Positions 1 through 64,000 of a stretch of DNA of 64,000 nt are shown here, one piece after another; position 1 is the stretch's first letter; each line of letters opens with the position of its first letter. The notes under the pieces were generated by a model that made no database searches, had not been told where the DNA came from, and saw only the letters and a list, made by a program, of their open reading frames with translations. Both the position numbers and the translations under genes were made by a program. Location of the stretch: NCBI GenBank assembly GCA_964589625.1, contig CAZPSH010000001.1, positions 45,862 to 109,861 of the forward strand. The letters run 5' to 3'. This DNA is from an uncultured Thermoanaerobaculia bacterium. Its GTDB lineage: Bacteria; Acidobacteriota; UBA4820; DSQY01.

Positions 1-81
1 GGAGCGGGAGCCGGGGAATGGCGCGGAAGTTGGTCGGCATGCGCGCGTTCTGCGAAGCGGTACCCGTGAAGCGATTGGCGG

Positions 82-3481
<3,400 letters not shown>

Positions 3482-3545
3482 GGCCCCTCGCTTGACGCGG
3501 GTAAGGGGGGGCGTGGTACTAATGATGGCGCCGGAAGGGGTGGAC

Positions 3546-4100
3546 ATGGCCAAAGCCGAGAACGAGAAGGGGAACACCGTGAAGATTCAGGACATCCAAA
3601 AACTCGTGGATATGCTCGACAAGAGCAATCTGAACGAGATCGAAATCGAGGGCGACGGCATGCGGCTGCGCCTTTCGAAGGGACTTCGGCCGTCGGAGGC
3701 GACTCCGGCGGCAGGGCCCTCCTACTTCATGGTCCCCCCCAGCGGGCAGACCCTTCCGGCTGCCGCCGCCACCCCTCCAGCGCCGCCCGTTTCGGGCGCC
3801 GCCTCGGCGGCTGTCCAAAGCCCGTCGGTCGCCGAGGCCACCGCGGCCGCGGCCGCGAGGGGCACGGAGGTCAAGAGCCCCATGGTAGGGACCTTCTACC
3901 GGTCCCCGGCCCCGGGTGCGGAGCCCTTCGTCAAGATCGGGGATACGGTCCGCAAGGGCCAAACGCTCTGCATCATCGAGGCCATGAAGCTGATGAACGA
4001 GATCGAGAGCGAGCTGGACGGCGTGGTGCTGGACGTTTTCCCCGAGAACGCCCAGCCCGTGGAATACGGCGAACGGCTGTTCCTCGTCCAGCCGATTTGA
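3546..4100 (+). CDS. accB: Acetyl-CoA carboxylase biotin carboxyl carrier protein (start 3546 or GTG 3579)
   Basis: [10 protein letters not shown] biotinylation motif, SPMVGTFY, Ala/Pro linker. Confidence 0.96.
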
Positions 4101-5443
4101 GCGAAGCCATGTACAGAAAGGTGCTCATCGCGAACCGGGGGGAGATCGCGCTCCGGATCATCTGGGCCTGCAAGGAACTGGGCATCAAGACGGTGGCCGT
4201 TCATTCGGATGTGGACATCGATTCTCTCCACGTTCGCTTCGCGGACGAGAACGTTTGCATCGGGCCCGCGCCGAGCCGGGATTCGTACCTCAACATCACG
4301 AATCTCATCGCGGCCGCCGAGGTGAGCAACGTGGACGCCATCCACCCGGGGTACGGCTTCCTCTCCGAATCGGCCGAGTTTGCCCAGGTCTGCCAGGCCT
4401 GCAACATCGCCTTCATCGGCCCGACCCCGAAGACCATTTCCCTCATGGGGAACAAGGCCGAGGCCAAGCGGACCATGAAGGGGGCGGGCGTGCCCATCCT
4501 GCCCGGGTCCGACGGGCCCGTGGCCGACGTGGACGCGGCCAAGGGGATCGCCGCGGAGATCGGCTATCCCATTATCCTCAAGGCTTCGGCGGGCGGGGGC
4601 GGCAAGGGGATGCGCGTAGTCCCCGAAGAGAAGGACATGGAACTCGCCTTCCAAATGGCGGGTGCGGAGGCCACGGCCGCGTTTGGAAACGGGGATCTGT
4701 ACCTGGAAAAATACCTGGAAGCCCCACGGCACATCGAGATCCAGATCCTGGGCGACCAGTTCGGGAACGTGATCCACCTCTTCGAGCGAGAGTGCTCCAT
4801 CCAGAGGCGCCACCAGAAGCTCATCGAGGAGGCTCCGTCGCCGGCCCTCAGCGAGTTCCTCCGCAAGGAGATGGGCGAGGCGGCCGTGAAGGGAGCCCTG
4901 GCGGTTGGCTACCACACCGTCGGCACCATGGAGTTCCTCTACTACGACCGGAAGTACTACTTCATGGAGATGAACACGCGCATCCAGGTGGAGCACCCGG
5001 TCACGGAAAACATCACGGGGATCGACCTGATCAAGGCCCAGATCATGGCCGCCGCCGGCGAGAAGATGACCTGGCGCCAGAAGGACGTAAAGATCAGCGG
5101 CCATTCCATGGAATGCCGGATCAACGCCGAGGACCCGGTCCGGTTCACACCAAGCCCCGGACGCATCACGACCTTCCACGCTCCCGGAGGGCCCGGCGTC
5201 CGCGTCGACACGGCGGCCTACGCCGGGTACTTCGTTTCCCCCCACTACGACTCCCTCATTGCCAAGCTCATCGTCCGCGGGAACACCCGGCAGGACGTGA
5301 TCATGCGCATGAAGCGGGCCCTCGACTCCTTCGTCGTGGAAGGGATCAAGACCAACATCCCCATGCACCTGAAGATCATGGACGAGGAGGATTTCATCGA
5401 AGGCCGCCTCTCCACGAAGTTCATGGAACGGTTTCTGCCCTGA
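4097..5443 (+). CDS. accC: Biotin carboxylase
   Basis: [36 protein letters not shown]. Confidence 0.97.
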
Positions 5444-5477
5444 GAGGCGCCGCGGCCGGGTCCCGGCCGCCGGTGCG

Positions 5478-6131
5478 ATGAATCGCGCGATGAGAACGTC
5501 CCCCCTGGAGTTCCCGCCGATCTATCCCATCACTCCGGACGCCCTGAGAGGGGGCGCGCTCCTCGAATGGGCCACATCTCTGATCGGCACCGGCTGCACG
5601 ATGATCCAGTTTCGCCGGAAGACCGGGCCCGATGAAGAGCGCCTGGCGGACCTGAGGGATCTCGTTGGACTGGCGAGGCCCGCCTCGTGCCGGGTCATCG
5701 TGGATGACCGGGTGGACCTCTGCCTTCTAGCGCACGCCGACGGCGTTCATCTGGGCCAGAGCGACCTTCCCGTACCCGAGGCCAGGGTGCTGTTGGGAAG
5801 AGACAGGATCATCGGCCATTCCACCCATAGCCTGGAGCAGTTCGAGCAGGCCCTGGACCTGCCCCTTAACTACCTGGCTCTTGGACCGGTGTATCCGACG
5901 ACCACCAAGGAGGAGCCGGACCCGGTTGTCCCTCCCCTCATTCAAAGGGAAGTGCTCTCCCGGTCGCCATGGCCCGTGGTGGCCATCGGTGGAATAACGG
6001 CCGCGAAGGCCGAAACGCTTTGGAGAAGGGGATTTGCGAGCGTGGCCGTGATTTCGGCCCTCCGCGAAGGGCCCGCGGAGTCCTTCCGGGACTTCTTCAG
6101 CCGGTACCGGGCGCCTTCGACGCGGGGCTGA
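5478..6131 (+). CDS. thiE: Thiamine-phosphate synthase
   Basis: IQFRRK, IVDDRVD, GVHLGQSD, IGHSTH, GPVYPTTTK, AIGGIT. Confidence 0.92.
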   Translation: MNRAMRTSPLEFPPIYPITPDALRGGALLEWATSLIGTGCTMIQFRRKTGPDEERLADLRDLVGLARPASCRVIVDDRVDLCLLAHADGVHLGQSDLPVPEARVLLGRDRIIGHSTHSLEQFEQALDLPLNYLALGPVYPTTTKEEPDPVVPPLIQREVLSRSPWPVVAIGGITAAKAETLWRRGFASVAVISALREGPAESFRDFFSRYRAPSTRG

Positions 6132-6156
6132 CATCCTCCGTCCCATCCGATATGCT
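6128..6156 (+). promoter_or_regulatory. Putative sigma70 promoter of the que operon
   Basis: CTGACA(6128-6133)-17 nt-TATGCT(6151-6156); the -35 overlaps the thiE stop. Confidence 0.55.
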
Positions 6157-6162
6157 GTCCAT

Positions 6163-6217
6163 CCCGCGTAGGGCGCCGGCCCTGGCCTCCGTAGGGCCGG
6201 GCCACCCGGAGGTACAC
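6163..6217 (+). promoter_or_regulatory. Structured queD 5' leader; candidate SD-sequestering pseudoknot / riboswitch
   Basis: 8-bp stem CCGGCCCT(6176-6183)/AGGGCCGG(6193-6200); loop CCTCCG(6186-6191) is complementary to SD CGGAGG(6207-6212). Confidence 0.45.
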
Positions 6218-6571
6218 ATGTTCGAGGTCAAAGTCATCCGGCACTTTTCCGCGGCCCACCGCGTGGAGGACTATCCAGGAAACTGCGAGCGCCTCCACGG
6301 GCACAACTGGAAGGTGGAAGTCGTCGCGGGCGCGATGGAACTGGACCCCCTCGGGATGGTCATGGACTTCCGACGCCTGAAGGAAAAGGTCGACCGGGTA
6401 CTGGAAGCCCTGGACCACCAGGTCCTGAACGAGGTGCCCCCCTTCACGGAGGTGAACCCCACGGCGGAGAACATCGCTCGCCACGTCTTCGAATCCTTGG
6501 CGGGCGAGGTGCCCGTTTCCCGGGTGAACGTTTTCGAAACCGACACCTCCGTCGCCTCCTACTACCGGTGA
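6218..6571 (+). CDS. queD: 6-carboxytetrahydropterin synthase
   Basis: FSAAH, CERLHGHNW, PTAENIA, FET motifs; GGAGG RBS before ATG 6218. Confidence 0.95.
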   Translation: MFEVKVIRHFSAAHRVEDYPGNCERLHGHNWKVEVVAGAMELDPLGMVMDFRRLKEKVDRVLEALDHQVLNEVPPFTEVNPTAENIARHVFESLAGEVPVSRVNVFETDTSVASYYR

Positions 6572-6578
6572 AGACGCC

Positions 6579-7277
6579 ATGACCGATTCCGAAGGCGGGT
6601 CCGGCGCATCCCGGTACCTCGGGGCGAAACCCGCAGCCGCGAGCCTTCTGATCAACGAGATCTACCCCTGTCTGCAAGGGGAGGGGCCGGAGACGGGCTA
6701 TCCCACCGTCCTCGTGCGCCTCACGGGTTGCAACCTTCGTTGCCATTACTGCGACAGCGCCTTCGCGTATTACGAGGGCGAGAGGATGTCCCTGGAGACC
6801 GTTTGTTCCAAGGTGGAGGGGTACGGGATTTCCAGGGTGCTCGTCACGGGAGGGGAACCGATGGCCCAGGCGGCCACGCCCAGCCTTTGCCGGGCCCTCC
6901 TCCTTGGGGGGCACCGGGTATCGGTCGAAACGAGCGGCGCCTTCATCCTGAAGGCGCTTCCCCGGGATGTGACCAAGGTCGTGGACGTGAAGGCGCCCGG
7001 AAGCGGCGAGGCGGATTCGTTCCAGACGGAGATCCTCGGGGACATGGACGCGAAGGACGCCCTCAAGTTCGTTCTCAGGAGCCGCAAGGACTACCTTTTT
7101 GCCCGCGACTTTCTGGAGCGCAACCCGGGTGCCCGCATCCCACAGGTCTTCTTTTCTGCGGTCTGGGGTGAACTGGATCCCAGAGATCTGGCGGGCTGGA
7201 TGCTCGAGGACCGGCCTGAGGCTCGCCTCATGGTTCAGCTCCACAAGGTCCTTTGGGGCGACCAGCGCCGCCGCTGA
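6579..7277 (+). CDS. queE: 7-carboxy-7-deazaguanine synthase (radical SAM)
   Basis: QGEG, RLTGCNLRCHYCD, VTGGEP, VET, QLHK; lies between queD and queC. Confidence 0.94.
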   Translation: MTDSEGGSGASRYLGAKPAAASLLINEIYPCLQGEGPETGYPTVLVRLTGCNLRCHYCDSAFAYYEGERMSLETVCSKVEGYGISRVLVTGGEPMAQAATPSLCRALLLGGHRVSVETSGAFILKALPRDVTKVVDVKAPGSGEADSFQTEILGDMDAKDALKFVLRSRKDYLFARDFLERNPGARIPQVFFSAVWGELDPRDLAGWMLEDRPEARLMVQLHKVLWGDQRRR

Positions 7278-7333
7278 CTCGATGGCTGGCAGTGGCCGGG
7301 TTAGTCAGGGGGCGAACGGTGCGTGGAGGGACG

Positions 7334-8107
7334 ATGGGGACGGTGGACGGGAAGCCCCTGGCCGTGGTCCTGCTTAGCGGGGGAATGGACTCGCTGACGG
7401 CCGCGGGCATGGCCAGGAAGGACGGGTTCGATCTGGCGCTGATCCACTTCAACTACGGCCAGCGGACCGAAGAGGCCGAGCTGAGGTCCTTCGCGAGGAT
7501 CGCCGAGTTCCTCGGTGTGCCGGGTCCGAGGCGCCTGGTGGTCCACACAAACTTCTTCACACTCGTGGGGGGATCGGCGCTCACGGACCGGCGCCTGGGC
7601 GTTCCTGGAGCCGACCTCGGTTCCGATAGGATCCCGGTGACGTACGTTCCCTTTCGCAACGCCGTCCTCCTGTCCATGGCCGTGGGCTGGGCAGAGGCCC
7701 TCGGAGCCCGGGCCGTCTACTACGGCGCCGTGTCCCAAGATTCCTCGGGCTACCCGGACTGTCGAGCGGAGTTTGTGGCGGCGATGCAGGTCCTGGTGGA
7801 TGCGGGGACCCGGCCCGACACGAACATCCGCCTGCATGCACCCCTCGTAAACCTCAGCAAGGCCGACATCGTGAAGGCTGCGTCGGAGATGGATCTTCCC
7901 CTCGCGCTAACCTGGTCGTGCTACCAGCGCAACGACCGTGCGTGCGGGACATGCGACTCCTGCGCGCTGAGGCTCAGGGGATTCGAGCAGGCGGGCCTGG
8001 CCGACCCCATCGAGTACGCCCGCCTCGGCTCGCCGGACCACGAGGCCATGCGGGACCGCATCCGCAAACTGGGGCGCTTATTGAACGCCTTGAAGCGGAA
8101 GCCATGA
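7334..8107 (+). CDS. queC: 7-cyano-7-deazaguanine synthase
   Basis: SGGMDS, YGQR, YVPFRN, GYPDCR, SCY, CGTCDSC. Confidence 0.96.
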   Translation: MGTVDGKPLAVVLLSGGMDSLTAAGMARKDGFDLALIHFNYGQRTEEAELRSFARIAEFLGVPGPRRLVVHTNFFTLVGGSALTDRRLGVPGADLGSDRIPVTYVPFRNAVLLSMAVGWAEALGARAVYYGAVSQDSSGYPDCRAEFVAAMQVLVDAGTRPDTNIRLHAPLVNLSKADIVKAASEMDLPLALTWSCYQRNDRACGTCDSCALRLRGFEQAGLADPIEYARLGSPDHEAMRDRIRKLGRLLNALKRKP

Positions 8108-9063
8108 CCGGGGCCGGACGCGGGCGGGCGGTGGCTGCCGTTGTCGTCATGTCGGTCCTTTTCGGGGCCTCCTTCCCGGCGACCAAGATCGCCCTCGAGG
8201 GGTTCACGGCATCCCAGCTCATCTTCCTCCGCTTTGTGCTGGCCTCCCTGGTGTTTGTCGGTCTTTCCCCCTGGACCGGACTGAAGGGGCTGGGCCGGCG
8301 CGGGGCGGCCCAGGTCTTGGTGCTCGCACTTTTCGAACCCGGGGCCTACTTCTTCCTCGAGGCATGGGGCATCCAGAGAACTCTTGCTTCCACGGCCGCC
8401 GTGCTTATCGCGACCATCCCGGTCTTCGTGCTGGTCCTGGAAGCGGTCTGGTTGAGGGTTCCCGTCCAGGCCCGCGAGGTGGCGCTGATCTTGCTGTCCC
8501 TCGGGGGGATCGTCCTGCTAGTGGGCGCCTCGGGATTCGGTGCGGCCTTCGGGGGGAGTCTCTCGGGCAACCTTCTCATTCTGGGGGCCGCCTTTGCGGC
8601 GTCGGTTTACACGGCGATGGCCCGCCGCTTGGTTCTGGCCTACTCGCCCCTCGCCGTCACCCGACTTCAGGCCTTTTACGCCGTGGCGATGTATCTGCCG
8701 TTCGCCGCCTGGGACTGGCTCCGGCACGGAGCGCCTGAGCCGGAAACGAAGTCGGTCCTGGCCCTTGCCTACCTCGGGATCTGCTGTTCGTTCCTGGCCT
8801 ACGTCCTGCTTAACTACTCCCTGAGCCGGCTCAAGGCCTCCACGGTGGCGGCCTTCACCAACGTGATCCCGGTCGTGGCGACGGCGCTCGCGGTGCTCCT
8901 TCTCGGCGAGAAACTGCTGGCTGGCCAGCTTCTCGGGGGGATCGTCGTGGTCGCGTCGGTCACGCTCCTCACCCTGCAAAGCCGCAGGACGCACGGGAGG
9001 GAGGAGGGGTCTTCGGGGACAGGGCGAGGGAACTCGGTCCCTCTTATTCCGCCAGGCGCTTGA
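8104..9063 (+). CDS. EamA/DMT-family transporter
   Basis: About 10 hydrophobic segments in two EamA-like repeats; ATGA overlap with the queC stop. Confidence 0.88.
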   Translation: MTGAGRGRAVAAVVVMSVLFGASFPATKIALEGFTASQLIFLRFVLASLVFVGLSPWTGLKGLGRRGAAQVLVLALFEPGAYFFLEAWGIQRTLASTAAVLIATIPVFVLVLEAVWLRVPVQAREVALILLSLGGIVLLVGASGFGAAFGGSLSGNLLILGAAFAASVYTAMARRLVLAYSPLAVTRLQAFYAVAMYLPFAAWDWLRHGAPEPETKSVLALAYLGICCSFLAYVLLNYSLSRLKASTVAAFTNVIPVVATALAVLLLGEKLLAGQLLGGIVVVASVTLLTLQSRRTHGREEGSSGTGRGNSVPLIPPGA

Positions 9064-10063
9064 GTCGGTACCGCCCCGGGGCCAGGTGGAGATACTGGGC
9101 CGCCGCCGCCACGGTATCGAGCACGCCCTCCACCAGGCGTCCCTTCTCGTCGGCCACGGAACGGATCCCCCCGTCCTCGACGATCACGTACCAGTGCATC
9201 CCGGGAGGAGGCGCCGCGTCTTCAGGGAGTTGCAGGGAGGCGTAGCGCGTGCGGTCCAGGGTCTGCAGGGAGCACAGGACCAGCGGGGCCGGCGCAGGAA
9301 CGGCGGAGGCTTCGGGATTCCGCTCCTCGGAGTTCCTGGCCTTGCCCTCCACGGAGGAAAAGAGGGAGGGTGAGGGGGAAGGGGGCGGGGCCGTGGCTCC
9401 TGCGCGGGAGCGCTGGGCGGCGCCGTTCTCGTCGGACAGATCGGAGGTTCGGCCAGGGGCCTGGATCTCGGATGCGTCGCTGGAAAAGGCGGGGCCATCG
9501 GCTTCGGTCTTGGCCTCCCCTTTGCGATGCACCTCCGTCAGGTCGGGTGAGATGTCGTACCCCTCGGCGGGGACGGAGCGAGGCGCAGGCGGAGGAAGGG
9601 CCTTCGAATCTTGAAGACTCTCTTGGCGCGGAGAGGTAAGCTCCTTCTCGGGAGCGAGGCTCTCCGGTCCCATGGGCGCGCCGGTCTGGCTCCTCTCGAC
9701 GGCGGGCTGGGGCGCATTGACCGTGGGCCGGCGGAGGGCTTCGTCCGTCGAGAGCGGGGAGCGGAACGAGCGGACGAGGGTAACTCCCCCCAGGAGCGCG
9801 AGCAGGAGGACGGCGGCGATGGGCGCCGCCCAGGCCGTACGCCGCCAGAGACGTCCGGCGAAGGGGCGCGCCGAGGCCGCGAGTATCGTGCGGTGGAGGT
9901 CTTCGGGGGGTGAAACGTCCCGGAGGGCGGCCAGGCCCCTGCGGGCGGCCTCCTCCCGATCCGCCGCCCGGGCGCAGGAGGGGCAGGCGGATCGGTGGGC
10001 CTCGGCCTCCTCGGTGAGGGGGAGGTCCCCGTCCAAGAGGTCGAGGAACTCTTCGCACGTCAT
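9044..10063 (-). CDS. Zinc-binding anti-sigma factor (zf-HC2, TM, low-complexity linker, small C-terminal domain)
   Basis: C...HRSACPSC motif, single TM; ATGA overlap with the ECF sigma stop. Confidence 0.8.
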   Translation of the reverse strand: MTCEEFLDLLDGDLPLTEEAEAHRSACPSCARAADREEAARRGLAALRDVSPPEDLHRTILAASARPFAGRLWRRTAWAAPIAAVLLLALLGGVTLVRSFRSPLSTDEALRRPTVNAPQPAVERSQTGAPMGPESLAPEKELTSPRQESLQDSKALPPPAPRSVPAEGYDISPDLTEVHRKGEAKTEADGPAFSSDASEIQAPGRTSDLSDENGAAQRSRAGATAPPPSPSPSLFSSVEGKARNSEERNPEASAVPAPAPLVLCSLQTLDRTRYASLQLPEDAAPPPGMHWYVIVEDGGIRSVADEKGRLVEGVLDTVAAAAQYLHLAPGRYRLKRLAE

Positions 10064-10707
10064 GGCCAAATGCCCTCCATGGCCTCGCGCAGGGCGCGTC
10101 GCGCCCTCGCCAGACGGGACTTCACGGTTCCCTCCGGCACCCCCAGCAGGGAGGAGAGTTCGGCGTAATCGAGTTGTTCAACCTCCCTGAGGACGAGGAT
10201 CTCCCGGTGCTCGGCCGAGACCTTCGACAGGGCGACCCGCAGGGCCGCGTACAGCTCACCCCCCAGGACCTGCTCCGCGGGGTCGGGCGAGGGGTCCTTG
10301 ACGATCCTCAGGGGCCGTTCCTCGCGCTCTTCGTCCGTGCGGTCGAGGCTTTCCGCGGCGGAGTCCCTCCTGGCCGCCGCCGAACCGCGGGTCCTGCAGA
10401 CGTTGAGGGCGATCCCGTACAGCCACGTCCGAAAGGCGGCATCCCCCCGGAAAGAGCGTAATCCCCTGAAGGTCCGAAGGAAGATCTCCTGGGTCGCGTC
10501 CATGGCCTCCTCGGGATGGCGGAGCATGCGGAGCGAGAGGCGATAGACCGCGCGCTCGTGCCGCCGTACCAGGGATTCGAAGGCCGCTTCGTCGCCGGCC
10601 TGAAACCGGGTCACGTCACACTCGTCGTCGCTTGTCCCGCAGGCCACGCCCGCCAGGGAGGTATCCAATCCGTCCATGGGGAGAGGATAAACCCATTCGA
10701 TGGACAC
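10060..10707 (-). CDS. ECF RNA polymerase sigma factor
   Basis: Region 2 (DATQEIFLR, FRTWLYGIALN) and region 4.2 (GVPEGTVKSRLARAR); start at GTG 10707 or 10713. Confidence 0.94.
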   Translation of the reverse strand: MSIEWVYPLPMDGLDTSLAGVACGTSDDECDVTRFQAGDEAAFESLVRRHERAVYRLSLRMLRHPEEAMDATQEIFLRTFRGLRSFRGDAAFRTWLYGIALNVCRTRGSAAARRDSAAESLDRTDEEREERPLRIVKDPSPDPAEQVLGGELYAALRVALSKVSAEHREILVLREVEQLDYAELSSLLGVPEGTVKSRLARARRALREAMEGIWP

Positions 10708-10727
10708 GCGCACCCTCCAGGGGGATG

Positions 10728-10753
10728 AGACCTCGGAGGCAGCGATTGGTTCC
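10728..10753 (-). promoter_or_regulatory. ECF-type (autoregulatory) promoter
   Basis: Minus strand GGAACC(10753-10748)-16 nt-GTCT(10731-10728) just upstream of the sigma RBS. Confidence 0.55.
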
Positions 10754-10821
10754 CCGACAAGAGAAGGGTTTCCCCGTGCGGGGGGGAACAGGCGAGGCGC
10801 ACGGTCAATCTGCCCGCGGGC

Positions 10822-12234
10822 CTAGATCAGGGCCATGGAGACCCCGGGGCGCAGAGCGGTTACGGGGTGCACGCCGAGACCGTCCAAGTGTCGGGCCAGG
10901 GCGGTCTGGGCCGTAGGCTCTCCGTGGACCAGAAACACGCCTTTCAGGCGGCCGCGGTCCTGGGCCAGGATCCACTCTCCGATCTCGCGATAGTCGGCGT
11001 GGGCGGAGAAGGCGTTGAGGATCTTCACGCGGGCGCGAACGGAATGCCGCTCGCCGAAGATCCTGACCTCCGGCCTCTTGTCGGCGAGGGCCCGTCCCAG
11101 CGTGTTCTGCGCCATGAACCCGACGATGAGAACCGTATTTCTTGGCTCCGACAGCCCGTGAAGGAGGTGGTGAAGGATCCGCCCCGCCTCGCACATTCCC
11201 GAGGTCGCGATGATGACGCACGGGCCCTTGCGGGAGTTGAGGGCCTTGGAGGCCTCCGCGTCCGTGATGTAGCTCAGGGAGCCGAAGGAGAAGGGGCTCT
11301 CGTTCCGGGACAGGAACGCCTCCACGGTTTCCCTGTCGTAACACTCCGGATGGGCCCGAAAGATGGCCGTGGCCGAAACGGCCATGGGGCTGTCCACATA
11401 AACCGGCACCGGGGGGATGCGTCCCGCGTCGTGGAGCCTGTGGAGACAGTAGATGAGTTCCTGCGTGCGTTCAACGGCGAAGGCGGGGATCAGGACCCGC
11501 CCCCCTGCCTCCACCGTGTTTCGGACCACTTGGGCCAGCTCCTCCTCGGCGAATTCGATCTCGTCGTGAAGGCGGTCGCCGTAGGTACTCTCACATACGA
11601 GATAGTCGAGCGGGGGCAAGCCTTCCGGGTCCCGAAGGATGGGCAGGCCCTTTCGCCCCAGGTCGCCCGTGAATCCGACGGAGAGGACCTTCCCCTCCGA
11701 GTGGACCTCCATGTGCACCAGAGAGGAGCCCAGGATGTGGCCGGCGTTGTAGAGGGTGACGACGACCCCGGGAGCGAGGGAATAACTCCGGCGATAGGCC
11801 ACAGTCACGTATTGGTGAAGGGCCGCCTTCACGTTCTCTTCGTCGTAGAGGGGGGGGAAGACCTTTCGCCAGGGCTTGGGGTCGCGGCTCTGCTGTTTGT
11901 CAAGAAATCGGGCGTCGTAGGCCTGGATGCGGGCGGAGTCCATCATGACCAGGCTTGCGATGTCCCGGGTCGCCGGCGTCGAGAGAATGTCCCCCGAGAA
12001 TCCCTCCTTGACGAGCAGGGGATAGGTCCCGCAGTGGTCGAGGTGTCCGTGGGTGTTCACGGATGCGAACAGGGAGGAGGGATTGAAGGGAAACCTTCGG
12101 TTCTTCTCGTGCGCCTCCTCCCGCCGTCCCTGAAAGAGGCCGCAATCCACGAGCACCTTTACCTGATCGGTCTCCAAGACGTGGCGGCTCCCCGTGACCT
12201 CTTCTGCGGCTCCGAACGAAGTGAGCGTGACCAT
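10822..12234 (-). CDS. Beta-CASP metallo-beta-lactamase-fold ribonuclease
   Basis: VTGS, VDCG, THGHLDHCG, AGHILGS, CESTYG, SGMCEAG, FSAHAD, LVHGE. Confidence 0.93.
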   Translation of the reverse strand: MVTLTSFGAAEEVTGSRHVLETDQVKVLVDCGLFQGRREEAHEKNRRFPFNPSSLFASVNTHGHLDHCGTYPLLVKEGFSGDILSTPATRDIASLVMMDSARIQAYDARFLDKQQSRDPKPWRKVFPPLYDEENVKAALHQYVTVAYRRSYSLAPGVVVTLYNAGHILGSSLVHMEVHSEGKVLSVGFTGDLGRKGLPILRDPEGLPPLDYLVCESTYGDRLHDEIEFAEEELAQVVRNTVEAGGRVLIPAFAVERTQELIYCLHRLHDAGRIPPVPVYVDSPMAVSATAIFRAHPECYDRETVEAFLSRNESPFSFGSLSYITDAEASKALNSRKGPCVIIATSGMCEAGRILHHLLHGLSEPRNTVLIVGFMAQNTLGRALADKRPEVRIFGERHSVRARVKILNAFSAHADYREIGEWILAQDRGRLKGVFLVHGEPTAQTALARHLDGLGVHPVTALRPGVSMALI

Positions 12235-12270
12235 GGGACCTCCCTGGACAGGGTAGCCCATGGGGACGCC

Positions 12271-12951
12271 TTGTTCAAACCGCGCGCTCGAAAGGGAGAA
12301 CGACGAACATGGCCATTGGGGGAGAACGGGGAGGTCGCCGCCCTCCTCCGGCCGTACCTCGAGAAGGAGGAGGCGGCCCTCGGCGCGGTCCTCGGACGTC
12401 TGCCGGTGGCCCTTTCGGGCGACAGGGTTCTCCTGCGAACGGGGGAAGCGCCCCTCGGGGATTTCGTGGCGGACGCGCTGAGAAAGGCGTCGGAAGCCGA
12501 GGCGGCCTTCATCAACGGAGGCGCCCTGCGGGCGGGTCTGCCGGCTGGCGACGTGACCGGGCGGGACCTCTATGCGTGCCTGCCCTTCTTCGATTCGCTG
12601 ACCACCGTCCTTCTCACGGGGGAGCAGATCCAGGCGCTTCTCGACCGGTGCGCCTCCATGTCCCGGGAGGATCCGCCGGGCGGGTTTCTGCAGGTCTCGG
12701 GCGTCGAGGTCGTTTATGACGACGGGGGGGCCGTTTCGGTCCGAGTCGGAAACGCGCCCTTGGATCGGGCCAAATCGTACCGGGTGGCCTGCACCCAGTT
12801 CCTGCTCTCCGGAGGAGACGGTCTGGTGGAGTTCACGGCTGGCCGGGACGCGCGGGATTGGGGCCTCGGCCTCCAGGAAATCCTTCGGCGCGAACTGTCG
12901 CGCCCGGATGTCCGAATCCCGCAGTCGGGAGGTCGGATCGTCCGTCGTTAA
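12271..12951 (+). pseudogene. 5'-nucleotidase C-terminal domain only (catalytic metallophosphatase domain absent); start uncertain
   Basis: GEAPLGDFVADAL, AFINGGALR, LPFFDS, LQVSG, FLLSGGDG; only 36 nt separate it from the divergent gene start. Confidence 0.7.
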
Positions 12952-13346
12952 GGGGCGGCTAACGGCGCCGAGAGGTGCGTCTCAAGGAATCGGCGAAGGA
13001 CCTCTTGCGACTCGGGGGAGGCGAGAATGCCGCCGTCGTTGTGGCCTCCCTTCAACACCTGAAAGACCTTTGGGCCGGGGGCCCTTTCGTAGAGGCGCCG
13101 CCCCATTTCGTAGGGCACGATCTCGTGATCCCGGGAATGGAGAACCATCACGGGGCAGGAAAGGCCGCCGATGCGGTCCAGCGAATCATAGCGGATCTTC
13201 AGGAAGACGTAGGATTCCTGCCGGAAGAACATGTAGGCGCTGAAGCCTCCGTAGAGAAGGACCAGCCCCACCACGAGCAGGAGGGCGATCTCGGCGGCCG
13301 GCCTGTGCGGTCCCTTCAGCCCCCTTTCCCTCGGCGGGACTTCCAT
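12948..13346 (-). pseudogene. Alpha/beta-hydrolase with in-frame loss of the central core
   Basis: N-terminal TM anchor ...FFRQESYVF joined directly to C-terminal ...RYDSLDRIGGLSCPVMVLHSRDHEIVP...GGHND; no GxSxG motif. Confidence 0.65.
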
Positions 13347-13384
13347 GGGGTAAGGGTGCCACGAACAGGCCCTTCGGGGAAGGG

Positions 13385-13414
13385 AAAAGGGCGCGGGGGG
13401 GTGCCCCCCGCGCC
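13385..13414 (-). terminator. Intrinsic terminator after the octaheme cytochrome gene
   Basis: 11-bp GC stem (13390-13400/13404-13414) followed by CTTTT on the minus strand. Confidence 0.7.
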
Positions 13415-13439
13415 GCTCGTGCTCCCTAGGTACCATGGG

Positions 13440-14729
13440 TCAATGTGGCGAGACAGCCTTGGCCTTCTGGGCGTGCTCCTTCCGGATCTGGGCCGCCTCG
13501 GCCTTGATCTCGACGAGGTCTCGCTTCATCTCGGCCCACCCGTACCAGTGCTGGTAATCGGGGTTCATGTGGAAGGCGCCCTGAAACGTTCGCATCCTGT
13601 GCTCCATGAGCATCACGTACAGCTTCTGCTCGATGGGGTGCTCGACCTCGTAGAAACGAAGAACGTCCACGCTGAAAGGGCGGTCCTTTGGCTCGGCCAG
13701 GATCCCGTCCCGGTATAGACCGTACACGTCCTGGATGGCCTGGGCCATGAGCCGGTCCGCGGCCTTGATGATCTCGTCGCCCTTCTGCAGCTCTTCCTTG
13801 GCGAAGCTGGGCCCGTGACACTTGGAGCACTGTCCGATCATCTGGTCCCTGCGGGCCTGCCACTCCTCCTTGGTCAGCCTCGCCACGTCTCCTGCCTTTA
13901 CGAGCTCGAGGCGGGCCGTGGGCTTGCCGTCCTTGTCGAGAACGCCCAGAGCCTGCAAGATCACCGCGCGGTCCGCCATCCACTCGGCGTCGTCTTCGGG
14001 GAGCCTGAGGGCGAGGAACCCCCAGGAGGTCTTTACCCCGTGGTCACCGGCGGGCATGTGGCAGAACGCGCACGTGGGGGCGCGGGGGGAGTCCGGATAG
14101 CCCGTGGCGGCCTCCTTGAACCAGTCCTTCAAGGGGACTTCCCAGTTGGTCTTATGGGCGGTCTGCATGTAGAGGGCGCCGTGCTTGCTCGTGGAGTACA
14201 TCTCCCACTGGGGATGGTCGAAGCCCATGTGGCAGGTGGCGCAGGCTTCGGGGCGGCGGGCCTCGGCCGCGGAGAAGAGGTGACGGGTGTGGCAGGAGTC
14301 GCACTTGCCGCCGTCCAGGCCGACCCGGTGACAGCCCCCGCAGCCCTTCATACCGTCCATGAGGGCGTGGGGCTGATCTTTGGTGGTCGGCATGGCGGTC
14401 ATGGCCACCCACGCCGCGGCGTGCTTGCTCTTTGCGAACTGTCCCGCCTGGTCGGGGTGGCACTGGGCGCAGGCCTTGGCGGAGACGGCGCGGACCACGC
14501 CGTTGGTCTCGCAGGCGCTCGTCTTGACGGAGGCGTCCCCCGTCAAGTGGCACTCGGCGCACGTGACGCCCCCGGCGGCGTGCTTGGAGAGCTTCCAGTC
14601 ACGCAGGGCGCTGCCCGTGATGCCTTGGGCGGTGTGGCACCCCACGCAGTCGGGCTCCTGCGCGGCGGCCGTGAAGGCCACCGCCAGAAGGCCGATCAGG
14701 ACGGTGAGACAGAGCCATCGCTTGTTCAT
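13440..14729 (-). CDS. Octaheme cytochrome c, hydroxylamine oxidoreductase (HAO/epsilon-Hao) family
   Basis: Signal peptide; 8 CXXCH motifs; MGFDHPQ...SKHG and FHMNPDYQHWYGW signatures; GGAGG RBS. Confidence 0.88.
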   Translation of the reverse strand: MNKRWLCLTVLIGLLAVAFTAAAQEPDCVGCHTAQGITGSALRDWKLSKHAAGGVTCAECHLTGDASVKTSACETNGVVRAVSAKACAQCHPDQAGQFAKSKHAAAWVAMTAMPTTKDQPHALMDGMKGCGGCHRVGLDGGKCDSCHTRHLFSAAEARRPEACATCHMGFDHPQWEMYSTSKHGALYMQTAHKTNWEVPLKDWFKEAATGYPDSPRAPTCAFCHMPAGDHGVKTSWGFLALRLPEDDAEWMADRAVILQALGVLDKDGKPTARLELVKAGDVARLTKEEWQARRDQMIGQCSKCHGPSFAKEELQKGDEIIKAADRLMAQAIQDVYGLYRDGILAEPKDRPFSVDVLRFYEVEHPIEQKLYVMLMEHRMRTFQGAFHMNPDYQHWYGWAEMKRDLVEIKAEAAQIRKEHAQKAKAVSPH

Positions 14730-14776
14730 CGAAGCCTCCCTCAGAAACCGAACACATTCTTCCAGGGCCAGCATAC

Positions 14777-16177
14777 TCACGGTTCTGTCGCGGCCAGCGT
14801 CAAGGCCTTCGCCTGTCCCTGGCGTGCGTAGTCGATGGCCTCGCCCAGGATTCTGGCAGCCTCCTGAGGGGCGTGAAACCCCATGGAGTTCTCGGAGGAG
14901 ATGAAGTCGATCCGCCACTGGGCTTTGCGTTGCAGCTCCAGGATGGGCGCGAGGTCCGCAGGGGTGGCGCCCCCGGCCTGGGCGGAGCGTACGGCGTCCA
15001 GTTGGTCCATCAGGGCGGAAGCGGCCCGCTGGAGAAGGGCGTGGTTTCGCCCCTGGATCAGGTCCACGCGCGACCGGATCTCCGCCTCCGGGTAACGGTG
15101 GCATGGCTGGCAGGCGCGCGAGATGGACTCGTCGTTTACAAGGGGGCTGCGGATCCAATGATCCGAGATCTTGAGGGCCCCCTGGCGGACATACGGCATG
15201 TGGCAGTCGGCGCAGGCAACGCCGGACCGGGAGTGGATCCCCTGGTTCCACATCTCGAACTCGGGGTGCTGGGCCTTGAGGGCGGGCGCGCCCGTCTCCG
15301 CGTGGGTCCAGTCCTTGTAGCCGGCCTCGTCGTAGTAGGCCTCGATCTCCTCGACCTTGAGTCCCTTTTGCCACGGGTAGGTGAGCGTTTTCCTGTCGCC
15401 CTTGAAGTAATACTCCACGTGACATTGCCCGCAGACGTAAGAGCGCATTTCCTGCCGCGTGGCGTCGCGGTTGGGATCGTAGTCCTCGATGCCCTGCGAG
15501 GCCTTGAGCGCCCGGATCCCGTTCAGGAACCCCGGACGGGTTACACGAAGTTCCATATTCCTAGGGTCGTGACAGTCCACGCAGGAGACCGGGTGGCGGA
15601 CAAGGGGCTTGCCCGAGTCGTCCTTGAGGTCGTGGGCCTGCTGGTAGGGCATGGCGCAGACCTCCTCGAAGCCCCTCATGACGTCGCCTCTCCCCACGTG
15701 GCGGTAGAGGGGGATGATCGAGGCATGGCAGTGAAGGCATGCGCCCGGCTGGGGCTTTTTGGTCACCCTCTCCGTGTGCTCCTGGTCGAAGAGCATGTAG
15801 GCGTGGCCTCTCCGGTCGCGGTAGTCGATGGAGAAGGCATATCCGTCGTACATTCGCTTGAGCCAGGGGTCGCGCTCCAGCTTCTGAGCCGGCAGGGCCT
15901 CGCTTCCGCCGAACTTGGTCCGGGTCGCGTCGGCCGTGCGCTTGTACGCGTCGAACTGGCGGGGCCAGTTCATCCCCCAGGTCTCCGGGTCGGTCGTCTC
16001 TTCCGAAACCTGGACGAGTTTGAGATAGGGGTCCTTCGCCTCCTGCTTCCGCTCGAAGATGTTAACGAGCAGGGCCGTGATCCCCGCGCTCGCCACCGCC
16101 GCCGCCACGGCAACCGCCGCGAAAAGGGTCAGCTTCCCCCTGGATTCCTTCCACCAACCCGTCAAGCCCGCCGCCAT
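14777..16177 (-). CDS. nrfA: Ammonia-forming cytochrome c nitrite reductase, catalytic subunit
   Basis: 5 heme motifs (CLHCH, CVDCH, CGQCH, CADCH, CQPCH), [27 protein letters not shown]. Confidence 0.95.
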
Positions 16178-16267
16178 TCTCCGCCTCCTTGCTCGGCCCC
16201 GTGTCCCCCTGGGGGCTGTGGGCCCTTGTCTGCGAAAGACCCCTTCTCTCTCGTTCCACTGCGCTCC

Positions 16268-16741
16268 CTAGCGCACCGGCCCGTGGCCCACGTCGGCGTG
16301 GCAGTGGACACAGCGCACGCCCCCCGTGCGGGTGGAGGCGCTGGCCACGAGGTCGTGAACCAGTTCTCCATGGCACCGCACGCAATTCTCTTGCAAGATG
16401 CCGGCGTTCTTTTCTTTGATGCGGATGGGTTCGTGAAAATCCTGGAAGGTGAAGCCCCGGGAGTGGTGGTACCCGTTTTCCGCCTTGGCGAGATACTTTT
16501 CCACGAAGCCGTGGGGCAGGTGGCAATCCACGCAGGCCGCCGCCCCGTGGTGTCCCGACTTCTGCCAGGAATCGAAGGACTCGTTCATGATGTGGCAATT
16601 CCGGCAAGCGGCCGGGTCCTTGCTGAAGTAAGAAAGGCCCTCGGCGTAGCCGAAGGTGAAGAAGCCGACGCCCGCGGCGATCCCCACGAGCAGGGCCGCG
16701 ATCCAGAGGGAGGACGGCAGGCTCGGATGGCTTCGGCTCAT
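16268..16741 (-). CDS. nrfH: Tetraheme quinol dehydrogenase subunit of nitrite reductase
   Basis: N-terminal TM, 4 CXXCH motifs, KAENGYHH; directly upstream of nrfA. Confidence 0.94.
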
Positions 16742-16756
16742 CAGGGGCTCCCTCCG

Positions 16757-18055
16757 CTAGTATGCGAGAGCCACCTGCAGGTACGCCAGGCGGCTTGGAT
16801 CGGGTCCGCGGACGGCCTTCGCGAAAGCCCCTGGGTCGTACTGGGAAATTCCCGCGAGCCACTTCATCGAGGGCCGCGTTTTGAAACCCCCTGAAATGGA
16901 GAGGTCCACTTCGCGGCCCACGTGCGTACCGGAGGCGCCCGTGAGATCCCGCCCCATCAGCGCCCCGCCCGCGGCGGTCCAGGGGGCGGTAGGGGAGTCG
17001 AGGCGAAAGTCATGGACCTCCACCTCCAGCCGCCATCGCTCCCGGATCAGGACCGAACCGAAGAGATTGACCTCCCGTAGGTTGCTCCAGTTGTGGTAGT
17101 CCATGAGGCCGTACTTGTTGTGGTTGGTGGGAAAGAGGTTGTCAAAAGAGCCGGAGCGGCCGTCGGAGGGGTCTTCGTCGCCGGAGGCGCGATTCCATTC
17201 AGCCCCCAAGGAAATGCTGGGCTTCGAGGGAATGTCCCACGTCACCCGGAGGGATTGGGCATCCGCGCGGTGCGGGTCTGGGCCCCGTTCTCCCGTCTGC
17301 CAAGCGGCCTCGAGGGCTACTCGAAGGCCGGCCCCAGGCGCCCAGAGGAGGCGGCCCCCATAGGTTGGGATGCGGCTTCGCAAAAGCCCACCGAGTTCGC
17401 CGGCCGCGAGGCCTCCATCCCGTTTGAGGAGGGCGTAGGCCTCCACCTTCAGGTCCTTTCGATCCTGGAGGAACCCCGCGTAAAGCCCCGATAGCGTTTG
17501 TTCGGGAGTGTCAAGGAGCAACGGCCGCTGCCTGGCGCGCGCAAGAAACGCATCAACGAACAGCCTTTCCGATTCGTAGCGGACCTTGGCCGCGTCGAAG
17601 GAGCGCCCCACGTTCGACCATCCGAAGGCGCCCACCAGGCGCTCCTCGCCGAAGGCGAGTTCCTGGCGGCCTAGGCGGGTGGACAGGCCCTCAAAGCCTC
17701 CGAGCCCCCGGACTTCCACAAAAGCCTGGCGGAGATCGGAGTACCGGCCCGAGATCTTGGCGGCGGCCGCGTCGGCGCCCCAGTGGCGGCTGTCCTGGCC
17801 CTCGGCGAAGACCCGGAGGGCCGCGCCTAGCCGAAGATCCAGGCCGGCTCTGAAGCGGTTCCCGACGAAGGCGTTGCGGTCCTCCGAGTCCTTATTGAAA
17901 TCCGCGTCCTCTCTGATCTCCCACCGGGCCCTCTCCTCCCAAAGGAGCCTCAAGGATCCTTCGCCGCCCTCCCAAAGGGGAAGGCCCTGTGCGCCCGCGG
18001 TCACGCCGATGAGCAGCCAGAGCCCTCCGAGAAAGCCCCGTCTTACGCATTTCAT
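16757..18055 (-). CDS. Alginate export (AlgE)-family outer-membrane beta-barrel
   Basis: Signal peptide; GRQELAFGEERLVG, WSNVGRSFDA, FDNLFPTNH; ends with an aromatic residue. Confidence 0.82.
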   Translation of the reverse strand: MKCVRRGFLGGLWLLIGVTAGAQGLPLWEGGEGSLRLLWEERARWEIREDADFNKDSEDRNAFVGNRFRAGLDLRLGAALRVFAEGQDSRHWGADAAAAKISGRYSDLRQAFVEVRGLGGFEGLSTRLGRQELAFGEERLVGAFGWSNVGRSFDAAKVRYESERLFVDAFLARARQRPLLLDTPEQTLSGLYAGFLQDRKDLKVEAYALLKRDGGLAAGELGGLLRSRIPTYGGRLLWAPGAGLRVALEAAWQTGERGPDPHRADAQSLRVTWDIPSKPSISLGAEWNRASGDEDPSDGRSGSFDNLFPTNHNKYGLMDYHNWSNLREVNLFGSVLIRERWRLEVEVHDFRLDSPTAPWTAAGGALMGRDLTGASGTHVGREVDLSISGGFKTRPSMKWLAGISQYDPGAFAKAVRGPDPSRLAYLQVALAY

Positions 18056-18112
18056 GGATTCCCTCCCTCGAGTCGGGGCGCCGAGTTGGGGGGCCTCGGC
18101 CGCCGTTGTCGG

Positions 18113-18460
18113 CTAGGATCTCAGGGTTGCCAGGGGCCTTTCCTTGACCAAGGTCAAAAGAAAGACGAACCGTCCGGGCGCCTTCACGGCGTGGACGAGT
18201 CCCTTGGGCATCACGTAGAGGGCCCCGGGGGTTGCCTCGTGGTCCTCGTCCCCGAGACGCACGGTGGCCTTCCCCTCCACGACGTGGATTACCGCTTCGA
18301 AGGGGGCCGTGTGCTCCGAAAGGGTCTGTCCCTCTTCAAAACAGAAGAGCACGAGCTTCAGCGCGGGAGAGTCGTAGAGGGTCTTGCTGACAATGCCACG
18401 CTCGGCGAACTGGGTGTGCCGGCTCAGATCGTGCACGAGGGGGTTCATCGAGTCCGTCAT
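18113..18460 (-). CDS. Cupin domain protein
   Basis: LSEHTAP...VVEG...HAVKA cupin motifs. Confidence 0.88.
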   Translation of the reverse strand: MTDSMNPLVHDLSRHTQFAERGIVSKTLYDSPALKLVLFCFEEGQTLSEHTAPFEAVIHVVEGKATVRLGDEDHEATPGALYVMPKGLVHAVKAPGRFVFLLTLVKERPLATLRS

Positions 18461-18478
18461 TGGATTCTCCCTTTGGGG

Positions 18479-18516
18479 GAAGCGGGCCGGGGCCGGAAAG
18501 GGCTCCGGCCCGCTTC
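18479..18516. other. Intercistronic long hairpin
   Basis: GAAGCGGGCCGG(18479-18490)/CCGGCCCGCTTC(18505-18516), perfect 12-bp arms; no U-tract on the coding strand. Confidence 0.7.
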
Positions 18517-18522
18517 GGGGTT

Positions 18523-20829
18523 TCAATGGGTGTGGCTGATCTGCCTGGCGTCCTCGGGGCGTTCCTTCAGAATCCCGAGCACGGCGAGGACCGCGCCAAT
18601 GGCGAAGGGGACGGCGCCCGCGAAGAGCAGGGTCATGTCTCCCGCTAGACGGATCCACTCGGTCGTGTGGAAGAGCCCGGTCATCGTGAACTCGACGCTC
18701 CGGGCGTGGGCGTACCCGTTCAACACCACGTCGTACAGCTGGAGCACTCCTGCGGGGAAGAGGTTGAGCACGATCATGAGGCCCAGGCCCGCGTTGAGCC
18801 CCCAGAACCCGGTCCGGATGAACTTCTCCGCTCGTCCCCAGACCCCGTCAGATGCGAGGGCCCGAAGGCAGTAGACGAGGACCGCGAGGGCGAGCATTCC
18901 GAAGACCCCGAACATGGCCGCGTGTCCGTGGTTTGGGGTGAGGGTGGTGCCCATTTCAAAGTAGGAGACGATAGGTAGGTTGATGAGAAAACCGAAGACG
19001 CCGGCACCGAGGAAATTCCAGAACCCCACGGCGATGAGAAACATGACCGCCCACTTCTGCTTGAGCGCCAGGGGCTTCCCGCAGTCCGCGCAGGGCTCCC
19101 TCTGGAGTTTGATGAAATCCCAAGCATCCAGGGTGAGAAGCGTGAGGGGAACCACCTCCAGGGCGGAAAAGCAGGCCCCGATGGCCATGGATACGGCCTC
19201 CTGTCCCGTGAAATACCAGTGGTGGGCCGTGCCCGCGATTCCCCCGGCGAGGTAGAGGATGGCATCCAGGTAGATGACCCGGCTCGCCGTGATCGTTCGG
19301 ACGAGCCCCATGTGGACGAACATAATGGCGACGAGGACCGTGGCGAAAAGCTCGAAAAAGCCCTCCACCCAGAGATGGATGATCCAGAAGCGCCAGTTGT
19401 CGATCACCGCGAAGTTGGTTCGCGCGCCCCAGAGGAAGGCGGGGAGGTAGAAGATCACCACGGCGACGGAGGCGAAGAGGAAGAGGCCCGCCAGTTCCCT
19501 CTTGTCCGCATCGCGGAAGGCCGGTGCCAGGGCGCGGACCATGAGAAGGAGCCAGAAGACGAGGCCCGCGGCGAGAAGAACCTGCCAGAAGCGTCCCAGA
19601 TCGACGTACTCTGAGCCCTGGTGCCCGAACCAGAACCACAGGTCGCCCAGCCGGTCGTGGATGCCCAGGTATTCCCCGAACAGGCTTCCGAAAACGACCA
19701 CCGCCAGCGCGCCCAGGAGGGCAAGGCCTCCCCATTTCTGTCCCTTGGGTTCCTGGCCGCCGAGCAGGGGAGCGAGGAACAGGCCGCCGCCCACCCATGC
19801 CGTGGCGATCCAGAAGATGGCGAGCTGTAAGTGCCACGTCCGGGCGAGGTTATAGGGAAGGAGGTTCGCGAGGCTGTACCCGTAGAAACCCTCGGGCTCC
19901 ACGCGGTAGTGGGCGAGCGCTCCCCCGAGAAAGACCTGGAGCAGGAAGAGGAGGACGACCACAAGGAAAAAGAGGGCCGTGATCCGCTGGCTCGGCGTGA
20001 GGGCCGCCGCCTTGGGAAGGCTCAGGTGAGCGGGCCTTTCCCCCCGGTCTCCCTTCCACCCCAGGAAGTCGAACTTCCCGAAGAAAAAGAGAATGGCTCC
20101 CAGCCCGCCCAGCAGGAACACGAGGCTTACGGCGCTCCACAGGATGGCCTGGGGCGTCGGCGTGTTCCCGGCCAGGGGATCGTAGGGCCAGTTGCTGGTG
20201 TAGGAATAGGCCCGTCCCGGCCGGTTTGCTCGCGCGGCCCAGGAAGACCAGGCCAGAAAGGCGGTGAGAACCCTGGCTTCCCCCTCGCCCTTGAGGTAGG
20301 ACGCCGGAAGGCCCGGAGCGCCCTTGGCGAGGTAGGCCGCCCACTCGGACTGCTGGACGGCGAAGCTCCGCGCCTCGCCCGCGGTGTACAGGAGGGCGCC
20401 CGTCGTGGCGTCGTAGCGGTTGGTCTTGAGAACCTCCTTGACCTCCGCGAGCACGGAGGCCCTCTGGCCATCGTCCAGGGCGTCCGCGTCCTTCCCGAAG
20501 CGGGAAGCCGCCAGCGTGTCGCGGGTGACTTCCGCCTCCCGGCGGAGGTAGGCCGCCGAGTAATCGGGGCCGAGGTACGCCCCGTGACCCCAGAGGGACC
20601 CGTGTTCCATGAGGCCGTACTTGAAAAAGACCTCCTGGCCCCTTCCCACGTCTTCGGCGGTGTACAGGACCGCGCCCCCTTCGTCCACCACCTGGGAGGG
20701 GATGGGGGGAGCCTTCCGATAGGTTTGAAAGGTCAGGAAGATGAGGATCGAGAAGCCGAAGATCATGACGCCGAGGGCGGATCTTCGCCACCACGGGGAC
20801 AGCCGCGCCTGGGTTTCGGGTCCGGACAT
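18523..20829 (-). CDS. norZ: Quinol-dependent nitric oxide reductase (qNOR)
   Basis: GSLWGHGAY, RTWHLQLAIFW, HLWVEGFFE, GTAHHWYF, HGHAAMFG; GGAGGTG RBS. Confidence 0.96.
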   Translation of the reverse strand: MSGPETQARLSPWWRRSALGVMIFGFSILIFLTFQTYRKAPPIPSQVVDEGGAVLYTAEDVGRGQEVFFKYGLMEHGSLWGHGAYLGPDYSAAYLRREAEVTRDTLAASRFGKDADALDDGQRASVLAEVKEVLKTNRYDATTGALLYTAGEARSFAVQQSEWAAYLAKGAPGLPASYLKGEGEARVLTAFLAWSSWAARANRPGRAYSYTSNWPYDPLAGNTPTPQAILWSAVSLVFLLGGLGAILFFFGKFDFLGWKGDRGERPAHLSLPKAAALTPSQRITALFFLVVVLLFLLQVFLGGALAHYRVEPEGFYGYSLANLLPYNLARTWHLQLAIFWIATAWVGGGLFLAPLLGGQEPKGQKWGGLALLGALAVVVFGSLFGEYLGIHDRLGDLWFWFGHQGSEYVDLGRFWQVLLAAGLVFWLLLMVRALAPAFRDADKRELAGLFLFASVAVVIFYLPAFLWGARTNFAVIDNWRFWIIHLWVEGFFELFATVLVAIMFVHMGLVRTITASRVIYLDAILYLAGGIAGTAHHWYFTGQEAVSMAIGACFSALEVVPLTLLTLDAWDFIKLQREPCADCGKPLALKQKWAVMFLIAVGFWNFLGAGVFGFLINLPIVSYFEMGTTLTPNHGHAAMFGVFGMLALAVLVYCLRALASDGVWGRAEKFIRTGFWGLNAGLGLMIVLNLFPAGVLQLYDVVLNGYAHARSVEFTMTGLFHTTEWIRLAGDMTLLFAGAVPFAIGAVLAVLGILKERPEDARQISHTH

Positions 20830-20899
20830 GGTCACCTCCCAACTGTATGGCTTGACGGAAGTGTTGGCCATTTCTTGTGCGATTTCAACCCCGCGGGCC

Positions 20900-21511
20900 T
20901 CAGGCGTGGCTCGAACAGCCGAAGCAGGAAGAGGTCTCCGAGACGCGGGTCGGATCGGGGGGATAGGACGCGCAAAGGCGCTCCGCCAGCGCGTGGAGAC
21001 GCTCGTGCTCGCCTTCTCCCATGGCGTCACGCTCGAAGGCTTCGTAAGATTCGGCGAGTTCGTCTTGCTCGGCGGGGGTGAGTGCCTGGAGGGCCATGGG
21101 GTAGAGGATGTTGTCCTCCTTGAGGATGTGGGCCCGGAGGAGGGGAACATACCGCCGCGCGGCCTCCACGACCTCGATCCTCTGCGGTTCGCTCAGCGGC
21201 CCCACACCCTCGCCCGAGCGAACGAGCGTTGCGACGCAGGCGCGACCCTCCACGTGCTCGGCAAGCATCACCGCGATGGGTCCGTATTCCGTTGGGAACC
21301 CGCGTTGCGCCATCTTGGCAAAGAGACGGTCTTCCTCCTTGCCGTGGTGGCAACGGTCCGCGAAGAGGCGGAAGAAGTCCCCGTAGGCGCGAAGAATTTC
21401 GCGATCTGGGACCGGTCCGGACTCGATGGCCAGGGCACACGTCTCAAGGGAACCGAGGACGCGCTCGATGATTCGGTGTTCGTCCATCAGTATGGCGATG
21501 GCGGCATGCAT
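20900..21511 (-). CDS. Hemerythrin-like di-iron protein
   Basis: EHRII, HHGKEE, EHVEGR, HILKEDNILYP; C-terminal CFGCSSH tail. Confidence 0.88.
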   Translation of the reverse strand: MHAAIAILMDEHRIIERVLGSLETCALAIESGPVPDREILRAYGDFFRLFADRCHHGKEEDRLFAKMAQRGFPTEYGPIAVMLAEHVEGRACVATLVRSGEGVGPLSEPQRIEVVEAARRYVPLLRAHILKEDNILYPMALQALTPAEQDELAESYEAFERDAMGEGEHERLHALAERLCASYPPDPTRVSETSSCFGCSSHA

Positions 21512-21602
21512 GAGAAGCCTCCTAAGACCTGTAACAGGACCAATGGATGCGCGAATGCGCAGATAGGGGCAAGAAAAGCAGGGTCAGTAGGCCGCATCGT
21601 AA

Positions 21603-22037
21603 TCAACCCTTCGGACCGGAAGGTCCGCCTCGCGGGGCCGATGACGGACTGTGGAGATCCGCGATGGTGATGGCCTCCATCATCTTCGTATAGGTGGCTT
21701 GGATGCTCTCCCAGTAGGCGTGCAGGGGACACGGGTTGTCCTTGTCGCATCGGGCCAGGCCGAAAAGGCACTGACCTTCGGCGCGGGGCCCGTCAAAGAC
21801 TTCGAGGACCTGCAAGATGGGCTGCCGCTCCGCGCCGGGAGCGAGGCGGAATCCGCCTCCCCATCCCTTTTGCGACAGCACGAAGCCGCGCTTTCTCAGC
21901 TGGTTGAGGATTTTTGAAAGGTAGTTGGCCGGAATCCCCGTATCCTGCGCGATCTGCACGCCTTGCACCCAATCCCCTCGACGCGAGGCCAGATGGCCGA
22001 GGATGCGCAGGGCGTACCGGGAAGTCTGTGACAGCAT
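21603..22037 (-). CDS. Rrf2-family Fe-S transcriptional regulator
   Basis: YALR, IPANYLSKILNQL, GWGGGF; C-x6-C-x5-C-x2-H ligand set. Confidence 0.94.
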   Translation of the reverse strand: MLSQTSRYALRILGHLASRRGDWVQGVQIAQDTGIPANYLSKILNQLRKRGFVLSQKGWGGGFRLAPGAERQPILQVLEVFDGPRAEGQCLFGLARCDKDNPCPLHAYWESIQATYTKMMEAITIADLHSPSSAPRGGPSGPKG

Positions 22038-22045
22038 CTCATCAC

Positions 22046-22085
22046 CTCACAGCATGAGTGTATGCCGTGAGAGCGAAGAAGTCAA
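22046..22085 (-). promoter_or_regulatory. sigma70 promoter of rrf2 with overlapping inverted repeat (candidate operator)
   Basis: TTGACT(22085-22080)-17 nt-TACACT(22062-22057); CTCACAGCAT-N6-ATGCCGTGAG at 22046-22071. Confidence 0.65.
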
Positions 22086-22153
22086 GCCGTGACTCCTCTC
22101 CCCTCGCTATCGTATTGAATGGTCATGGGTTACACACCCCGCAGCGCGCTTCC

Positions 22154-23779
22154 TTACCAGGGTTTCATGCCCGGGGGTAGGTTTTCGGGCGGACGCATCT
22201 GGTCCTGCATGTCCTTCGGAGGCGGCATGGGGAGCTGCTCAAGCAGGTCCGGAGGCTTGGCGTGGGGGGGGGGAGGTTCGGGAGGCTCGTCGGGCGGGGG
22301 GGGCTCCTCGGGGCGGTTCCTCAGGATCCATTCGTAGAGAAGCTTGGCCGCCTGGTGGCCCGGCTCGAGGGTCAGTAGGCCGCGCAGGGAGGCGAGGGCG
22401 CGGTCAGGAGAGCCCGAATCATACAGGGCGAGGGCCAGATTGTAGAGTGTGGGGATCTTCACCTCCGGCTCGTCTGTCACGAGGGCCAGGGTCAGGGCGT
22501 CCGCGGCCCGCTGGGGGTCCTTCTTGGCCAGGAGGCAGCTTCCAACGTTGAAGTTGAGCCGCGCTTTCTCCGCCGGGTCGTCGGAGGCGGAAAGAGCCTG
22601 GCGATAGAGCACGAGTGCCTGATCTGGAGAGCCCGCCCGGTAGGCGGCCAGGGCCTCGGCCGCGCTGGACCTGGGCGACCGGGCCCAAACCTGTCCGGCG
22701 CTGGCCAGAAGGGCCGCCCCGAGGACCAGACCCGCGCCCGGGGCGAGGGGTGCGCGCGACCTCATCGGCGGCGAGGCGCCCTCCCGCGGAAGGCGCCTTC
22801 TCCCAGGCAGGAGGAGGGCCGCCAAAAGGAAGAGAAGGGCAGGCGCGGCGAACCAGCGGAACTGCTCCTGGCGGGTGGCCCGGCTCTTGGAGGCGTACTC
22901 CCGGCGCTTGAGGCGGCCGAGTTCCTCCAGGAGAGAAGGAACCGCGCTTCCTCCGCTTCCGAGGGACCAATAGCGTCCATCGGCCAGCGCCGCCATCTGG
23001 CGGAGCTCCGCTTCGTCCAAACGGGACAGCGCGGCCCGGCCCGTGGTCGGGTCCGTCAAGGGCTCCCCGCGAGGCCCCGGTACAGGACCTCCTGAAGGAG
23101 TTCCCACGCCGATGCAGAAAAGTCGGATACCGCTCCGCGCCAGACTCCGAGCCGCGTCGGCCGCGTCTGCGCCCATGTCCTCGCCGTCCGATAGAAGGAG
23201 AACCACCGCGTCGCGGTCCCGCTGGGCCGGAAAGAGCTTCTGGGCGGCCAGAAGGGCACGTCCCACGTCGGTTCCCTGGGGAGGGATGAGCTGTGTATCC
23301 GCGATGTCGAGAAGAAGCGCTACGGCGGCCGTGTCCTCCGTGATGGGGGAGAGGGCGAGGGGTACCCCTCCGAAGGCCACGAGGCCCATCCGGTCCCCTT
23401 CGTTCGATGAGAGAAAAGAGCGGATCTCCATGCGGGCCCGTTCGAGCCGGCTCGGCGCCACGTCCGACACGGCCATGCTCCGGCTGACGTCGAACGCGAT
23501 CACCACGTCGAGGCCGACCTTCCGGACGTTTTCCGCCACTTCGCCCCATTGGGGACGGGCGAAGGTGAGGAAGGTGAGGCCGATGGCCAGCCAGACCGCC
23601 GAGCCCCGGACCGTATCCCATTCGCCGGGGGGCAGCAGGGAGAGCCGGCGGAGGTTGGCCGCACCCCCCCACGGGGCGGCGCGGGAGGCCCGCCTCCACC
23701 GCGAAAGGGCCGCCCCCAAGAGAAGGAGGGGGAAGGCGGCCAGGAGGACCGCTCCCGCAGGATGGGCGAAGGGCGTCAC
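22154..23779 (-). CDS. VWA protein with TPR and Pro-rich tail (BatB/BatC-like fusion)
   Basis: DVSRSM MIDAS, LLSDGED, TM segment, TPR-like FNVGSCL/LYNLALA; GTGA overlap with the upstream gene. Confidence 0.85.
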   Translation of the reverse strand: MTPFAHPAGAVLLAAFPLLLLGAALSRWRRASRAAPWGGAANLRRLSLLPPGEWDTVRGSAVWLAIGLTFLTFARPQWGEVAENVRKVGLDVVIAFDVSRSMAVSDVAPSRLERARMEIRSFLSSNEGDRMGLVAFGGVPLALSPITEDTAAVALLLDIADTQLIPPQGTDVGRALLAAQKLFPAQRDRDAVVLLLSDGEDMGADAADAARSLARSGIRLFCIGVGTPSGGPVPGPRGEPLTDPTTGRAALSRLDEAELRQMAALADGRYWSLGSGGSAVPSLLEELGRLKRREYASKSRATRQEQFRWFAAPALLFLLAALLLPGRRRLPREGASPPMRSRAPLAPGAGLVLGAALLASAGQVWARSPRSSAAEALAAYRAGSPDQALVLYRQALSASDDPAEKARLNFNVGSCLLAKKDPQRAADALTLALVTDEPEVKIPTLYNLALALYDSGSPDRALASLRGLLTLEPGHQAAKLLYEWILRNRPEEPPPPDEPPEPPPPHAKPPDLLEQLPMPPPKDMQDQMRPPENLPPGMKPW

Positions 23780-24777
23780 GGCAGGCACCTCCCCAAGGTC
23801 ATCTCCCAGAGGGCGTAGGCCGCGAGGCTGAGCAGGGCGGCTCCCGCGGGGTAGAGGAAGAGGTCTTCGTAGGCGACGTACCCGGAGGATTGGGTCTTGG
23901 TCCGCTCGAGCCGGTCGATGGCCTCGAAGACCTTCTCCAACGCCCGTCCGTCCGACGCGTTGAAATAAACGCCATCGGTGGATTTGGCCAAGGCCTTCAA
24001 CACCTCCTCGTTGAACCCGATCCGGACGTACTGGTAGGACTTTTTCCCGCTCTCGCCGATCACGGGATAGGGGACGACTCCCGAACTCCCGATGCCCACG
24101 GCGTATACCCGGATGCGGTGGGAGGCGAGCATCTGAGCCGCCTGGAGGGGGTCGAACTGCCCCCGGTTGTTCTCGCCATCGGTCAGGAGAATCACGACGC
24201 GGCTCTTCTCTGGGGCGCCCAGCAGCCTCTTCCCCGAAGCCACGAGGGCGTCCCCAATGGCCGTCCCGTCGATCTCGGTACGGGTAACCGCGCGCAGGTC
24301 CTGAACGAGCGCAAGGAGGGTCCTGTGGTCGAGGGTGAGAGGGCACCGGAGGAAGGGCATGGCGGCAAAGGTGACGAGCCCCATTCGATCTTCGCTCCGC
24401 CGCCGGACGAAGTCCGCCACCACCGTCCGCGCCACGTCGATGCGGTTGTTGGGCTGGAAGTCCTCCGCGATCATGCTCCCCGACACATCGATGCAGAGGA
24501 GGATGGCGACCCCCTCCGTGGACACCGTCGTGCGGCTGGACTTCAAGGAGGGCCTGGAGAGCGTCAGCGCCAGGAAGGCGAAGCCCGCCAGGAGCAGGCC
24601 GGTGGAGATCCAAGGAAACGCCCTTCCCCTTCCCGCCAGAGCCTCGATCTGGAGGGCCGGCGGAAAGGGGAGGGCCCTGCGAAACCGGTGGAGGAGGTAG
24701 GCGCGATAGGCCACCAGTGGTGGAATGAGGAGGAGGGCCCAAAGCCATGCGGGATCGCGGAAAACGAAGTGGCTCAT
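23776..24777 (-). CDS. VWA domain protein (BatA-like)
   Basis: N-terminal Bat TM, DVSGSM, RMGLVTFA, GTAIGDAL, LLTDGENN. Confidence 0.92.
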   Translation of the reverse strand: MSHFVFRDPAWLWALLLIPPLVAYRAYLLHRFRRALPFPPALQIEALAGRGRAFPWISTGLLLAGFAFLALTLSRPSLKSSRTTVSTEGVAILLCIDVSGSMIAEDFQPNNRIDVARTVVADFVRRRSEDRMGLVTFAAMPFLRCPLTLDHRTLLALVQDLRAVTRTEIDGTAIGDALVASGKRLLGAPEKSRVVILLTDGENNRGQFDPLQAAQMLASHRIRVYAVGIGSSGVVPYPVIGESGKKSYQYVRIGFNEEVLKALAKSTDGVYFNASDGRALEKVFEAIDRLERTKTQSSGYVAYEDLFLYPAGAALLSLAAYALWEMTLGRCLP

Positions 24778-25730
24778 GCGGCCTCCCGCTTTCCCGCGGG
24801 GGACTTCGGAGGAGTCTGAGCCAGCGCCTGGAGGGCCGTCCTTCTCGCGGCGTCCTCCTCGGCGGCATCGGGAAAGTGGCGCGCAAAGAGGACCTGGTCG
24901 CAGAGCTCGAGAACGGCGGCGTAGGCCCGTCCCGCCTCCGTGGGGAGCTCTGGGAGGGCGGCGAACCCACTCCGAACCTCGTGGCCGGTCCATTCGAGGA
25001 AGGGCCGTTCAAAGCGCCACTCCAGAAGCGTTCGGAGCACCATCGAGAGGGCTTCGTACCGGGCGCCGGGGTCAAGGCGGGTCGCGAAGATCCGCTCCAC
25101 CTCCCTGCGCGCCCAGAGCGGGGGATCCGTTTCGCGCAGCGTCGGCTTCGGCGGAGGGAACGCCGCGCGGGCCCTCGCCTTCTTCAAGCCCGCCGCGAGA
25201 GCCGCGATTCCCAGCGCGAGGCCCGCTGCGGCCAGAAAGATCCACATCCACGGAATGCCTCGGGGCAGGGAGAGGGGCCCGGCTTGGGGCGGGCGCGGGG
25301 CATCGCCGGAGGGCAGGAGAGGCTCCAGGAGAAGCGGAGGAGGAGAGAGGACGAGGTCGTGGAGTCCCGAGCGATCTCGGACCGTGATTCGGGCGGCCGG
25401 AAAATCCACCTTCCCGGTGGAAAAGACCTGCACCGTCACGGCGAGCCGAAGGTCTCCCGGGAACGAAGGGGGCGGTGTCTTGGCGAGAGAGACTACCCGC
25501 CCAGGTCCCCAGTCGGCTCCGGGGACGAGGTCGCCCTCGAGAAAGAACTCCGGCGAGGACACGGGAAGAGACGACTCCAGCACCACGGGGTCGCCCAGAT
25601 GCGCAGGACCCTGTAAAATCCACCGGCCTCGAACGGACGGAGCCGTCAGGACGGGAGCCGTGGAGGAGGCCTCCAGAGCAATAAGCGAGAGAGAAAGAAG
25701 GAGTGCCGGAGGGCCGATGAGCCTCTTCAC
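24774..25730 (-). CDS. Bat-operon associated exported/membrane protein
   Basis: Signal peptide, Pro-rich linker, TM; start/stop overlaps with both neighbours. Confidence 0.7.
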   Translation of the reverse strand: MKRLIGPPALLLSLSLIALEASSTAPVLTAPSVRGRWILQGPAHLGDPVVLESSLPVSSPEFFLEGDLVPGADWGPGRVVSLAKTPPPSFPGDLRLAVTVQVFSTGKVDFPAARITVRDRSGLHDLVLSPPPLLLEPLLPSGDAPRPPQAGPLSLPRGIPWMWIFLAAAGLALGIAALAAGLKKARARAAFPPPKPTLRETDPPLWARREVERIFATRLDPGARYEALSMVLRTLLEWRFERPFLEWTGHEVRSGFAALPELPTEAGRAYAAVLELCDQVLFARHFPDAAEEDAARRTALQALAQTPPKSPAGKREAA

Positions 25731-26608
25731 GCCGCGCGCCTCCTCGCCCTCTGCCTCAGGAGGGCGACGAGGGGCGGGACGACGTCGGAGGCCGTGCTGA
25801 AGGTGACGGCGTCCACCCCGGCTCGGAAAAAGGCCTCCGCGAGCTGGTGCCGCTGTCGGAGGCGAGCGGCGTGGAAGCGCTTGCGAAGCGAGGGGGAGTC
25901 CGTTCGGACCCACCCGTGGCGTCCGGATTCGGGGTCCGCCCATTCCATCCACCCCGAAGCGGGCAATTGGATCTCGGCCGGGTCCTCCACGCAGAGTGCG
26001 ATGAGGTCGTGGCGCCGCGCCATGACGGGAAGGCCCCTGCCCAGAGGGCCAAGGAAATCCGAACATAGAAAAACGGTGGCCCGTCGGGGCAGGAGGCGGT
26101 TCAGGGCGGAGAGGGCTTCCCCAAAGTCGGTGCCCCGTCCGACGGGATCGAAGTACATGATTTCGCGGACGATGCGAAGCACGTGCTCGACGCCTTTTCG
26201 GGGGGGGAGAAAGAGTTCCACCCGGTCCGAAAAAAGGAGGAGCCCCACCCGGTCCTGGCTCCGGATGGCCGAAAAGGCAAGCAGGGCGCACACCTCGGCC
26301 AGGACTTCGCTCTTGAGCCGACCCGCCGTACCGAAGCGGAGGCTCGGGCTCACGTCCACCGCGAACACCAGGGTCCGCTGGCGCTCTTCGTGGAACTCCT
26401 TCACGTGGAGCTCGCCGGTGCGCGAGGTGACGTTCCAATCGATGGTGCGGAAATCGTCGCCGGGTTGGTAGAGGCGCACATCCCTGAACTCAACTCCCTG
26501 GCCCTTGAACAGGGAGTGGTACTCGCCCGCCAGGACCTCGTTGACCGCCTTTCGCGTCCGGATCTCGATGAGGCGGACCTTTTTGAGAATCTCCTGGATG
26601 TCTAGCAT
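25727..26608 (-). CDS. DUF58 family protein
   Basis: GEYHSLFKGQGVEF, RLYQPGDD, IDWNVT, EER, DVSPS. Confidence 0.93.
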   Translation of the reverse strand: MLDIQEILKKVRLIEIRTRKAVNEVLAGEYHSLFKGQGVEFRDVRLYQPGDDFRTIDWNVTSRTGELHVKEFHEERQRTLVFAVDVSPSLRFGTAGRLKSEVLAEVCALLAFSAIRSQDRVGLLLFSDRVELFLPPRKGVEHVLRIVREIMYFDPVGRGTDFGEALSALNRLLPRRATVFLCSDFLGPLGRGLPVMARRHDLIALCVEDPAEIQLPASGWMEWADPESGRHGWVRTDSPSLRKRFHAARLRQRHQLAEAFFRAGVDAVTFSTASDVVPPLVALLRQRARRRAA

Positions 26609-26630
26609 GGCAAGAGACCGCAGGGCGCCC

Positions 26631-27617
26631 TCATGGCACCTCCACGCCCTCGAAAATGCGGGACAGGAGGCTCTCCGGCGTGACGGACTCGGCCTCGGCC
26701 TCGTAGGTGAGGATGAGCCGGTGCCTCAGGACGTCCAGCCCGACGGCCTTGACATCCTCCGGCGTCACGTAGGCCCTGCCCCTCAGGAAGGCGTGGGCCT
26801 TGGCGGCGAGGGTCAGGAAAAGCGCCGCCCTCGGCGACGCACCGTACCGGACGTACCCCTCGGCGGAGATGCGGAATCGCCCGGGATTCCGGGTGGCCTG
26901 GACGAGGCGCACCACGTAGTCCTTGATGCGCCCGTCCACGTACAGAGAATCCGCCACCTGCCGGGCGCGGAGGATGTCTTCCACGGAAAGGACGGGCTTG
27001 ACGGCGGGAGGCTCGGCGGTGGCCATGCGGTCGATGATCTGCCTCTCCTCCTCGGGTGTGGGGTAGGTGAGGACCACCTTCATGAGGAAACGGTCCACCT
27101 GGGCTTCGGGAAGGGGGTAGGTCCCCTCCTGCTCGATGGGATTCTGGGTGGCCATGACGAAGAACGGTTCGGGGAGGACGTGGGTCGTCCCGCCGAGTGT
27201 GACCTGTCTTTCCTGCATGCACTCGAGCAGGGCCGACTGCACCTTGGCGGGGGCGCGGTTGATCTCATCGGCCAGGAGAATCTGCGTGAAAATCGGCCCC
27301 TTCTTGGGCTCAAAGACGCCCTCCTTCGGATTGTAAACGAGGGTGCCGACGAGGTCGGCGGGAAGGAGGTCGGGCGTGAATTGAACGCGCTGGAAGGAGG
27401 CGGACACGGCGCCGGCAAGGCTCTTGACGGCGAGGGTCTTGGCGAGGCCGGGAACCCCCTCCACGAGCACGTGGCCCCGGGCCAGAAGGGCGATCACGAG
27501 GCGATCCAGAAGGGCCTGCTGGCCCACGATGACCGTCCGGACCTCGCCGATGAGGCGCGCCACGGTGGGCGCCTCGCTGTCGACCCTTTTCTGTACCTCC
27601 TTGACCTGAGCGTCCAT
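26631..27617 (-). CDS. MoxR-family AAA+ ATPase
   Basis: EGVPGLAKT, RVQFTPDLLPAD, LADEINRAPAKVQSALLE, ATQNPIEQEGTY. Confidence 0.96.
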   Translation of the reverse strand: MDAQVKEVQKRVDSEAPTVARLIGEVRTVIVGQQALLDRLVIALLARGHVLVEGVPGLAKTLAVKSLAGAVSASFQRVQFTPDLLPADLVGTLVYNPKEGVFEPKKGPIFTQILLADEINRAPAKVQSALLECMQERQVTLGGTTHVLPEPFFVMATQNPIEQEGTYPLPEAQVDRFLMKVVLTYPTPEEERQIIDRMATAEPPAVKPVLSVEDILRARQVADSLYVDGRIKDYVVRLVQATRNPGRFRISAEGYVRYGASPRAALFLTLAAKAHAFLRGRAYVTPEDVKAVGLDVLRHRLILTYEAEAESVTPESLLSRIFEGVEVP

Positions 27618-27748
27618 TCTCACCTCCACGGGGATTGTAGGCGGGGCGCACGGGGTGAAGCAAGGCGATGGAGAGGATCAAGGAAAAAGCACCTGCTGCG
27701 ATTCTGTGCGTTTCGAAGGGGGGTGGCCATCCGAGCACAGGATGCGTG

Positions 27749-27863
27749 TGGCTTCGGGCGGGATGCGGCATCGGGGCCCGCCGCGAGGGAGCCCCGCGGC
27801 GAGGCCCTTGAAACTCCAAGGGAGGAAGGCCGAGAGGTCCGCCATCGTCGTGCGCCCGAGCCA
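27749..27863. ncRNA. Candidate structured RNA in the moxR-scpA divergent spacer
   Basis: Closing helix 27749-27760/27853-27863 (11 bp, 1 bulge); inner helices 27762-27768/27839-27846 and 27774-27785/27795-27807. Confidence 0.3.
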
Positions 27864-27923
27864 TGATAGCACCTGCGGTTTGCCGGAGGTCCGACAGGGT
27901 GTACACTCTCGCGGGAGGACGAT

Positions 27924-28694
27924 GTGGACACCCCCATCCAGGTTCCGCTGGCGGCTCAGGACCAGGTACCGCCAGCGGATTCCGAAAAGGCGCCCCGCTT
28001 TCACCTCCCGGTCTTCGAAGGGCCCCTGGACCTGCTCCTCTACCTCATCCAGAAAGACGAGATCGACATCTACGACATCCCCATCGTGGAGATCACGGCG
28101 CAGTACGAAGCCTATCTGGGCGCCATGAGGGATCTGGACCTCGACGTGGCCGCCGACTTCATCCTCATGGCGGCCACCCTCATCCACGTCAAGAGCCGGA
28201 TGCTGCTTCCCGCACCCAAGGAGGAGGGAGGCGATCCGGCCGAGGACCCCAGGCTGCCCCTCGTAGAACAGCTCCTCGAATACCAGCGCTTCAAAGAGGT
28301 GGCCCGCCTTCTCACGGAGCGGGAGGAGGTCTCCACCGCCCAGTACGTCCGGGCCGCGGGGCTGGGCGACGCGGGCGACGGGAGCGAGACCGGGCTGGAG
28401 GTGGACCTCTACGACCTGGTGGAGGCGCTGCAGTCGGTGCTCAAGCGCGTGGCGGACCGGAGGGAGAGGATCGTCTTCGTTCCGGAGATCAGCTTGGCCA
28501 GCCGCATCAACGAGGTCCTGGAGCGCTTGGAGGCCCACGGCTCCCTGCTTTTCGTCGAACTCTTCGACGAGGGGATGACGCGTGCCCACGTCGTGGTCAC
28601 CTTCCTGGCCATCCTGGAGCTGGCGAAGCAGCGCGTGGTCCGCCTCTTTCAGGAGGGTCCCTTCCACCCCATCCGGGTGGTCCTGAACGCCTGA
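27924..28694 (+). CDS. scpA: Segregation and condensation protein A
   Basis: FEGPLDLLLYLI, IDIYDIPI, AADFILMAATL, KSRMLLP, VVTFLAILELAK. Confidence 0.96.
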   Translation: MDTPIQVPLAAQDQVPPADSEKAPRFHLPVFEGPLDLLLYLIQKDEIDIYDIPIVEITAQYEAYLGAMRDLDLDVAADFILMAATLIHVKSRMLLPAPKEEGGDPAEDPRLPLVEQLLEYQRFKEVARLLTEREEVSTAQYVRAAGLGDAGDGSETGLEVDLYDLVEALQSVLKRVADRRERIVFVPEISLASRINEVLERLEAHGSLLFVELFDEGMTRAHVVVTFLAILELAKQRVVRLFQEGPFHPIRVVLNA

Positions 28695-28704
28695 AGCGGG
28701 CCCC

Positions 28705-29844
28705 TCAGCCCTCGGGCAGAGTCAGTGTGAGGGTCAGGGCTCCTTCCCCCCCCGCCTCGGCGGTCAGATCTCCGCCCAATGCGGCGGCCACGTAGCGGGC
28801 CGCCGCGAGGCCCAGACCCCGCTGCGCGAGCCGGGGCTGGCATAGGGCGCCGGGTTCCGGGTAGAAGCGGTCGAGGACCTTGGAGACCGGCGGTGCGTCC
28901 TCCTGAAGCGATGCGAGGGTGAGGCGAAGGACCGCGCGGACTCCGGTGTTGGAGGCGCTCCAAACGATCGGAACCTCCGGGGAGGCGAGATCCAGGACGT
29001 TCTCCGAGAGGTTGTCGAGAAGGTAGGTCAGAGCCGGGCCGGGCACGGCCACGAAGGGGCCGTCCGCCTCCGGTCCCCTTCGAGTGAACCGTTTGCCCGC
29101 CCCGCCCGGAACGCGGCCCGTATCGGAGAGCGCCTCGGTCCAGGCCGCGGCAAGGGAAAGGGCCTCCCGCGGCTTCTGCTGGAGGGTTCGGATGAGGCGC
29201 GTAAAGGTAAGGAGGTGCTCCACCATTTCCGAAAGGAGGCCGAGGTTTCGCTGGATCGTTCGGAGGGGCTTCTCCTGTTCGGGGGTCAGGGGCCCGTAGC
29301 GGCCCTTTAATAGAAGTTCCGAGAAACCCTGCATGACCACGGGGGGGGTCACGAGATCGTGGGCCAGGGAGGAGAGGAGGCGGTCCTGGAGGAGGGACAT
29401 CTTAAGGAGGCGCTCGTTGGCCTCCCGGACCTCCTCGAGCAGCCTGACCTGGTCGCGGCACAGGCGGGCGTCCTCGGTCACGTCGCGGAAGACCCCCTCG
29501 TAGCCGGCGAATCGTCCATCGGCATCGTCCAGGCGGCGGATGCTCGACTGGATCACGAATTCCGCCCCGTCGCCCCTGCGGGCGGTGGTGGAAAAGGAGG
29601 CGAAGCCCTCGGACTCCACCTGGCGTCGGATGAGTTCAGGGTCGTAGTTCACGGAATCGAAGTCCCGGGTCCGGAACCCGGTCTGGATGGCCTCCGGCGT
29701 GAGCCCGAAGCAGGCGGCGCCACAGGAGTTGATGCAGTGGATCCGCCCCTCGAGGTCGCTGCGGTAGAATCCTATTCCCAACAGGTCGAGGATCTCCAGC
29801 AGGGTCTCGGGGGGTGGCGGAGGAAAGAAGCGCGGTTCGGCCAT
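28705..29844 (-). CDS. Cytoplasmic PAS-domain histidine kinase with degenerate ATPase domain
   Basis: PAS (RSDLEGRIHCIN...EGVFRDVTE), H-box AHDLVTP, G2 GLGL; no DxGxG. Confidence 0.82.
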   Translation of the reverse strand: MAEPRFFPPPPPETLLEILDLLGIGFYRSDLEGRIHCINSCGAACFGLTPEAIQTGFRTRDFDSVNYDPELIRRQVESEGFASFSTTARRGDGAEFVIQSSIRRLDDADGRFAGYEGVFRDVTEDARLCRDQVRLLEEVREANERLLKMSLLQDRLLSSLAHDLVTPPVVMQGFSELLLKGRYGPLTPEQEKPLRTIQRNLGLLSEMVEHLLTFTRLIRTLQQKPREALSLAAAWTEALSDTGRVPGGAGKRFTRRGPEADGPFVAVPGPALTYLLDNLSENVLDLASPEVPIVWSASNTGVRAVLRLTLASLQEDAPPVSKVLDRFYPEPGALCQPRLAQRGLGLAAARYVAAALGGDLTAEAGGEGALTLTLTLPEG

Positions 29845-29915
29845 GAAGCGTTCCACCCTCCCTAGGGAAGTGTACACCCGCCAGGGCGGCCAATGAACCC
29901 CGGGGTCGGTTAGCC

Positions 29916-29945
29916 TTGACGGCGTTTGATTTCAAAGGCTATCCT
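29916..29945 (+). promoter_or_regulatory. Putative sigma70 promoter of the mla operon with internal palindrome
   Basis: TTGACG(29916-29921)-18 nt-TATCCT(29940-29945); TTTGA-TT-TCAAA at 29925-29936. Confidence 0.5.
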
Positions 29946-29952
29946 TGTTTCC

Positions 29953-30729
29953 ATGAGGCTTGGGCGGGACTGGCAGGAATGGAGGCTTTGGAAGGGGCTC
30001 GAGTACGTCGGGGGCCTCTCCAAGCTCGCAAAGGACACGGCGCGCTCCATCGCCACGCAGCGGTGGGAGGGCGCACAGATCGTCTATCAGATGGACGTCC
30101 TTGGGGTTCAGTCCTTCTCCATCGTCCTCATCACGGCCACGTTCATGGGAATGGTCCTGGCGATCCAGACCGCCTACGCCCTCGACGCCTTCGGCGCGAA
30201 GCTCTATGTCGGCGAGGTCGTCGCCATCTCCATGACCCGGGAGCTGGCGCCCGTCATCATTTCCCTCATGGTGGGGGGGCGCGTGGGCGCAGGGATTACG
30301 GCGGAAATCGGCGCCATGAAGGTGACCGAGCAGATCGACGCCCTGAGGGCCATGGGGGCGAATCCCGTGCGCAAGCTCGTGGTTCCGCGGCTCGTGGCAG
30401 TCCTGTTCTTCCTTCCCCTGCTCGTGCTGCTGGCGGACGCGCTCGGAATCCTCGGGGGGTACATCATCTCGACCTTCGAACTGCAGATCTCCGGGCGATT
30501 CTACTTCTCCCACGCCTTCCGAATGCTCAAACTCACGGACGTGTTTTCAGGTCTGGGGAAGACGTTCTTCTTCGCCTTCGCCATCACCCTCATCGGCTGT
30601 TACAACGGCATGAACGCGGGCGGCGGCGCGGACGGGGTCGGACGGGCGACGACCTTTACGGTGGTCCTGTCCTCCATCGTGATTCTGATATCCAACTTCT
30701 TCCTGACCAAGCTCTTTCTGGCGCTCTGA
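29953..30729 (+). CDS. mlaE: MlaE-family ABC permease
   Basis: RELAPV, GRVGAGITAEIGAMKVTEQIDALRAMG. Confidence 0.95.
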   Translation: MRLGRDWQEWRLWKGLEYVGGLSKLAKDTARSIATQRWEGAQIVYQMDVLGVQSFSIVLITATFMGMVLAIQTAYALDAFGAKLYVGEVVAISMTRELAPVIISLMVGGRVGAGITAEIGAMKVTEQIDALRAMGANPVRKLVVPRLVAVLFFLPLLVLLADALGILGGYIISTFELQISGRFYFSHAFRMLKLTDVFSGLGKTFFFAFAITLIGCYNGMNAGGGADGVGRATTFTVVLSSIVILISNFFLTKLFLAL

Positions 30730-30730
30730 G

Positions 30731-31483
30731 ATGGAACCCTTCCTGGAGTTCAAGGGCGTGGAAAAGGCCTTCGGAGACAACCGGGTTCTCCGCGGCCTCG
30801 ACCTCGCCGTGGGAAGAGGGGAATCCATGGTGATCCTGGGAGGGTCTGGAACCGGGAAGTCGGTCCTGCTGAAGATCGCCATCGGGCTCCTCACCGCAGA
30901 CGCGGGCCGCGTGTTCGTGGAGGGGGAGGACGTCACGGACCTCACGGAGCCCGAGTGGATGAACGTCCGCCGGAAGGTGTCCTACATGTTCCAGTGGGGG
31001 GCGCTGTTCGATTCCATGAACGTGTACGACAACGTCGCGTTCCCTCTAAGGGAAGCCCGGATCCACGATGAGAACGAGGTCCGCCGGCGGGTCTTGGAAA
31101 AGCTAGGTCTCGTCGGGCTTTCGCGCTGGGCGGAGGTGTTCCCCTCGGACCTTTCCGGAGGCATGCGGAAGCGGGTCGCGCTGGCCCGCTCCATCGTCAC
31201 GGAGCCCGCCTGCATCCTTTACGACGAGCCGACGTCTGGATTAGACCCCGTCACCGCCGATACCATCAACCGGCTGATCCGAAGGATGCAGGAGGTTCTC
31301 GGGGTTACATCCGTGGTCGTTACCCACGACATTGCGAGCATGTTCAAGGTAGCCGACCGCGTGGCCTTCCTCCACGAGGGCGTCATGGCCTACGTGGGCC
31401 GTCCCGAGGACGCGAAGTCCTTCGGACACCCCGTCCTAACGGGCTTTATCGAGGGGAGGAGCCCCGATGAATCCGAAACCTGA
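30731..31483 (+). CDS. mlaF: MlaF-family ABC ATPase
   Basis: GGSGTGKS, LSGGMRKRVALAR, LYDEPTSGLDP, VVVTHD. Confidence 0.95.
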   Translation: MEPFLEFKGVEKAFGDNRVLRGLDLAVGRGESMVILGGSGTGKSVLLKIAIGLLTADAGRVFVEGEDVTDLTEPEWMNVRRKVSYMFQWGALFDSMNVYDNVAFPLREARIHDENEVRRRVLEKLGLVGLSRWAEVFPSDLSGGMRKRVALARSIVTEPACILYDEPTSGLDPVTADTINRLIRRMQEVLGVTSVVVTHDIASMFKVADRVAFLHEGVMAYVGRPEDAKSFGHPVLTGFIEGRSPDESET

Positions 31484-32615
31484 GTGGCGCGCCGTCCGAA
31501 TCGGCCTCCTGGTGGCCCTCGGCCTGCTGGTGGCGGCCGTGGGCATCGTGGGGATCACGAGCAAGAACAGGCTGTTCGAGCGGAAGGTGGAGTACTACAG
31601 CCTCTTCCCGGACGCGGCGGGCCTGAAGGAGGGGAACGGCGTCTGGTACCAGGGCGTCGAGGTGGGTTTTATCACGGGGATCAGCCTTACCGCCGACCCG
31701 GACGTCCAACAGGTGGAGGTCCGGTACAAAGTGACGGCGGCCCTCACGCCCAGGATACGCACCGGCACACGGGCCTCCATCAAGACCCTCGGCCTCTTGG
31801 GCGACAAATACCTGGCGCTGGAAACCCCCTCCCACAACGAGAACGAGCCCATCATCCTTCCGGGCCAGCTAATCGCCGCGAACCGCCAGATCAACCTGGC
31901 GGCGCTGGGCCGGGACGCCCAGGACCTGATGGAAAACACCCTGGAATTGTCCAAGAGCGTCAACCAACTCGTGGGACTACTGGTGAAGGGGGAGGGAGCC
32001 CTTCCCCGGCTCCTGAACGACAGGGAGGTGGGGGGGGAACTGCTCCGGAACCTCATGGACATGAGCCGGAACCTGGACAAGGTGACGGGTGACCTGGCCC
32101 GGGGCCAGAACCTCGCCGGGAAGATCCTCGCCGACAAGGCTTACGGAAAGCAGGTTTCCGAGGATATGGCGCAAGCGGCGTGCAGGACCAACGAGATCCT
32201 GAAAAGCGTCCAGGAGGGTGAGGGCGCGGCCGGTGCGCTCCTTTCCAAGGACGGAGATGGCGAGAGGATGGTGGCGGACCTCGCCGCCGCGTCGTCCACC
32301 CTGGCCCGCATCGCCGCCGCCGTGGAAAAGCCAGGGACCGTGGGGAACAAGATCCTTCTGGACGAGGCCTACGGGAAGGAGCTGGCCGAAAACCTCCTCT
32401 CCATCAGCCGGTCGGTGGATTCCATCCTCAAGAAGGTGGACCGGGGGGAGGGCACCCTGGGGGCGCTCATCAACGACCGACAGGTCTACGATTCCATGGT
32501 CGTCCTCGCCGAAGGAATGAAGAGGAGCACACTCGTCAGCTGGTACCTGAGGAAGACCGGGGAGAAGGGCGTCAAAGACCTCCAGAAAAAGAAGGCCGGA
32601 GAGACCAGGCCATGA
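31467..32615 (+). CDS. mlaD: MCE/MlaD family protein with helical repeats
   Basis: GLKEGNGVWYQGVEVG, TLGLLGDKY; repeated G-x-x-G-x-L-L-x-D segments. Confidence 0.92.
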   Translation: MNPKPEWRAVRIGLLVALGLLVAAVGIVGITSKNRLFERKVEYYSLFPDAAGLKEGNGVWYQGVEVGFITGISLTADPDVQQVEVRYKVTAALTPRIRTGTRASIKTLGLLGDKYLALETPSHNENEPIILPGQLIAANRQINLAALGRDAQDLMENTLELSKSVNQLVGLLVKGEGALPRLLNDREVGGELLRNLMDMSRNLDKVTGDLARGQNLAGKILADKAYGKQVSEDMAQAACRTNEILKSVQEGEGAAGALLSKDGDGERMVADLAAASSTLARIAAAVEKPGTVGNKILLDEAYGKELAENLLSISRSVDSILKKVDRGEGTLGALINDRQVYDSMVVLAEGMKRSTLVSWYLRKTGEKGVKDLQKKKAGETRP

Positions 32616-33562
32616 ACGTCTTGGTCACGGGCGCTGCCGGCTTCATCGGCTCCCACCTCTGCGAGGCCCTTCTCGAGGTGGGCCATACGGTCACGGGTGT
32701 GGACAATTTCGACCCCTACTACGACCGGACCATCAAGGAGAGGAACCTGAGGGAGAGCCTCCTCCGGCCCGACTTCCACTTCGTGGAAATGGACCTGAGG
32801 GACGCCCCCGCCGTCCGGGCCCTCATGGCTCAGGGGTGGGACCGGGTGGTCCACCTCGCCGGAAGGGGAGGGGTGCGGCGCTCGATCCTCGAGCCACAGG
32901 CCTACCTCGAGAACAACCTCCTGGCCACGGGCAACGTTCTCGAGGCCATGCGGGAAACGGGGCTGGATCGCCTCGTCTTCGCCTCCACGTCGAGCGTGTA
33001 CGGCAACGTCAGCCCGGTGCCCTTTCGGGAGGACAACCGAGCGGACTGGCCCATCTCACCCTACTCCGCCTCCAAGAAGGCCTGTGAGGTTCTCGCCTAC
33101 ACCTATCACCACCTTCATGGCCTTCACGCCTTCGTCTTGAGGTTTTTCACGGTATACGGGCCCCGACAGCGGCCCGACATGGCCATCCACACGTTCGTGA
33201 AGGCCGTCACCCGCGGAGAGGCCATCGAGCGTTACGGAGACGGCTCCACGGAGAGGGACTATACTTACGTGGACGACATCGTCGCGGGGGTGGTGCGCGC
33301 GGTGGAACGCGTGGAAGGCTACGAGATCATCAACATCGGGGGCGCCCAGACCACCTCCCTGGCACACTTGATCGAGCTCATCGAGGAGGTCACGGGAGAA
33401 AGGGCCCGCGTCGTGGAGAAACCCCTGCCGCCGGGAGACGTGGTTCGCACCTTCGCGGACACGTCCAAGGCCCAGCGGCTCTTGGACTTCAGAGCGGAAG
33501 TCTCCATCGAGGAGGGGCTCCGCCGCTTCATCCGCTGGTACCGCGAGGAGCCATTGCCATGA
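32612..33562 (+). CDS. NAD-dependent nucleotide-sugar epimerase (UDP-glucuronate 4-epimerase-like)
   Basis: VTGAAGFIGSH, ASTSSVYG, YSASKKA, RFFTVYGPRQRPDMA. Confidence 0.92.
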   Translation: MNVLVTGAAGFIGSHLCEALLEVGHTVTGVDNFDPYYDRTIKERNLRESLLRPDFHFVEMDLRDAPAVRALMAQGWDRVVHLAGRGGVRRSILEPQAYLENNLLATGNVLEAMRETGLDRLVFASTSSVYGNVSPVPFREDNRADWPISPYSASKKACEVLAYTYHHLHGLHAFVLRFFTVYGPRQRPDMAIHTFVKAVTRGEAIERYGDGSTERDYTYVDDIVAGVVRAVERVEGYEIINIGGAQTTSLAHLIELIEEVTGERARVVEKPLPPGDVVRTFADTSKAQRLLDFRAEVSIEEGLRRFIRWYREEPLP

Positions 33563-34857
33563 AAGTGACGGTCATCGGTACGGGCTACGTAGGGCTCGTG
33601 ACGGGCGCCTGCCTGGCCCATTTCGGATTGGAAGTGACCTGCGCCGATTTGGACGCCGGGAAGATCGAGAAGCTGCGCCAGGGCGTCATCCCCATCTACG
33701 AGCCGGGTCTGGAGGAGGTCGTTTCTCGGAACGTCCAAGCGGGCCGGCTCCGCTTCACGGCGGACGTTGCCTCCGCGATTCCCGACGCGGAGGTTGTCTT
33801 CCTCGCCGTGGGCACGCCGCCTCTGCCGGACGGAAGCGCCGACATGCGGTACGTCTTCGGGGCCGTCCAGACGATTTCGGAGCGCCACCAGCGCTATCAG
33901 GTGATCGTCACCAAGAGCACCGTTCCCGTGGGCACAGGGGCGAAAATCGAGGCCCTGATGGCGGAGCGCCACCCGAGGGAAACCTTCGCTGTGGTTTCAA
34001 ATCCCGAGTTCCTGCGGGAGGGTTCGGCGGTGGCCGATTTCATGAAGCCCGAGCGCATCGTCGTGGGATGCGACGATCCCAAGGCGCTCGAAATCATGCG
34101 GCGAATGTACAAGCCCCAGACCGACCAGAGCATCCAGATGCTCGCCGCGAGCCGGGTGACCGCCGAGCTCATCAAGTACGCAAGCAACGCATTTCTCGCG
34201 GTGAAGATCTCCTTCATCAACGAGATCTCGAGACTCTGCGAGGAGGTGGGGGCGGACGTGATGGACGTGGCGCGGGGCATGGGGATGGACTCCCGCATCG
34301 GTCCGCGCTTTCTCCTTCCTGGACCTGGTTACGGAGGCTCCTGCTTCCCGAAAGACACCAGGGCGCTTCTGGACGTGGCCCGCTCGAGAAAAGTTGGATT
34401 GCGGGTGGTGGAGGCCGCCGTGGCGGCCAACGAGGACCAGATCCAAAGGGCCTTGAACAAGATCCAGAAGGCCTTTGGAAGCATCCAGGGCGCCCGCGTG
34501 GCCCTTCTCGGGCTCGCCTTCAAGAGCGACACCGACGACATACGCGAATCTCCCGCCATGAAGATCGCCGCGGCCCTGCTCGAGGCCGGGGCCGTCGTTC
34601 AGGCCTTTGATCCCGCGGCCGCCGAAAACGCCGCCGCTGTGCTGCCGGCTTTGGGCTTCGCCAAGGACCCGTATGATGCCGCCGCCGGCGCGGACGGTGT
34701 TGTCGTCGCCACCGAGTGGAACGAATTCAAGAAGCTCGACCTCCAGCGCATGCGGGAGAGCCTCAAAACGGCCCTTGTTGTGGACCTGCGCAACCTTTAC
34801 GATCCCAAGGAGATCCGCGAAGCCGGGTTTACTTACGTCTCCGTGGGCCGGCCCTGA
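33559..34857 (+). CDS. ugd: UDP-glucose/GDP-mannose 6-dehydrogenase
   Basis: GTGYVGL, AVGTP, KSTVPVG, NPEFLREG, GYGGSCFPKD. Confidence 0.95.
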   Translation: MKVTVIGTGYVGLVTGACLAHFGLEVTCADLDAGKIEKLRQGVIPIYEPGLEEVVSRNVQAGRLRFTADVASAIPDAEVVFLAVGTPPLPDGSADMRYVFGAVQTISERHQRYQVIVTKSTVPVGTGAKIEALMAERHPRETFAVVSNPEFLREGSAVADFMKPERIVVGCDDPKALEIMRRMYKPQTDQSIQMLAASRVTAELIKYASNAFLAVKISFINEISRLCEEVGADVMDVARGMGMDSRIGPRFLLPGPGYGGSCFPKDTRALLDVARSRKVGLRVVEAAVAANEDQIQRALNKIQKAFGSIQGARVALLGLAFKSDTDDIRESPAMKIAAALLEAGAVVQAFDPAAAENAAAVLPALGFAKDPYDAAAGADGVVVATEWNEFKKLDLQRMRESLKTALVVDLRNLYDPKEIREAGFTYVSVGRP

Positions 34858-34984
34858 GCCGGCGACGCATCGGCCCGGATAGAGGGGCCGCGGCGGGGCG
34901 CCAGGGAGGTGCGGCCGGAACCGGCGCGCTCCCCGCCTTCCAACGCGGGTATGTTTCCGGGTTGCCTTCCGCCCTGGGCGAGGA

Positions 34985-35665
34985 GTGTCCTTGAGCGGGA
35001 AAATCACGCGCCGATCCAGCGACCTTTGGAGGATTCCAAGCCCCCTGTGGGAGCGCATCGAGCCGGCCCGCCTTCTCCTGGGGGACTGGTGGAAGGAGGG
35101 GGCTCATCCCGTCGCCTGGGAGGAGATCCTTCCCGGGGGGCCCATGCACCTGGAAGTGGGTTTCGGGGGAGGGGAGTGCCTGCTCGGCATGGCGAGACGG
35201 CATTCGGAAGGCCGATTCGTCGGGGTGGAGCGCTTCGCCGAGGGCCACAGGAGCCTCGTAAAGAACGTCCTCCGTCTCGGCCTGACAAACGTCTTATCCG
35301 CCGTGGGCGACGCCTACGTGGTGGTGGAGGTCTGCTTCGCCGACGGGAGCCTCGAGAGCGTGACGCTCAACTTCTCCGATCCGTGGCCCAAAGCCCGCCA
35401 CGCTTCGAGGCGGCTGTTTACGGAGGAGTTTCTCGGTCTCGCGGCCCGGAAGCTCCGGCCGGGGGGCCGGCTCCACCTGGCCACGGACGACGGCGCGTAT
35501 GCAAAGCAGGCCATCGAGGAGTTGGCCAAGCTTCCCCTCCTTTCCTCGACCCATCCGGGACTCCGCTGGATGGATTCCTCGCCCAACCCGCTTAAAACCC
35601 GATACGAGGAGAAGTGGATCCGCGAGGGGCGTCGGCTGCACTACTTGGTCTACGAGAGAAGGTGA
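34985..35665 (+). CDS. trmB: tRNA (guanine-N7)-methyltransferase
   Basis: LEVGFGGGE, GVER, NFSDPWPKARH, ATDD, TRYEEK. Confidence 0.9.
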   Translation: MSLSGKITRRSSDLWRIPSPLWERIEPARLLLGDWWKEGAHPVAWEEILPGGPMHLEVGFGGGECLLGMARRHSEGRFVGVERFAEGHRSLVKNVLRLGLTNVLSAVGDAYVVVEVCFADGSLESVTLNFSDPWPKARHASRRLFTEEFLGLAARKLRPGGRLHLATDDGAYAKQAIEELAKLPLLSSTHPGLRWMDSSPNPLKTRYEEKWIREGRRLHYLVYERR

Positions 35666-35668
35666 ACG

Positions 35669-36067
35669 ATGCCCCACGCGAAGCTCCGAGGAGAAATCCC
35701 ACTGCCGGAGGTATGGAAGAGCCCGCCCGCGTTACGCTTCTCCGTCCCCGAGGAGGACCTCCACGTCAAGTTCCTGGAGGCTTTTCTGGGAGGCGCCGAG
35801 AGGAGTCTTCTTCTTCGGTACGTGGTGGCCGAAGGGCGGTTGAACCAGACCGTGGGCGTCCTTCTGGCCGTCGCAGAGGACGGGTGGATCCTGAAGCTGG
35901 ATACGGCGTGTTCGACCCTGCGCTCCCCCGGAGTCAAGCTCCTGTTAGCGACGGTGGCGGCGTGGCTGGAGCGAAAGGGGCTGGAGGCCGTGTCCTCCAC
36001 CATGGAAGCCTACCGAGCGCGGGGAGCCTTTTACGCGGAGCACGCCGAGGGCCAAGAGGCGCCGTGA
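35669..36067 (+). CDS. Hypothetical protein
   Basis: Protein-like composition, 3 nt downstream of trmB; no recognised motif. Confidence 0.6.
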   Translation: MPHAKLRGEIPLPEVWKSPPALRFSVPEEDLHVKFLEAFLGGAERSLLLRYVVAEGRLNQTVGVLLAVAEDGWILKLDTACSTLRSPGVKLLLATVAAWLERKGLEAVSSTMEAYRARGAFYAEHAEGQEAP

Positions 36068-36091
36068 GGGCCCTCCCGGAAGCCGGACGGC

Positions 36092-37843
36092 TCAGAGGGC
36101 CGTGTCCTCGACGGTATGCCGGTGGATCTTGGCCCTGTACAGGCACGCGTCTATCTTGCGGATCACGTCCTCCACGTGGACGCCCTCGGTCTCTCCGGAG
36201 GACCAGAGGGCGCCGATGCTGATGGAAGTCCGGATCTGGCTGCCCGACTCGAAGAGAACGAGCCGGTCCACGGCCTCCATGATCCGCTCCGCGACGGCGC
36301 GGGTCACGGCGCGGTCCGCACCCTTGAGCAGGATGGCGAATTCGTCCCCGCCGTAGCGGCACGGGATGTCTCCGACACGGCACTGGTGCTGGATGCACGT
36401 GCCCAGCACCTGGAGGTATCGGTCCCCCGTAAGGTGGCCGTGGCGGTCGTTGACGGACTTGAAGTCGTCGCAGTCCAGAAAGAGGAGTCCGAAGGCCTCG
36501 CGCCTCGCCAGGCACGTGGCGAGGCTCTCCTCGAAGAAGCTCTTGTTGAAGAGGCGCGTCAGTCCGTCCTGTGTGGCCCTCTTGTAGAGCCTGGCGCCCA
36601 CGACGGCGGCGGACAATTGCTGGACGAAGGCCAGGAAGAGTTCCCTATGAAATGGCCTGTAAATGCGGGGAGCGTCCCGCTGGACGGAGAAGACGCCGAT
36701 GCATCGGGCGTTGTCCAGGAGGGGCGCCATGAACACGGAGCGGATTCGGTGGGCCTGGGATCCCTCCCGGTGGGTGATGCGCATCCACTGCTTCTCGCCG
36801 AGCAGGTCGTCGATGAAAAGGGGTTCTCCGGTCTGGATGACACGGCCGGTCAGCCCCCTGTCGAGTTCCGCGTCCCCGAGGGACAGCTCGTTCCCGTGAT
36901 CCACGACGCGTGCAAACTGTACGCGTCCGCTCCGCTCGTCCAGAAGCGCCAGAAAAAACGTGTCCGCCCCGAAAAGTTCCGAACACACGCGCTTGACCAC
37001 GTCCATCACCTGGGGGAGATCCAGTGTCGTATGGAGGTCGGCCGTGTACGTGTTGAGCCTACGAACGAGATCGAACTGGGTGAGCAGGTTCTTGGTCTGA
37101 ACCGAGAGCCGATTGAGAACTATGACGAGGACGACGAGCACAGGGAGCAGAAGGAGGACGACCTTCGAGGCGTCGGCCTGGGAGAGAAGCGCGAACCCGG
37201 CGCCCGAGAGGACCGAGATCGCGTGAATCGCCCCGTCCAAAGACGCTTCGCGGGGTAGTTGCCGGAGACTTCGGAGCCCCGCTCGGGCGAGGTCCATGGG
37301 AAGGAAGAGGAGGTTGTTGAGAAGCGTGAAGACCAGCCAGAAGGCGCACAGCCCAAGCATCTGGTCCCGCCATGGGGCCGCAAAAAAACCCGCCGCCCCG
37401 ACGAAGACCCCCATGGCGATCCCGGCGCCCCAGAGGGAAAGTCCGAGCACAAAGGTGTTCGTCCACTTTCGGAAGGCCACGTCCAGTCGCTTGGGTTCCT
37501 CGGACGAGGCCATGGAGTACGCGATGAGGATGCACGAGGCGGAGAGGATGCACAGGAGCGCCGTCGGGAAACCGTAACAGAGCAGGGCGTACAGGTAGAT
37601 CGACAGTTCGAGAGAGAGGGTGTAGTTTTCGAAGACGCGCAGGCCCAGCGTACTGGCGCCTCCGGCAAGGGCGCCCAGGAGGAGGAGGGGGCCCCACGGG
37701 AGTGCGGACGCCTCTCGGAGTACCAGGGTCCCCGAGAGAATCAAAGCGGCCCATCCGTACAGGAAGTAGAGGCGTCGAACGCCCGGCGGCCCCTGGGAGG
37801 CCTGGGCGAAGTCCTTCCATGCGGATGCCATTCGCTCGCTCAT
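36092..37843 (-). CDS. Membrane diguanylate cyclase (multi-TM, GAF, GGDEF)
   Basis: DGLTRLFNK, DCDDFKSVNDRHGHLTGD, RVGD I-site, RYGGDEF. Confidence 0.93.
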   Translation of the reverse strand: MSERMASAWKDFAQASQGPPGVRRLYFLYGWAALILSGTLVLREASALPWGPLLLLGALAGGASTLGLRVFENYTLSLELSIYLYALLCYGFPTALLCILSASCILIAYSMASSEEPKRLDVAFRKWTNTFVLGLSLWGAGIAMGVFVGAAGFFAAPWRDQMLGLCAFWLVFTLLNNLLFLPMDLARAGLRSLRQLPREASLDGAIHAISVLSGAGFALLSQADASKVVLLLLPVLVVLVIVLNRLSVQTKNLLTQFDLVRRLNTYTADLHTTLDLPQVMDVVKRVCSELFGADTFFLALLDERSGRVQFARVVDHGNELSLGDAELDRGLTGRVIQTGEPLFIDDLLGEKQWMRITHREGSQAHRIRSVFMAPLLDNARCIGVFSVQRDAPRIYRPFHRELFLAFVQQLSAAVVGARLYKRATQDGLTRLFNKSFFEESLATCLARREAFGLLFLDCDDFKSVNDRHGHLTGDRYLQVLGTCIQHQCRVGDIPCRYGGDEFAILLKGADRAVTRAVAERIMEAVDRLVLFESGSQIRTSISIGALWSSGETEGVHVEDVIRKIDACLYRAKIHRHTVEDTAL

Positions 37844-39432
37844 CGGGAATCCGCCTGCACAACTTGGATCAACGCCTCGACTACGTCCCGATGATAGATT
37901 CTCCCGGCGCCGCTGACCAGTTCCGCCACCGCCGTAACTTTGGACTTGGGTTTTTTGTACCGGCGGTTGGGTGTCACCGACGCCTCATAGGCGTCGCAGA
38001 CGGCGATGATGGCGGCCATCTCGGAGGGCGGCCGGCCCTTCGGATAGCCCGATCCGTCCATCGCCTCGTGGTGCTGCTCCACCACCTCCGCCACGTCGAG
38101 CATGCCGATCTCCCGAAGGAGGTCCCCGCCGTGGCGGGCGTGTTCCCGCAGGATGTCCATTTCCTTCGGAGTGAGGGGCGCGATCTTGTTCAGAAGGGAC
38201 CACGAGATCCGTAGCTTCCCGATGTCATGAAGGAGGCCGGCTTCCTTGAGGACGTCCATCGAGACGCGCCAGCCCCCGCCGTTGCAGAGCCGCTCGGCCA
38301 GCCTCCCCGCGAGGAGACTCACTCCCCTCGCGTGGGAACGCCCCGTATACCAGTCCTTCTCCTCCAGGAGCCGCACGAGATCTCGGATCAGCTCCTCCCG
38401 CGTGGAGCCGCTTGTTCCGTGGAGGCCGCGCAGTACCGAAAGAGCCTGTTCCAGGACGAACTGTTCCTCCGCCGGGTAGCACTGGCCGACGCTTTCCCGG
38501 ACGGCCTTCCGGATCCAGTGGTAGGCCCCTTCCCAGTCCCCCTCGCGGCTGAACGCGACGGACATGAGGCGGCTTTGAGAGGCCTGGAGGGAGAAGCGGT
38601 AGGGACCCGAGGCTTGGGGGTCGAAGTAGAGCTGGGTCAGGATTTCGCGGGCCTGGCCGAACCTCTCTTCGAGGATCGCCAGTTCGGCCATGTCCTGGAG
38701 GTAGAGCTGCCGGAAACCGATGTCCAGTGGGTATCTCTCCATCTCCTCCAGGGCGGAGCGTGCGGCGGCCACCACGGAGGACTTCTCCCGTCCCTCCGCC
38801 ACGAATCCCCGGCGAAGCAGTACGTCGATGCGGTTGAGCCGCTCCTGGCCGAGAAAGTCGGACCGGCCCAGCCCGGCCCACTTCTGGAGTTCCTCTTCCG
38901 GAAGGAACTGGGCCATGGTCTCGGCGTCCAGGAAGGACGCCTGGGCGGAGTCAAAATCGCCTGTGCAGGCGTGGATGATCCCCTCCGTGTTGATGAGGTT
39001 CGCCAACGCCGCGGAGGGACGTCCCTGGGCCGCGGCCCGGCCCTCCAGGCAGCACTCCAGCGCCTCCTCGAAATGGTAGAAATTGCGGGCCGAGGCGGCG
39101 ACAGCGGTCGTGGACCGCAAAAAACGCTCCGTCTCCCCTGCTTCGAACAAGACCGGGCGCCACTGTTTCGCGAGGCTGTAGCGGTCGATGTCCGCCCCCT
39201 TCGCAAAGAGAAGCCTCCAGAGGGGGCCAAGCACCTCGTCCCACTGGGCCGCGGGGGGCCGTTGAGAGGCGGGGAGCGTGGCAACGAGTCCCAGGATGTT
39301 CTGCAGGTGGGCAATGGTCTGGGCGTGCTCCTCCAGGGACTCGGCGGACGCCTGGGGCAGGGTGGGGCGCCTGCGAAGCTCGCGGACGGCCTCGGAGATC
39401 ATCTGGAATTCGGCCCCCCAGGTCTTCGCCAA
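37840..39432 (-). CDS. HD-GYP phosphodiesterase with TPR-like N-terminal region
   Basis: KDWYT, LLHDIGK, HHEAMDGSGYPKG, CDAYEA; ATGA overlap with the DGC. Confidence 0.88.
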   Translation of the reverse strand: MAKTWGAEFQMISEAVRELRRRPTLPQASAESLEEHAQTIAHLQNILGLVATLPASQRPPAAQWDEVLGPLWRLLFAKGADIDRYSLAKQWRPVLFEAGETERFLRSTTAVAASARNFYHFEEALECCLEGRAAAQGRPSAALANLINTEGIIHACTGDFDSAQASFLDAETMAQFLPEEELQKWAGLGRSDFLGQERLNRIDVLLRRGFVAEGREKSSVVAAARSALEEMERYPLDIGFRQLYLQDMAELAILEERFGQAREILTQLYFDPQASGPYRFSLQASQSRLMSVAFSREGDWEGAYHWIRKAVRESVGQCYPAEEQFVLEQALSVLRGLHGTSGSTREELIRDLVRLLEEKDWYTGRSHARGVSLLAGRLAERLCNGGGWRVSMDVLKEAGLLHDIGKLRISWSLLNKIAPLTPKEMDILREHARHGGDLLREIGMLDVAEVVEQHHEAMDGSGYPKGRPPSEMAAIIAVCDAYEASVTPNRRYKKPKSKVTAVAELVSGAGRIYHRDVVEALIQVVQADSR

Positions 39433-39456
39433 CGGCGTCCTCCGCAGACGGTGCCG

Positions 39457-40401
39457 CTATTGTACGGCGGCCGAGGCGCCCGCGCCACGGACGGGTGGCC
39501 CCGCCCCCCCGTCCCGGCCTGCATGCTCCGGGCCGTGGTCCAGTCCGTAGGCCAACTCGGCCCCGAAAAGGACGATGCACCACGTGTAGTAGATCCACAG
39601 AAGGCCTATGGGCACAAATCCCAGGGACCCATACAGACGCCCCACGACGGATCCCTTGAACACGTGGATGGCGTACAGGCTGAGCCCCACCTTTGCCCCT
39701 TCCCAAAGAAGCCCGGCGGCGGCCGAGGCCGCCAGTGCCGGCAGGGCGCCCACCGAGGCCCGGGGCAGGACCGCGTACAGGAAGAAGAGGCCCGATACGG
39801 TAAGTAGGTAGGGCAGGGCGAGGCGGGTGAAGGCAGAGAGAGGTTCCCCCAGGCTGCCGAAGAGGGAGAAAGAGAGGCCCGCTGCCGCCGAGAGAACGAG
39901 AAGACCGATCCAGAGCAGCAGAATCTTGAAAAGGGAGACGCGGGTTCGGTCCGGCGCGTGGAGAATGAACCGGAGGTTCCTCTGTACCGTCGCCATCAGG
40001 GAGGTTCCGGCAAAGACGAACAGGGCGAGGGCGAGGAGGCCGGAAGCTCCGCTTCCCAGAGCGCCCAGGTTGGCCTTCAGGGACGAGACGACCTCCAGGG
40101 CTACGCCCTGGGCCGAGGGAGTGACGAGCTGCTCGACGATGACCCTCTCCATCCGGTCCAGTTCGCCCGAAAGCACGGAAGTGCGGCTCGCGAGGAACAG
40201 GAGCAAAGCCGCGACCGGGAAGAGGCTTGCGAGCGTGAAGAAGGAAAGCGCCGCGCTGCGGGACAGGACCTGATCCTCCCGGGTCTTCCTCGCCACGCTT
40301 CCGAGCCGTGCGCCGGTGCGGGCGGAGGCGGAGAGGAGAATGCTCCACGTTCCGGCGAGCCGTTCGGCGAGTTTGCTAAGGATGGCCCGAATCGATGTCA
40401 C
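39457..40401 (-). CDS. YihY/BrkB-family membrane protein
   Basis: AALSFFTLASLFP, LYGSLGFVPIGLLWIYYTWCIVLFGAEL; GTGA overlap with the kinase stop. Confidence 0.9.
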   Translation of the reverse strand: MTSIRAILSKLAERLAGTWSILLSASARTGARLGSVARKTREDQVLSRSAALSFFTLASLFPVAALLLFLASRTSVLSGELDRMERVIVEQLVTPSAQGVALEVVSSLKANLGALGSGASGLLALALFVFAGTSLMATVQRNLRFILHAPDRTRVSLFKILLLWIGLLVLSAAAGLSFSLFGSLGEPLSAFTRLALPYLLTVSGLFFLYAVLPRASVGALPALAASAAAGLLWEGAKVGLSLYAIHVFKGSVVGRLYGSLGFVPIGLLWIYYTWCIVLFGAELAYGLDHGPEHAGRDGGAGPPVRGAGASAAVQ

Positions 40402-41342
40402 TGCCTTTGACCGCAAAAGGGGCACTGGACGGCCCGCCGGGGAAGGGGGCGCCGGCAGTGGAAACAAAAGGCCTCGCGCGGCGCGTCGCGGGCGGCGATC
40501 CGCTCGCGGATCTCCTTCAATTCCCTCTCCTTACGGGGGGACAGGCGAAGGTGCTTCAGGTCCGTGAGCAGGTCGTCGGCGGAGCGGTACCTCTGGGAGA
40601 GATCCCTGGCCATGGCCCGCGCCACGACGTCGGAGAAGGCCTTGGTAACCTGGCGGTTCTTGAGGTTTGGTGGCGTGAAGCGTCCCGCGGCCACGAGCTC
40701 TTCGATCCGCGCCGGATTGATATCGAAGAAGGGCAGGACGCCGGTCACCATCTCGTAGAGCATGACCCCGATGGAGTAGACGTCGGAGGCGAAGGTGGCG
40801 CGTCCCTGGAAATGTTCGGGGGCCATGTAGGGGGGGGACCCGATGCGGGTGGACGCATAGGGATCCCGCTCAAGAAGACGGGAGATGGAGAAGTCCACCA
40901 CCTTGGCCGTCCCGTCCCGCGTGAGGAGGACGTTGGAGGGACGGAGGTCCCGGTGGAGGAGGTTCCTCGAATGCGCGTAACGGACGGCGTCCGTGATCTG
41001 GATGGCCCACGTCAGTGCCTGGGGCTCCTCGATGCGGGCATCACGGGTCAGCTTCTCGGCGAGGGATTCGCCCTCCACGTACTCCATCACGATATAGAAG
41101 ACTTGCGTCTCCGGATCCCGGTCCGCGGTGAGGACGGAAACGATGTTGGGGTGGCTGAGGGGTGCCATGAGGCGCGCTTCGGCCGCGATCTCCTCCTCAG
41201 CCAAGTTCTGGCGGTGGGGAATTTTGAGGGCCACCCTCTTGCCGATGACCGTATCTTCGGCGAGGTAGACGGCCCCGAACCCCCCGTTTCCGAGGGGCTT
41301 GTCGACGCGGTATTTCCCGACGCGCTGGTCTTTAAGGAACAT
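40398..41342 (-). CDS. Hanks-type Ser/Thr protein kinase with C-terminal zinc ribbon
   Basis: LGNGGFGAVY, VALK, HRDLRPSN, DFS, YMAPE, SDVYSIG; CFHC...CPFC. Confidence 0.93.
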   Translation of the reverse strand: MFLKDQRVGKYRVDKPLGNGGFGAVYLAEDTVIGKRVALKIPHRQNLAEEEIAAEARLMAPLSHPNIVSVLTADRDPETQVFYIVMEYVEGESLAEKLTRDARIEEPQALTWAIQITDAVRYAHSRNLLHRDLRPSNVLLTRDGTAKVVDFSISRLLERDPYASTRIGSPPYMAPEHFQGRATFASDVYSIGVMLYEMVTGVLPFFDINPARIEELVAAGRFTPPNLKNRQVTKAFSDVVARAMARDLSQRYRSADDLLTDLKHLRLSPRKERELKEIRERIAARDAPREAFCFHCRRPLPRRAVQCPFCGQRQ

Positions 41343-41678
41343 TCCCTCCCCGCTGCTAGCAGTATACTACGCCGGCCCTTTCTATACAGAGCGGCAAAAC
41401 TGAATGCGCAGAAGGGGGTGGGGCTTTGGGGTATGCCGCTCTGTATTCGCGGGGAAGGCCCCATCCCTTGCGAGTGCGGCCCCGCGGGCCGCGCAAGGGC
41501 TGAGCCCTCCCCGCGGGCCCTGCCGGGAGAAGCGCGGCGGCGCCTCCCCCGGACCTCCACCCACATGCAGCGCGCCGGACTTCCGTCGCGCTGTACAGGA
41601 ACCATCGTCTGCTCAGGGGGGCTTGCGCGAGGAGAGCGTCCGTATCAAACTCCTACCTTTCCGCTTCTGGAGGTGTGC

Positions 41679-43088
41679 ATGCAGATCGTCCGCCCCGTCG
41701 CCGCCGTGCTTCTTCTCAGCCTCTGTCTGGGCGCCGATGCCCAGGTGCCTCCTTCTCTGGCCAGGGCCGTTCCGCAGGTGCAGGAGGCGGGGGCCGGGGC
41801 GGCGGGCGATTCGGCCATCTGGCCGGGATTCTCCTTTACGCAGGCCTGCATGCTCGTCTACGACCCCGCGTCCAAGTCGGCGCTCCTGTTCCACGTGGAC
41901 CCGCTGCCCCCGGAGTTCCGGCCGGCGGACCCTTCGGCCCCCAAGGTGGGAATCGGTCCCATTCCCTCCGAAGAGCCGCCGAAGGAAGGCACGGGGCCTG
42001 TGGCGGGCCGCCTGGGCCAGTGGATCGCCGCCGATAGACTGCCGGAGACTCCGGGGCCGGTTGCGACGGAGTTCCTGTATTCCCGCGCGTTCCTGGTCTT
42101 CGAGGCCTACAGGGGTTTTCCCCAGCCCACTGGCGTCCCCGAGACGGAATTCCCGCTGTACGATGCCGAATTCAACGCCCTCTCCAGGGCCGAGGGCGCC
42201 GTTCTGTTGCGCGCGCTCGGCGCCCAGAAGATAGACCTCCCCGGATTGGTGGCCGCGTTCTTGGGACTTCGAGAGCGCCGCCAGTCGGTGCTGAGCGAAG
42301 CCGCCCGCTCCTACGAGTGGCGGACCGAGGCCGACGAGGGGCTCGCCGCCTACGCGGGATACGTGGCCCGGAGCAGAACGGATGCGGGCGGGGCCGCCGC
42401 CGACCTGGCCAAGCGACTGGGAGACGGCGGCCGCGAGGGAGCCGGAATCGCAGGATCCCGCTTTGCCGCAACGGGTTGCGCCCTGGCCCTGATTCTCGAC
42501 CGGATCGGCGTGAACTGGAAGGCCGAATTCGAAAAGACCTCCCGGGAATCCCTGCGTCCGACCCTGGCCATGGTCTCCAGCGCGGCGGCACCCGCCGATC
42601 TCGCCTTTGTGGGGATAGCGGACCTTCGCCGGGAGGAGGGGGAGGCCCTGGCGCGGTCCCAGGCCGAACGCGACGCCAGGCTGCGCTCCATCGCACAAGC
42701 CGACGGACTTGTCGTGAGGATCGACCTGGAGGCGGCCCTCGGGAATCCCGGGGTCCGCTGGAGCAATCGGTACGCTCCGAACGGGATCCTGAAATTGGAC
42801 CGGACCCGGGAAATTCGCGAAAGGTACTACAGCCTCGTGGGGGAGGGGCACTTCGAGTTCGCCTCCTCCCGGCCGATCCTGATCGAGACCCGCAAGGGCA
42901 TGACAGCGGGATTCGCAGCCACTGAGGTCCCCTACATGACCCTTGACGGCCAGCCCCTGTCGCTATCGGCAGGACAGGTTCTGGAGGGGGCCTTGGAGAT
43001 CCGGGGCAACCGGCTGAGTCTCAAAGTGGACCGTGCCCGCCTGACGTACTCACCGAAGACCCTCGTCGTGGAGCCCCTTCTTCCCTAA
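41679..43088 (+). CDS. Exported hypothetical protein (possible degenerate Zn-peptidase fold)
   Basis: GGAGGT RBS, signal peptide, E...EGLAAY motif. Confidence 0.75.
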   Translation: MQIVRPVAAVLLLSLCLGADAQVPPSLARAVPQVQEAGAGAAGDSAIWPGFSFTQACMLVYDPASKSALLFHVDPLPPEFRPADPSAPKVGIGPIPSEEPPKEGTGPVAGRLGQWIAADRLPETPGPVATEFLYSRAFLVFEAYRGFPQPTGVPETEFPLYDAEFNALSRAEGAVLLRALGAQKIDLPGLVAAFLGLRERRQSVLSEAARSYEWRTEADEGLAAYAGYVARSRTDAGGAAADLAKRLGDGGREGAGIAGSRFAATGCALALILDRIGVNWKAEFEKTSRESLRPTLAMVSSAAAPADLAFVGIADLRREEGEALARSQAERDARLRSIAQADGLVVRIDLEAALGNPGVRWSNRYAPNGILKLDRTREIRERYYSLVGEGHFEFASSRPILIETRKGMTAGFAATEVPYMTLDGQPLSLSAGQVLEGALEIRGNRLSLKVDRARLTYSPKTLVVEPLLP

Positions 43089-43105
43089 AGGAGCCACCGG
43101 AGGGT

Positions 43106-43876
43106 CTATTCAAAGCCTTCGCACGTCCCGTGCCCTGGTCGCGGGACGTTTGCCTTGGAAAGGGAGGCCCGAGCGAGGGCTCGCCTCAGGAGGGAGGTCC
43201 TCGGGGCCCTGACCGCGACGAGACGGGGCTCCTTGTCGTCGTCGTCGAAAAGAGCGTAGGCGGGATTCGACGTAAGCCAGGAGGAGGGATTCAGGAACAG
43301 GACCCCGCCGGTCCTCTCCATCTCCCTTCGGTGGGTGTGGCCCACGACCACGTAGGAGGCGCCCAGCTGGATGCCGCGCGCCACGGCGCCCTCCTTGACC
43401 CGGCGCGCCGCCCTTTCGAAGACGTAGCTCGAGCGCTGGACCCACTGGATCGCCGTCTTTCGGGGCACATCGAACCAGATGGCGAAGCCGTAGAAGAGGT
43501 TGCGGAGGCTCCGGACCTTCCGCGCGGATTTCTGGAAGGTGTCGAACTGGTCTCCATGCACGACGTAGACCTTCCGCTCGCGGTAATCGAAGAGGAACTC
43601 CTCGTAAACCCGGACTCCGAGCAGGTGGCCCAGGAGCCCCGCGGAGCCGTCGTGATTTCCGCGGATCCACACGACTTCACGGTTCTTGCCCAGGTCGCGC
43701 AGGAGTTCCAGGATCTTCCAATGATTTCTGTTGAGCCTCCTGAAGTTGAGGTCGTCGAAAATGTCGCCGTTAAGGATCAATCGGTCCCACCGGGCGGATG
43801 CGAGGACGCGGAGGAGGCAACCGCAGCGGCAGAGTTTGGAGCCCAGGTGCACGTCGCCCAGCACGATCGTTCGCAT
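43106..43876 (-). CDS. Calcineurin-like metallophosphoesterase (LpxH/YbbF-like)
   Basis: GDVHLG, NGDIFD, RGNHD, VHGDQFD, VGHTH. Confidence 0.9.
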   Translation of the reverse strand: MRTIVLGDVHLGSKLCRCGCLLRVLASARWDRLILNGDIFDDLNFRRLNRNHWKILELLRDLGKNREVVWIRGNHDGSAGLLGHLLGVRVYEEFLFDYRERKVYVVHGDQFDTFQKSARKVRSLRNLFYGFAIWFDVPRKTAIQWVQRSSYVFERAARRVKEGAVARGIQLGASYVVVGHTHRREMERTGGVLFLNPSSWLTSNPAYALFDDDDKEPRLVAVRAPRTSLLRRALARASLSKANVPRPGHGTCEGFE

Positions 43877-43939
43877 GAAAGGCGCTCCAAGGGACCCCCA
43901 ATGGATGATACCACCTGCGCGCGGTACCCGCCTCCGGGG

Positions 43940-43968
43940 TTGCCAAGTGAGTAACGCCGTCCAATAAT
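43940..43968 (+). promoter_or_regulatory. Putative sigma70 promoter of the OsmC-family gene
   Basis: TTGCCA-17 nt-AATAAT. Confidence 0.45.
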
Positions 43969-43991
43969 GACTCCTTCCGGAGGAGGGGAGC

Positions 43992-44408
43992 ATGGCGGTG
44001 AAAGTCACCTGGGTCGAGAAGAGCGCCTTTGCGGCGCGGTCCGAGACCAACCACTGGATCATGATGGACAGCACCTTCAACGGTGGCGACGGGGCCGCCC
44101 CATCGCCCATCGAATACGTCCTCATGGGACTCGGCGGTTGCTCGGGCATCGACCTCGTGTCCATCCTCCAGAAGATGCGGCAGGACGTGCGCGGAATCGA
44201 GATCGAGGTCTCCGGTGAGCGCGCGGCCGAGAACCCTCGGGTCTACGTTAGGGTCCACGCGAAGTACACCGTTCGAGGAAGGGGTCTGAACGCCGCGCGC
44301 GTCAAAGCGGCCATCGAACTCTCGGACGAGGAATACTGCTCCATTGGAGCCATGCTTCGGAAAACGGCCGAGTACACCTACGAGGTGGAGGTCATCGAGG
44401 AGACCTGA
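43992..44408 (+). CDS. OsmC/YhfA-family protein
   Basis: SPIEYVLMGLGGCSGID, LSDEEYCSIG. Confidence 0.92.
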   Translation: MAVKVTWVEKSAFAARSETNHWIMMDSTFNGGDGAAPSPIEYVLMGLGGCSGIDLVSILQKMRQDVRGIEIEVSGERAAENPRVYVRVHAKYTVRGRGLNAARVKAAIELSDEEYCSIGAMLRKTAEYTYEVEVIEET

Positions 44409-44450
44409 TCCCAGTTGCCCCGCGCCGTCCGGTGGGGGCGGGAGGAATTC

Positions 44451-45680
44451 ATGGACCTATCCAGGCGCGCGCTGACCGTCCAGGAATCGCCCATCCGGAA
44501 GCTCGCCCCGCTCATGTTGGAGGCCAAGCGCCGGGGAGTGCGGATCCATCACCTCAATATCGGACAGCCGGACATCGCCACACCCGAGGCCTACCTCGAG
44601 GCCGTGGCGGATTTTCGCCGGCACGAAAAGGTGCTGAGCTACGGGCCGAGCGACGGAATCCCCGAGCTGAGGCAGGCCATCGCCGACTACTTCGGCCGAT
44701 TTTCCGTCGCGCTCGACGCCAGGGACGTCATGATCACCACCGGGGGGAGCGAGGCGGCCCTCTTTGCTCTGAACCTGGTGGGGGACTACGGCGACGAAGT
44801 CATCCTGCCCCAGCCCTTCTACACCAACTACAACGGCTTCGCCGCCATGGCCGGGATTCGGCTCGTTCCCGTCACGGCCCGCGCGGAAGACGGTTTCCGG
44901 CTTCCCCAACGCGAGACGATCGAACGCGCCATCACACCCAGGACACGGGCCATCCTCGTCTGCTCGCCCAACAACCCGACGGGGACGATCCTCACGCGCG
45001 AGGAGCTGGAAACCTTGGCCGAGATCGCCATCCGCCACGACCTCTTCCTTATCGGGGATGAAGTCTACAAGGAGTTCACGTACGAGGGCGCGGTCCATCA
45101 CAGCCTTCTCGAACTGACATCCGTGAGGGAGCGCGTCATCGTGATCGATTCGGTGTCCAAGCGATTTTCCGCCTGCGGGGCGCGGGTAGGGGCCCTCATC
45201 AGCCGGAACCGGAAGGTCATGGAATCGGCCCTCAAGTTCGGCCAGGCACGGCTCTGCCCGCCCACCATCGAGCAGGTTGGCTCCATCGCCGCCTACCGCA
45301 TGGACCCCTCCTACTTCAACCCCATCCGGGCCGAGTACCAAGCCCGCAGGGACATGCTTCTCCAGGGCCTCACGGCCCACCCGGAGGTCATCCTCCGCAA
45401 GCCTCCCGGGGCCTTTTACATGATCGTGAAACTGCCGCTGAACGACACCGATCACTTTGCCCGCTGGCTTCTCTCCGAATGGCAGGTGGAAGGTGAAACC
45501 GTGATGGTGGCGCCCGGGGACGGATTCTACGCCACCCCCGGGCTGGGCCAGAACGAAATCCGGGTGGCCTACGTGCTCGAGGTGGGTAAGCTGGAGCGGG
45601 CGGCCCGAATCCTCGTGGAAGGGATGGAACGTTTTCGGACCCTCCGGGGAAACGGCGAGGTGGCCGCCGCGGGGGCATGA
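44451..45680 (+). CDS. PLP-dependent class I/II aminotransferase
   Basis: LNIGQPD, TGGSEA, SPNNPTG, DEVY, DSVSKRFSACGARVG. Confidence 0.94.
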   Translation: MDLSRRALTVQESPIRKLAPLMLEAKRRGVRIHHLNIGQPDIATPEAYLEAVADFRRHEKVLSYGPSDGIPELRQAIADYFGRFSVALDARDVMITTGGSEAALFALNLVGDYGDEVILPQPFYTNYNGFAAMAGIRLVPVTARAEDGFRLPQRETIERAITPRTRAILVCSPNNPTGTILTREELETLAEIAIRHDLFLIGDEVYKEFTYEGAVHHSLLELTSVRERVIVIDSVSKRFSACGARVGALISRNRKVMESALKFGQARLCPPTIEQVGSIAAYRMDPSYFNPIRAEYQARRDMLLQGLTAHPEVILRKPPGAFYMIVKLPLNDTDHFARWLLSEWQVEGETVMVAPGDGFYATPGLGQNEIRVAYVLEVGKLERAARILVEGMERFRTLRGNGEVAAAGA

Positions 45681-46663
45681 TGGACGGCGAATCGAGCCCG
45701 CCGGGGTCAGCACCGCTCATCCGGCTCGTCGTTCAGGTGCCTCGGGAGGGGCCCGACGGCGCCGCGTGGTCCGTGGTGCGACGCCGGGCCGAATGGGGGA
45801 TCCGCGGGCTCTGCATCCAGGAGAAGTCCTGCGACTCCCCCTGCCGGTTCGCGCTGAGCCTCCAAAGGCCTTCCGGGGGTGCGATCCGGTGGGACATGCT
45901 GCCGGACCAGAACGCCGAAGCTCCGTTCCTGGGCCTCCTGGAAGGTCTGGCGCAGGGATCGTGCTCGGTTCGGGCGCAAACGAAGTCTGCCCTCGAATCC
46001 TTGGCCTATCTACCCCCGGTGACCGTCTACGGGGCCCGCTGGTGCGGAGCGAGCGCGGGCACGCTGGCGCTGGCCTGCTCCTTGGCCGTTGCGGACCCGC
46101 GTCTCTCCCTCCACGTCGTGGACGCGGAGGGGGTGCCGAAGGACGCCCTGCCACCCGCCGTGACCTCGGTCCCGTGGACGATCTTCGGATCCGGTGAGGC
46201 ACGCCTTTTCGGAACCTTGAAGGAAGAAGAGACCGTCGCGGCCCTCCGGGCCGCCGTGGAGGGCACGGGAGGACGCCACACCCTCGCGCACCTGCTCGGC
46301 ATGAAGATGAAGGAGGAGGCGGGACTTCTCCTGGGGGCCGGGGTCCTCACTCCCGGGGACGCCGGGTGGCTGGCGTGCCGCGCGCCCGACCTGGGCGTGC
46401 GGCTGGCGGCCACCCTCTTCCTCTCGGACCTAGCGCGCCGCGACCGAGCCCTCGCCGGGGGGGCCGTTCCTGCGCTTGTGGAGGGCCTGAGTTCGAAGGA
46501 GGCGAGGATCCGAGGCGACGCGGCCTTTGCCCTGGGGGAGGTGGGCGATCCCACCGCGTCTCCCGCGCTCGAAGGTGCGCTTCGGGACGGGGACGAGGAG
46601 GTCCGGGAGGCCGCCTGCGAGGCCCTCCAGAAGATCAAGGACCTGGAGGCCCTTAGAGGCTGA
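45677..46663 (+). CDS. Thioredoxin/AhpF-N-like fold fused to HEAT repeats
   Basis: TVYGARWCGAS...VTSVP thioredoxin-like pattern; C-terminal RGDAAFALGEVGD...VREAACEAL. Confidence 0.65.
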   Translation: MMDGESSPPGSAPLIRLVVQVPREGPDGAAWSVVRRRAEWGIRGLCIQEKSCDSPCRFALSLQRPSGGAIRWDMLPDQNAEAPFLGLLEGLAQGSCSVRAQTKSALESLAYLPPVTVYGARWCGASAGTLALACSLAVADPRLSLHVVDAEGVPKDALPPAVTSVPWTIFGSGEARLFGTLKEEETVAALRAAVEGTGGRHTLAHLLGMKMKEEAGLLLGAGVLTPGDAGWLACRAPDLGVRLAATLFLSDLARRDRALAGGAVPALVEGLSSKEARIRGDAAFALGEVGDPTASPALEGALRDGDEEVREAACEALQKIKDLEALRG

Positions 46664-46671
46664 GCCCTCCT

Positions 46672-48138
46672 TCACCGGGCAAAATCGAAGGGTTCCGAGG
46701 TCCCCCCGTCCGGATTCACGACCAGGATGGACACGGCTTGCCCCTTCGGCAGGAGGGCCTTGAGGTCCTTTCCTCCCGTCAGAATCAGCTTCTCGGCGCT
46801 CTTGAAGTTCGTTCCCGGAGAGGGGGCGCCGTCGATGAAGGCCGACGCGCCCGCTTGAAAGTCCTTGCCCGCGAGCCGGAGGCGGAACGGATTCGTGAGG
46901 ACCTTGGCGGATTCAATGGCCGGAGGGATTGGGACGCCAACGTACACGGGGGCGGACGCGATCGCCGTGCGGGCCTGGGCGTCCGTCACCGTCACCAGGC
47001 AGTCGAAGGCGCCCGTTTGGACGAAGGTGTGGACGGGATCCTCGAGATTGGAGGTGGCCCCGTCGCCGAAATCCCAGGAGAAGGCGTAGGGGGTCGTTCC
47101 TCCCTTGGGAGTGGCGGCGAACTGGACCGTTAGGGGCTCGGGGCCCTGGCGAGGATTGGGGGCGGCCGTCACCTTAAGGGCGGCGGTGACCTTCACCTGT
47201 CCGGTTTTGGTGCAGGTGGTTCCGGCCGCGTCGGTGACCGTCAGCTTCCAGGCAAAGTTCCCGCCGCTTTTGTACGTGTGGATCGGGTTTCTGAGGGACG
47301 ACCGCCCGCCGTCCCCGAAGTTCCAGCTCCAACCGTATCCCGGCGATCCGCCCGAGGCCTCCGCGGTGAAAGTGACCGCGAGGGGCGCGGTCCCGCTGGT
47401 GTGGGAGGCCGTGGCCGTGCAGGTCAAAGCCGGAGGGACCTGGGCGTCCCAATCGAAGGCGAAGGCCCCGCCCGTGGACACTTGGAAGAGCGTAAAAGCC
47501 CCCTGGGACAGGTTCTTGATGGGAAAGGAGGGATCCACGGGACTGCAGCAGTTCGGGTCGGCGCAGGTGTTTACGGACGCGCTCCCGAGGGCCTGCGGAT
47601 TGGATGCTGCGAAAAAGTCAAGGTCGCCGCTGCGGACGGGCGTTGTGGAGAGGAAGGCCGCCACGTCCACCCTGGGATCCGGGCCCCCGCGGGTTTCGGC
47701 ATGAATGTTGAGGAGTTTGCTCGTGCGCAGCAAGACGGGCCCGTTGCCGCCGGTCCCGCACACGGCGGAGGGTGGGCGGTTGAGGATCGTTCCGCCAAAG
47801 ACAACTTGGAGGGTGGCCCCCTGGAAATAGAGGGTAAAGGGGGGCGCGGTCGTGAAAACGAAGAGGTTGCCGGCGGCCAGGTAGAAATCCGCGCCGGAGA
47901 TGTGTCCGGCGCCGTCCGTCATGATGGCCGCGCCCTGGCCCCCCACCACTTTGATCCAAAGGCCGTCCGGCGCCGGGTTTGCTCCAGCCTCGAAAACAAC
48001 GGATTCGCCTCCGTACAGGACCCCGCCTCCGCCGGAACGGCCGCCGTGGTAAGTGACCGCGCTTGTGCCTAGGGAGGTCAAGGCTGTCAGGGCAAGGGTC
48101 AGGCAAAACAGGGGAGCGCATCGAGGGGCCGGTTTCAT
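46672..48138 (-). CDS. Secreted PKD-domain protein
   Basis: Signal peptide, two PKD repeats (WNFGDG, WDFGDG), C-terminal IPT-like domain (VVNPDGG). Confidence 0.85.
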   Translation of the reverse strand: MKPAPRCAPLFCLTLALTALTSLGTSAVTYHGGRSGGGGVLYGGESVVFEAGANPAPDGLWIKVVGGQGAAIMTDGAGHISGADFYLAAGNLFVFTTAPPFTLYFQGATLQVVFGGTILNRPPSAVCGTGGNGPVLLRTSKLLNIHAETRGGPDPRVDVAAFLSTTPVRSGDLDFFAASNPQALGSASVNTCADPNCCSPVDPSFPIKNLSQGAFTLFQVSTGGAFAFDWDAQVPPALTCTATASHTSGTAPLAVTFTAEASGGSPGYGWSWNFGDGGRSSLRNPIHTYKSGGNFAWKLTVTDAAGTTCTKTGQVKVTAALKVTAAPNPRQGPEPLTVQFAATPKGGTTPYAFSWDFGDGATSNLEDPVHTFVQTGAFDCLVTVTDAQARTAIASAPVYVGVPIPPAIESAKVLTNPFRLRLAGKDFQAGASAFIDGAPSPGTNFKSAEKLILTGGKDLKALLPKGQAVSILVVNPDGGTSEPFDFAR

Positions 48139-48259
48139 GCATGCCTCCTAAGGACATTATAGCGGCCCCCCTCGAAAGAGGCACCCCCGCCCCTTGCGGG
48201 TGGGGCACGAATGGTCTAATGTATTCACCAGGAAGGGCATCTGGGCAGGGTGATGCGTC

Positions 48260-49081
48260 ATGGATGAAATCCTGGTTCTTGGTTTCTGCCTGACGGGACT
48301 CTCGCTCATCGCCCTCCTGCTCTGGCTTCATCCTCGAAAGGGGCCCATCGGCGTCGTGTGGCCGTTCCTGCGCGAGCACGCCTTTTCCACACACGCCCTC
48401 TTCTACCTGCTGACCATCGCCGGAATCATTCTCCTGGACATCCTGGAGACCCGGTTCGATCCTCAGATCACGAGCCACCTCGGGTGGGATTTCACCACGC
48501 TCTTCCTAAGGATTGAAGGCTCGACGGCGGCGCTCTTCCAGCTGGTCCAGTTTTCCGCCCTCACCTTCGCCCTTTCGGTGGTTTACCTGTACGTGTTCCC
48601 GGTCATGGGCGTGGTGGCGGTCCTCTCCGCCTATGCGGGCGGCGAGAGGACCCTGGGCAGGAAGATCTTCTGGGGGACGATCTTCAACTACCTCCTGATC
48701 CTTCCCTTCTACATTCTGGTTCCGGTTTCCGAACGCTGGGCCTCGGGAGACGGGTCCGTGAGCCTGCTCATGAACACGATTTCGCCGGTTCTCATCGAGG
48801 GGCTGAGGCCCTTGAGCGGCCTGAACAACTGCTTTCCCTCCTTTCACACCTCCCTTGCCGTGACCTACGCGCTCTTGATCACCGAGAGTGCCGACCGCCG
48901 CTTGAGGAGGACCATGCTCGTCCTTGCGGCACTGGTGGTCTACTCGACGCTGTACTTGGGCTTCCACTGGGTGTTGGACTCTTTTGCGGGCGCTCTTTTC
49001 GCCGCGGCCTGCACGCTTCTCGCCACCTACGCGGTGGAGAACTACCCGCTCGAGCTCGCCTTCCTCCGCAGTAGAAAATGA
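48260..49081 (+). CDS. PAP2-superfamily (AUR1/IPC-synthase-like) membrane phosphotransferase
   Basis: NCFPSFHT, STLYLGFHWVLD, multiple TMs; TTGCGG-17-TAATGT promoter candidate at 48194-48222. Confidence 0.85.
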   Translation: MDEILVLGFCLTGLSLIALLLWLHPRKGPIGVVWPFLREHAFSTHALFYLLTIAGIILLDILETRFDPQITSHLGWDFTTLFLRIEGSTAALFQLVQFSALTFALSVVYLYVFPVMGVVAVLSAYAGGERTLGRKIFWGTIFNYLLILPFYILVPVSERWASGDGSVSLLMNTISPVLIEGLRPLSGLNNCFPSFHTSLAVTYALLITESADRRLRRTMLVLAALVVYSTLYLGFHWVLDSFAGALFAAACTLLATYAVENYPLELAFLRSRK

Positions 49082-50163
49082 ACCCGCGCAGCCTTCTCGC
49101 CTCTTTCGGCCTGGGCACGGGTCACCACCGGGTCGCCGAGACCCTCCGCGGAAACCTCGAGGCGCTGGGGCATCGGGCTGCTGTCTCGCACCTCGAGGAC
49201 TGGGTTCCACGCGAATACGACTGGCTCTTTCGAAGGGGATACCTGGCTCTTGTGATGAAGTTCCCAAGAGGCTGGGACTTCCTGTACGGGTCCCCCTTTT
49301 TCGCCTCGCGGGGCCGCCTTGCCGTTCCCCCGCTTTCCGGTCGGGCCGCCCGCCGCTTCCAAGGGGAATCGGAGGGATCGGACCTGGTCGTAGCCACGCA
49401 GATCAACGCAATGGAAATCGCCGCCGACCTCAAAGCGTCGGGAAGGGCGAGGTTCCGGTTGGCCGTGGTGCTCACGGATTACGACTGCTACCCGGTCTGG
49501 GCCCGTCCCGAGGTGGACCTTTATCTTCTGCCTCACGAGGATTTGACCGAACCCTTCCTGGCACGGGGGGTGGCGGAGGACCGGCTTGCAGTCACGGGAA
49601 TCCCGATCGGATCCGGCTTCGAGGACATGTCGGCGGATCGGTCGGCCCTCTCCGAGCTGGGGCTGGACCGCGAGCGCCCGACGGCGCTCGTGATCGGGGG
49701 GGGGGTTGGGGCCGGACCCCTTCGGGAGGCCGCCATGGCGGCCCTGGGAATGCCCCACTGGAACGTGATCCTCGTCTGCGGCCTGAACGAGACGTTGCGG
49801 CGGGCCATGATCCCGGAAGCCCAGGACCACCCCGAGCGCCTGCGGGTTTTAGGCTACCGGACGGACCTTCCGGGGATCCTCGCCGCCTCCGACGTCCTGG
49901 TCACCAAAGGGGGCGGACTCACGCTCACGGAGGCCCTCGCCTCCGGAAAGCGGGCAGTGGTCCTGCCCAGCCTCCCGGGGCAGGAAAAGGCCAACATCGC
50001 CTTCATGGAATCGCGCCGGTGGATTGCCGTGTGCCGGGAGGTGGGCAGGATTCCCGACCACTTGGAAGCCGCTTTGGCCGCAGGACCAGGCCCCCGGCCC
50101 CTCCCCCAAAGGGCCGCCCAGAGGGCGGCAAACCTCCTGGATGGCCTCGCACGAAGGGCTTGA
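49078..50163 (+). CDS. MGDG-synthase/UgtP-like glycosyltransferase
   Basis: GTGHHRVA, VLTDY, TGIPI, GGGVG, LVTKGGGLTLTEA, PGQEKAN. Confidence 0.88.
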   Translation: MNPRSLLASFGLGTGHHRVAETLRGNLEALGHRAAVSHLEDWVPREYDWLFRRGYLALVMKFPRGWDFLYGSPFFASRGRLAVPPLSGRAARRFQGESEGSDLVVATQINAMEIAADLKASGRARFRLAVVLTDYDCYPVWARPEVDLYLLPHEDLTEPFLARGVAEDRLAVTGIPIGSGFEDMSADRSALSELGLDRERPTALVIGGGVGAGPLREAAMAALGMPHWNVILVCGLNETLRRAMIPEAQDHPERLRVLGYRTDLPGILAASDVLVTKGGGLTLTEALASGKRAVVLPSLPGQEKANIAFMESRRWIAVCREVGRIPDHLEAALAAGPGPRPLPQRAAQRAANLLDGLARRA

Positions 50164-50185
50164 ACCCAAAGACGACCTTGCGGGC

Positions 50186-52294
50186 TCACGGTTTCTTCGA
50201 TGCCTCGATCATCTCACGGACCAGAGCGTCCGCATCGTAGTACTTGTCCAATGCTTCGAGGATCCCTCGGACATCCACGGCCACGCAACGCGCCTGCCGC
50301 TCGTCGTAGACGAAGGAGTTCGGGTGGCTCTGGTCGTTCCCGTCGAAGACCAGGCCCACGAGGCTGCCGTCCCTCGCCACGACGGGGCTGCCCGAGTTCC
50401 CTCCCGTGATGTCGGCCGTGCAGACAAAATTGAGGGGTGTTTCGAGCCGCACCGAAGCCCGCCGCTCCCTCTGCCGGTCCGTGAGCACGAAGTCACCGCG
50501 GTCTCCGAAGGAGTAAGCCCGGTCGTACAAACCGTAAAAGGTCGTGAAGGGGGGCACGAGGGTGGAGGCGAAGGGATATCCGGACACCGTCCCAAAGGCC
50601 AGCCGGAGCGTTCCCGTGGCGTCCGAATAAGATTTGTCTCCGTACACCGCGAAGCCCGCCTGGGCGATGCGCGCGTAGGCGTCCTCTTCGACGGCCGTGA
50701 CGTGTTCGTCGTACCGGCGCTCCACCTCCCGGATGAAGGGATCGGCCCTCCGGGCCAGCCGAAGGAGGGGATCCTCGCTGGCCGCCACGCCCCTCCCGGC
50801 ATCCTTGAGCAGTTCCCGGCGGAAGGCGGCCTCGCCCAAGCGGGTTCCGGAAAGCGCTTTCCGCGCCGCCTCGCCTGGCGTTCTTCCTTCCAGGAGGGTT
50901 TTCACGTAGGGGTCCTCGGATCCGAACGTCTCCAGGAGCCGATTCAGGTCGTCGGTGAGGAACACCTCCTCCAAGTCGGTGTAGGTCGGGGAGGGACTTC
51001 CGAGCCGGCGAAGCACGGCGGGGAGGTCCGAGTCGTGGTAGCCCGCGATTCGCTCCGCGTCCGGCTTCCGGACCTCTTCGGCATAGCGGACGAGGGTGAG
51101 CGCGTGGGTGGTAAGACGCCCCCAGCCTCCTCCGGGCATGTCGCCTTTGAGTCGTTTCTCCGCCTCCTTCTCGGCCGCCCAGGCGTAGGCCTTCTCCAGG
51201 TCGCTCCAGGCGGAGCCATACAGGGCCTGGAGAGCGGGATCCCGCGAAACGGCCGCCAAGAGATCCGACTCGGCCGCTTTCTTCTTCGCCATGAGGGCTT
51301 CGTCCCTCAGCCCCCGGAGCTCCCCCTCGGTTGACTTCAGGGAGTTGGCGAAAAAGTAAAGGTTGGTGCGGGCCCTCCTGGCGGCCTCTGGACTTTTTGC
51401 GGAGTAGGCATTCAGGAGAGCCTGGCGGTGGAGCAGAGCCTCGATCTTCCGGGGGTGCGTCACGGTCCTGTAGTAGTTGAGGCCTGCGAGGGTGACGAGG
51501 CGGTCCGTGTCGCCCGGATGGCCGGAAACGAAGACCAGGTCTCCCTCCCGGCAACCGGCGGAATTGACGGGAAGGTAGTGGTCCACCCGGGCGGGCAGCC
51601 CTCCCTCGTAGGCGCGGAGGAAGGCCAGGTCCAGGTCGAACCGCGGGTACGTAAAATTGTCGTGGTCGCCTCCGAAAAAGGCGGCCTGCAATTCGGGCGC
51701 GAAGACCAGACGGACGTCCGTGTACTCCTTGTAGCGGTACAGGTGGTGCCGGGCTCCCCCGAAGAGGGCGACGATCTCCCCCTCGAGGCCCGTCATGCGC
51801 CGGCATTCGGATTCGATCGCGGCGGAGGCGGCGAGCCGCTTCTTCAAAGCCTCGGCCGGATTTGAGGCGCCCGCGCACGCGGCCTCGATCCGTGCGGTGA
51901 CATCCTGGATCGAGACCAGAACCCGGATCGTGAGGCCTGGGATCGGGATCTCCTTTTCGCGGGTGGGGGCGTAGAAGCCGTCCCGGACGTAGTTGTTTTC
52001 GGGGGAGGACAGGCGCTGTACAGACCCAAGGGCCACATGGTGATTCGTCAGGATGAGCCCCTCGGGAGATACGAAGGACGCCGAGGCGTGGACGTTCACC
52101 GAGGCCATGCGGAGTCGGTCCAGGAAAGCCGCGTCGGGCGCGAAGCCGTAGCGTTCCTTCAGGAGGTCCGCCGGAGGCCGCTCATAGAGCCACATCCCTT
52201 CGTCCGCCCGGACGGTAGAAGCCCCCGAGACGGCCGCGATCAGGGCCGCACAGAACACACCAAACCCGCCAGAGATCCACCGACCGGTTGCCAT
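50186..52294 (-). CDS. S46-family dipeptidyl peptidase (DPP7/DAP BII-like)
   Basis: DEGMW, TNHHVA, DITGGNSGSP, FDG at the S1 position. Confidence 0.94.
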   Translation of the reverse strand: MATGRWISGGFGVFCAALIAAVSGASTVRADEGMWLYERPPADLLKERYGFAPDAAFLDRLRMASVNVHASASFVSPEGLILTNHHVALGSVQRLSSPENNYVRDGFYAPTREKEIPIPGLTIRVLVSIQDVTARIEAACAGASNPAEALKKRLAASAAIESECRRMTGLEGEIVALFGGARHHLYRYKEYTDVRLVFAPELQAAFFGGDHDNFTYPRFDLDLAFLRAYEGGLPARVDHYLPVNSAGCREGDLVFVSGHPGDTDRLVTLAGLNYYRTVTHPRKIEALLHRQALLNAYSAKSPEAARRARTNLYFFANSLKSTEGELRGLRDEALMAKKKAAESDLLAAVSRDPALQALYGSAWSDLEKAYAWAAEKEAEKRLKGDMPGGGWGRLTTHALTLVRYAEEVRKPDAERIAGYHDSDLPAVLRRLGSPSPTYTDLEEVFLTDDLNRLLETFGSEDPYVKTLLEGRTPGEAARKALSGTRLGEAAFRRELLKDAGRGVAASEDPLLRLARRADPFIREVERRYDEHVTAVEEDAYARIAQAGFAVYGDKSYSDATGTLRLAFGTVSGYPFASTLVPPFTTFYGLYDRAYSFGDRGDFVLTDRQRERRASVRLETPLNFVCTADITGGNSGSPVVARDGSLVGLVFDGNDQSHPNSFVYDERQARCVAVDVRGILEALDKYYDADALVREMIEASKKP

Positions 52295-52395
52295 GACTCC
52301 TCCCCACGACGTGTCGGCGCCCGGCCCGCACCGCCGGTGCGCGAAAAACCTTGTACGCAACAAGGATTCCAGAAGTTTCAGCGCGTCCGGTGGGC

Positions 52396-53298
52396 TCACC
52401 CCCGCCCAGGCTGGCGCTGCCTTTTCCAAAGTGCGAAGGCGGTGGGCTGGCGGAAGCGCCCGATGACGTCGGAGGCCTCCAGGACGCTCACGAAGGCATG
52501 CGGGTCTTCGGCTCGGACGATGTCCCGAAGTTCCCGCAGTTCGTAACGCGTGATGACGCAGAGCAGGGCGTCCTGCTCCTGCCCGCTGAAGGCGCCCTGG
52601 GCCTTCAGAAGCGTCACGCCCCGCGCCATCTCGTTGAGGATCCTCCTCTGGATCTCGGTGGGGCGAGACGAGACGATCAGGACGGCCTTGCGGGGACGGG
52701 GGGCCATCATGGCGTCCATGGCCCGCCCCCCCGCGTAGATGGCCACCAGGGTATACATGGCCCTTTCGGGGCTCTCGAGGAGGCCGGAGGCCACGACAAG
52801 AGCCCCGTTGAGAAAAAGCTGAACTTCACCCACGCCCAAACTGAAGCGCCGGTTCAGAACCACGCCCAGGATATCGAATCCGCCGAGGGAGCCCCCCGAG
52901 CGGAGAGCCAGGGCACCCGCGACGCCGCCCAGGACCCCGCCGAAGATGGCGGCAAGGAGGGGGTCCTGCGTGAGCGGGGGGACGGGCAAGTAATCGGCCG
53001 TGAGCCAGAATCCCACCACCGCCGCCCCCGAAAGGGCCGCGAACCTCTTGCCCACGTCCCAGGCTCCCAGGAGAAAGATCGGGACGTTGAGGAGAAAGAC
53101 GAGGAGGCCGACGGGCCATTTGAAGAGCGCGTGGGACAGGAGGGCCAGGCCCGTGACGCCGCCGCTGAGAAGCTGGTTCGGGATGAGGAAGGCCTTCACC
53201 GCCACCACGAAGCCGAGGAGGCCAATCCCCAGAAGCGTCCAGCACCAGACGGCCGATGCGGCTTTCCTTGCCTTCAAACGGATCGCGCGGCCTCGCAT
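52396..53298 (-). CDS. YitT-family membrane protein
   Basis: LLSGGVTGLA, GGSLGGFDIL, RGVTLL, DPHAFVSV. Confidence 0.92.
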   Translation of the reverse strand: MRGRAIRLKARKAASAVWCWTLLGIGLLGFVVAVKAFLIPNQLLSGGVTGLALLSHALFKWPVGLLVFLLNVPIFLLGAWDVGKRFAALSGAAVVGFWLTADYLPVPPLTQDPLLAAIFGGVLGGVAGALALRSGGSLGGFDILGVVLNRRFSLGVGEVQLFLNGALVVASGLLESPERAMYTLVAIYAGGRAMDAMMAPRPRKAVLIVSSRPTEIQRRILNEMARGVTLLKAQGAFSGQEQDALLCVITRYELRELRDIVRAEDPHAFVSVLEASDVIGRFRQPTAFALWKRQRQPGRG

Positions 53299-53365
53299 GA
53301 CTTGAGAGCTTAGCAGAAGGCGCCTCGCCTTTGCACCCCCTGGGGACCCTTTTCCCGCCGGGTGC

Positions 53366-53394
53366 TTGCGAGAAGCGCCCGCAGGGCCTATATT
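53366..53394 (+). promoter_or_regulatory. sigma70 promoter of ssrA
   Basis: TTGCGA-17 nt-TATATT. Confidence 0.65.
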
Positions 53395-53413
53395 GCACAC
53401 GGCACGAAACCCC

Positions 53414-53759
53414 GGGGGCGAAACGGTTTCGACGGGGATGTGCGGGAGGTGGTCGCGCGCCGAGTTCCGGGCTCTCGTAAAACGACCGGAAAACTTCAAC
53501 TGCCAACGACAACTTGGCACTGGCGGCGTAAGCCCGCCACGTTCCTGATGGTTTCGCCCGCGGGCTTTCAGGAACGACGCTAGCGGGATGCTCCGGTTCG
53601 GTTCTCCCCGGCCGAATCGGAAAAGACCCAGGGGATAGCGACCCGCCGAATTGCCGGCTCCAGAGGCGGTAAGCGAAGGTTCAAGGAACCGGCTACGCGC
53701 GTAGACGCTGCCTTGGCCGGCATTTTCGGACGCGGGTTCGACTCCCGCCGCCTCCACCA
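53414..53759 (+). ncRNA. ssrA: tmRNA; tag peptide ANDNLALAA (53502-53531)
   Basis: 5' GGGGGCGAAACGGTTTCGAC, 3' GGGTTCGACTCCCGCCGCCTCCACCA, internal tag ORF. Confidence 0.97.
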
Positions 53760-53768
53760 GAAGACCTG

Positions 53769-53795
53769 AAGGGAGGGCCTCGCCCTCCCTTTTTT
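53769..53795 (+). terminator. Intrinsic terminator after ssrA
   Basis: AAGGGAGGGC-CTC-GCCCTCCCTT followed by a T-run. Confidence 0.85.
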
Positions 53796-54004
53796 GCACG
53801 CGTATGGTTTGGCTCGCGGGAGTCGAAGCCCCAGAGGGGACCCTGAGGGGCGCGAGCGAGAGCGCGACCGAAGAGGGAGCGATCGCAAGCCGCGGCCCCA
53901 GGGGAGAGGCTGGGGCCGGGAACGCTCGGGAAGGGCACGGCTTGCCCTCCGTATCGAGGGGCCCCTATACTTCGCGCATAGGCACGAAGGGAAGGGGGCC
54001 CGCC

Positions 54005-55480
54005 ATGTTCGAGACGGCGGAACTCGGCCAGCGCGTTTCGAAGGAGGCGTACAGGAAGGCCGTCGGGCCGCTCCGCAGCGCCTTGCTCGAAGTACAGAAG
54101 GATCTCGCGGCCTCGAACGTGGCGGCGGTGGTCCTCGTGGGAGGAGTGGAGGGAGCGGGGAAGGCCGAAACGATCAACCGGCTTCTGGAATGGGTGGATG
54201 CCCGTGGGGTGGAAATCCACGCCCTTTCCGATCCCACCGACGAGGAGCGCGAGCGGCCCACCATGTGGCGGTTCTGGAGGAGGCTTCCTCCGAAGGGCCG
54301 GATGGGGATCTTTCTAGGGTCCTGGTACACGGCGCCCATCGTGGAGCGGACCTTCGGGCGAATCGGGGACGGCGGCTTCCACAGACGGCTGGACGCCATC
54401 TCCGAATTCGAAAAGATGCTCGACCAGGAGGGCGTCGCCCTGGTCAAAGTCTGGCTTCACATCTCCAAGGACCTCATGCGGCGGCGCCTCAGGGACTTGG
54501 AGAAGGACGCCGAACAGCGTTGGCGGGTCACCCCGCGCGACTGGAAGTTCTTCGGAAAGTACGACCGGTTCCGGTCCGTGTCCGAGCAGGCGCTCCTGCA
54601 TACATCCACAGGGTGGGCGCCGTGGCACATCGTGGAGGCGACGGACGGCCGGTACCGCGACCTGAAGGTGGGGGAGATCCTGTTGGAGGGTCTGAAAGAG
54701 AAGTTAAGACGCCAATCGGAGGCTCCCCCCCCGGAAAGGCACCCGTATCTGGCCAAGCCGCCCGAAGTAAACGTGTTGCGAGCCCTCGACCTCGGAAAGA
54801 AAGTGGAGGAGAAGCGCTACGAAAAGGCGCTGGTGAGAAAGCAGGCCGAACTCTCCTATCTTACGCGCCGCCTTTACCAGGAGAAGCGATCTTTGATCCT
54901 GGTTTTCGAGGGACCCGACGCCGCCGGGAAGGGGGGGGCCATCCGGCGCCTCACGGCGGCCATGGACATGCGAAACGCGCGTCACATATCCATCGCCGCC
55001 CCAACGGAGGAGGAGCGCGCCCATCCCTATCTATGGCGCTTTTGGCGGCACCTGCCCCGTCTCGGACGGGTGACCATCTTCGACCGCTCCTGGTACGGGC
55101 GGGTGCTCGTGGAGAGGGTGGAGGGGTTCTGCACCAAGGCGGAGTGGCAGCGGGCCTACGCGGAGATCAACGCCTTCGAGGAAGATCTGGCGCGGTTTGG
55201 GTACATCCTGCTGAAGTTCTGGCTCGCCATCTCCGCCAGGGAGCAGTTGAGGCGGTTCAAGGAGCGTCAGGAGACTCCCTACAAGCAGTACAAGATCACG
55301 CAGGAGGATTGGCGGAACCGGGCCAAGTGGGACGCCTACGAGGCGGCGGCCCTGGACACCTTCGAGCGGACCAGCACGAGCAAGGCCCCCTGGGTGCTCG
55401 TGGAGGCCGAAGACAAGAACTACGCTCGGCTGAAGGTGCTGGAAGAGGTGATTCGGCACCTGGCCTTCCTCCGAAGGTGA
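54005..55480 (+). CDS. ppk2: Two-domain polyphosphate kinase 2 (polyP:AMP phosphotransferase)
   Basis: MFETAELG start; GVEGAGK and EGPDAAGKGG, FDRSWYGRVLVERVEG; TTGCCC-18-TATACT promoter candidate at 53942-53971. Confidence 0.94.
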   Translation: MFETAELGQRVSKEAYRKAVGPLRSALLEVQKDLAASNVAAVVLVGGVEGAGKAETINRLLEWVDARGVEIHALSDPTDEERERPTMWRFWRRLPPKGRMGIFLGSWYTAPIVERTFGRIGDGGFHRRLDAISEFEKMLDQEGVALVKVWLHISKDLMRRRLRDLEKDAEQRWRVTPRDWKFFGKYDRFRSVSEQALLHTSTGWAPWHIVEATDGRYRDLKVGEILLEGLKEKLRRQSEAPPPERHPYLAKPPEVNVLRALDLGKKVEEKRYEKALVRKQAELSYLTRRLYQEKRSLILVFEGPDAAGKGGAIRRLTAAMDMRNARHISIAAPTEEERAHPYLWRFWRHLPRLGRVTIFDRSWYGRVLVERVEGFCTKAEWQRAYAEINAFEEDLARFGYILLKFWLAISAREQLRRFKERQETPYKQYKITQEDWRNRAKWDAYEAAALDTFERTSTSKAPWVLVEAEDKNYARLKVLEEVIRHLAFLRR

Positions 55481-55596
55481 TTTCCGTCTGCAGTAGAGCC
55501 GCCAATCACGCAGCTAGGACGCGCCACAACCACGTCCTGCCAGGTCTCCGGGTCGCGTAAACGCATTCCCGCGGGAGATCCCAGCGATCGCGGCAC

Positions 55597-55642
55597 TTGT
55601 GTTCCTCGGGCCGGGGTGCTACGCTTTTCAAATAGGTGGCAC
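55597..55642 (+). promoter_or_regulatory. Promoter with overlapping NikR-like operator
   Basis: TTGTGT-17 nt-TACGCT with extended -10 TG; GTGCTAC-N13-GTGGCAC at 55616-55642. Confidence 0.65.
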
Positions 55643-55677
55643 GCCAGCCCAAAGAGGCACGGGGACGGAGAGAGGAA

Positions 55678-57645
55678 ATGGGGAAACGGAAACCAGCCGG
55701 GCAAAACAGGGGTCTTGCGGCCCTCCTCGGCTTCGTGCTGTGCGTTTGGATTCGGGGCAAGGCTCCGACGGCCACCCTAGAAGGGGAGGTGGATATCCCC
55801 GAGGAGAGGTACGCCGGATCCACCGAAGTGACGGTGAGCGCCCAACCCATCGCGGAGAGCCTGGAGAGCACTCCCCAAGGTACGATCGTGGCCGAGGTCT
55901 CCGAGGGACAGCTGGAGGACCTCCACGCCCAAGACCTGGCGGGTGCCCTGCGGCGCATTCCGGGGCTCACCATCAGCCGCTACAACCCCGTGGGCGGCTA
56001 CGGCGGAGCGGACGGTGGGGCCGTGTACATCCGGGGCCAGGGGGCGGGGCGCCCGGGGGGGGAGGTGGCCACCCTCGTGGACGGCGTTCCGGTAGTGGTC
56101 TCTGTGTGGACCCATCCCATCCTGGACCTGCTCAACACCGACGCGGCGAAGTCGATCCAGGTGTACAAAAGCCCCGAGCCCGTTCTCTTCGGAAACATGG
56201 CCTTCGGTGCCGTGAACTTGACTCCCAAGAGGCCTTCCGAGGTTGCTGGTGGCAAGGCGGTCCTCTTCGGAGGGTCCTATTCCCAGTTCGGCGTAAAGGT
56301 CGAGGAGGGCATCCCCGTGGGGCGGGGCGGGCTCTATCTGCAGGGAAGCCTCCTTCGAAGCGACGGCCACCGGGAGCACGCCGCGGGCCGGGTGGCGAGG
56401 GCCTACGGAAGGGCCGAGGTGGACCTTTCGGACAACTGGAACGCATCGTTTCAGATCCACCATACGGATTCCTGGGCCGAAGACCCCGGAAGGGAGGAGG
56501 TCCCCAGACCCCCCGTGACCCCCCGCTATCCCATACGGAACACCCTGCTCCTCGGCACCTTGGAAAACCGTTTCTCCTGGGGAGACGGGTACGTGAAGGT
56601 GTACGACAACGACGGGGTCGCCCGCTGGCTCCAGTGGGATACGGGGGCGGGCCACGCCTTCGTGACCCGGACCGAATACGAAGGGTACGGCGTGAGGATT
56701 CGACAGAACCTCGCGCCTTGGGCCGGCGGGCGCATTACCGTGGGAATGGACGACGACGTCTTCGGCGGACATTTTCAGGAACTCCGGCCTTACCCGACGC
56801 GCCCGAGCCCTCGGCGGCTCTTCCGAAACCGGGCTCCCTATCTTCTTTTAAGCCAGACCTTCGGAGAGGCCCTCCGGGTCACTCCTTCCTTCGGGATCCG
56901 GGTCAACGACGCCCGCTACTTCGAAGATCAGACCGGTCGCCAGTTCGGCCTCACGGCGGTCTGGAAAGGGCTCGTCTTCCACGCCGGGCGCTCCCGCTCC
57001 TTCAACTATCCCGGCGTGTACGCCGCCGTCATGTTCGGCCCGTCCTATCCGGATCGGAAATGGACGGGCCTGAAGGCCGAAACCTTGACGCACGCGGAGC
57101 TGGGGGCGGGGTACGACGCGGGAGGTCCCGTCTCCGCTGACCTGACCCTCTTTTCGGACGAGGTGGAAGATGCCCTCCGCTTCGCGCCTCCCCCGCCTTT
57201 CCCGCCCGGTTTCGTCAACATCGGCGCCTACACGGTCAAGGGCGCCATGGGGGAACTGAGGCTGGCCCCCTCGCCGCGGGTTGCCATGTTCTTGGGCGCA
57301 TGCACGACCTCCACGGGACGCGCGGATGTCCCCGAAACGCCCAAGTGGACCCTCTCGGGCGGCGTTACGGCGGTGGCGGCCGGAGGGATCCGGATCTCCG
57401 GTGACGCACAATACGTTGGGGCGCGAAACGTGCTGAATCCCCGCTTCGCGCGCACCCAGGAGCGGATCGGAGCGTATTTCCTCCTCAACGCGAGGATCGC
57501 CAAATGCCTGCGAGAGGCCGGCTCGGGCGCTTCGGGCGAAGTTTACGTGGCTGGAGAGAACCTCCTCGACCGGGATTACTCTTTCCGCCCCGGCTATCCC
57601 ATGGCAGGGATCAACGGGTCCGTCGGCCTGGCGTTGCGCTGGTAA
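55678..57645 (+). CDS. TonB-dependent outer-membrane receptor (predicted nickel)
   Basis: EVTVSA TonB box, plug (LRRIPGL, IRG, LVDGVP, IQVYKSP), GENLLD, terminal W. Confidence 0.92.
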   Translation: MGKRKPAGQNRGLAALLGFVLCVWIRGKAPTATLEGEVDIPEERYAGSTEVTVSAQPIAESLESTPQGTIVAEVSEGQLEDLHAQDLAGALRRIPGLTISRYNPVGGYGGADGGAVYIRGQGAGRPGGEVATLVDGVPVVVSVWTHPILDLLNTDAAKSIQVYKSPEPVLFGNMAFGAVNLTPKRPSEVAGGKAVLFGGSYSQFGVKVEEGIPVGRGGLYLQGSLLRSDGHREHAAGRVARAYGRAEVDLSDNWNASFQIHHTDSWAEDPGREEVPRPPVTPRYPIRNTLLLGTLENRFSWGDGYVKVYDNDGVARWLQWDTGAGHAFVTRTEYEGYGVRIRQNLAPWAGGRITVGMDDDVFGGHFQELRPYPTRPSPRRLFRNRAPYLLLSQTFGEALRVTPSFGIRVNDARYFEDQTGRQFGLTAVWKGLVFHAGRSRSFNYPGVYAAVMFGPSYPDRKWTGLKAETLTHAELGAGYDAGGPVSADLTLFSDEVEDALRFAPPPPFPPGFVNIGAYTVKGAMGELRLAPSPRVAMFLGACTTSTGRADVPETPKWTLSGGVTAVAAGGIRISGDAQYVGARNVLNPRFARTQERIGAYFLLNARIAKCLREAGSGASGEVYVAGENLLDRDYSFRPGYPMAGINGSVGLALRW

Positions 57646-57662
57646 AGGGAGGGGAACAGCCC

Positions 57663-58664
57663 ATGCACATTCCGGACGGCTATCTGGGACCGGCCACCGC
57701 TCTCGCGACCTGGGGGATCATGATCCCCGTCTGGGGAGCGGCCCTGCGGCATCTTCGCAAGCGCCTAGACGTGCGTCGAATCCCCCTCCTTTCCCTGGGC
57801 GCCGCCTTCTCCTTTCTCGTCATGATGTTCAACATCCCCATACCCGGGGGGACCACGGGCCACGCGGTTGGCAGCGTGCTCGTAGCCCTTCTCCTAGGAC
57901 CGTGGGCCGCCGTGATCTCCGTGTCCCTGGCCCTGGCCCTGCAAGCGCTCCTATTCGGGGACGGAGGGATCACGGCCCTGGGCGCCAACTGCCTGACCAT
58001 GGCGGTGGTCATGCCCGCCGCGGGGTGGGCTGTCTTCCGCCTGGTGGGGACGACGGCGCCCGAAACCCGCCGCCGGTACCTGGCGGCCGGATTCGCGGGG
58101 TACGCGGGCCTGAACGCCGCGGCCCTCGCCACGTCGGTCCTCCTCGGCATTCAGCCGCTCCTGGCGAGCGATGCTTCGGGACGGCCTTTGTACTGTCCCT
58201 ACGGACTTGGCGTGGCCGTCCCCGTGATGGCCGCCGAACACCTTCTGCTCTTCGGCTTCGTGGAAGCCATCGTGACCGCAGTGGCGCTGAAATGGCTGGA
58301 CAGGACCGAACCGGGGCTGGCCGCCGCGCCTCCCGCCTCGGCCCCGCCCCCGCGCTCCCTGAGCTTGTGGCGGGGGCTCCTCGTCCTGCTCGTCTTGACG
58401 CCCATGGGCTTCCTCCTTCCGCGATGGGCAGGGGCAGGGGCGGCTTGGGGCGAGTGGTCGCCCGAGGGTCTGGCCGCCCTGCTGGGGTACGTGCCGGCGC
58501 GGCTCGAACGGTGGGCGGCCTTCTGGAGGGCGCCCGTGCCCGACTACGCGGAGGAAGCCGGTCCCCTGGGATACCTGCTCGCGGGCGCCTTGGGGCTCGC
58601 GGTCCTCGGGGTCCTGTACCTGGGCTTGCGGACCGTCACGCGCGTTAGGGGCGACCGTGGCTGA
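57663..58664 (+). CDS. nikMN: ECF Ni/Co transporter S component, NikM/CbiM fused to NikN-like domain
   Basis: N-terminal MHIPDGYL, GGTTGH, ALLFGDGG, C-terminal WRAPVPDY. Confidence 0.88.
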   Translation: MHIPDGYLGPATALATWGIMIPVWGAALRHLRKRLDVRRIPLLSLGAAFSFLVMMFNIPIPGGTTGHAVGSVLVALLLGPWAAVISVSLALALQALLFGDGGITALGANCLTMAVVMPAAGWAVFRLVGTTAPETRRRYLAAGFAGYAGLNAAALATSVLLGIQPLLASDASGRPLYCPYGLGVAVPVMAAEHLLLFGFVEAIVTAVALKWLDRTEPGLAAAPPASAPPPRSLSLWRGLLVLLVLTPMGFLLPRWAGAGAAWGEWSPEGLAALLGYVPARLERWAAFWRAPVPDYAEEAGPLGYLLAGALGLAVLGVLYLGLRTVTRVRGDRG

Positions 58665-59577
58665 GGTTCCGGGCTGGCTTCTCGAAGGCGCATCGGGTGC
58701 GGGGGCAGGCCGGGTGGGGGGGACGCGCGCGGCTCGCGCGAGAACCGAGGGCCTCAGACGGGCTCTTCTCGCCTTGTCCGGCCTTTGGACCCACACGGAG
58801 GACCGGCCCCGCTCGGGTCTCTTCGCGCTTGCCGATCGCGTTGGCCCCGCTTCGCTCGTGGCCACCGTGCTGGTCGGGATCCTGGCGGTGGCGACCGCTC
58901 GGACTCCCATCCTCCTCGGAGGCCTTCTGGCGGTGCCCCTCGGGGGGCTTCTCGCCAGCGGAGGCGGGCGGGGCCGGCCCGCCGCCCTCGTGGTGGCTTC
59001 CGCTCTCTTCTCGTCCATCGTTGCCTTTCCCGCTCTTTTCGCCTGGATCTCTCCGGGTCAGGTTCTGTTCCCGCCTTCCGCGCAGGCGGAGGGGGGGGCA
59101 CCTCCCTGGGCCGTCACGGGCACGGGAGTCTACCTGGCGGGGCGGCTCGTGTTGCGATCCACGGGATCCGTCGCCTGGATCGCCCTCCTGGGGCATTTGT
59201 TGCCCTTCGATGGCGTCCTGAAGGGCCTCGCGGCTTGGCGGGTTCCATCCCTCCTGCTTGCCCTCTTGTCCATGGGGCACAGATACCTGGAGGTCCTGTC
59301 CCGATGCGCCCAGGAGATTCACCTGGCCCGGCTCAGCCGGACCCTCTCCAGCGGCGGTCTCCGGGAGGAGCAAGCCTGGGTAGGGGCGGGCGTGGGCAGC
59401 CTTTTCCGGAGGACCCGGCGCCTGGCGGAGGAGGTTGCCCTCGCCATGGTTTCGCGGGGCTGCACGGCGGAGGCCCCCCAGTTGGTCGGTATATCACCGC
59501 TTGCACCGAAGGCGCTCCTCTTGCCCGCGGCCTCGGCGGGGCTCGCGCTTTTTCTGCTCTGGTTGGAGAGACAATGA
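58657..59577 (+). CDS. nikQ: ECF transporter T component (NikQ/CbiQ)
   Basis: Multi-TM, HRYL, ARLSR, AMVSRG. Confidence 0.85.
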   Translation: MAEVPGWLLEGASGAGAGRVGGTRAARARTEGLRRALLALSGLWTHTEDRPRSGLFALADRVGPASLVATVLVGILAVATARTPILLGGLLAVPLGGLLASGGGRGRPAALVVASALFSSIVAFPALFAWISPGQVLFPPSAQAEGGAPPWAVTGTGVYLAGRLVLRSTGSVAWIALLGHLLPFDGVLKGLAAWRVPSLLLALLSMGHRYLEVLSRCAQEIHLARLSRTLSSGGLREEQAWVGAGVGSLFRRTRRLAEEVALAMVSRGCTAEAPQLVGISPLAPKALLLPAASAGLALFLLWLERQ

Positions 59578-60407
59578 ACGACCTCGAAAAGTGGCCTCTC
59601 TTTGAGGTAAGGGGAGTGACCTTCGCCTACCCCGGCCGCCCGCCGAGCCTGGAGGAGGTCTCCTTCACCGTGGGGAAGGGTGAGCGGGTGGCCCTTCTGG
59701 GCGCAAACGGGTCGGGCAAGACCACGCTCCTCCTCCTGCTCGACGGGCTCTACTTCCCCAACAAGGGCCGGGTCTATTTCGAAGGGGATCCCATCGAGGC
59801 CCAAACGCTGGAAGGGAAAGAGGCGGGGCGCGCCTTCCGGAGGCGAGTGGGCCTCCTCTTCCAGAACCCGGACGCCCAGCTCTTCAGCCCTTCGGTGGCG
59901 GATGAACTGTCCTTCGCCCCGAGACAGCTGGGCCTCCCGGCCGAAGAGGCCGCGGATCGGGTGGAGTCCGTCTTGACATTGATGGAGATCTCGAATCTGC
60001 GGGACCGCCCGCCCCAGAGCCTCAGCGCCGGAGAGAAGAAGCGCGTGGCCCTGGCTTCCCTCCTCACGGCGGGTCCCTCGGTGCTCCTTCTGGATGAGCC
60101 CACGGCGGGGCTCGACCCGCGAAGCCAGTCACGCCTTCTCGATATCCTGGAACACCTTCACGAGGCGGGCCTCACCCTGGTCACGGCCACCCACGAGCTT
60201 CTCCTGTTGCCGCACCTTGCGGACAGGGCCGTAGTCTTGTCTCCGGACCACCGACTCGTCGCCGACGCCGCGGCGGAGGCGGTCCTGGCGGACCTCCCCC
60301 TGTTGGATAGCGCCAATTTGATCCACGTCCACTCGCACCGCCACGGGAACGTTCTCCACCGCCACCCCCATCTCCACTGGGCCGGCCATCACCACGGGGA
60401 GCATTGA
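59574..60407 (+). CDS. nikO: ECF transporter ATPase (NikO/CbiO) with His-rich tail
   Basis: GANGSGKT, FQNPDAQLF, LSAGEKKRVA, LDEPTAGLD; HVHSHRH...HRHPHLH...HHHGEH. Confidence 0.92.
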   Translation: MNDLEKWPLFEVRGVTFAYPGRPPSLEEVSFTVGKGERVALLGANGSGKTTLLLLLDGLYFPNKGRVYFEGDPIEAQTLEGKEAGRAFRRRVGLLFQNPDAQLFSPSVADELSFAPRQLGLPAEEAADRVESVLTLMEISNLRDRPPQSLSAGEKKRVALASLLTAGPSVLLLDEPTAGLDPRSQSRLLDILEHLHEAGLTLVTATHELLLLPHLADRAVVLSPDHRLVADAAAEAVLADLPLLDSANLIHVHSHRHGNVLHRHPHLHWAGHHHGEH

Positions 60408-60452
60408 GAGCGAACCGCGTCCCTCGGGAGGCCGCAAGAGGGGTTCCCCAAC

Positions 60453-60481
60453 TTGACCTACCCGTCTGGATTCGCTATAAT
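60453..60481 (+). promoter_or_regulatory. Consensus sigma70 promoter of the tRNA gene
   Basis: TTGACC-17 nt-TATAAT. Confidence 0.85.
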
Positions 60482-60493
60482 TGTCCGTCTGGT

Positions 60494-60569
60494 GGGGCTA
60501 TGGCGCAGCTGGGAGCGCGCTTGAATGGCATTCAAGAGGTCGGGGGTTCGATCCCCCCTAGCTCCACCA
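60494..60569 (+). tRNA. tRNA-Ala(GGC)
   Basis: 76-nt cloverleaf, anticodon arm CTTGA-ATGGCAT-TCAAG, TTCGATC T-loop, encoded CCA. Confidence 0.98.
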
Positions 60570-60605
60570 AAAAAATCTCCCGCCCTTGTGTGACGGGCGA
60601 TCCGG

Positions 60606-60632
60606 CGCCGGAGAGAGATCTCCGGCGTTTTT
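60606..60632 (+). terminator. Intrinsic terminator after the tRNA
   Basis: CGCCGGAGA-GAGA-TCTCCGGCG followed by TTTTT. Confidence 0.85.
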
Positions 60633-60699
60633 CATAGAAAAAGGATGGTCCGTGGGTCGCCGCGCGGCACGCGGCGGATCTTGAGGGAGGCGGACGGGA

Positions 60700-62361
60700 G
60701 TGGGCGTTCGATGGGTCGCGCAATCGGGGATGGAGGGCCGCCGGGCCGAGATCGCGCTCCGGTTCGGACTCTCCCGAACGGCCGCGCTTCTCCTGGCCGT
60801 TCGCTTCCCTGACGACGAGGGGCTCGCCGAGTACCTGGACCCCTCTCGGGTCGAGTGGCCCGACCCCCTGCGCATCCCCGACTTGAAGGAAGCGGCGGAC
60901 CGCGTCGCCCGCGCCGTTAAGGCGGGCGAGAAAATCTTCGTCCACGGGGACTACGACGTGGACGGGCTCATGGGGGCCGCGGTCCTCGTAGGTGCGCTCA
61001 GAACCCTGGGGGCCTCTCCCGACGTGTACATCCCGTCGCGCTTCGAGGGGGGATACGGGCTCTCCGAGGCCAGCGTGGCCGCGGCCCTCGCGGCGGCGTC
61101 ATCCCTGGTTCTCACGACGGATTGCGGCACGAACGCAAGGGAGGCGGGCGCCGATCTGGAGAGGCGCGGGGTGGACCTCGTCGTAACGGACCACCACGTG
61201 CCCGCCGCGGGCCAGCAGCCTCCCGGGTTGATCGTCAATCCCCACATGGAGCCGGACCACGCCGATAGGGCCCTCTGCGGAACCCTCGTGGCGCTCCAAC
61301 TCGTCCGCCGCATAGGGGACATCTTGGGGCGCCCCCTGAACCTGGAGCCCTTCGTGCGGCTCGGCGCCATCGCCACCGTTGCGGACGTCAGCCCCTTGAC
61401 GCCCCTCAACCGACGCGTCTGCCGGGAAGGATTCGCGGCCCTCGCCACGACGCCCAATCTGGCCCTGGCGAGGATGTTCAAAGCCGCCGGCGCCGACGGC
61501 CGGATCATGGGCCACCACATCGCCTTCCACATCGCGCCGCGGTTCAATGCCGCCGGGCGCATCGAGGATGCCCGCCTCGTGCTCGACCTGCTCCTGGAGA
61601 GGGACCCCGCCCGGGCCGCGGCCCTGTCTGGCCGCCTCGAGGGCCTCAACCGGAGGAGGCGGGCCCTGCAGGCCGCCGCCTACGACGACGCCTCGGCGAG
61701 GGTCCGGGAGGCCGCCGAGGGTCCCGTCCTCTTCGTGGCGTCGGGACGCTGGCACCGGGGTGTCCTGGGGCCCGTGGCGGCCCGTCTCGCAGAGTCCTTC
61801 CGGAAGAGCGCCTTCGTCGTGTCCGTGGAAGGGGGAATCGGAACCGGTTCCGCCCGCTCGTGGGGGGGCGAAAACGTCGTGGCGCTGCTCGATCGCTGCT
61901 CGGATCTGCTTCTTCGGTACGGGGGGCACGGGGGCGCGGCGGGGTTCAGCGTCGAGGCGGACAAAATCGCCGACTTGGAGGAGAGGGTTCAGGCGGAGGC
62001 CGCCGAAAGACCGCTCGAAGCATCCGCGCCGTGCATGTATGTTCCGATCCATCCCGAGGACATCCCGGCGCTATGGGACGCGTGGGAGGTCATGGACCCC
62101 TTCGGCCCGCTCAACGACGAGCCCACGGTGGGAATCGAGGGGCTGTACGCCAAGGGGTGCCGCGTGCTCAACGGAAAGCACCTCATGTGGGAGGCGGAAG
62201 CGACGGGCGGCGGGCGGCTCACGGTGATCGCCTGGGACGGGTTGAACCGGGGCCTGAGTCCTTCCTCCCTGACGCCCTCGGCGCTCGTCATCGGAAAACC
62301 CGCGCCCGAACAGAGGCCCGTGACGCTTCCCTTCTACCTGAACCTGCTCGATATCTGCTGA
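60700..62361 (+). CDS. recJ: Single-stranded DNA exonuclease RecJ
   Basis: HGDYDVDG, TDCG, TDHH, TVADV, PRFNAAGR, GGHGGAAG. Confidence 0.93.
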   Translation: MGVRWVAQSGMEGRRAEIALRFGLSRTAALLLAVRFPDDEGLAEYLDPSRVEWPDPLRIPDLKEAADRVARAVKAGEKIFVHGDYDVDGLMGAAVLVGALRTLGASPDVYIPSRFEGGYGLSEASVAAALAAASSLVLTTDCGTNAREAGADLERRGVDLVVTDHHVPAAGQQPPGLIVNPHMEPDHADRALCGTLVALQLVRRIGDILGRPLNLEPFVRLGAIATVADVSPLTPLNRRVCREGFAALATTPNLALARMFKAAGADGRIMGHHIAFHIAPRFNAAGRIEDARLVLDLLLERDPARAAALSGRLEGLNRRRRALQAAAYDDASARVREAAEGPVLFVASGRWHRGVLGPVAARLAESFRKSAFVVSVEGGIGTGSARSWGGENVVALLDRCSDLLLRYGGHGGAAGFSVEADKIADLEERVQAEAAERPLEASAPCMYVPIHPEDIPALWDAWEVMDPFGPLNDEPTVGIEGLYAKGCRVLNGKHLMWEAEATGGGRLTVIAWDGLNRGLSPSSLTPSALVIGKPAPEQRPVTLPFYLNLLDIC

Positions 62362-62463
62362 CGGGGGTGGCGTGCCCCACTTCCCGCAGGGGCCGAAGGA
62401 GGCCCCTTCCTACGCGCGGAGGCCATGGGGTAGACTCCACGCCTGTCTACGAGAGGAACGAAC

Positions 62464-64000
62464 ATGCCGAAATGGGTCTTTTTCTTCGGGAACGGGAAGG
62501 CGGAGGGTCACGGGAAGCAGAAGGAGCTTCTCGGCGGCAAGGGGGCCGGGCTTGCGGAGATGACGAACCTTGGCATCCCGGTCCCTCCGGGTTTCACCAT
62601 CACGACCGAGGTGTGCACCTATTTCTACGCCAACGGCCGCACCTACCCGGCCGACCTTCGGGCGCAGGTGGAGGAGGCCCTTGCCGGCGTCGAGGGCATC
62701 ATGGGGCGGACCTTCGGGGATCCGGCCAACCCGTTGCTGTTTTCGGTCCGCTCGGGGGCCCGGGCCAGCATGCCGGGCATGATGGACACGGTCCTCAACC
62801 TCGGCCTCAACGACGCCACGGTGGAGGGCCTGGCGACTCGGACGGGCAACCCCCGTTTCGCCTGGGACTCCTATCGCCGCTTCGTGGCCATGTACGGAGA
62901 CGTGGTCCTCGGGCTCAAACCGGTGGACAAGAAGGAGGAGGATCCCTTCGAGGTGATCCTCGAGAAGGTCAAGCACGAGGCCGGCGCCCGGTTTGACACG
63001 GACCTCGGCGCAGAAGACCTCCGGCGCCTCGTAACCCTTTTCAAGGACGAGATCAAGGCGCGGGTGGGCGTCGATTTCCCGGAGGACCCGAGGGAACAGC
63101 TGTGGGGCGCCATCGGAGCCGTCTTCGGCTCGTGGATGAATGACCGCGCCATCGCGTACCGCAAGCTGTACGACATCCCCGGGGACTGGGGCACGGCCGT
63201 CAACGTCCAGACCATGGTCTTCGGCAACCTGGGAGACACATCGGGCACGGGCGTGGGTTTCACGCGGGATCCGGCCTTGGGCGAGAACCGGATGTACGGC
63301 GAGTTCCTCATGAACGCGCAGGGCGAGGACGTGGTGGCGGGCATCCGCACACCCAGGCCCATCGCGGAGCTCGGACAGGTTCTCCCCCAGGCCTACGAGC
63401 AGCTCGTGGGCATCCGGAACACCATCGAAAGGCACTTCCGGGATATGCAGGACTTCGAGTTCACCATCGAGGAGGGGCGGCTCTGGATGCTGCAAACCCG
63501 CACGGGAAAGCGCCACCCCTTCGCGGCGGCCCGGATGGCGGTGGACATGGAGGCCGAGGGCCTTATCTCGGAGAAGGAGGCTGTTCTCAGGCCCGAGGCC
63601 GACGGCATCGCCGCCTTTCTGTCGCCCATCTTCGACGCAGGCGCCAAGCTCCAAGCCGTTCGGGAGAAGCGCATCGTGGCCAAGGGACTCCCTGCGGGGC
63701 CGGGTGGCGCCTCGGGCCGGGTCGTGTTCAACGCCGTGGACGCGGAGGCGTGGGCCAAGCGGGGCGAGAAGGTCCTCCTGGTCCGCAAGTTCACGAGCCC
63801 CGAGGACATCCGCGGCATGAACGCCGCCCAGGGGATCCTTACGGCCATGGGCGGAATGACCTCCCACGCGGCCCTGGTGGCCCGCCAGATGGGGAAGGTC
63901 TGCATCGTCGGGTGCGGAGCCCTCGACATCGACTATGCCAAAGGGGAAATGCAGGTAGGGGATAGCGTCATCCGAGAGGGGGACTGGCTCTCCATTGACG
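62464..64000 (+). CDS. ppdK: Pyruvate, phosphate dikinase (3' end runs off the window; not in the ORF track)
   Basis: [44 protein letters not shown] phospho-His motif. Confidence 0.97.

Follow-up and report, generated by a model that had tools for sequence, protein, structure and literature searches.

An Rrf2-associated gene cluster combining qNOR, NrfHA and an octahaem HAO-family cytochrome in a narrow lineage of uncultured Acidobacteriota

We analysed a 64,000-nucleotide stretch of DNA (the window) from an uncultured member of the Acidobacteriota. Eight consecutive genes lie on the minus strand, as do all features located below. These encode an Rrf2-family regulator (rrf2), a hemerythrin-HHE protein, a quinol-dependent nitric oxide reductase (qNOR), a cupin, an Alginate_exp porin, NrfH, NrfA and an octahaem HAO-family cytochrome (hao). 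From rrf2 to hao, successive genes are separated by 91, 70, 62, 57, 15, 90 and 47 bp. Hence, a preliminary description was right to report consecutive co-oriented genes with short spacers (15–91 bp), and profile, PDB and fold matches agree with all eight of its gene identities. The promoter/operator (22046–22085) and the terminator hairpin (13390–13414) are also where that description had them. Overlapping reading frames of 875 and 661 amino acids, present in a mechanical list, shorten to final calls with starts preceded by Shine-Dalgarno sequences. A scan of the roughly 40 other open reading frames in the window turned up no nir, nap, nar or nos gene. This confirms the earlier statement that nirS and nirK are missing from it. 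All eight components are of known kinds; their combination is known so far only from a narrow lineage.

The hemerythrin-HHE di-iron protein (20900–21511; 203 amino acids) is cytoplasmic, matches PF01814 at 68 bits and carries a C-terminal SCFGC motif. Its His and Glu ligands are conserved, as is CFGC. It resembles the di-iron domain of YtfE/RIC only weakly (24 bits, cut-off 205; PDB E-value 0.004). The qNOR/NorZ protein (18523–20829; 768 amino acids; PF22085 and PF00115) aligns over its full length with the solved qNORs 6QQ5, 3AYF and 6FWF (E-values 1e-158 to 1e-167). It has about 13 hydrophobic segments and no CXXCH (haem c) motif. The small cytoplasmic Cupin_2 protein (18113–18460; 115 amino acids) matches PF07883 at 42 bits. 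Related cupins occur with hao alone (L088, 39% identity), in a minimal version of the cluster (L096) and after qNOR and hemerythrin genes on a Desulfosarcina ovata plasmid (37%).

The AlgE-like outer-membrane β-barrel (16757–18055; 432 amino acids, signal peptide; PF13372, 176 bits) is probably an anion (nitrite) channel. Its gene lies 15 bp upstream of nrfH (16268–16741). NrfH, a membrane-anchored tetrahaem quinol dehydrogenase of 157 amino acids, scores 172 bits with TIGR03153 against a cut-off of 134. It has one N-terminal hydrophobic helix and four CXXCH motifs, the first being CRNCHIM. NrfA (14777–16177; 466 amino acids; PF02335, 433 bits) is a pentahaem cytochrome c nitrite reductase. 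The active-site Arg, Tyr and His, together with the Ca ligands, align with those of Wolinella succinogenes NrfA. Its first haem motif is CLHCH, as in 120 of the 120 nearest homologues. Since all NrfA motifs are CXXCH, the lack of a haem lyase gene in the cluster is consistent.

The final gene, hao (13440–14729), encodes a protein of 429 amino acids that belongs to the short, epsilon-Hao/HAOr-like type and carries a Sec signal peptide and eight CXXCH motifs. By sequence it matches HAO, HOX and HDH entries of the PDB, at E-values of about 1e-35. The fold search gave 11 matches at E ≤ 0.001 (TM 0.62–0.69), each to an HAO-family or HAO-like multihaem protein. Kustc0458 gives the highest TMq (0.69), and by TM-score the window protein cannot be told apart from oxidative HAOs. 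Tyr467 of NeHAO, which forms the cross-link, aligns with His394. However, the absence of a cross-linking Tyr is not fully settled because conserved Tyr396 is only one or two residues from the aligned position. HAOs without the Tyr are reductases (PMC8042395). Without a cross-link, the most likely activity of Hao would be reduction of hydroxylamine, nitrite or NO, giving ammonium.

The same eight-gene order and flanks occur on two metagenome contigs, at amino acid identities of 71–93% (L081) and 67–89% (L082). Gene order is beyond chance, being kept in independent assemblies. Since the three eight-gene genomes are closely related, this conservation may be simple descent. At the same genomic position, L096 has only rrf2, hemerythrin, qNOR, cupin and hao, with cupin–hao directly after qNOR and in the same orientation. 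L001 has this core plus the porin and an intact second HAO paralogue (hao2) in the place of nrfHA; L087 has the porin, a remnant of hao2, and hao. Stand-alone nrfHA is found in L083–L086, which encode four NrfA relatives of 70–72% identity. The rrf2–hemerythrin pair stands alone in L097 and L098, as does cupin–hao in L088, and in L016, L023 and L030 hao has a qNOR-like gene in its neighbourhood. We conclude that the cluster is modular: a core of rrf2, hemerythrin, qNOR, cupin and hao carries a porin–nrfHA insert that alternates with a second HAO paralogue.

The full arrangement is neither common nor characterised. It occurs in three close genomes and in none of 80 species loci anchored on hao, one of which has nrfHA beside hao. 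The exact eight-gene arrangement was not found in the literature. An NO sensor, qNOR, hemerythrin, cupin, HAO-family octahaem protein and NapC/NrfH recur together elsewhere, for instance on the D. ovata plasmid under NorR. A Sphingomonas plasmid, with Rrf2 beside hmp, cupin and qNOR, is an independent recurrence. The cluster concept is less unusual than the gene order.

The regulator gene (21603–22037) encodes 144 amino acids matching PF02082 (101 bits) and TIGR00738 (107 bits). Cluster ligands are arranged CX6CX5CX2H, and the three Cys and one His are invariant across four orthologues. PDB matches include IscR (5e-8) and NsrR (1e-6). By sequence the protein is not NsrR, given a score of 31 bits against a cut-off of 182 and the Cys3-His ligand set. 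The best-scoring NCBIfam equivalogue models are the SUF regulator and IscR, all far below their cut-offs. A 59% homologue adjoins a suf operon, directly upstream of sufBCD-type genes. The closest homologues sit with hemerythrin and qNOR genes rather than with isc or suf genes. Family and gene context suggest that this Rrf2 protein senses NO.

A sigma-70-like promoter (22057–22085) precedes rrf2, with −35 element TTGACT (22085–22080), a 17-nt spacer and −10 element TACACT (22062–22057). TTGAC and TAYACT are kept in seven orthologous or homologous loci. In a sigma-70-like scan, no other promoter-like site was found on the minus strand within the cluster. A candidate dyad operator, CTCACGGCAT-N6-ATGCTGTGAG (22046–22071), overlaps the −10 element and the likely transcription start. 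The Shine-Dalgarno sequence GAGGTG (22047–22042) comes after it. The outer arms follow CTCAN-N16-NTGAG, and their fifth positions are complementary (C/G, G/C or A/T) in five of seven loci. Paired changes keep the dyad symmetric in these loci, which come from two phyla and include rrf2–hemerythrin pairs in one MAG each of Acidobacteriota and Deltaproteobacteria. A second conserved box (21545–21572) lies before the hemerythrin gene, with a −35-like TTGCCC (21572–21567) and GCATTCGCGCATCC (21558–21545). The block TCAnnGGAYnnnCnCATCC is kept here in seven loci. The pattern GCATNNNCNCATSC has two matches in the window, both within the cluster, against 0.2 expected. This box could be a second, Rrf2-controlled promoter. 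A T-rich tract 3' of rrf2 lies just upstream of it. Operator-like boxes precede only rrf2 and the hemerythrin gene; there is none upstream of cupin, porin, nrfH, nrfA or hao.

Two hairpins bear on transcript structure. Directly 3' of the qNOR stop codon is a GC-rich hairpin (18479–18516) with a 12+3 bp stem and no U-tract (RNAfold −36.9 kcal/mol, z −6.1). It is present in all five orthologous loci examined, with differing stem sequences in L081, L082 and L001; L096 was judged by eye. No other copy of the element was found in the window. It may be an attenuator or an mRNA-stabilising element. The intrinsic terminator (13380–13414), GGCGCGGGGGG-CAC-CCCCCCGCGCC and then CTTTTCCCTT, is the best terminator-like site in our scan. 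Its hairpin has 11 GC pairs (13414–13390). Hairpins occupy this position in L081, L082, L001 and L096, with a T-rich tail in all except L082.

We favour, with moderate confidence, a clade-specific expansion of a widespread Rrf2–hemerythrin stress unit, in which porin–nrfH–nrfA was inserted between cupin and hao in the sub-lineage of the window. In the accompanying working model, an Rrf2 dimer with a Cys3-His Fe-S cluster would bind the dyad over its own −10 element and the hemerythrin box. The repressor would be inactivated by NO, or by Fe-S damage from nitrite-derived NO, as family and gene context suggest. Hemerythrin and qNOR would then be produced and qNOR, by analogy with its family, would use quinol to turn membrane and cytoplasmic NO into N2O. 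Read-through of the hairpin after qNOR, or an unrecognised internal promoter, would give the cupin, AlgE-type anion channel, NrfH–NrfA and HAO-type octahaem protein. Periplasmic NrfHA would reduce nitrite to ammonium; NO and hydroxylamine, which published NrfA enzymes accept, could be further substrates. Hao lacking the cross-link would supplement this with its own predicted reduction to ammonium. Together, these steps would clear nitrite and its toxic intermediates from the periplasm, the membrane and the cytoplasm, yielding mainly ammonium, with some N2O on the side. The organism may accordingly have the DNRA-plus-N2O phenotype proposed earlier.

Control as one unit under one Fe-S sensor, as previously proposed, is not established. 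The restricted boxes, the T-rich tract and the hairpin all weaken joint control, and conservation of the hairpin leaves a single transcript in question. No reads fell on the locus in metatranscriptomes from the study with a related strain. A less likely alternative is two or three separate transcription units: rrf2, hemerythrin–qNOR and cupin–porin–nrfHA–hao. In that case the third unit would serve respiratory ammonification and answer to nitrite, anoxia or iron rather than Rrf2, and adjacency would reflect only where modules were inserted. The occurrence of nrfHA, cupin–hao and rrf2–hemerythrin as separate modules fits this, and known nrf operons are under FNR/Crp, NarXL/QP or iron. However, we found no coding-strand promoter-like site between qNOR and hao, the window hairpin has no U-tract, and cupin–hao directly follows qNOR in L096. 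Furthermore, NsrR represses nrf in E. coli (PMC12285233). The favoured model is supported by the single coding-strand promoter-like site and one strong terminator, by a gene set that recurs independently under NorR, a dedicated NO sensor, and by co-regulation of a porin–nrf operon in Bacteroides thetaiotaomicron.

The NO-sensing step is weakened by the sub-threshold NsrR score, the better SUF and IscR scores and the homologue beside suf. We consider it rather doubtful that Rrf2 instead responds to Fe-S or iron status in the manner of IscR or SufR, tuning these genes to the supply of iron and Fe-S clusters for their very haem- and iron-rich products. The Cys3-His ligands are as in IscR, and the B. 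thetaiotaomicron porin–nrf operon is strongly iron-regulated (PMC10434189). Conversely, all IscR and SUF scores are far under cut-offs, the nearest homologues accompany hemerythrin and qNOR, and the similar D. ovata gene set is under NO-specific NorR. Fe-S and NO sensing are also compatible. Hao could alternatively form NO from nitrite like Kuenenia HAOr, which lacks the Tyr cross-link (PMC8042395). With qNOR, this would open a route from nitrite via NO to N2O that needs neither nirS nor nirK, and within one cluster this route and NrfA would compete for nitrite. The window has neither nir gene, qNOR is invariably accompanied by hao in L096, L001 and the window, with qNOR-like genes near hao in three further loci, and the C-terminal loop aligns gap-free with Kustc0458, the top fold match. 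We regard this as improbable. Identity to Kustc0458 is only about 24%, TM-scores do not set Hao apart from oxidative HAOs and a dihaem partner like Kustc0457 is absent. Published work takes ammonium as the epsilon-Hao product and, as cited in PMC8042395, epsilon-Hao reduces nitrite and hydroxylamine in vitro. Moreover, an NO producer under an NO-damage-responsive regulator would create positive feedback.

The cluster has several parallels among known systems. Like the NsrR regulons of E. coli and Neisseria (nrf, ytfE/dnrN, hmp or norB), the cluster has an Rrf2 Fe-S regulator and a palindromic operator over the promoter. Targets likewise join a di-iron hemerythrin-like protein, NO reductase and Nrf. 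However, in the window these are physically joined in one locus, and the regulator has IscR-like Cys3-His ligands and scores far below the NsrR cut-off. The window operator seems unlike the consensus for E. coli NsrR. In Ralstonia eutropha norA-norB, controlled by NorR, a di-iron YtfE-like protein is encoded beside a single-subunit quinol NO reductase. A hemerythrin-type di-iron gene is directly beside qNOR in the window too, but the regulator is Rrf2, the di-iron protein has no ScdA_N domain and five further genes follow.

Epsilon-Hao (Haase et al. 2017) and its Caldithrix abyssi homologue appear to share with window Hao a short periplasmic octahaem form and a non-Tyr residue at the NeHAO Tyr467 position. 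They are proposed to be nitrite/hydroxylamine reductases. Epsilon-Hao genes lie beside nap clusters, whereas the window hao follows nrfHA (cupin in relatives) in an Rrf2–qNOR cluster and its product has conserved Tyr396 near the cross-link position. The reductive HAOr of Kuenenia stuttgartiensis (Kustc0458, PDB 6H5L) has a C-terminal loop of equal length (HWYGW versus WWWGQ); its host is an anammox bacterium, unlike that of the window. By motif, window NrfA resembles the all-CXXCH NrfA proteins of Campylobacter jejuni and Anaeromyxobacter dehalogenans, which likewise contain CXXCH five times, pair with NrfH and have no haem lyase dedicated to CXXCK; their genomic context is another. In B. thetaiotaomicron BT1414–BT1418, nrfA and nrfH share an operon, and its regulation, with the gene for an Alginate-export outer-membrane protein (PMC10434189). 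That operon also has the haem lyase genes ccsA and resB as well as a Crp-like regulator, whereas the window cluster, with no haem lyase gene, is joined to NO-stress genes. The D. ovata island on plasmid Do28_1 (NZ_AP021877, L091) shares NapC/NirT, an HAO-family octahaem protein, an NO-sensing regulator, qNOR (42%), hemerythrin (35%) and the cupin. It differs in having divergently transcribed NorR and no NrfA or porin. Its octahaem protein is of the HAO2 type, 44% identical to the L001 paralogue and 30% to window Hao, and the island adjoins Tn3 and HicAB on a mobilisable plasmid.

The cluster consists of eight consecutive genes on the minus strand. With G+C at ~66% in the window, overlapping spurious ORFs abound in mechanical lists. 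Genes were called using third-position G+C and starts preceded by a Shine-Dalgarno sequence. In order, these are rrf2, encoding an Rrf2-family regulator (21603-22037), a hemerythrin-HHE protein gene (20900-21511), qNOR (18523-20829), a Cupin_2 protein gene (18113-18460), a gene for an Alginate_exp-family outer-membrane protein (16757-18055), nrfH (16268-16741), nrfA (14777-16177) and hao, encoding an octahaem HAO-family cytochrome (13440-14729). The spacers, from rrf2 to hao, are 91, 70, 62, 57, 15, 90 and 47 bp. Each protein can be assigned to its family without ambiguity from its Pfam and NCBIfam scores. A consensus scan of the coding strand found only one promoter-like site in the cluster, TTGACT-17-TACACT (22085-22057). 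The best terminator-like site is a hairpin of 11 GC pairs with a T-rich tail (13414-13390). Hence, the gene list, coordinates, promoter and terminator of the preliminary description are correct. Its claim that nirS and nirK are missing also holds for the ~40 ORFs scanned in the window, none of which is a nap, nar, nir or nos gene. Elsewhere, the window has housekeeping functions, including DNA ligase, biotin carboxylase, QueC, a MoxR/DUF58/VWA Bat-like operon, Mla, GGDEF and PPK2 proteins.

The upstream flank is the Bat-like operon (22154-27629, minus strand), encoding a MoxR AAA ATPase, DUF58, VWA and VWA+TPR proteins. The same flank precedes the cluster in two related loci, L082 and L096, and the cluster therefore occupies a fixed chromosomal position in the lineage. 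Just downstream of the terminator, an alpha/beta-hydrolase gene (12948-13346, minus strand) is reduced to a 132-aa remnant. The gene is full length in L082, L096 and L001, an Acidobacteriota MAG. In the L001 orthologue (293 aa), residues 1-74 and 208-286 correspond to the two ends of the remnant. The internal ~130 aa are missing; in L001, the Hydrolase_4 match spans residues 87-204. Further downstream is a trio of minus-strand genes (9044-12261) encoding a beta-CASP/RMMBL RNase (10822-12261), an ECF sigma factor (10060-10713) and a Pfam-less ORF (9044-10069). The same trio follows hao in L087, another related locus.

HAO-type proteins fall into more than 7,000 protein clusters. In a set of 185,579 GTDB species, each represented by one genome, at least 579 matching stretches were confirmed, distributed over many phyla. 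To describe the neighbours of hao, HMMs of the eight cluster proteins were compared with six-frame ORFs of the 80 best loci. We dropped an approach based on the longest neighbouring ORF because it picked antisense ORFs in high-GC loci. Among the 80 best loci, nrfHA was directly upstream of hao once (L059, Bryobacterales). The rrf2-hemerythrin-qNOR-cupin-porin block was also found once, in L001, where Hao is 86% identical. In L001, nrfHA is replaced by hao2, a second octahaem paralogue 26% identical to Hao. The full eight-gene order is present in two metagenome contigs, with amino acid identities of 71-93% (L081) and 67-89% (L082). The flanks of L082 are those of the window, with VWA/TPR upstream and the alpha/beta-hydrolase downstream. 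A porin-anchored metagenome scan gave L081 alone; the other relatives were retrieved through homologues of NrfA, Hao and Rrf2.

Simpler arrangements reveal the modules of the cluster. L096, L087, L088 and L089 share the genomic position of the cluster. L096 has rrf2-hemerythrin-qNOR-cupin-hao only. In the window, hao is the fixed end of the Rrf2-hemerythrin-qNOR-cupin unit. L088 has cupin-hao only and L089 has hao alone. In L087, the porin gene is followed by a C-terminal hao2 remnant and then hao. The remnant (L087 1382-1627) covers residues 361-442 and is 72% identical to hao2 of L001. It shows a gene in decay at the slot occupied by nrfHA in the window. Since nrfHA and hao2 share this slot upstream of hao in sister lineages, comparable roles there are suggested. 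Bare rrf2-hemerythrin pairs occur in an Acidobacteriota MAG and a Deltaproteobacteria MAG, where the Rrf2 homologues have ~62% identity. As to the direction of change, we infer that this widespread pair gained qNOR-cupin-hao in the acidobacterial lineage. The gap between cupin and hao would then be a labile slot, filled by the porin gene and either hao2 or nrfHA.

Searches for the locus gave ~17 DNA metagenome runs, of aquatic, mine drainage, sediment and groundwater types. Runs with parts of the locus are labelled as aquatic, mine drainage, sediment, biofilm, groundwater, riverine, hot spring and freshwater metagenomes. Given this spread of habitats, the lineage is environmentally widespread. 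When window positions 13300-22200 were compared with one mine-drainage metagenome (run X4), contigs spanned the nrfA/hao and nrfH/nrfA junctions with ~99% identity. The only RNA runs, from one study with a related strain, matched the locus in a few spurious pieces of 18-42 nt.

We aligned seven rrf2 upstream regions, from four orthologous clusters, L096 and two rrf2-hemerythrin pairs. All seven share TTGAC, a spacer of ~17 nt and TAYACT, together with a dyad, CTCAN-N16-NTGAG, that brackets the -10 element. Five of the seven sites have complementary bases (C/G, G/C or A/T) at the variable fifth positions of the dyad. Because the left arm lies upstream of the -10 element, this is a DNA site rather than an RNA helix. 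Paired changes in a dyad over the -10 element have the look of an operator for a dimeric repressor, and we predict such a site here. All seven loci also keep a related block, TCAnnGGAYnnnCnCATCC, ~35 nt before the hemerythrin start; a T-rich tract and a TTGnCC hexamer precede the block. The pattern GCATNNNCNCATSC has exactly two matches in the 64-kb window, at the rrf2 and hemerythrin upstream sites, against 0.2 expected, a generous statistic because the pattern was derived from those same sites. When three mismatches were allowed, the 13-mer operator core gave extra matches in the window at chance level only. There is no operator-like box upstream of cupin, porin, nrfH, nrfA or hao.

The qNOR stop codon is immediately followed by a strong GC hairpin, which in the window has -36.9 kcal/mol and z -6.1. 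Across loci, the structure is kept while the stem sequence varies, and a U-tract follows in L081 but not in the window. Within the window, this hairpin does not recur as a dispersed repeat. Every locus examined also has a hairpin 3' of hao, and only in L082 does this lack a T-rich tail. The nrfH-nrfA spacer (16178-16267) is long: 90-117 nt in the three eight-gene loci, compared with 1-16 nt in four stand-alone nrfHA loci, the plain two-gene units that encode NrfA relatives with 70-72% identity. RNAfold detected no significant structure in the window spacer (z -0.5). An Rfam scan of positions 12800-22400 gave no match with E <= 1.

The Rrf2 protein scores above threshold for PF02082 and TIGR00738. 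Its ligand pattern, CX6CX5CX2H (three cysteines and a histidine), is invariant in four orthologues. Its distances to the IscR and NsrR structures are much the same. With 31 bits against a cut-off of 182, it is not a member of the NsrR equivalogue NF008240. SUF regulator and IscR models score it somewhat above the NsrR model, yet below their own cut-offs. In E. coli, nrf is repressed by NsrR (PMC12285233). The Rrf2 protein probably binds the operator-like sites and responds to NO or Fe-S damage.

PF01814 is the only Pfam match of the hemerythrin protein, in which His and Glu residues form the pattern of a di-iron site. It lacks the ScdA_N domain of RIC/YtfE and scores 24 bits for TIGR03652, against a cut-off of 205. 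The match to YtfE in the PDB (E 0.004) covers the di-iron domain only. At the C-terminus (20900-20935) is an SCFGC motif, invariant in four orthologues. The motif is a candidate for an additional metal or redox site. To our knowledge, no such motif has been described for RIC/YtfE proteins.

The remaining proteins, other than Hao, belong to familiar types. The qNOR protein matches PF22085 and PF00115 and aligns at full length with 6QQ5, 3AYF and 6FWF (E 1e-158 to 1e-167), the quinol NO reductases of Alcaligenes, Geobacillus and Neisseria. It is a single polypeptide with a cytochrome-c-like N-terminus and a haem-copper-oxidase subunit I fold, as in qNOR (NorZ). The N-terminal domain is haem-free, with no CXXCH motif, and no norC-like gene adjoins qNOR in the window. 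The cupin is small and cytoplasmic. The AlgE-like porin has a signal-like N-terminus and matches positions 9-384 of the 395 in PF13372 (176 bits; cut-off 25). In Bacteroides thetaiotaomicron, an Alginate-export protein is co-regulated with ccsA, resB and nrfAH (PMC10434189). The porin of the cluster may import nitrite.

NrfH, a tetrahaem protein of the membrane-anchored NapC/NirT type, passes the TIGR03153 equivalogue threshold (172 bits; cut-off 134). It has one N-terminal hydrophobic helix and four CXXCH motifs, the first of CXXCHXM type (CRNCHIM), and its gene adjoins nrfA. NrfA has five CXXCH motifs and scores 433 bits for PF02335 (cut-off 24). With 304 bits for NF008339 (cut-off 595), it falls short of the enterobacterial-type equivalogue. 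The catalytic-haem motif, the first of the five, is CLHCH in NrfA and in all 120 of its closest homologues; CXXCK, with its lysine proximal ligand, is absent from the window protein. Hence, NrfA belongs to the known all-CXXCH subgroup. In an alignment with Wolinella succinogenes NrfA (1FS9), the active-site Arg, Tyr and His and the Ca2+ ligands are kept, and LKAQHP is conserved. NrfA of the all-CXXCH type does not need a dedicated haem lyase (PMC12285233), and the cluster contains no haem lyase gene.

Hao is a protein of 429 aa with a signal peptide and eight CXXCH motifs (PF13447, 130 bits). By sequence, it matches the PDB entries of HAO, HOX and HDH (E about 1e-35). In a fold search with the AlphaFold model (pLDDT 81.6, pTM 0.80), all 11 matches with E <= 0.001 were HAO-family or HAO-like multihaem proteins (TM 0.62-0.69); NrfA and octahaem nitrite reductases (ONR) were below 0.3. 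The search did not separate reductive from oxidative HAOs (TMq 0.69 and 0.67, respectively). His394 of Hao aligns opposite Tyr467, the cross-linking residue of Nitrosomonas HAO. The C-terminal loop has the same length as that of the cross-link-free Kuenenia protein Kustc0458, in a gap-free alignment that places a Trp of Kustc0458 opposite Tyr396 of Hao. Conversely, phmmer aligns Tyr396 with the Tyr at chain position 415 of Kuenenia HOX (KsHOX), which, on our reading of the numbering, we take to be the cross-linking Tyr451. The motif NPDY[QML]HWYG is present in all 120 Hao homologues checked. Thus the Tyr cross-link is likely, though unproven, to be absent. Split HMM matches had raised the prospect of an in-frame stop or selenocysteine in hao of Geomonas and others. 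Translation gave uninterrupted ORFs and the signal was an alignment artefact.

HAOs without the cross-link are reductases, and Kuenenia HAOr converts nitrite to NO (PMC8042395). Hence, a Tyr-less Hao could be an NO-forming nitrite reductase that feeds qNOR. These Acidobacteriota would then convert nitrite to N2O independently of nirS/nirK, by enzymes encoded together with the ammonium-forming NrfHA. If so, the branch point between DNRA and N2O would be set inside one regulon, and genome surveys that score the potential for denitrification by nirS/nirK would miss such N2O sources. We consider this improbable. Epsilon-Hao enzymes reduce both nitrite and hydroxylamine in vitro (Haase et al. 2017, as cited in PMC8042395), and the fold comparison gives reductive and oxidative enzymes nearly equal scores. 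The more probable product is ammonium, which Hao would form from hydroxylamine, nitrite or NO.

Control of the cluster can also be read in other ways. The preliminary description proposed one integrated cassette for ammonification and detoxification of NO and hydroxylamine, under one Fe-S sensor. This is partly supported. The cluster is conserved and well-delimited, and boxes precede rrf2 and the hemerythrin gene; against this, none precedes the five distal genes. Hence, a rival explanation is that the distal block is regulated separately, and the hairpin after qNOR would suit such a division. The solitary promoter-like site and the missing U-tract are consistent with transcription that passes the hairpin into the distal genes, which we think probable. 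Another rival is that the regulator serves Fe-S or iron status. In L099 (7001-7405), an Rrf2 homologue with 59% identity lies between a nosZ-nosDFY cluster and a block of MerR, Fe-S biosynthesis, sufBD and cysteine desulfurase genes. This context hints that the subfamily may also regulate Fe-S assembly, and the model scores lean the same way. On the other side is the recurrent pairing of rrf2 with the hemerythrin gene. The best-supported interpretation is an Rrf2-controlled nitrosative-stress core, comprising the di-iron protein, qNOR, cupin and HAO-type reductase. In the sub-lineage of the window, this core would have absorbed a block for nitrite uptake and ammonification (porin, NrfH and NrfA).

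The cluster is a concrete, testable system with two operator boxes, one regulator and one enzyme. It could address how nitrite is partitioned between ammonium retention and N2O emission in uncultured Acidobacteriota. If it is an ordinary locus for stress and DNRA, its value is limited to better annotation of the lineage. The physiological role of HAO-like octahaems that lack the Tyr cross-link is still debated, and these proteins are very widespread.

Parallels are found on plasmids. Plasmid Do28_1 of Desulfosarcina ovata (L091, NZ_AP021877, 24645-36879) encodes NapC/NirT, an HAO2-type octahaem and ferredoxin. Adjoining these are a divergent norR and then qNOR-hemerythrin-cupin-VOC. The genes lie beside a Tn3 transposase and HicAB, and the plasmid is mobilisable. 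Hence, this looks like a transferable island for handling NO and N-oxides. A Sphingomonas plasmid combines Rrf2 with truncated haemoglobin, hmpA, qNOR and a distantly similar cupin (24% identity). The fixed place of hao in its unit, the slot shared by nrfHA and hao2, and the analogous set under the NO-specific NorR on the plasmid of a sulfate reducer point to HAO-type reductases that handle NO, hydroxylamine and nitrite alongside NO reductase. Taken together, the two plasmids indicate that the exact order of the window cluster does not recur but the functional grouping does, under different NO-responsive regulators. We conclude that the cluster is real, well-delimited, conserved and built of known parts, and that the eight-gene arrangement is a clade-specific variant rather than a new kind of system.

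Follow-up and report, generated by a model that had tools for sequence, protein, structure and literature searches.

The window, by which we mean the whole 64,000-nucleotide stretch of DNA analysed, comes from the MAG of an uncultured member of the Acidobacteriota and contains four tightly coupled genes encoding a TonB-dependent outer-membrane receptor and the Nik(MN), NikQ and NikO components of a group I ECF-type importer (Table 1). Seventeen nucleotides separate the receptor gene from nik(MN), the start of nikQ overlaps the stop of nik(MN) by 8 nt, and nikO overlaps nikQ in the sequence ATGA. In the 198-bp gap ahead of the genes, which form the only nik operon of the genome, there is an inverted repeat, GTGCTAC-N13-GTGGCAC, 36 bp from the receptor start. 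Its arms (positions 55616-55622 and 55636-55642) are complementary at 6/7 positions and enclose the A+T-rich 13-nt spacer gcttttcaaatag; with Y or R allowed, only one of the 14 arm positions differs from an ideal palindrome. The delta-proteobacterial NikR consensus is GTGTTAC-[N13/14]-GTAACAC, with 7-bp inverted half-sites, and its published half-site variants include GTgACAC and GTGccAC (PMC545781), the latter being the complement of the right arm found here.

An earlier, sequence-only reading had placed this dyad over an extended -10 element, had recognised GTG(C/T)TAC-N13-GTAACAC-like dyads as NikR sites of the delta-proteobacterial type, and had listed a TonB-dependent receptor, NikMN (with the start MHIPDG), Q and O downstream. 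The repeat is present as described, over a promoter that is itself putative; the operator type agrees with the published consensus and variants, and the gene assignments are borne out by profile matches and tight coupling.

Table 1. Features of the predicted nickel-uptake operon (positions within the window)
Feature	Position	Strand	Basis
Putative -35 hexamer TTGTGT (weak)	55598..55603	+	Sequence; CTTG core kept in G001 and G004
Putative NikR operator dyad GTGCTAC-N13-GTGGCAC	55616..55642	.	Sequence, conservation, published consensus
Putative TG-extended -10 TGcTACGCT, overlapping the left operator arm	55617..55625	+	Sequence; TGCTAC invariant in three genomes
TonB-dependent outer-membrane receptor P0003, 655 aa (signal peptide, TonB-box-like STEVTVSA, plug, 22-strand barrel)	55678..57645	+	PF07715, AF2, Foldseek
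Nik(MN) P0001, 333 aa (ECF S component NikM with N-like two-helix tail; start MHIPDG)	57663..58664	+	PF01891, NF008873, NF005598
NikQ P0002, 306 aa (ECF T component, CbiQ-type)	58657..59577	+	PF02361 2.2e-14; TIGR02454 3e-24, under its cut-off
NikO P0004, 277 aa (ECF ATPase)	59574..60407	+	PF00005 4.5e-32; TIGR01166 cbiO 4.3e-59

Importer and receptor proteins

Nik(MN) matches the CbiM family (PF01891, 1.3e-58), NF008873 (298 bits, cut-off 225) and NF005598 (365 bits, aligned over residues 1-323 including the C-terminal two-helix tail); the PDGLE domain (PF13190), which is on record for homologues, was not detected in it. Over residues 1-215 it matches TtNikM2 (4M58; Yu et al. 2014, PMC3945884) at 221 bits, whereas RcCbiM (5X3X) reaches 51 bits. 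[quoted passage not shown] The N4 metal site of NikM, which is square-planar, involves the amino group of Met1, His2 and His67 (PMC3945884). The fusion of M and N occurs naturally in Nik(MN)QO of R. capsulatus too (PMC3945884). The predicted importer differs from both of these systems in the His-rich tail of its ATPase, with 12 His among the last 27 residues. NikM and CbiM have one common binding site, and TtNikM2 takes Co2+ as well (PMC3945884), so that the term 'nickel-specific' would derive from regulation.

The receptor possesses a Plug domain (PF07715, 7.9e-16) and, at residues 48-55, the segment STEVTVSA, which is like a TonB box as judged by eye only; six TonB_C matches are present in the genome. 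PF00593, on record for several homologues, was not detected in P0003, and phmmer matched it to no chain in the PDB. The AF2 model (pLDDT 78, pTM 0.80) gave 194 PDB matches at E<=0.001 in Foldseek, and all of the roughly 45 matches listed are TonB-dependent transporters. The best match was BtuB, with a TM of 0.80-0.85 (normalised to BtuB); P0003 shares the compact 22-strand barrel and plug of the E. coli protein (2GSK, 1NQG) but only 16-17% identity.

This fold and the Co2+ binding of TtNikM2 would also suit an operon for cobalt, mixed Ni/Co or corrinoid uptake, in which a BtuB-like cobalamin or cobalt gate serves CbiMNQO. Annotation leans the same way, as the sequence-only reading had anticipated in expecting a generic cobalt/B12 label: every best NCBIfam match is named 'cobalt transporter CbiM/CbiQ/CbiO', and JGI gives two homologues of the receptor the name 'outer membrane cobalamin receptor'. 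Such an operon has a low probability, given that P0003 scores 21.6 bits against TIGR01779 (BtuB), which has a cut-off of 599.7, that P0001 resembles NikM2 far more than CbiM, and that a NikR box and the association of receptor-family loci with nikR (see below) favour nickel. The score against PRK10641 is likewise far below its cut-off (15.6 versus 836). A permissive cmscan of positions 50000-64000 returned nothing besides tmRNA and one tRNA. It showed no cobalamin riboswitch (RF00174), as had been read from the letters before; the single cobalamin riboswitch of the genome is located elsewhere, ahead of a gene for a btuC-like permease. This nik(MN) is the only CbiM-family gene of the genome, and CbiC was not found in the genome, which is 98% complete; a demand for free cobalt is therefore not evident.

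The receptor family and its neighbourhoods

Homologues of the receptor span Acidobacteriota, Verrucomicrobiota, Desulfobacterota-type MAGs and Ralstonia. Of 30 GTDB loci, 17 have a nikR gene no more than 5 kb away, as do 4 of 7 metagenome loci, and 21 NikR-type dyads were identified in 392 kb of receptor-family loci, nearly all of them just upstream of nikR or of the receptor gene. Two weaker homologues (L028 and L029) have no nikR nearby. Searches at <=1 mismatch found no dyad at L026 or L028; L026 has a weaker GTATGAA-N13-GTAATAC ahead of nikR, and L028 is box-free. The proximity of nikR at over half of the loci is comparative evidence that the family, which has no characterised members, belongs to NikR regulons.

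Bll6948, Daro_3944 and pHCG3_081 make up a previously predicted cluster of Ni/Co TonB-dependent receptors. When 72,556 plasmids were searched with P0003 by tblastn (E<=1e-8), only Ralstonia megaplasmids matched; no pHCG3 record did, though pHCG3 may not be among the plasmids of that collection. The homologue on megaplasmids of Ralstonia solanacearum is full-length and 36% identical, is flanked by a 'copper uptake system-associated protein' on one side and by DUF2946 on the other, and keeps the family-invariant residues W144/H146/P147, H231/R232 and H472. Because H146, H231 and H472 are also kept in this copper context, they were rejected as a nickel signature, and membership in the family does not by itself fix nickel as the substrate.

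The Ralstonia homologue, together with the two loci lacking a nearby nikR (one of them without a box) and the lack of a solved relative by sequence in the PDB, could be accommodated if the operon were nickel-regulated but its receptor carried something else, such as copper or an organic nutrient, and nickel entered through general porins. We regard this as improbable because the receptor gene is the first after the operator and closely precedes nik(MN), because nikR adjoins over half of the receptor-family loci, and because the same slot in relatives encodes a porin-like barrel strictly tied to nik(MN)QO. The substrate of P0003 is probably nickel, either as the free ion or as a small chelate. 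A nicotianamine-synthase-type metallophore gene (PF03059) was searched for in the genome and not found, and so there is no evidence of a self-made opine nickelophore, though other chelators may be used.

The barrel that occupies the receptor's slot in relatives is an unannotated 12-strand porin-like protein. It is KdgM-like, about 220 aa in length, begins with CYSGL in its mature form, has no Pfam family and forms 45 clusters. In G003 the 220-aa barrel is encoded at L080:837-1499. The tie of this barrel to nik(MN)QO is the basis for arguing that the gene in this slot serves nickel entry at the outer membrane.

NikR, its putative operator and the promoter

A degenerate NikR pattern matched the 3.06-Mb genome only at the dyad, which is also the genome's best match to the published consensus at <=1 mismatch. 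Since 0.7 dyads this near the consensus are expected by chance per genome of such composition (Markov simulation), and 4 of comparable quality were found in a reversed-sequence control of the genome, the occurrence of such a dyad somewhere in the genome is unremarkable. The chance that it falls within the 198 bp preceding the sole nik operon is roughly 5e-5 to 3e-4. At <=2 mismatches, there are 11 matches in the whole genome, none of which falls near the genes found for hydrogenases, LarA and NikR, as judged by contig and position. Six of the 11 were inspected in context and rejected as NikR sites, being coding or promoter look-alikes (queA). The region upstream of nikR itself has no NikR box. 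The scan for more sites that the sequence-only reading had proposed yielded no second NikR site, not even at nikR.

The nikR gene, which the same reading had located outside the window, is on contig C23, in the region of 10538-10762 (NikR_C, PF08753, 5.1e-28, 98.8 bits), and is not linked to the operon. Its product has an intact nickel site, consisting of a THVHLDxHxC / H-x-H-x5-C motif and an upstream His. The DNA-reading strand of NikR proteins tracks the type of box: RFGVSM goes with GTG(C/T)TAC-type arms and VRLSFSI with GTATTAC. At L025, a NikR with RFGVSM is accompanied by GTG(C/T)TAC-type arms in a reversed arrangement.

Both arms of the dyad are invariant in two sister genomes, G001 (89%) and G004 (82%), in which the spacer and flanks vary, and the right arm GTGGCACGC is unchanged across the three genomes within diverged sequence. 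The left arm doubles as the putative -10 element, and its role in the promoter may by itself account for some of its conservation. Sites of the type GTG(C/T)(T/C)AC-N13/14-GT(A/G)(G/A)CAC precede nik(MN) loci in 13 genomes of the family, in both orientations and ahead of nik operons with differing first genes. In the relative G003, the arms are identical to those described here and the site is on the coding strand, where RNA would contain a C-A mismatch, which indicates that the dyad is conserved at the DNA level. These comparisons support an extension of the delta-proteobacterial NikR operator type to the Acidobacteriota.

The putative -35 and -10 elements are 16 nt apart. A consensus promoter scanner made no call on positions 55598-55625 because each hexamer matches at 3/6 positions. 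The -10-like strings TGCTACGCT and TGCTATCCT recur at other places in the genome immediately ahead of open reading frames, which suggests that such strings are a house promoter motif. The dyad could instead be no more than the promoter plus a repeat of chance or structural origin, the target of a different regulator, or a hairpin in the leader RNA, but we regard this as very improbable. In its favour, the left arm coincides with the putative extended -10, TGCTACGCT-like strings recur by unrelated open reading frames, 0.7-4 such dyads per genome are expected by chance, and the + strand arms could pair as RNA with one G-U. Against these points stand the invariance of the right arm amid diverged surroundings, the recurrence of the dyad ahead of nik operons irrespective of first gene and orientation, the mismatch that RNA of G003 would have, the matching boxes beside nikR at homologous receptor loci and the position of the left arm upstream of the putative start site.

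Probable nickel uptake across both membranes

We consider it likely (with a probability of roughly 0.78) that nickel represses this operon, whose products would bring the metal across both membranes. With nickel in good supply, a Ni-loaded tetramer of NikR would bind the dyad and, as the dyad lies over the putative extended -10 and the region of the start site, would exclude RNA polymerase. When nickel is scarce, NikR would leave the DNA and a single transcript would give rise to all four proteins. The receptor, powered by TonB/ExbBD, would carry nickel through the outer membrane, and Nik(MN)QO would move Ni2+ onward to the cytoplasm. The likely consumers would be [NiFe] hydrogenases, of which the genome encodes at least two large subunits, and LarA, which is also present.

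In Geobacter and Desulfuromonas, nik(MN)QO operons under NikR (Rodionov et al. 2004, PMC545781) have the same operator architecture, with near-identical half-sites close upstream of a fused Nik(MN), Q and O; they differ from the acidobacterial operon, which begins with a TonB-dependent receptor and is unlinked to nikR. TonB-dependent receptors linked to NikR include FrpB4 and FecA3 of H. pylori, established experimentally, and the predicted Bll6948, Daro_3944 and RPA_4757 (PMC11247825, PMC3400609). By their description, these resemble the present system in combining a NikR-controlled receptor with an inner-membrane nickel importer, although the sequence of the operator in H. pylori bears no relation to this dyad. 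The arrangement is already known in kind, a nickel-uptake layout of this sort having been predicted since 2004-2008, and the operon is an ordinary, well-supported new example. For a phylum that is poorly known, it replaces a likely 'cobalt/B12' annotation with nickel uptake, and the adjacency of nikR in over half of the loci is comparative evidence that places an entire receptor family without characterised members in NikR regulons.

The passage of nickel through the outer membrane is understood in very few bacteria. It is possible, though doubtful, that in Acidobacteriota and Armatimonadota the gene at the head of NikR-controlled nik(MN)QO operons encodes a dedicated outer-membrane nickel gate in two interchangeable forms, a mini-porin or, in this genome, a TonB-dependent receptor. 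We know of no earlier nickel-dedicated porin family; if the proposal is true, the mini-porin would be the first, and the receptor family would represent a nickel (or metal-ion) lineage whose specificity could be mapped from regulatory context, given the Ralstonia branch in a copper context. The exchange of receptor and mini-porin among sister genomes would offer a clean natural comparison of how nickel may enter through the outer membrane.

The operon and its predicted operator

The 198-bp gap on the 3' side of a two-domain ppk2 gene holds a dyad whose arms are complementary at 6/7 positions and separated by an A+T-rich spacer of 13 nt. The arrangement described in the sequence-only reading, GTGCTAC-N13-GTGGCAC over an extended -10 element followed by genes for a TonB-dependent receptor, Nik(MN), NikQ and NikO, was confirmed, and its appeal to established NikR sites was correct: the delta-proteobacterial NikR signal upstream of nik(MN)QO is published as GTGTTAC-[N13/14]-GTAACAC, with variants GTgACAC and GTGccAC in the site table (Rodionov et al. 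2004, PMC545781). The nik(MN), T-component and ATPase genes overlap one another, and the operon is followed by a tRNA gene that has a strong promoter to itself. The sequence evidence supports a predicted operon of receptor and Nik(MN)QO under NikR control, an arrangement known from earlier predictions and, in part, from experiment (PMC545781, PMC11247825, PMC3400609).

Since a consensus promoter scanner made no call at the dyad, we infer from the sequence that TGcTACGCT is a TG-extended -10 element with the left arm inside it, and that TTGTGT, 16 nt upstream, belongs to the same promoter. The sequences TGCTACGCT and TGCTATCCT occur just 5' of the start of queA and of another open reading frame (contigs C22:6411 and C37:4470 of the same genome). 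TG-extended -10 elements of this form may thus be common promoters in this organism, and they raise match counts for the left half-site.

Features of the operon (window positions) and of the porin-like protein of relatives (positions in loci L025, L076-L088 and L090)
Feature	Position	Strand	Remark
Two-domain ppk2 gene	53804-55480		precedes 198-bp gap
Dyad left arm	55616-55622		GTGCTAC
Dyad right arm	55636-55642		GTGGCAC
TonB-dependent receptor, 655 aa	55678-57645	+	good ribosome-binding site 5'
Nik(MN) fusion, 333 aa	57663-58664	+	MHIPDG start; 17 nt past receptor
CbiQ-type T component	58657-59577	+	
CbiO-type ATPase	59574-60407	+	
Porin-like protein, ~220 aa	L080:837-1499 (G003); L076-L088; L025:5444-6124; L090:3191-4654		

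NikR and conservation of the dyad

The regulator had been placed outside the window, and a search of the genome located it on contig C23 as a NikR_C profile match (5.1e-28) in which the nickel site (THVHLDxHxC) and, upstream, the His cluster are both kept; no box was found upstream of this nikR. The proposed scan for further sites returned a single match to the degenerate pattern in the 3.06-Mb, 67% G+C genome, the dyad itself, and a relaxed scan (<=1 mismatch) again matched only this dyad. Chance yields 0.7 such dyads per Markov-simulated genome and 4 in the reversed sequence, so its occurrence alone means little; the chance of its lying ahead of the genome's sole CbiM-family gene is roughly 5e-5 to 3e-4.

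Conservation is stronger evidence than these statistics. The receptor is shared with two sister genomes, G001 (89% protein identity) and G004 (82%). In both, GGTGCTAC and GTGGCACGC stay unchanged, with gctttcttataaa or tattttcaattag as the spacer and with mostly different flanks in G004. Thirteen more genomes of the family possess nik(MN) without the receptor, and in every one of them the locus includes a dyad of this type (such as GTGCTAC-N13-GTAGCAC, GTGTTAC-N14-GTAACAC and GTGTTAC-N13-GTGGCAC); all + strand matches are 5' of the operon. In G003, of the same genus, the site reads exactly GTGCTAC-N13-GTGGCAC on the complementary strand, 3' of the same ppk2 gene and with an identical -35/TG/-10 layout. 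Given this inversion with respect to the genes, a hairpin in the RNA would include a C-A mismatch, so it is at the DNA level that the site is conserved.

For receptor homologues of 31-48% identity, the source contigs were identified. The nikR gene is directly 5' of the homologue in four of seven metagenome contexts, where the 3' partners are CbiM/CbiQ/ABC genes, a ZnuA-type ABC system, or an ECF S-like protein with a methyltransferase, CbiQ and an ABC ATPase; it is within 5 kb in 17 of 30 GTDB genome loci (Acidobacteriota, Verrucomicrobiota, delta-proteobacterial MAGs, Victivallales and one alphaproteobacterium). Together, the 37 loci (392 kb) contain 21 NikR-type dyads (<=1 mismatch), nearly all in the regulatory region of either nikR or the receptor. 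NikR proteins with the DNA-reading strand RFGVSM (this genome and homologue locus L025) accompany GTG(C/T)TAC-type arms, reversed in L025, and those with VRLSFSI (L023 and L024) accompany GTATTAC/GTAATAC boxes; over few independent points, box type seems to track the DNA-reading strand, as true regulator-operator pairs predict.

Reversed half-sites precede receptor genes as GTAACAC-N13-GTGTTAC (L025:2839-2865) and GTAGTAC-N13-GTATTAC (L027:4962-4988). The order GTAACAC-N-GTGTTAC was likewise described by Rodionov et al. 2004 (PMC545781), being recorded for Desulfotalea. A UbiE-like SAM methyltransferase is repeatedly found beside receptor homologues (L024:7977-10628, L026:6962-9373, L023:10505-11179 and L027:7048-7590). 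L024 and L026 share the order nikR, receptor, small protein, methyltransferase, CbiQ, ABC; the small protein is weakly ECF S-like in L026 only and has no Pfam match in L024. The methyltransferase is 3' of the ZnuA-type ABC system in L023, and has no nikR nearby in L027.

Nickel, cobalt and the receptor family

Nik(MN) scores 221 bits against nickel-binding TtNikM2 versus 51 against Rhodobacter capsulatus CbiM, and retains Met1, His2, Thr65, His67, Gln94, Gly101, Gly102 and Asn109. The TtNikM2 metal site is common to CbiM and also accepts Co2+ (PMC3945884), so these residues cannot decide between Ni and Co. Genome context favours nickel: the genome encodes LarA, TonB and at least two large subunits of [NiFe] hydrogenases, CbiC was not found although the genome is 98% complete, and the ATPase has a His-rich C-terminus (12 His among its final 27 residues, 60325-60404) reminiscent of HypB and other nickel-handling proteins. 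Over 50000-64000, no cobalamin riboswitch was detected in a permissive Rfam scan, in agreement with the sequence-only reading; the sole one in the genome (106 bits, C22:27390-27569) is on another contig, 5' of a FecCD/BtuC-type permease, which also speaks for nickel here and, with CbiC not found, points to probable B12 salvage rather than synthesis.

In the receptor, Pfam detects the Plug domain alone, and a sequence search of PDB chains gave no match. Its AlphaFold2 model is a plug-and-barrel (pLDDT 78, pTM 0.80) with BtuB as the best structural match (TM 0.80-0.85 on BtuB, 16-17% identity). The receptor scores 21.6 bits against the BtuB equivalog model (cut-off 599.7). Among plasmids, tblastn found full-length homologues (36% identity) on Ralstonia megaplasmids only. 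On the R. solanacearum megaplasmid CP047139.1 (L089:3440-6577), the one annotated region (H9) inspected, the homologue lies between 'copper uptake system-associated protein' and DUF2946 genes. It retains the family-invariant W144/H146/P147, H231/R232, DPG269-271 and H472; the family thus probably has members in a copper context that share these invariant residues, and may be a metal-ion receptor lineage of more than one specificity. Nickel is the presumed substrate here on the strength of regulation and operon partners; a search for a nicotianamine-synthase-like gene found none.

A porin-like protein in the slot of the receptor

In relatives without the receptor, the gene for a ~220-aa protein separates the NikR box from nik(MN). 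The protein is exported, with CYSGL as the invariant mature N-terminus, belongs to no Pfam family, and is not detectable in the genome studied here. Its AF2 model has 12 antiparallel strands (pLDDT 75), and the compact structures that match it best are the KdgM porin (TM 0.71-0.72), NanC and a designed 12-strand barrel. The protein forms 45 clusters in a large protein collection, none of them with a more specific name than 'hypothetical protein'. All three of the distant contexts traced place its gene directly 5' of genes for CbiM-type (nik(MN)-like), CbiQ and ABC proteins, one of them also immediately 3' of nikR, and the single contig L025 carries nikR, receptor, cupin, the ~220-aa protein and nik(MN)QO.

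This protein is a candidate for an outer-membrane channel dedicated to nickel, replaced by the receptor in the present genome. The receptor thus occupies what is an outer-membrane-protein slot across the whole group, which supports the reading of uptake across two membranes. The main interest of the operon is in re-annotation and comparative leads, of which the porin-like protein is the most novel.
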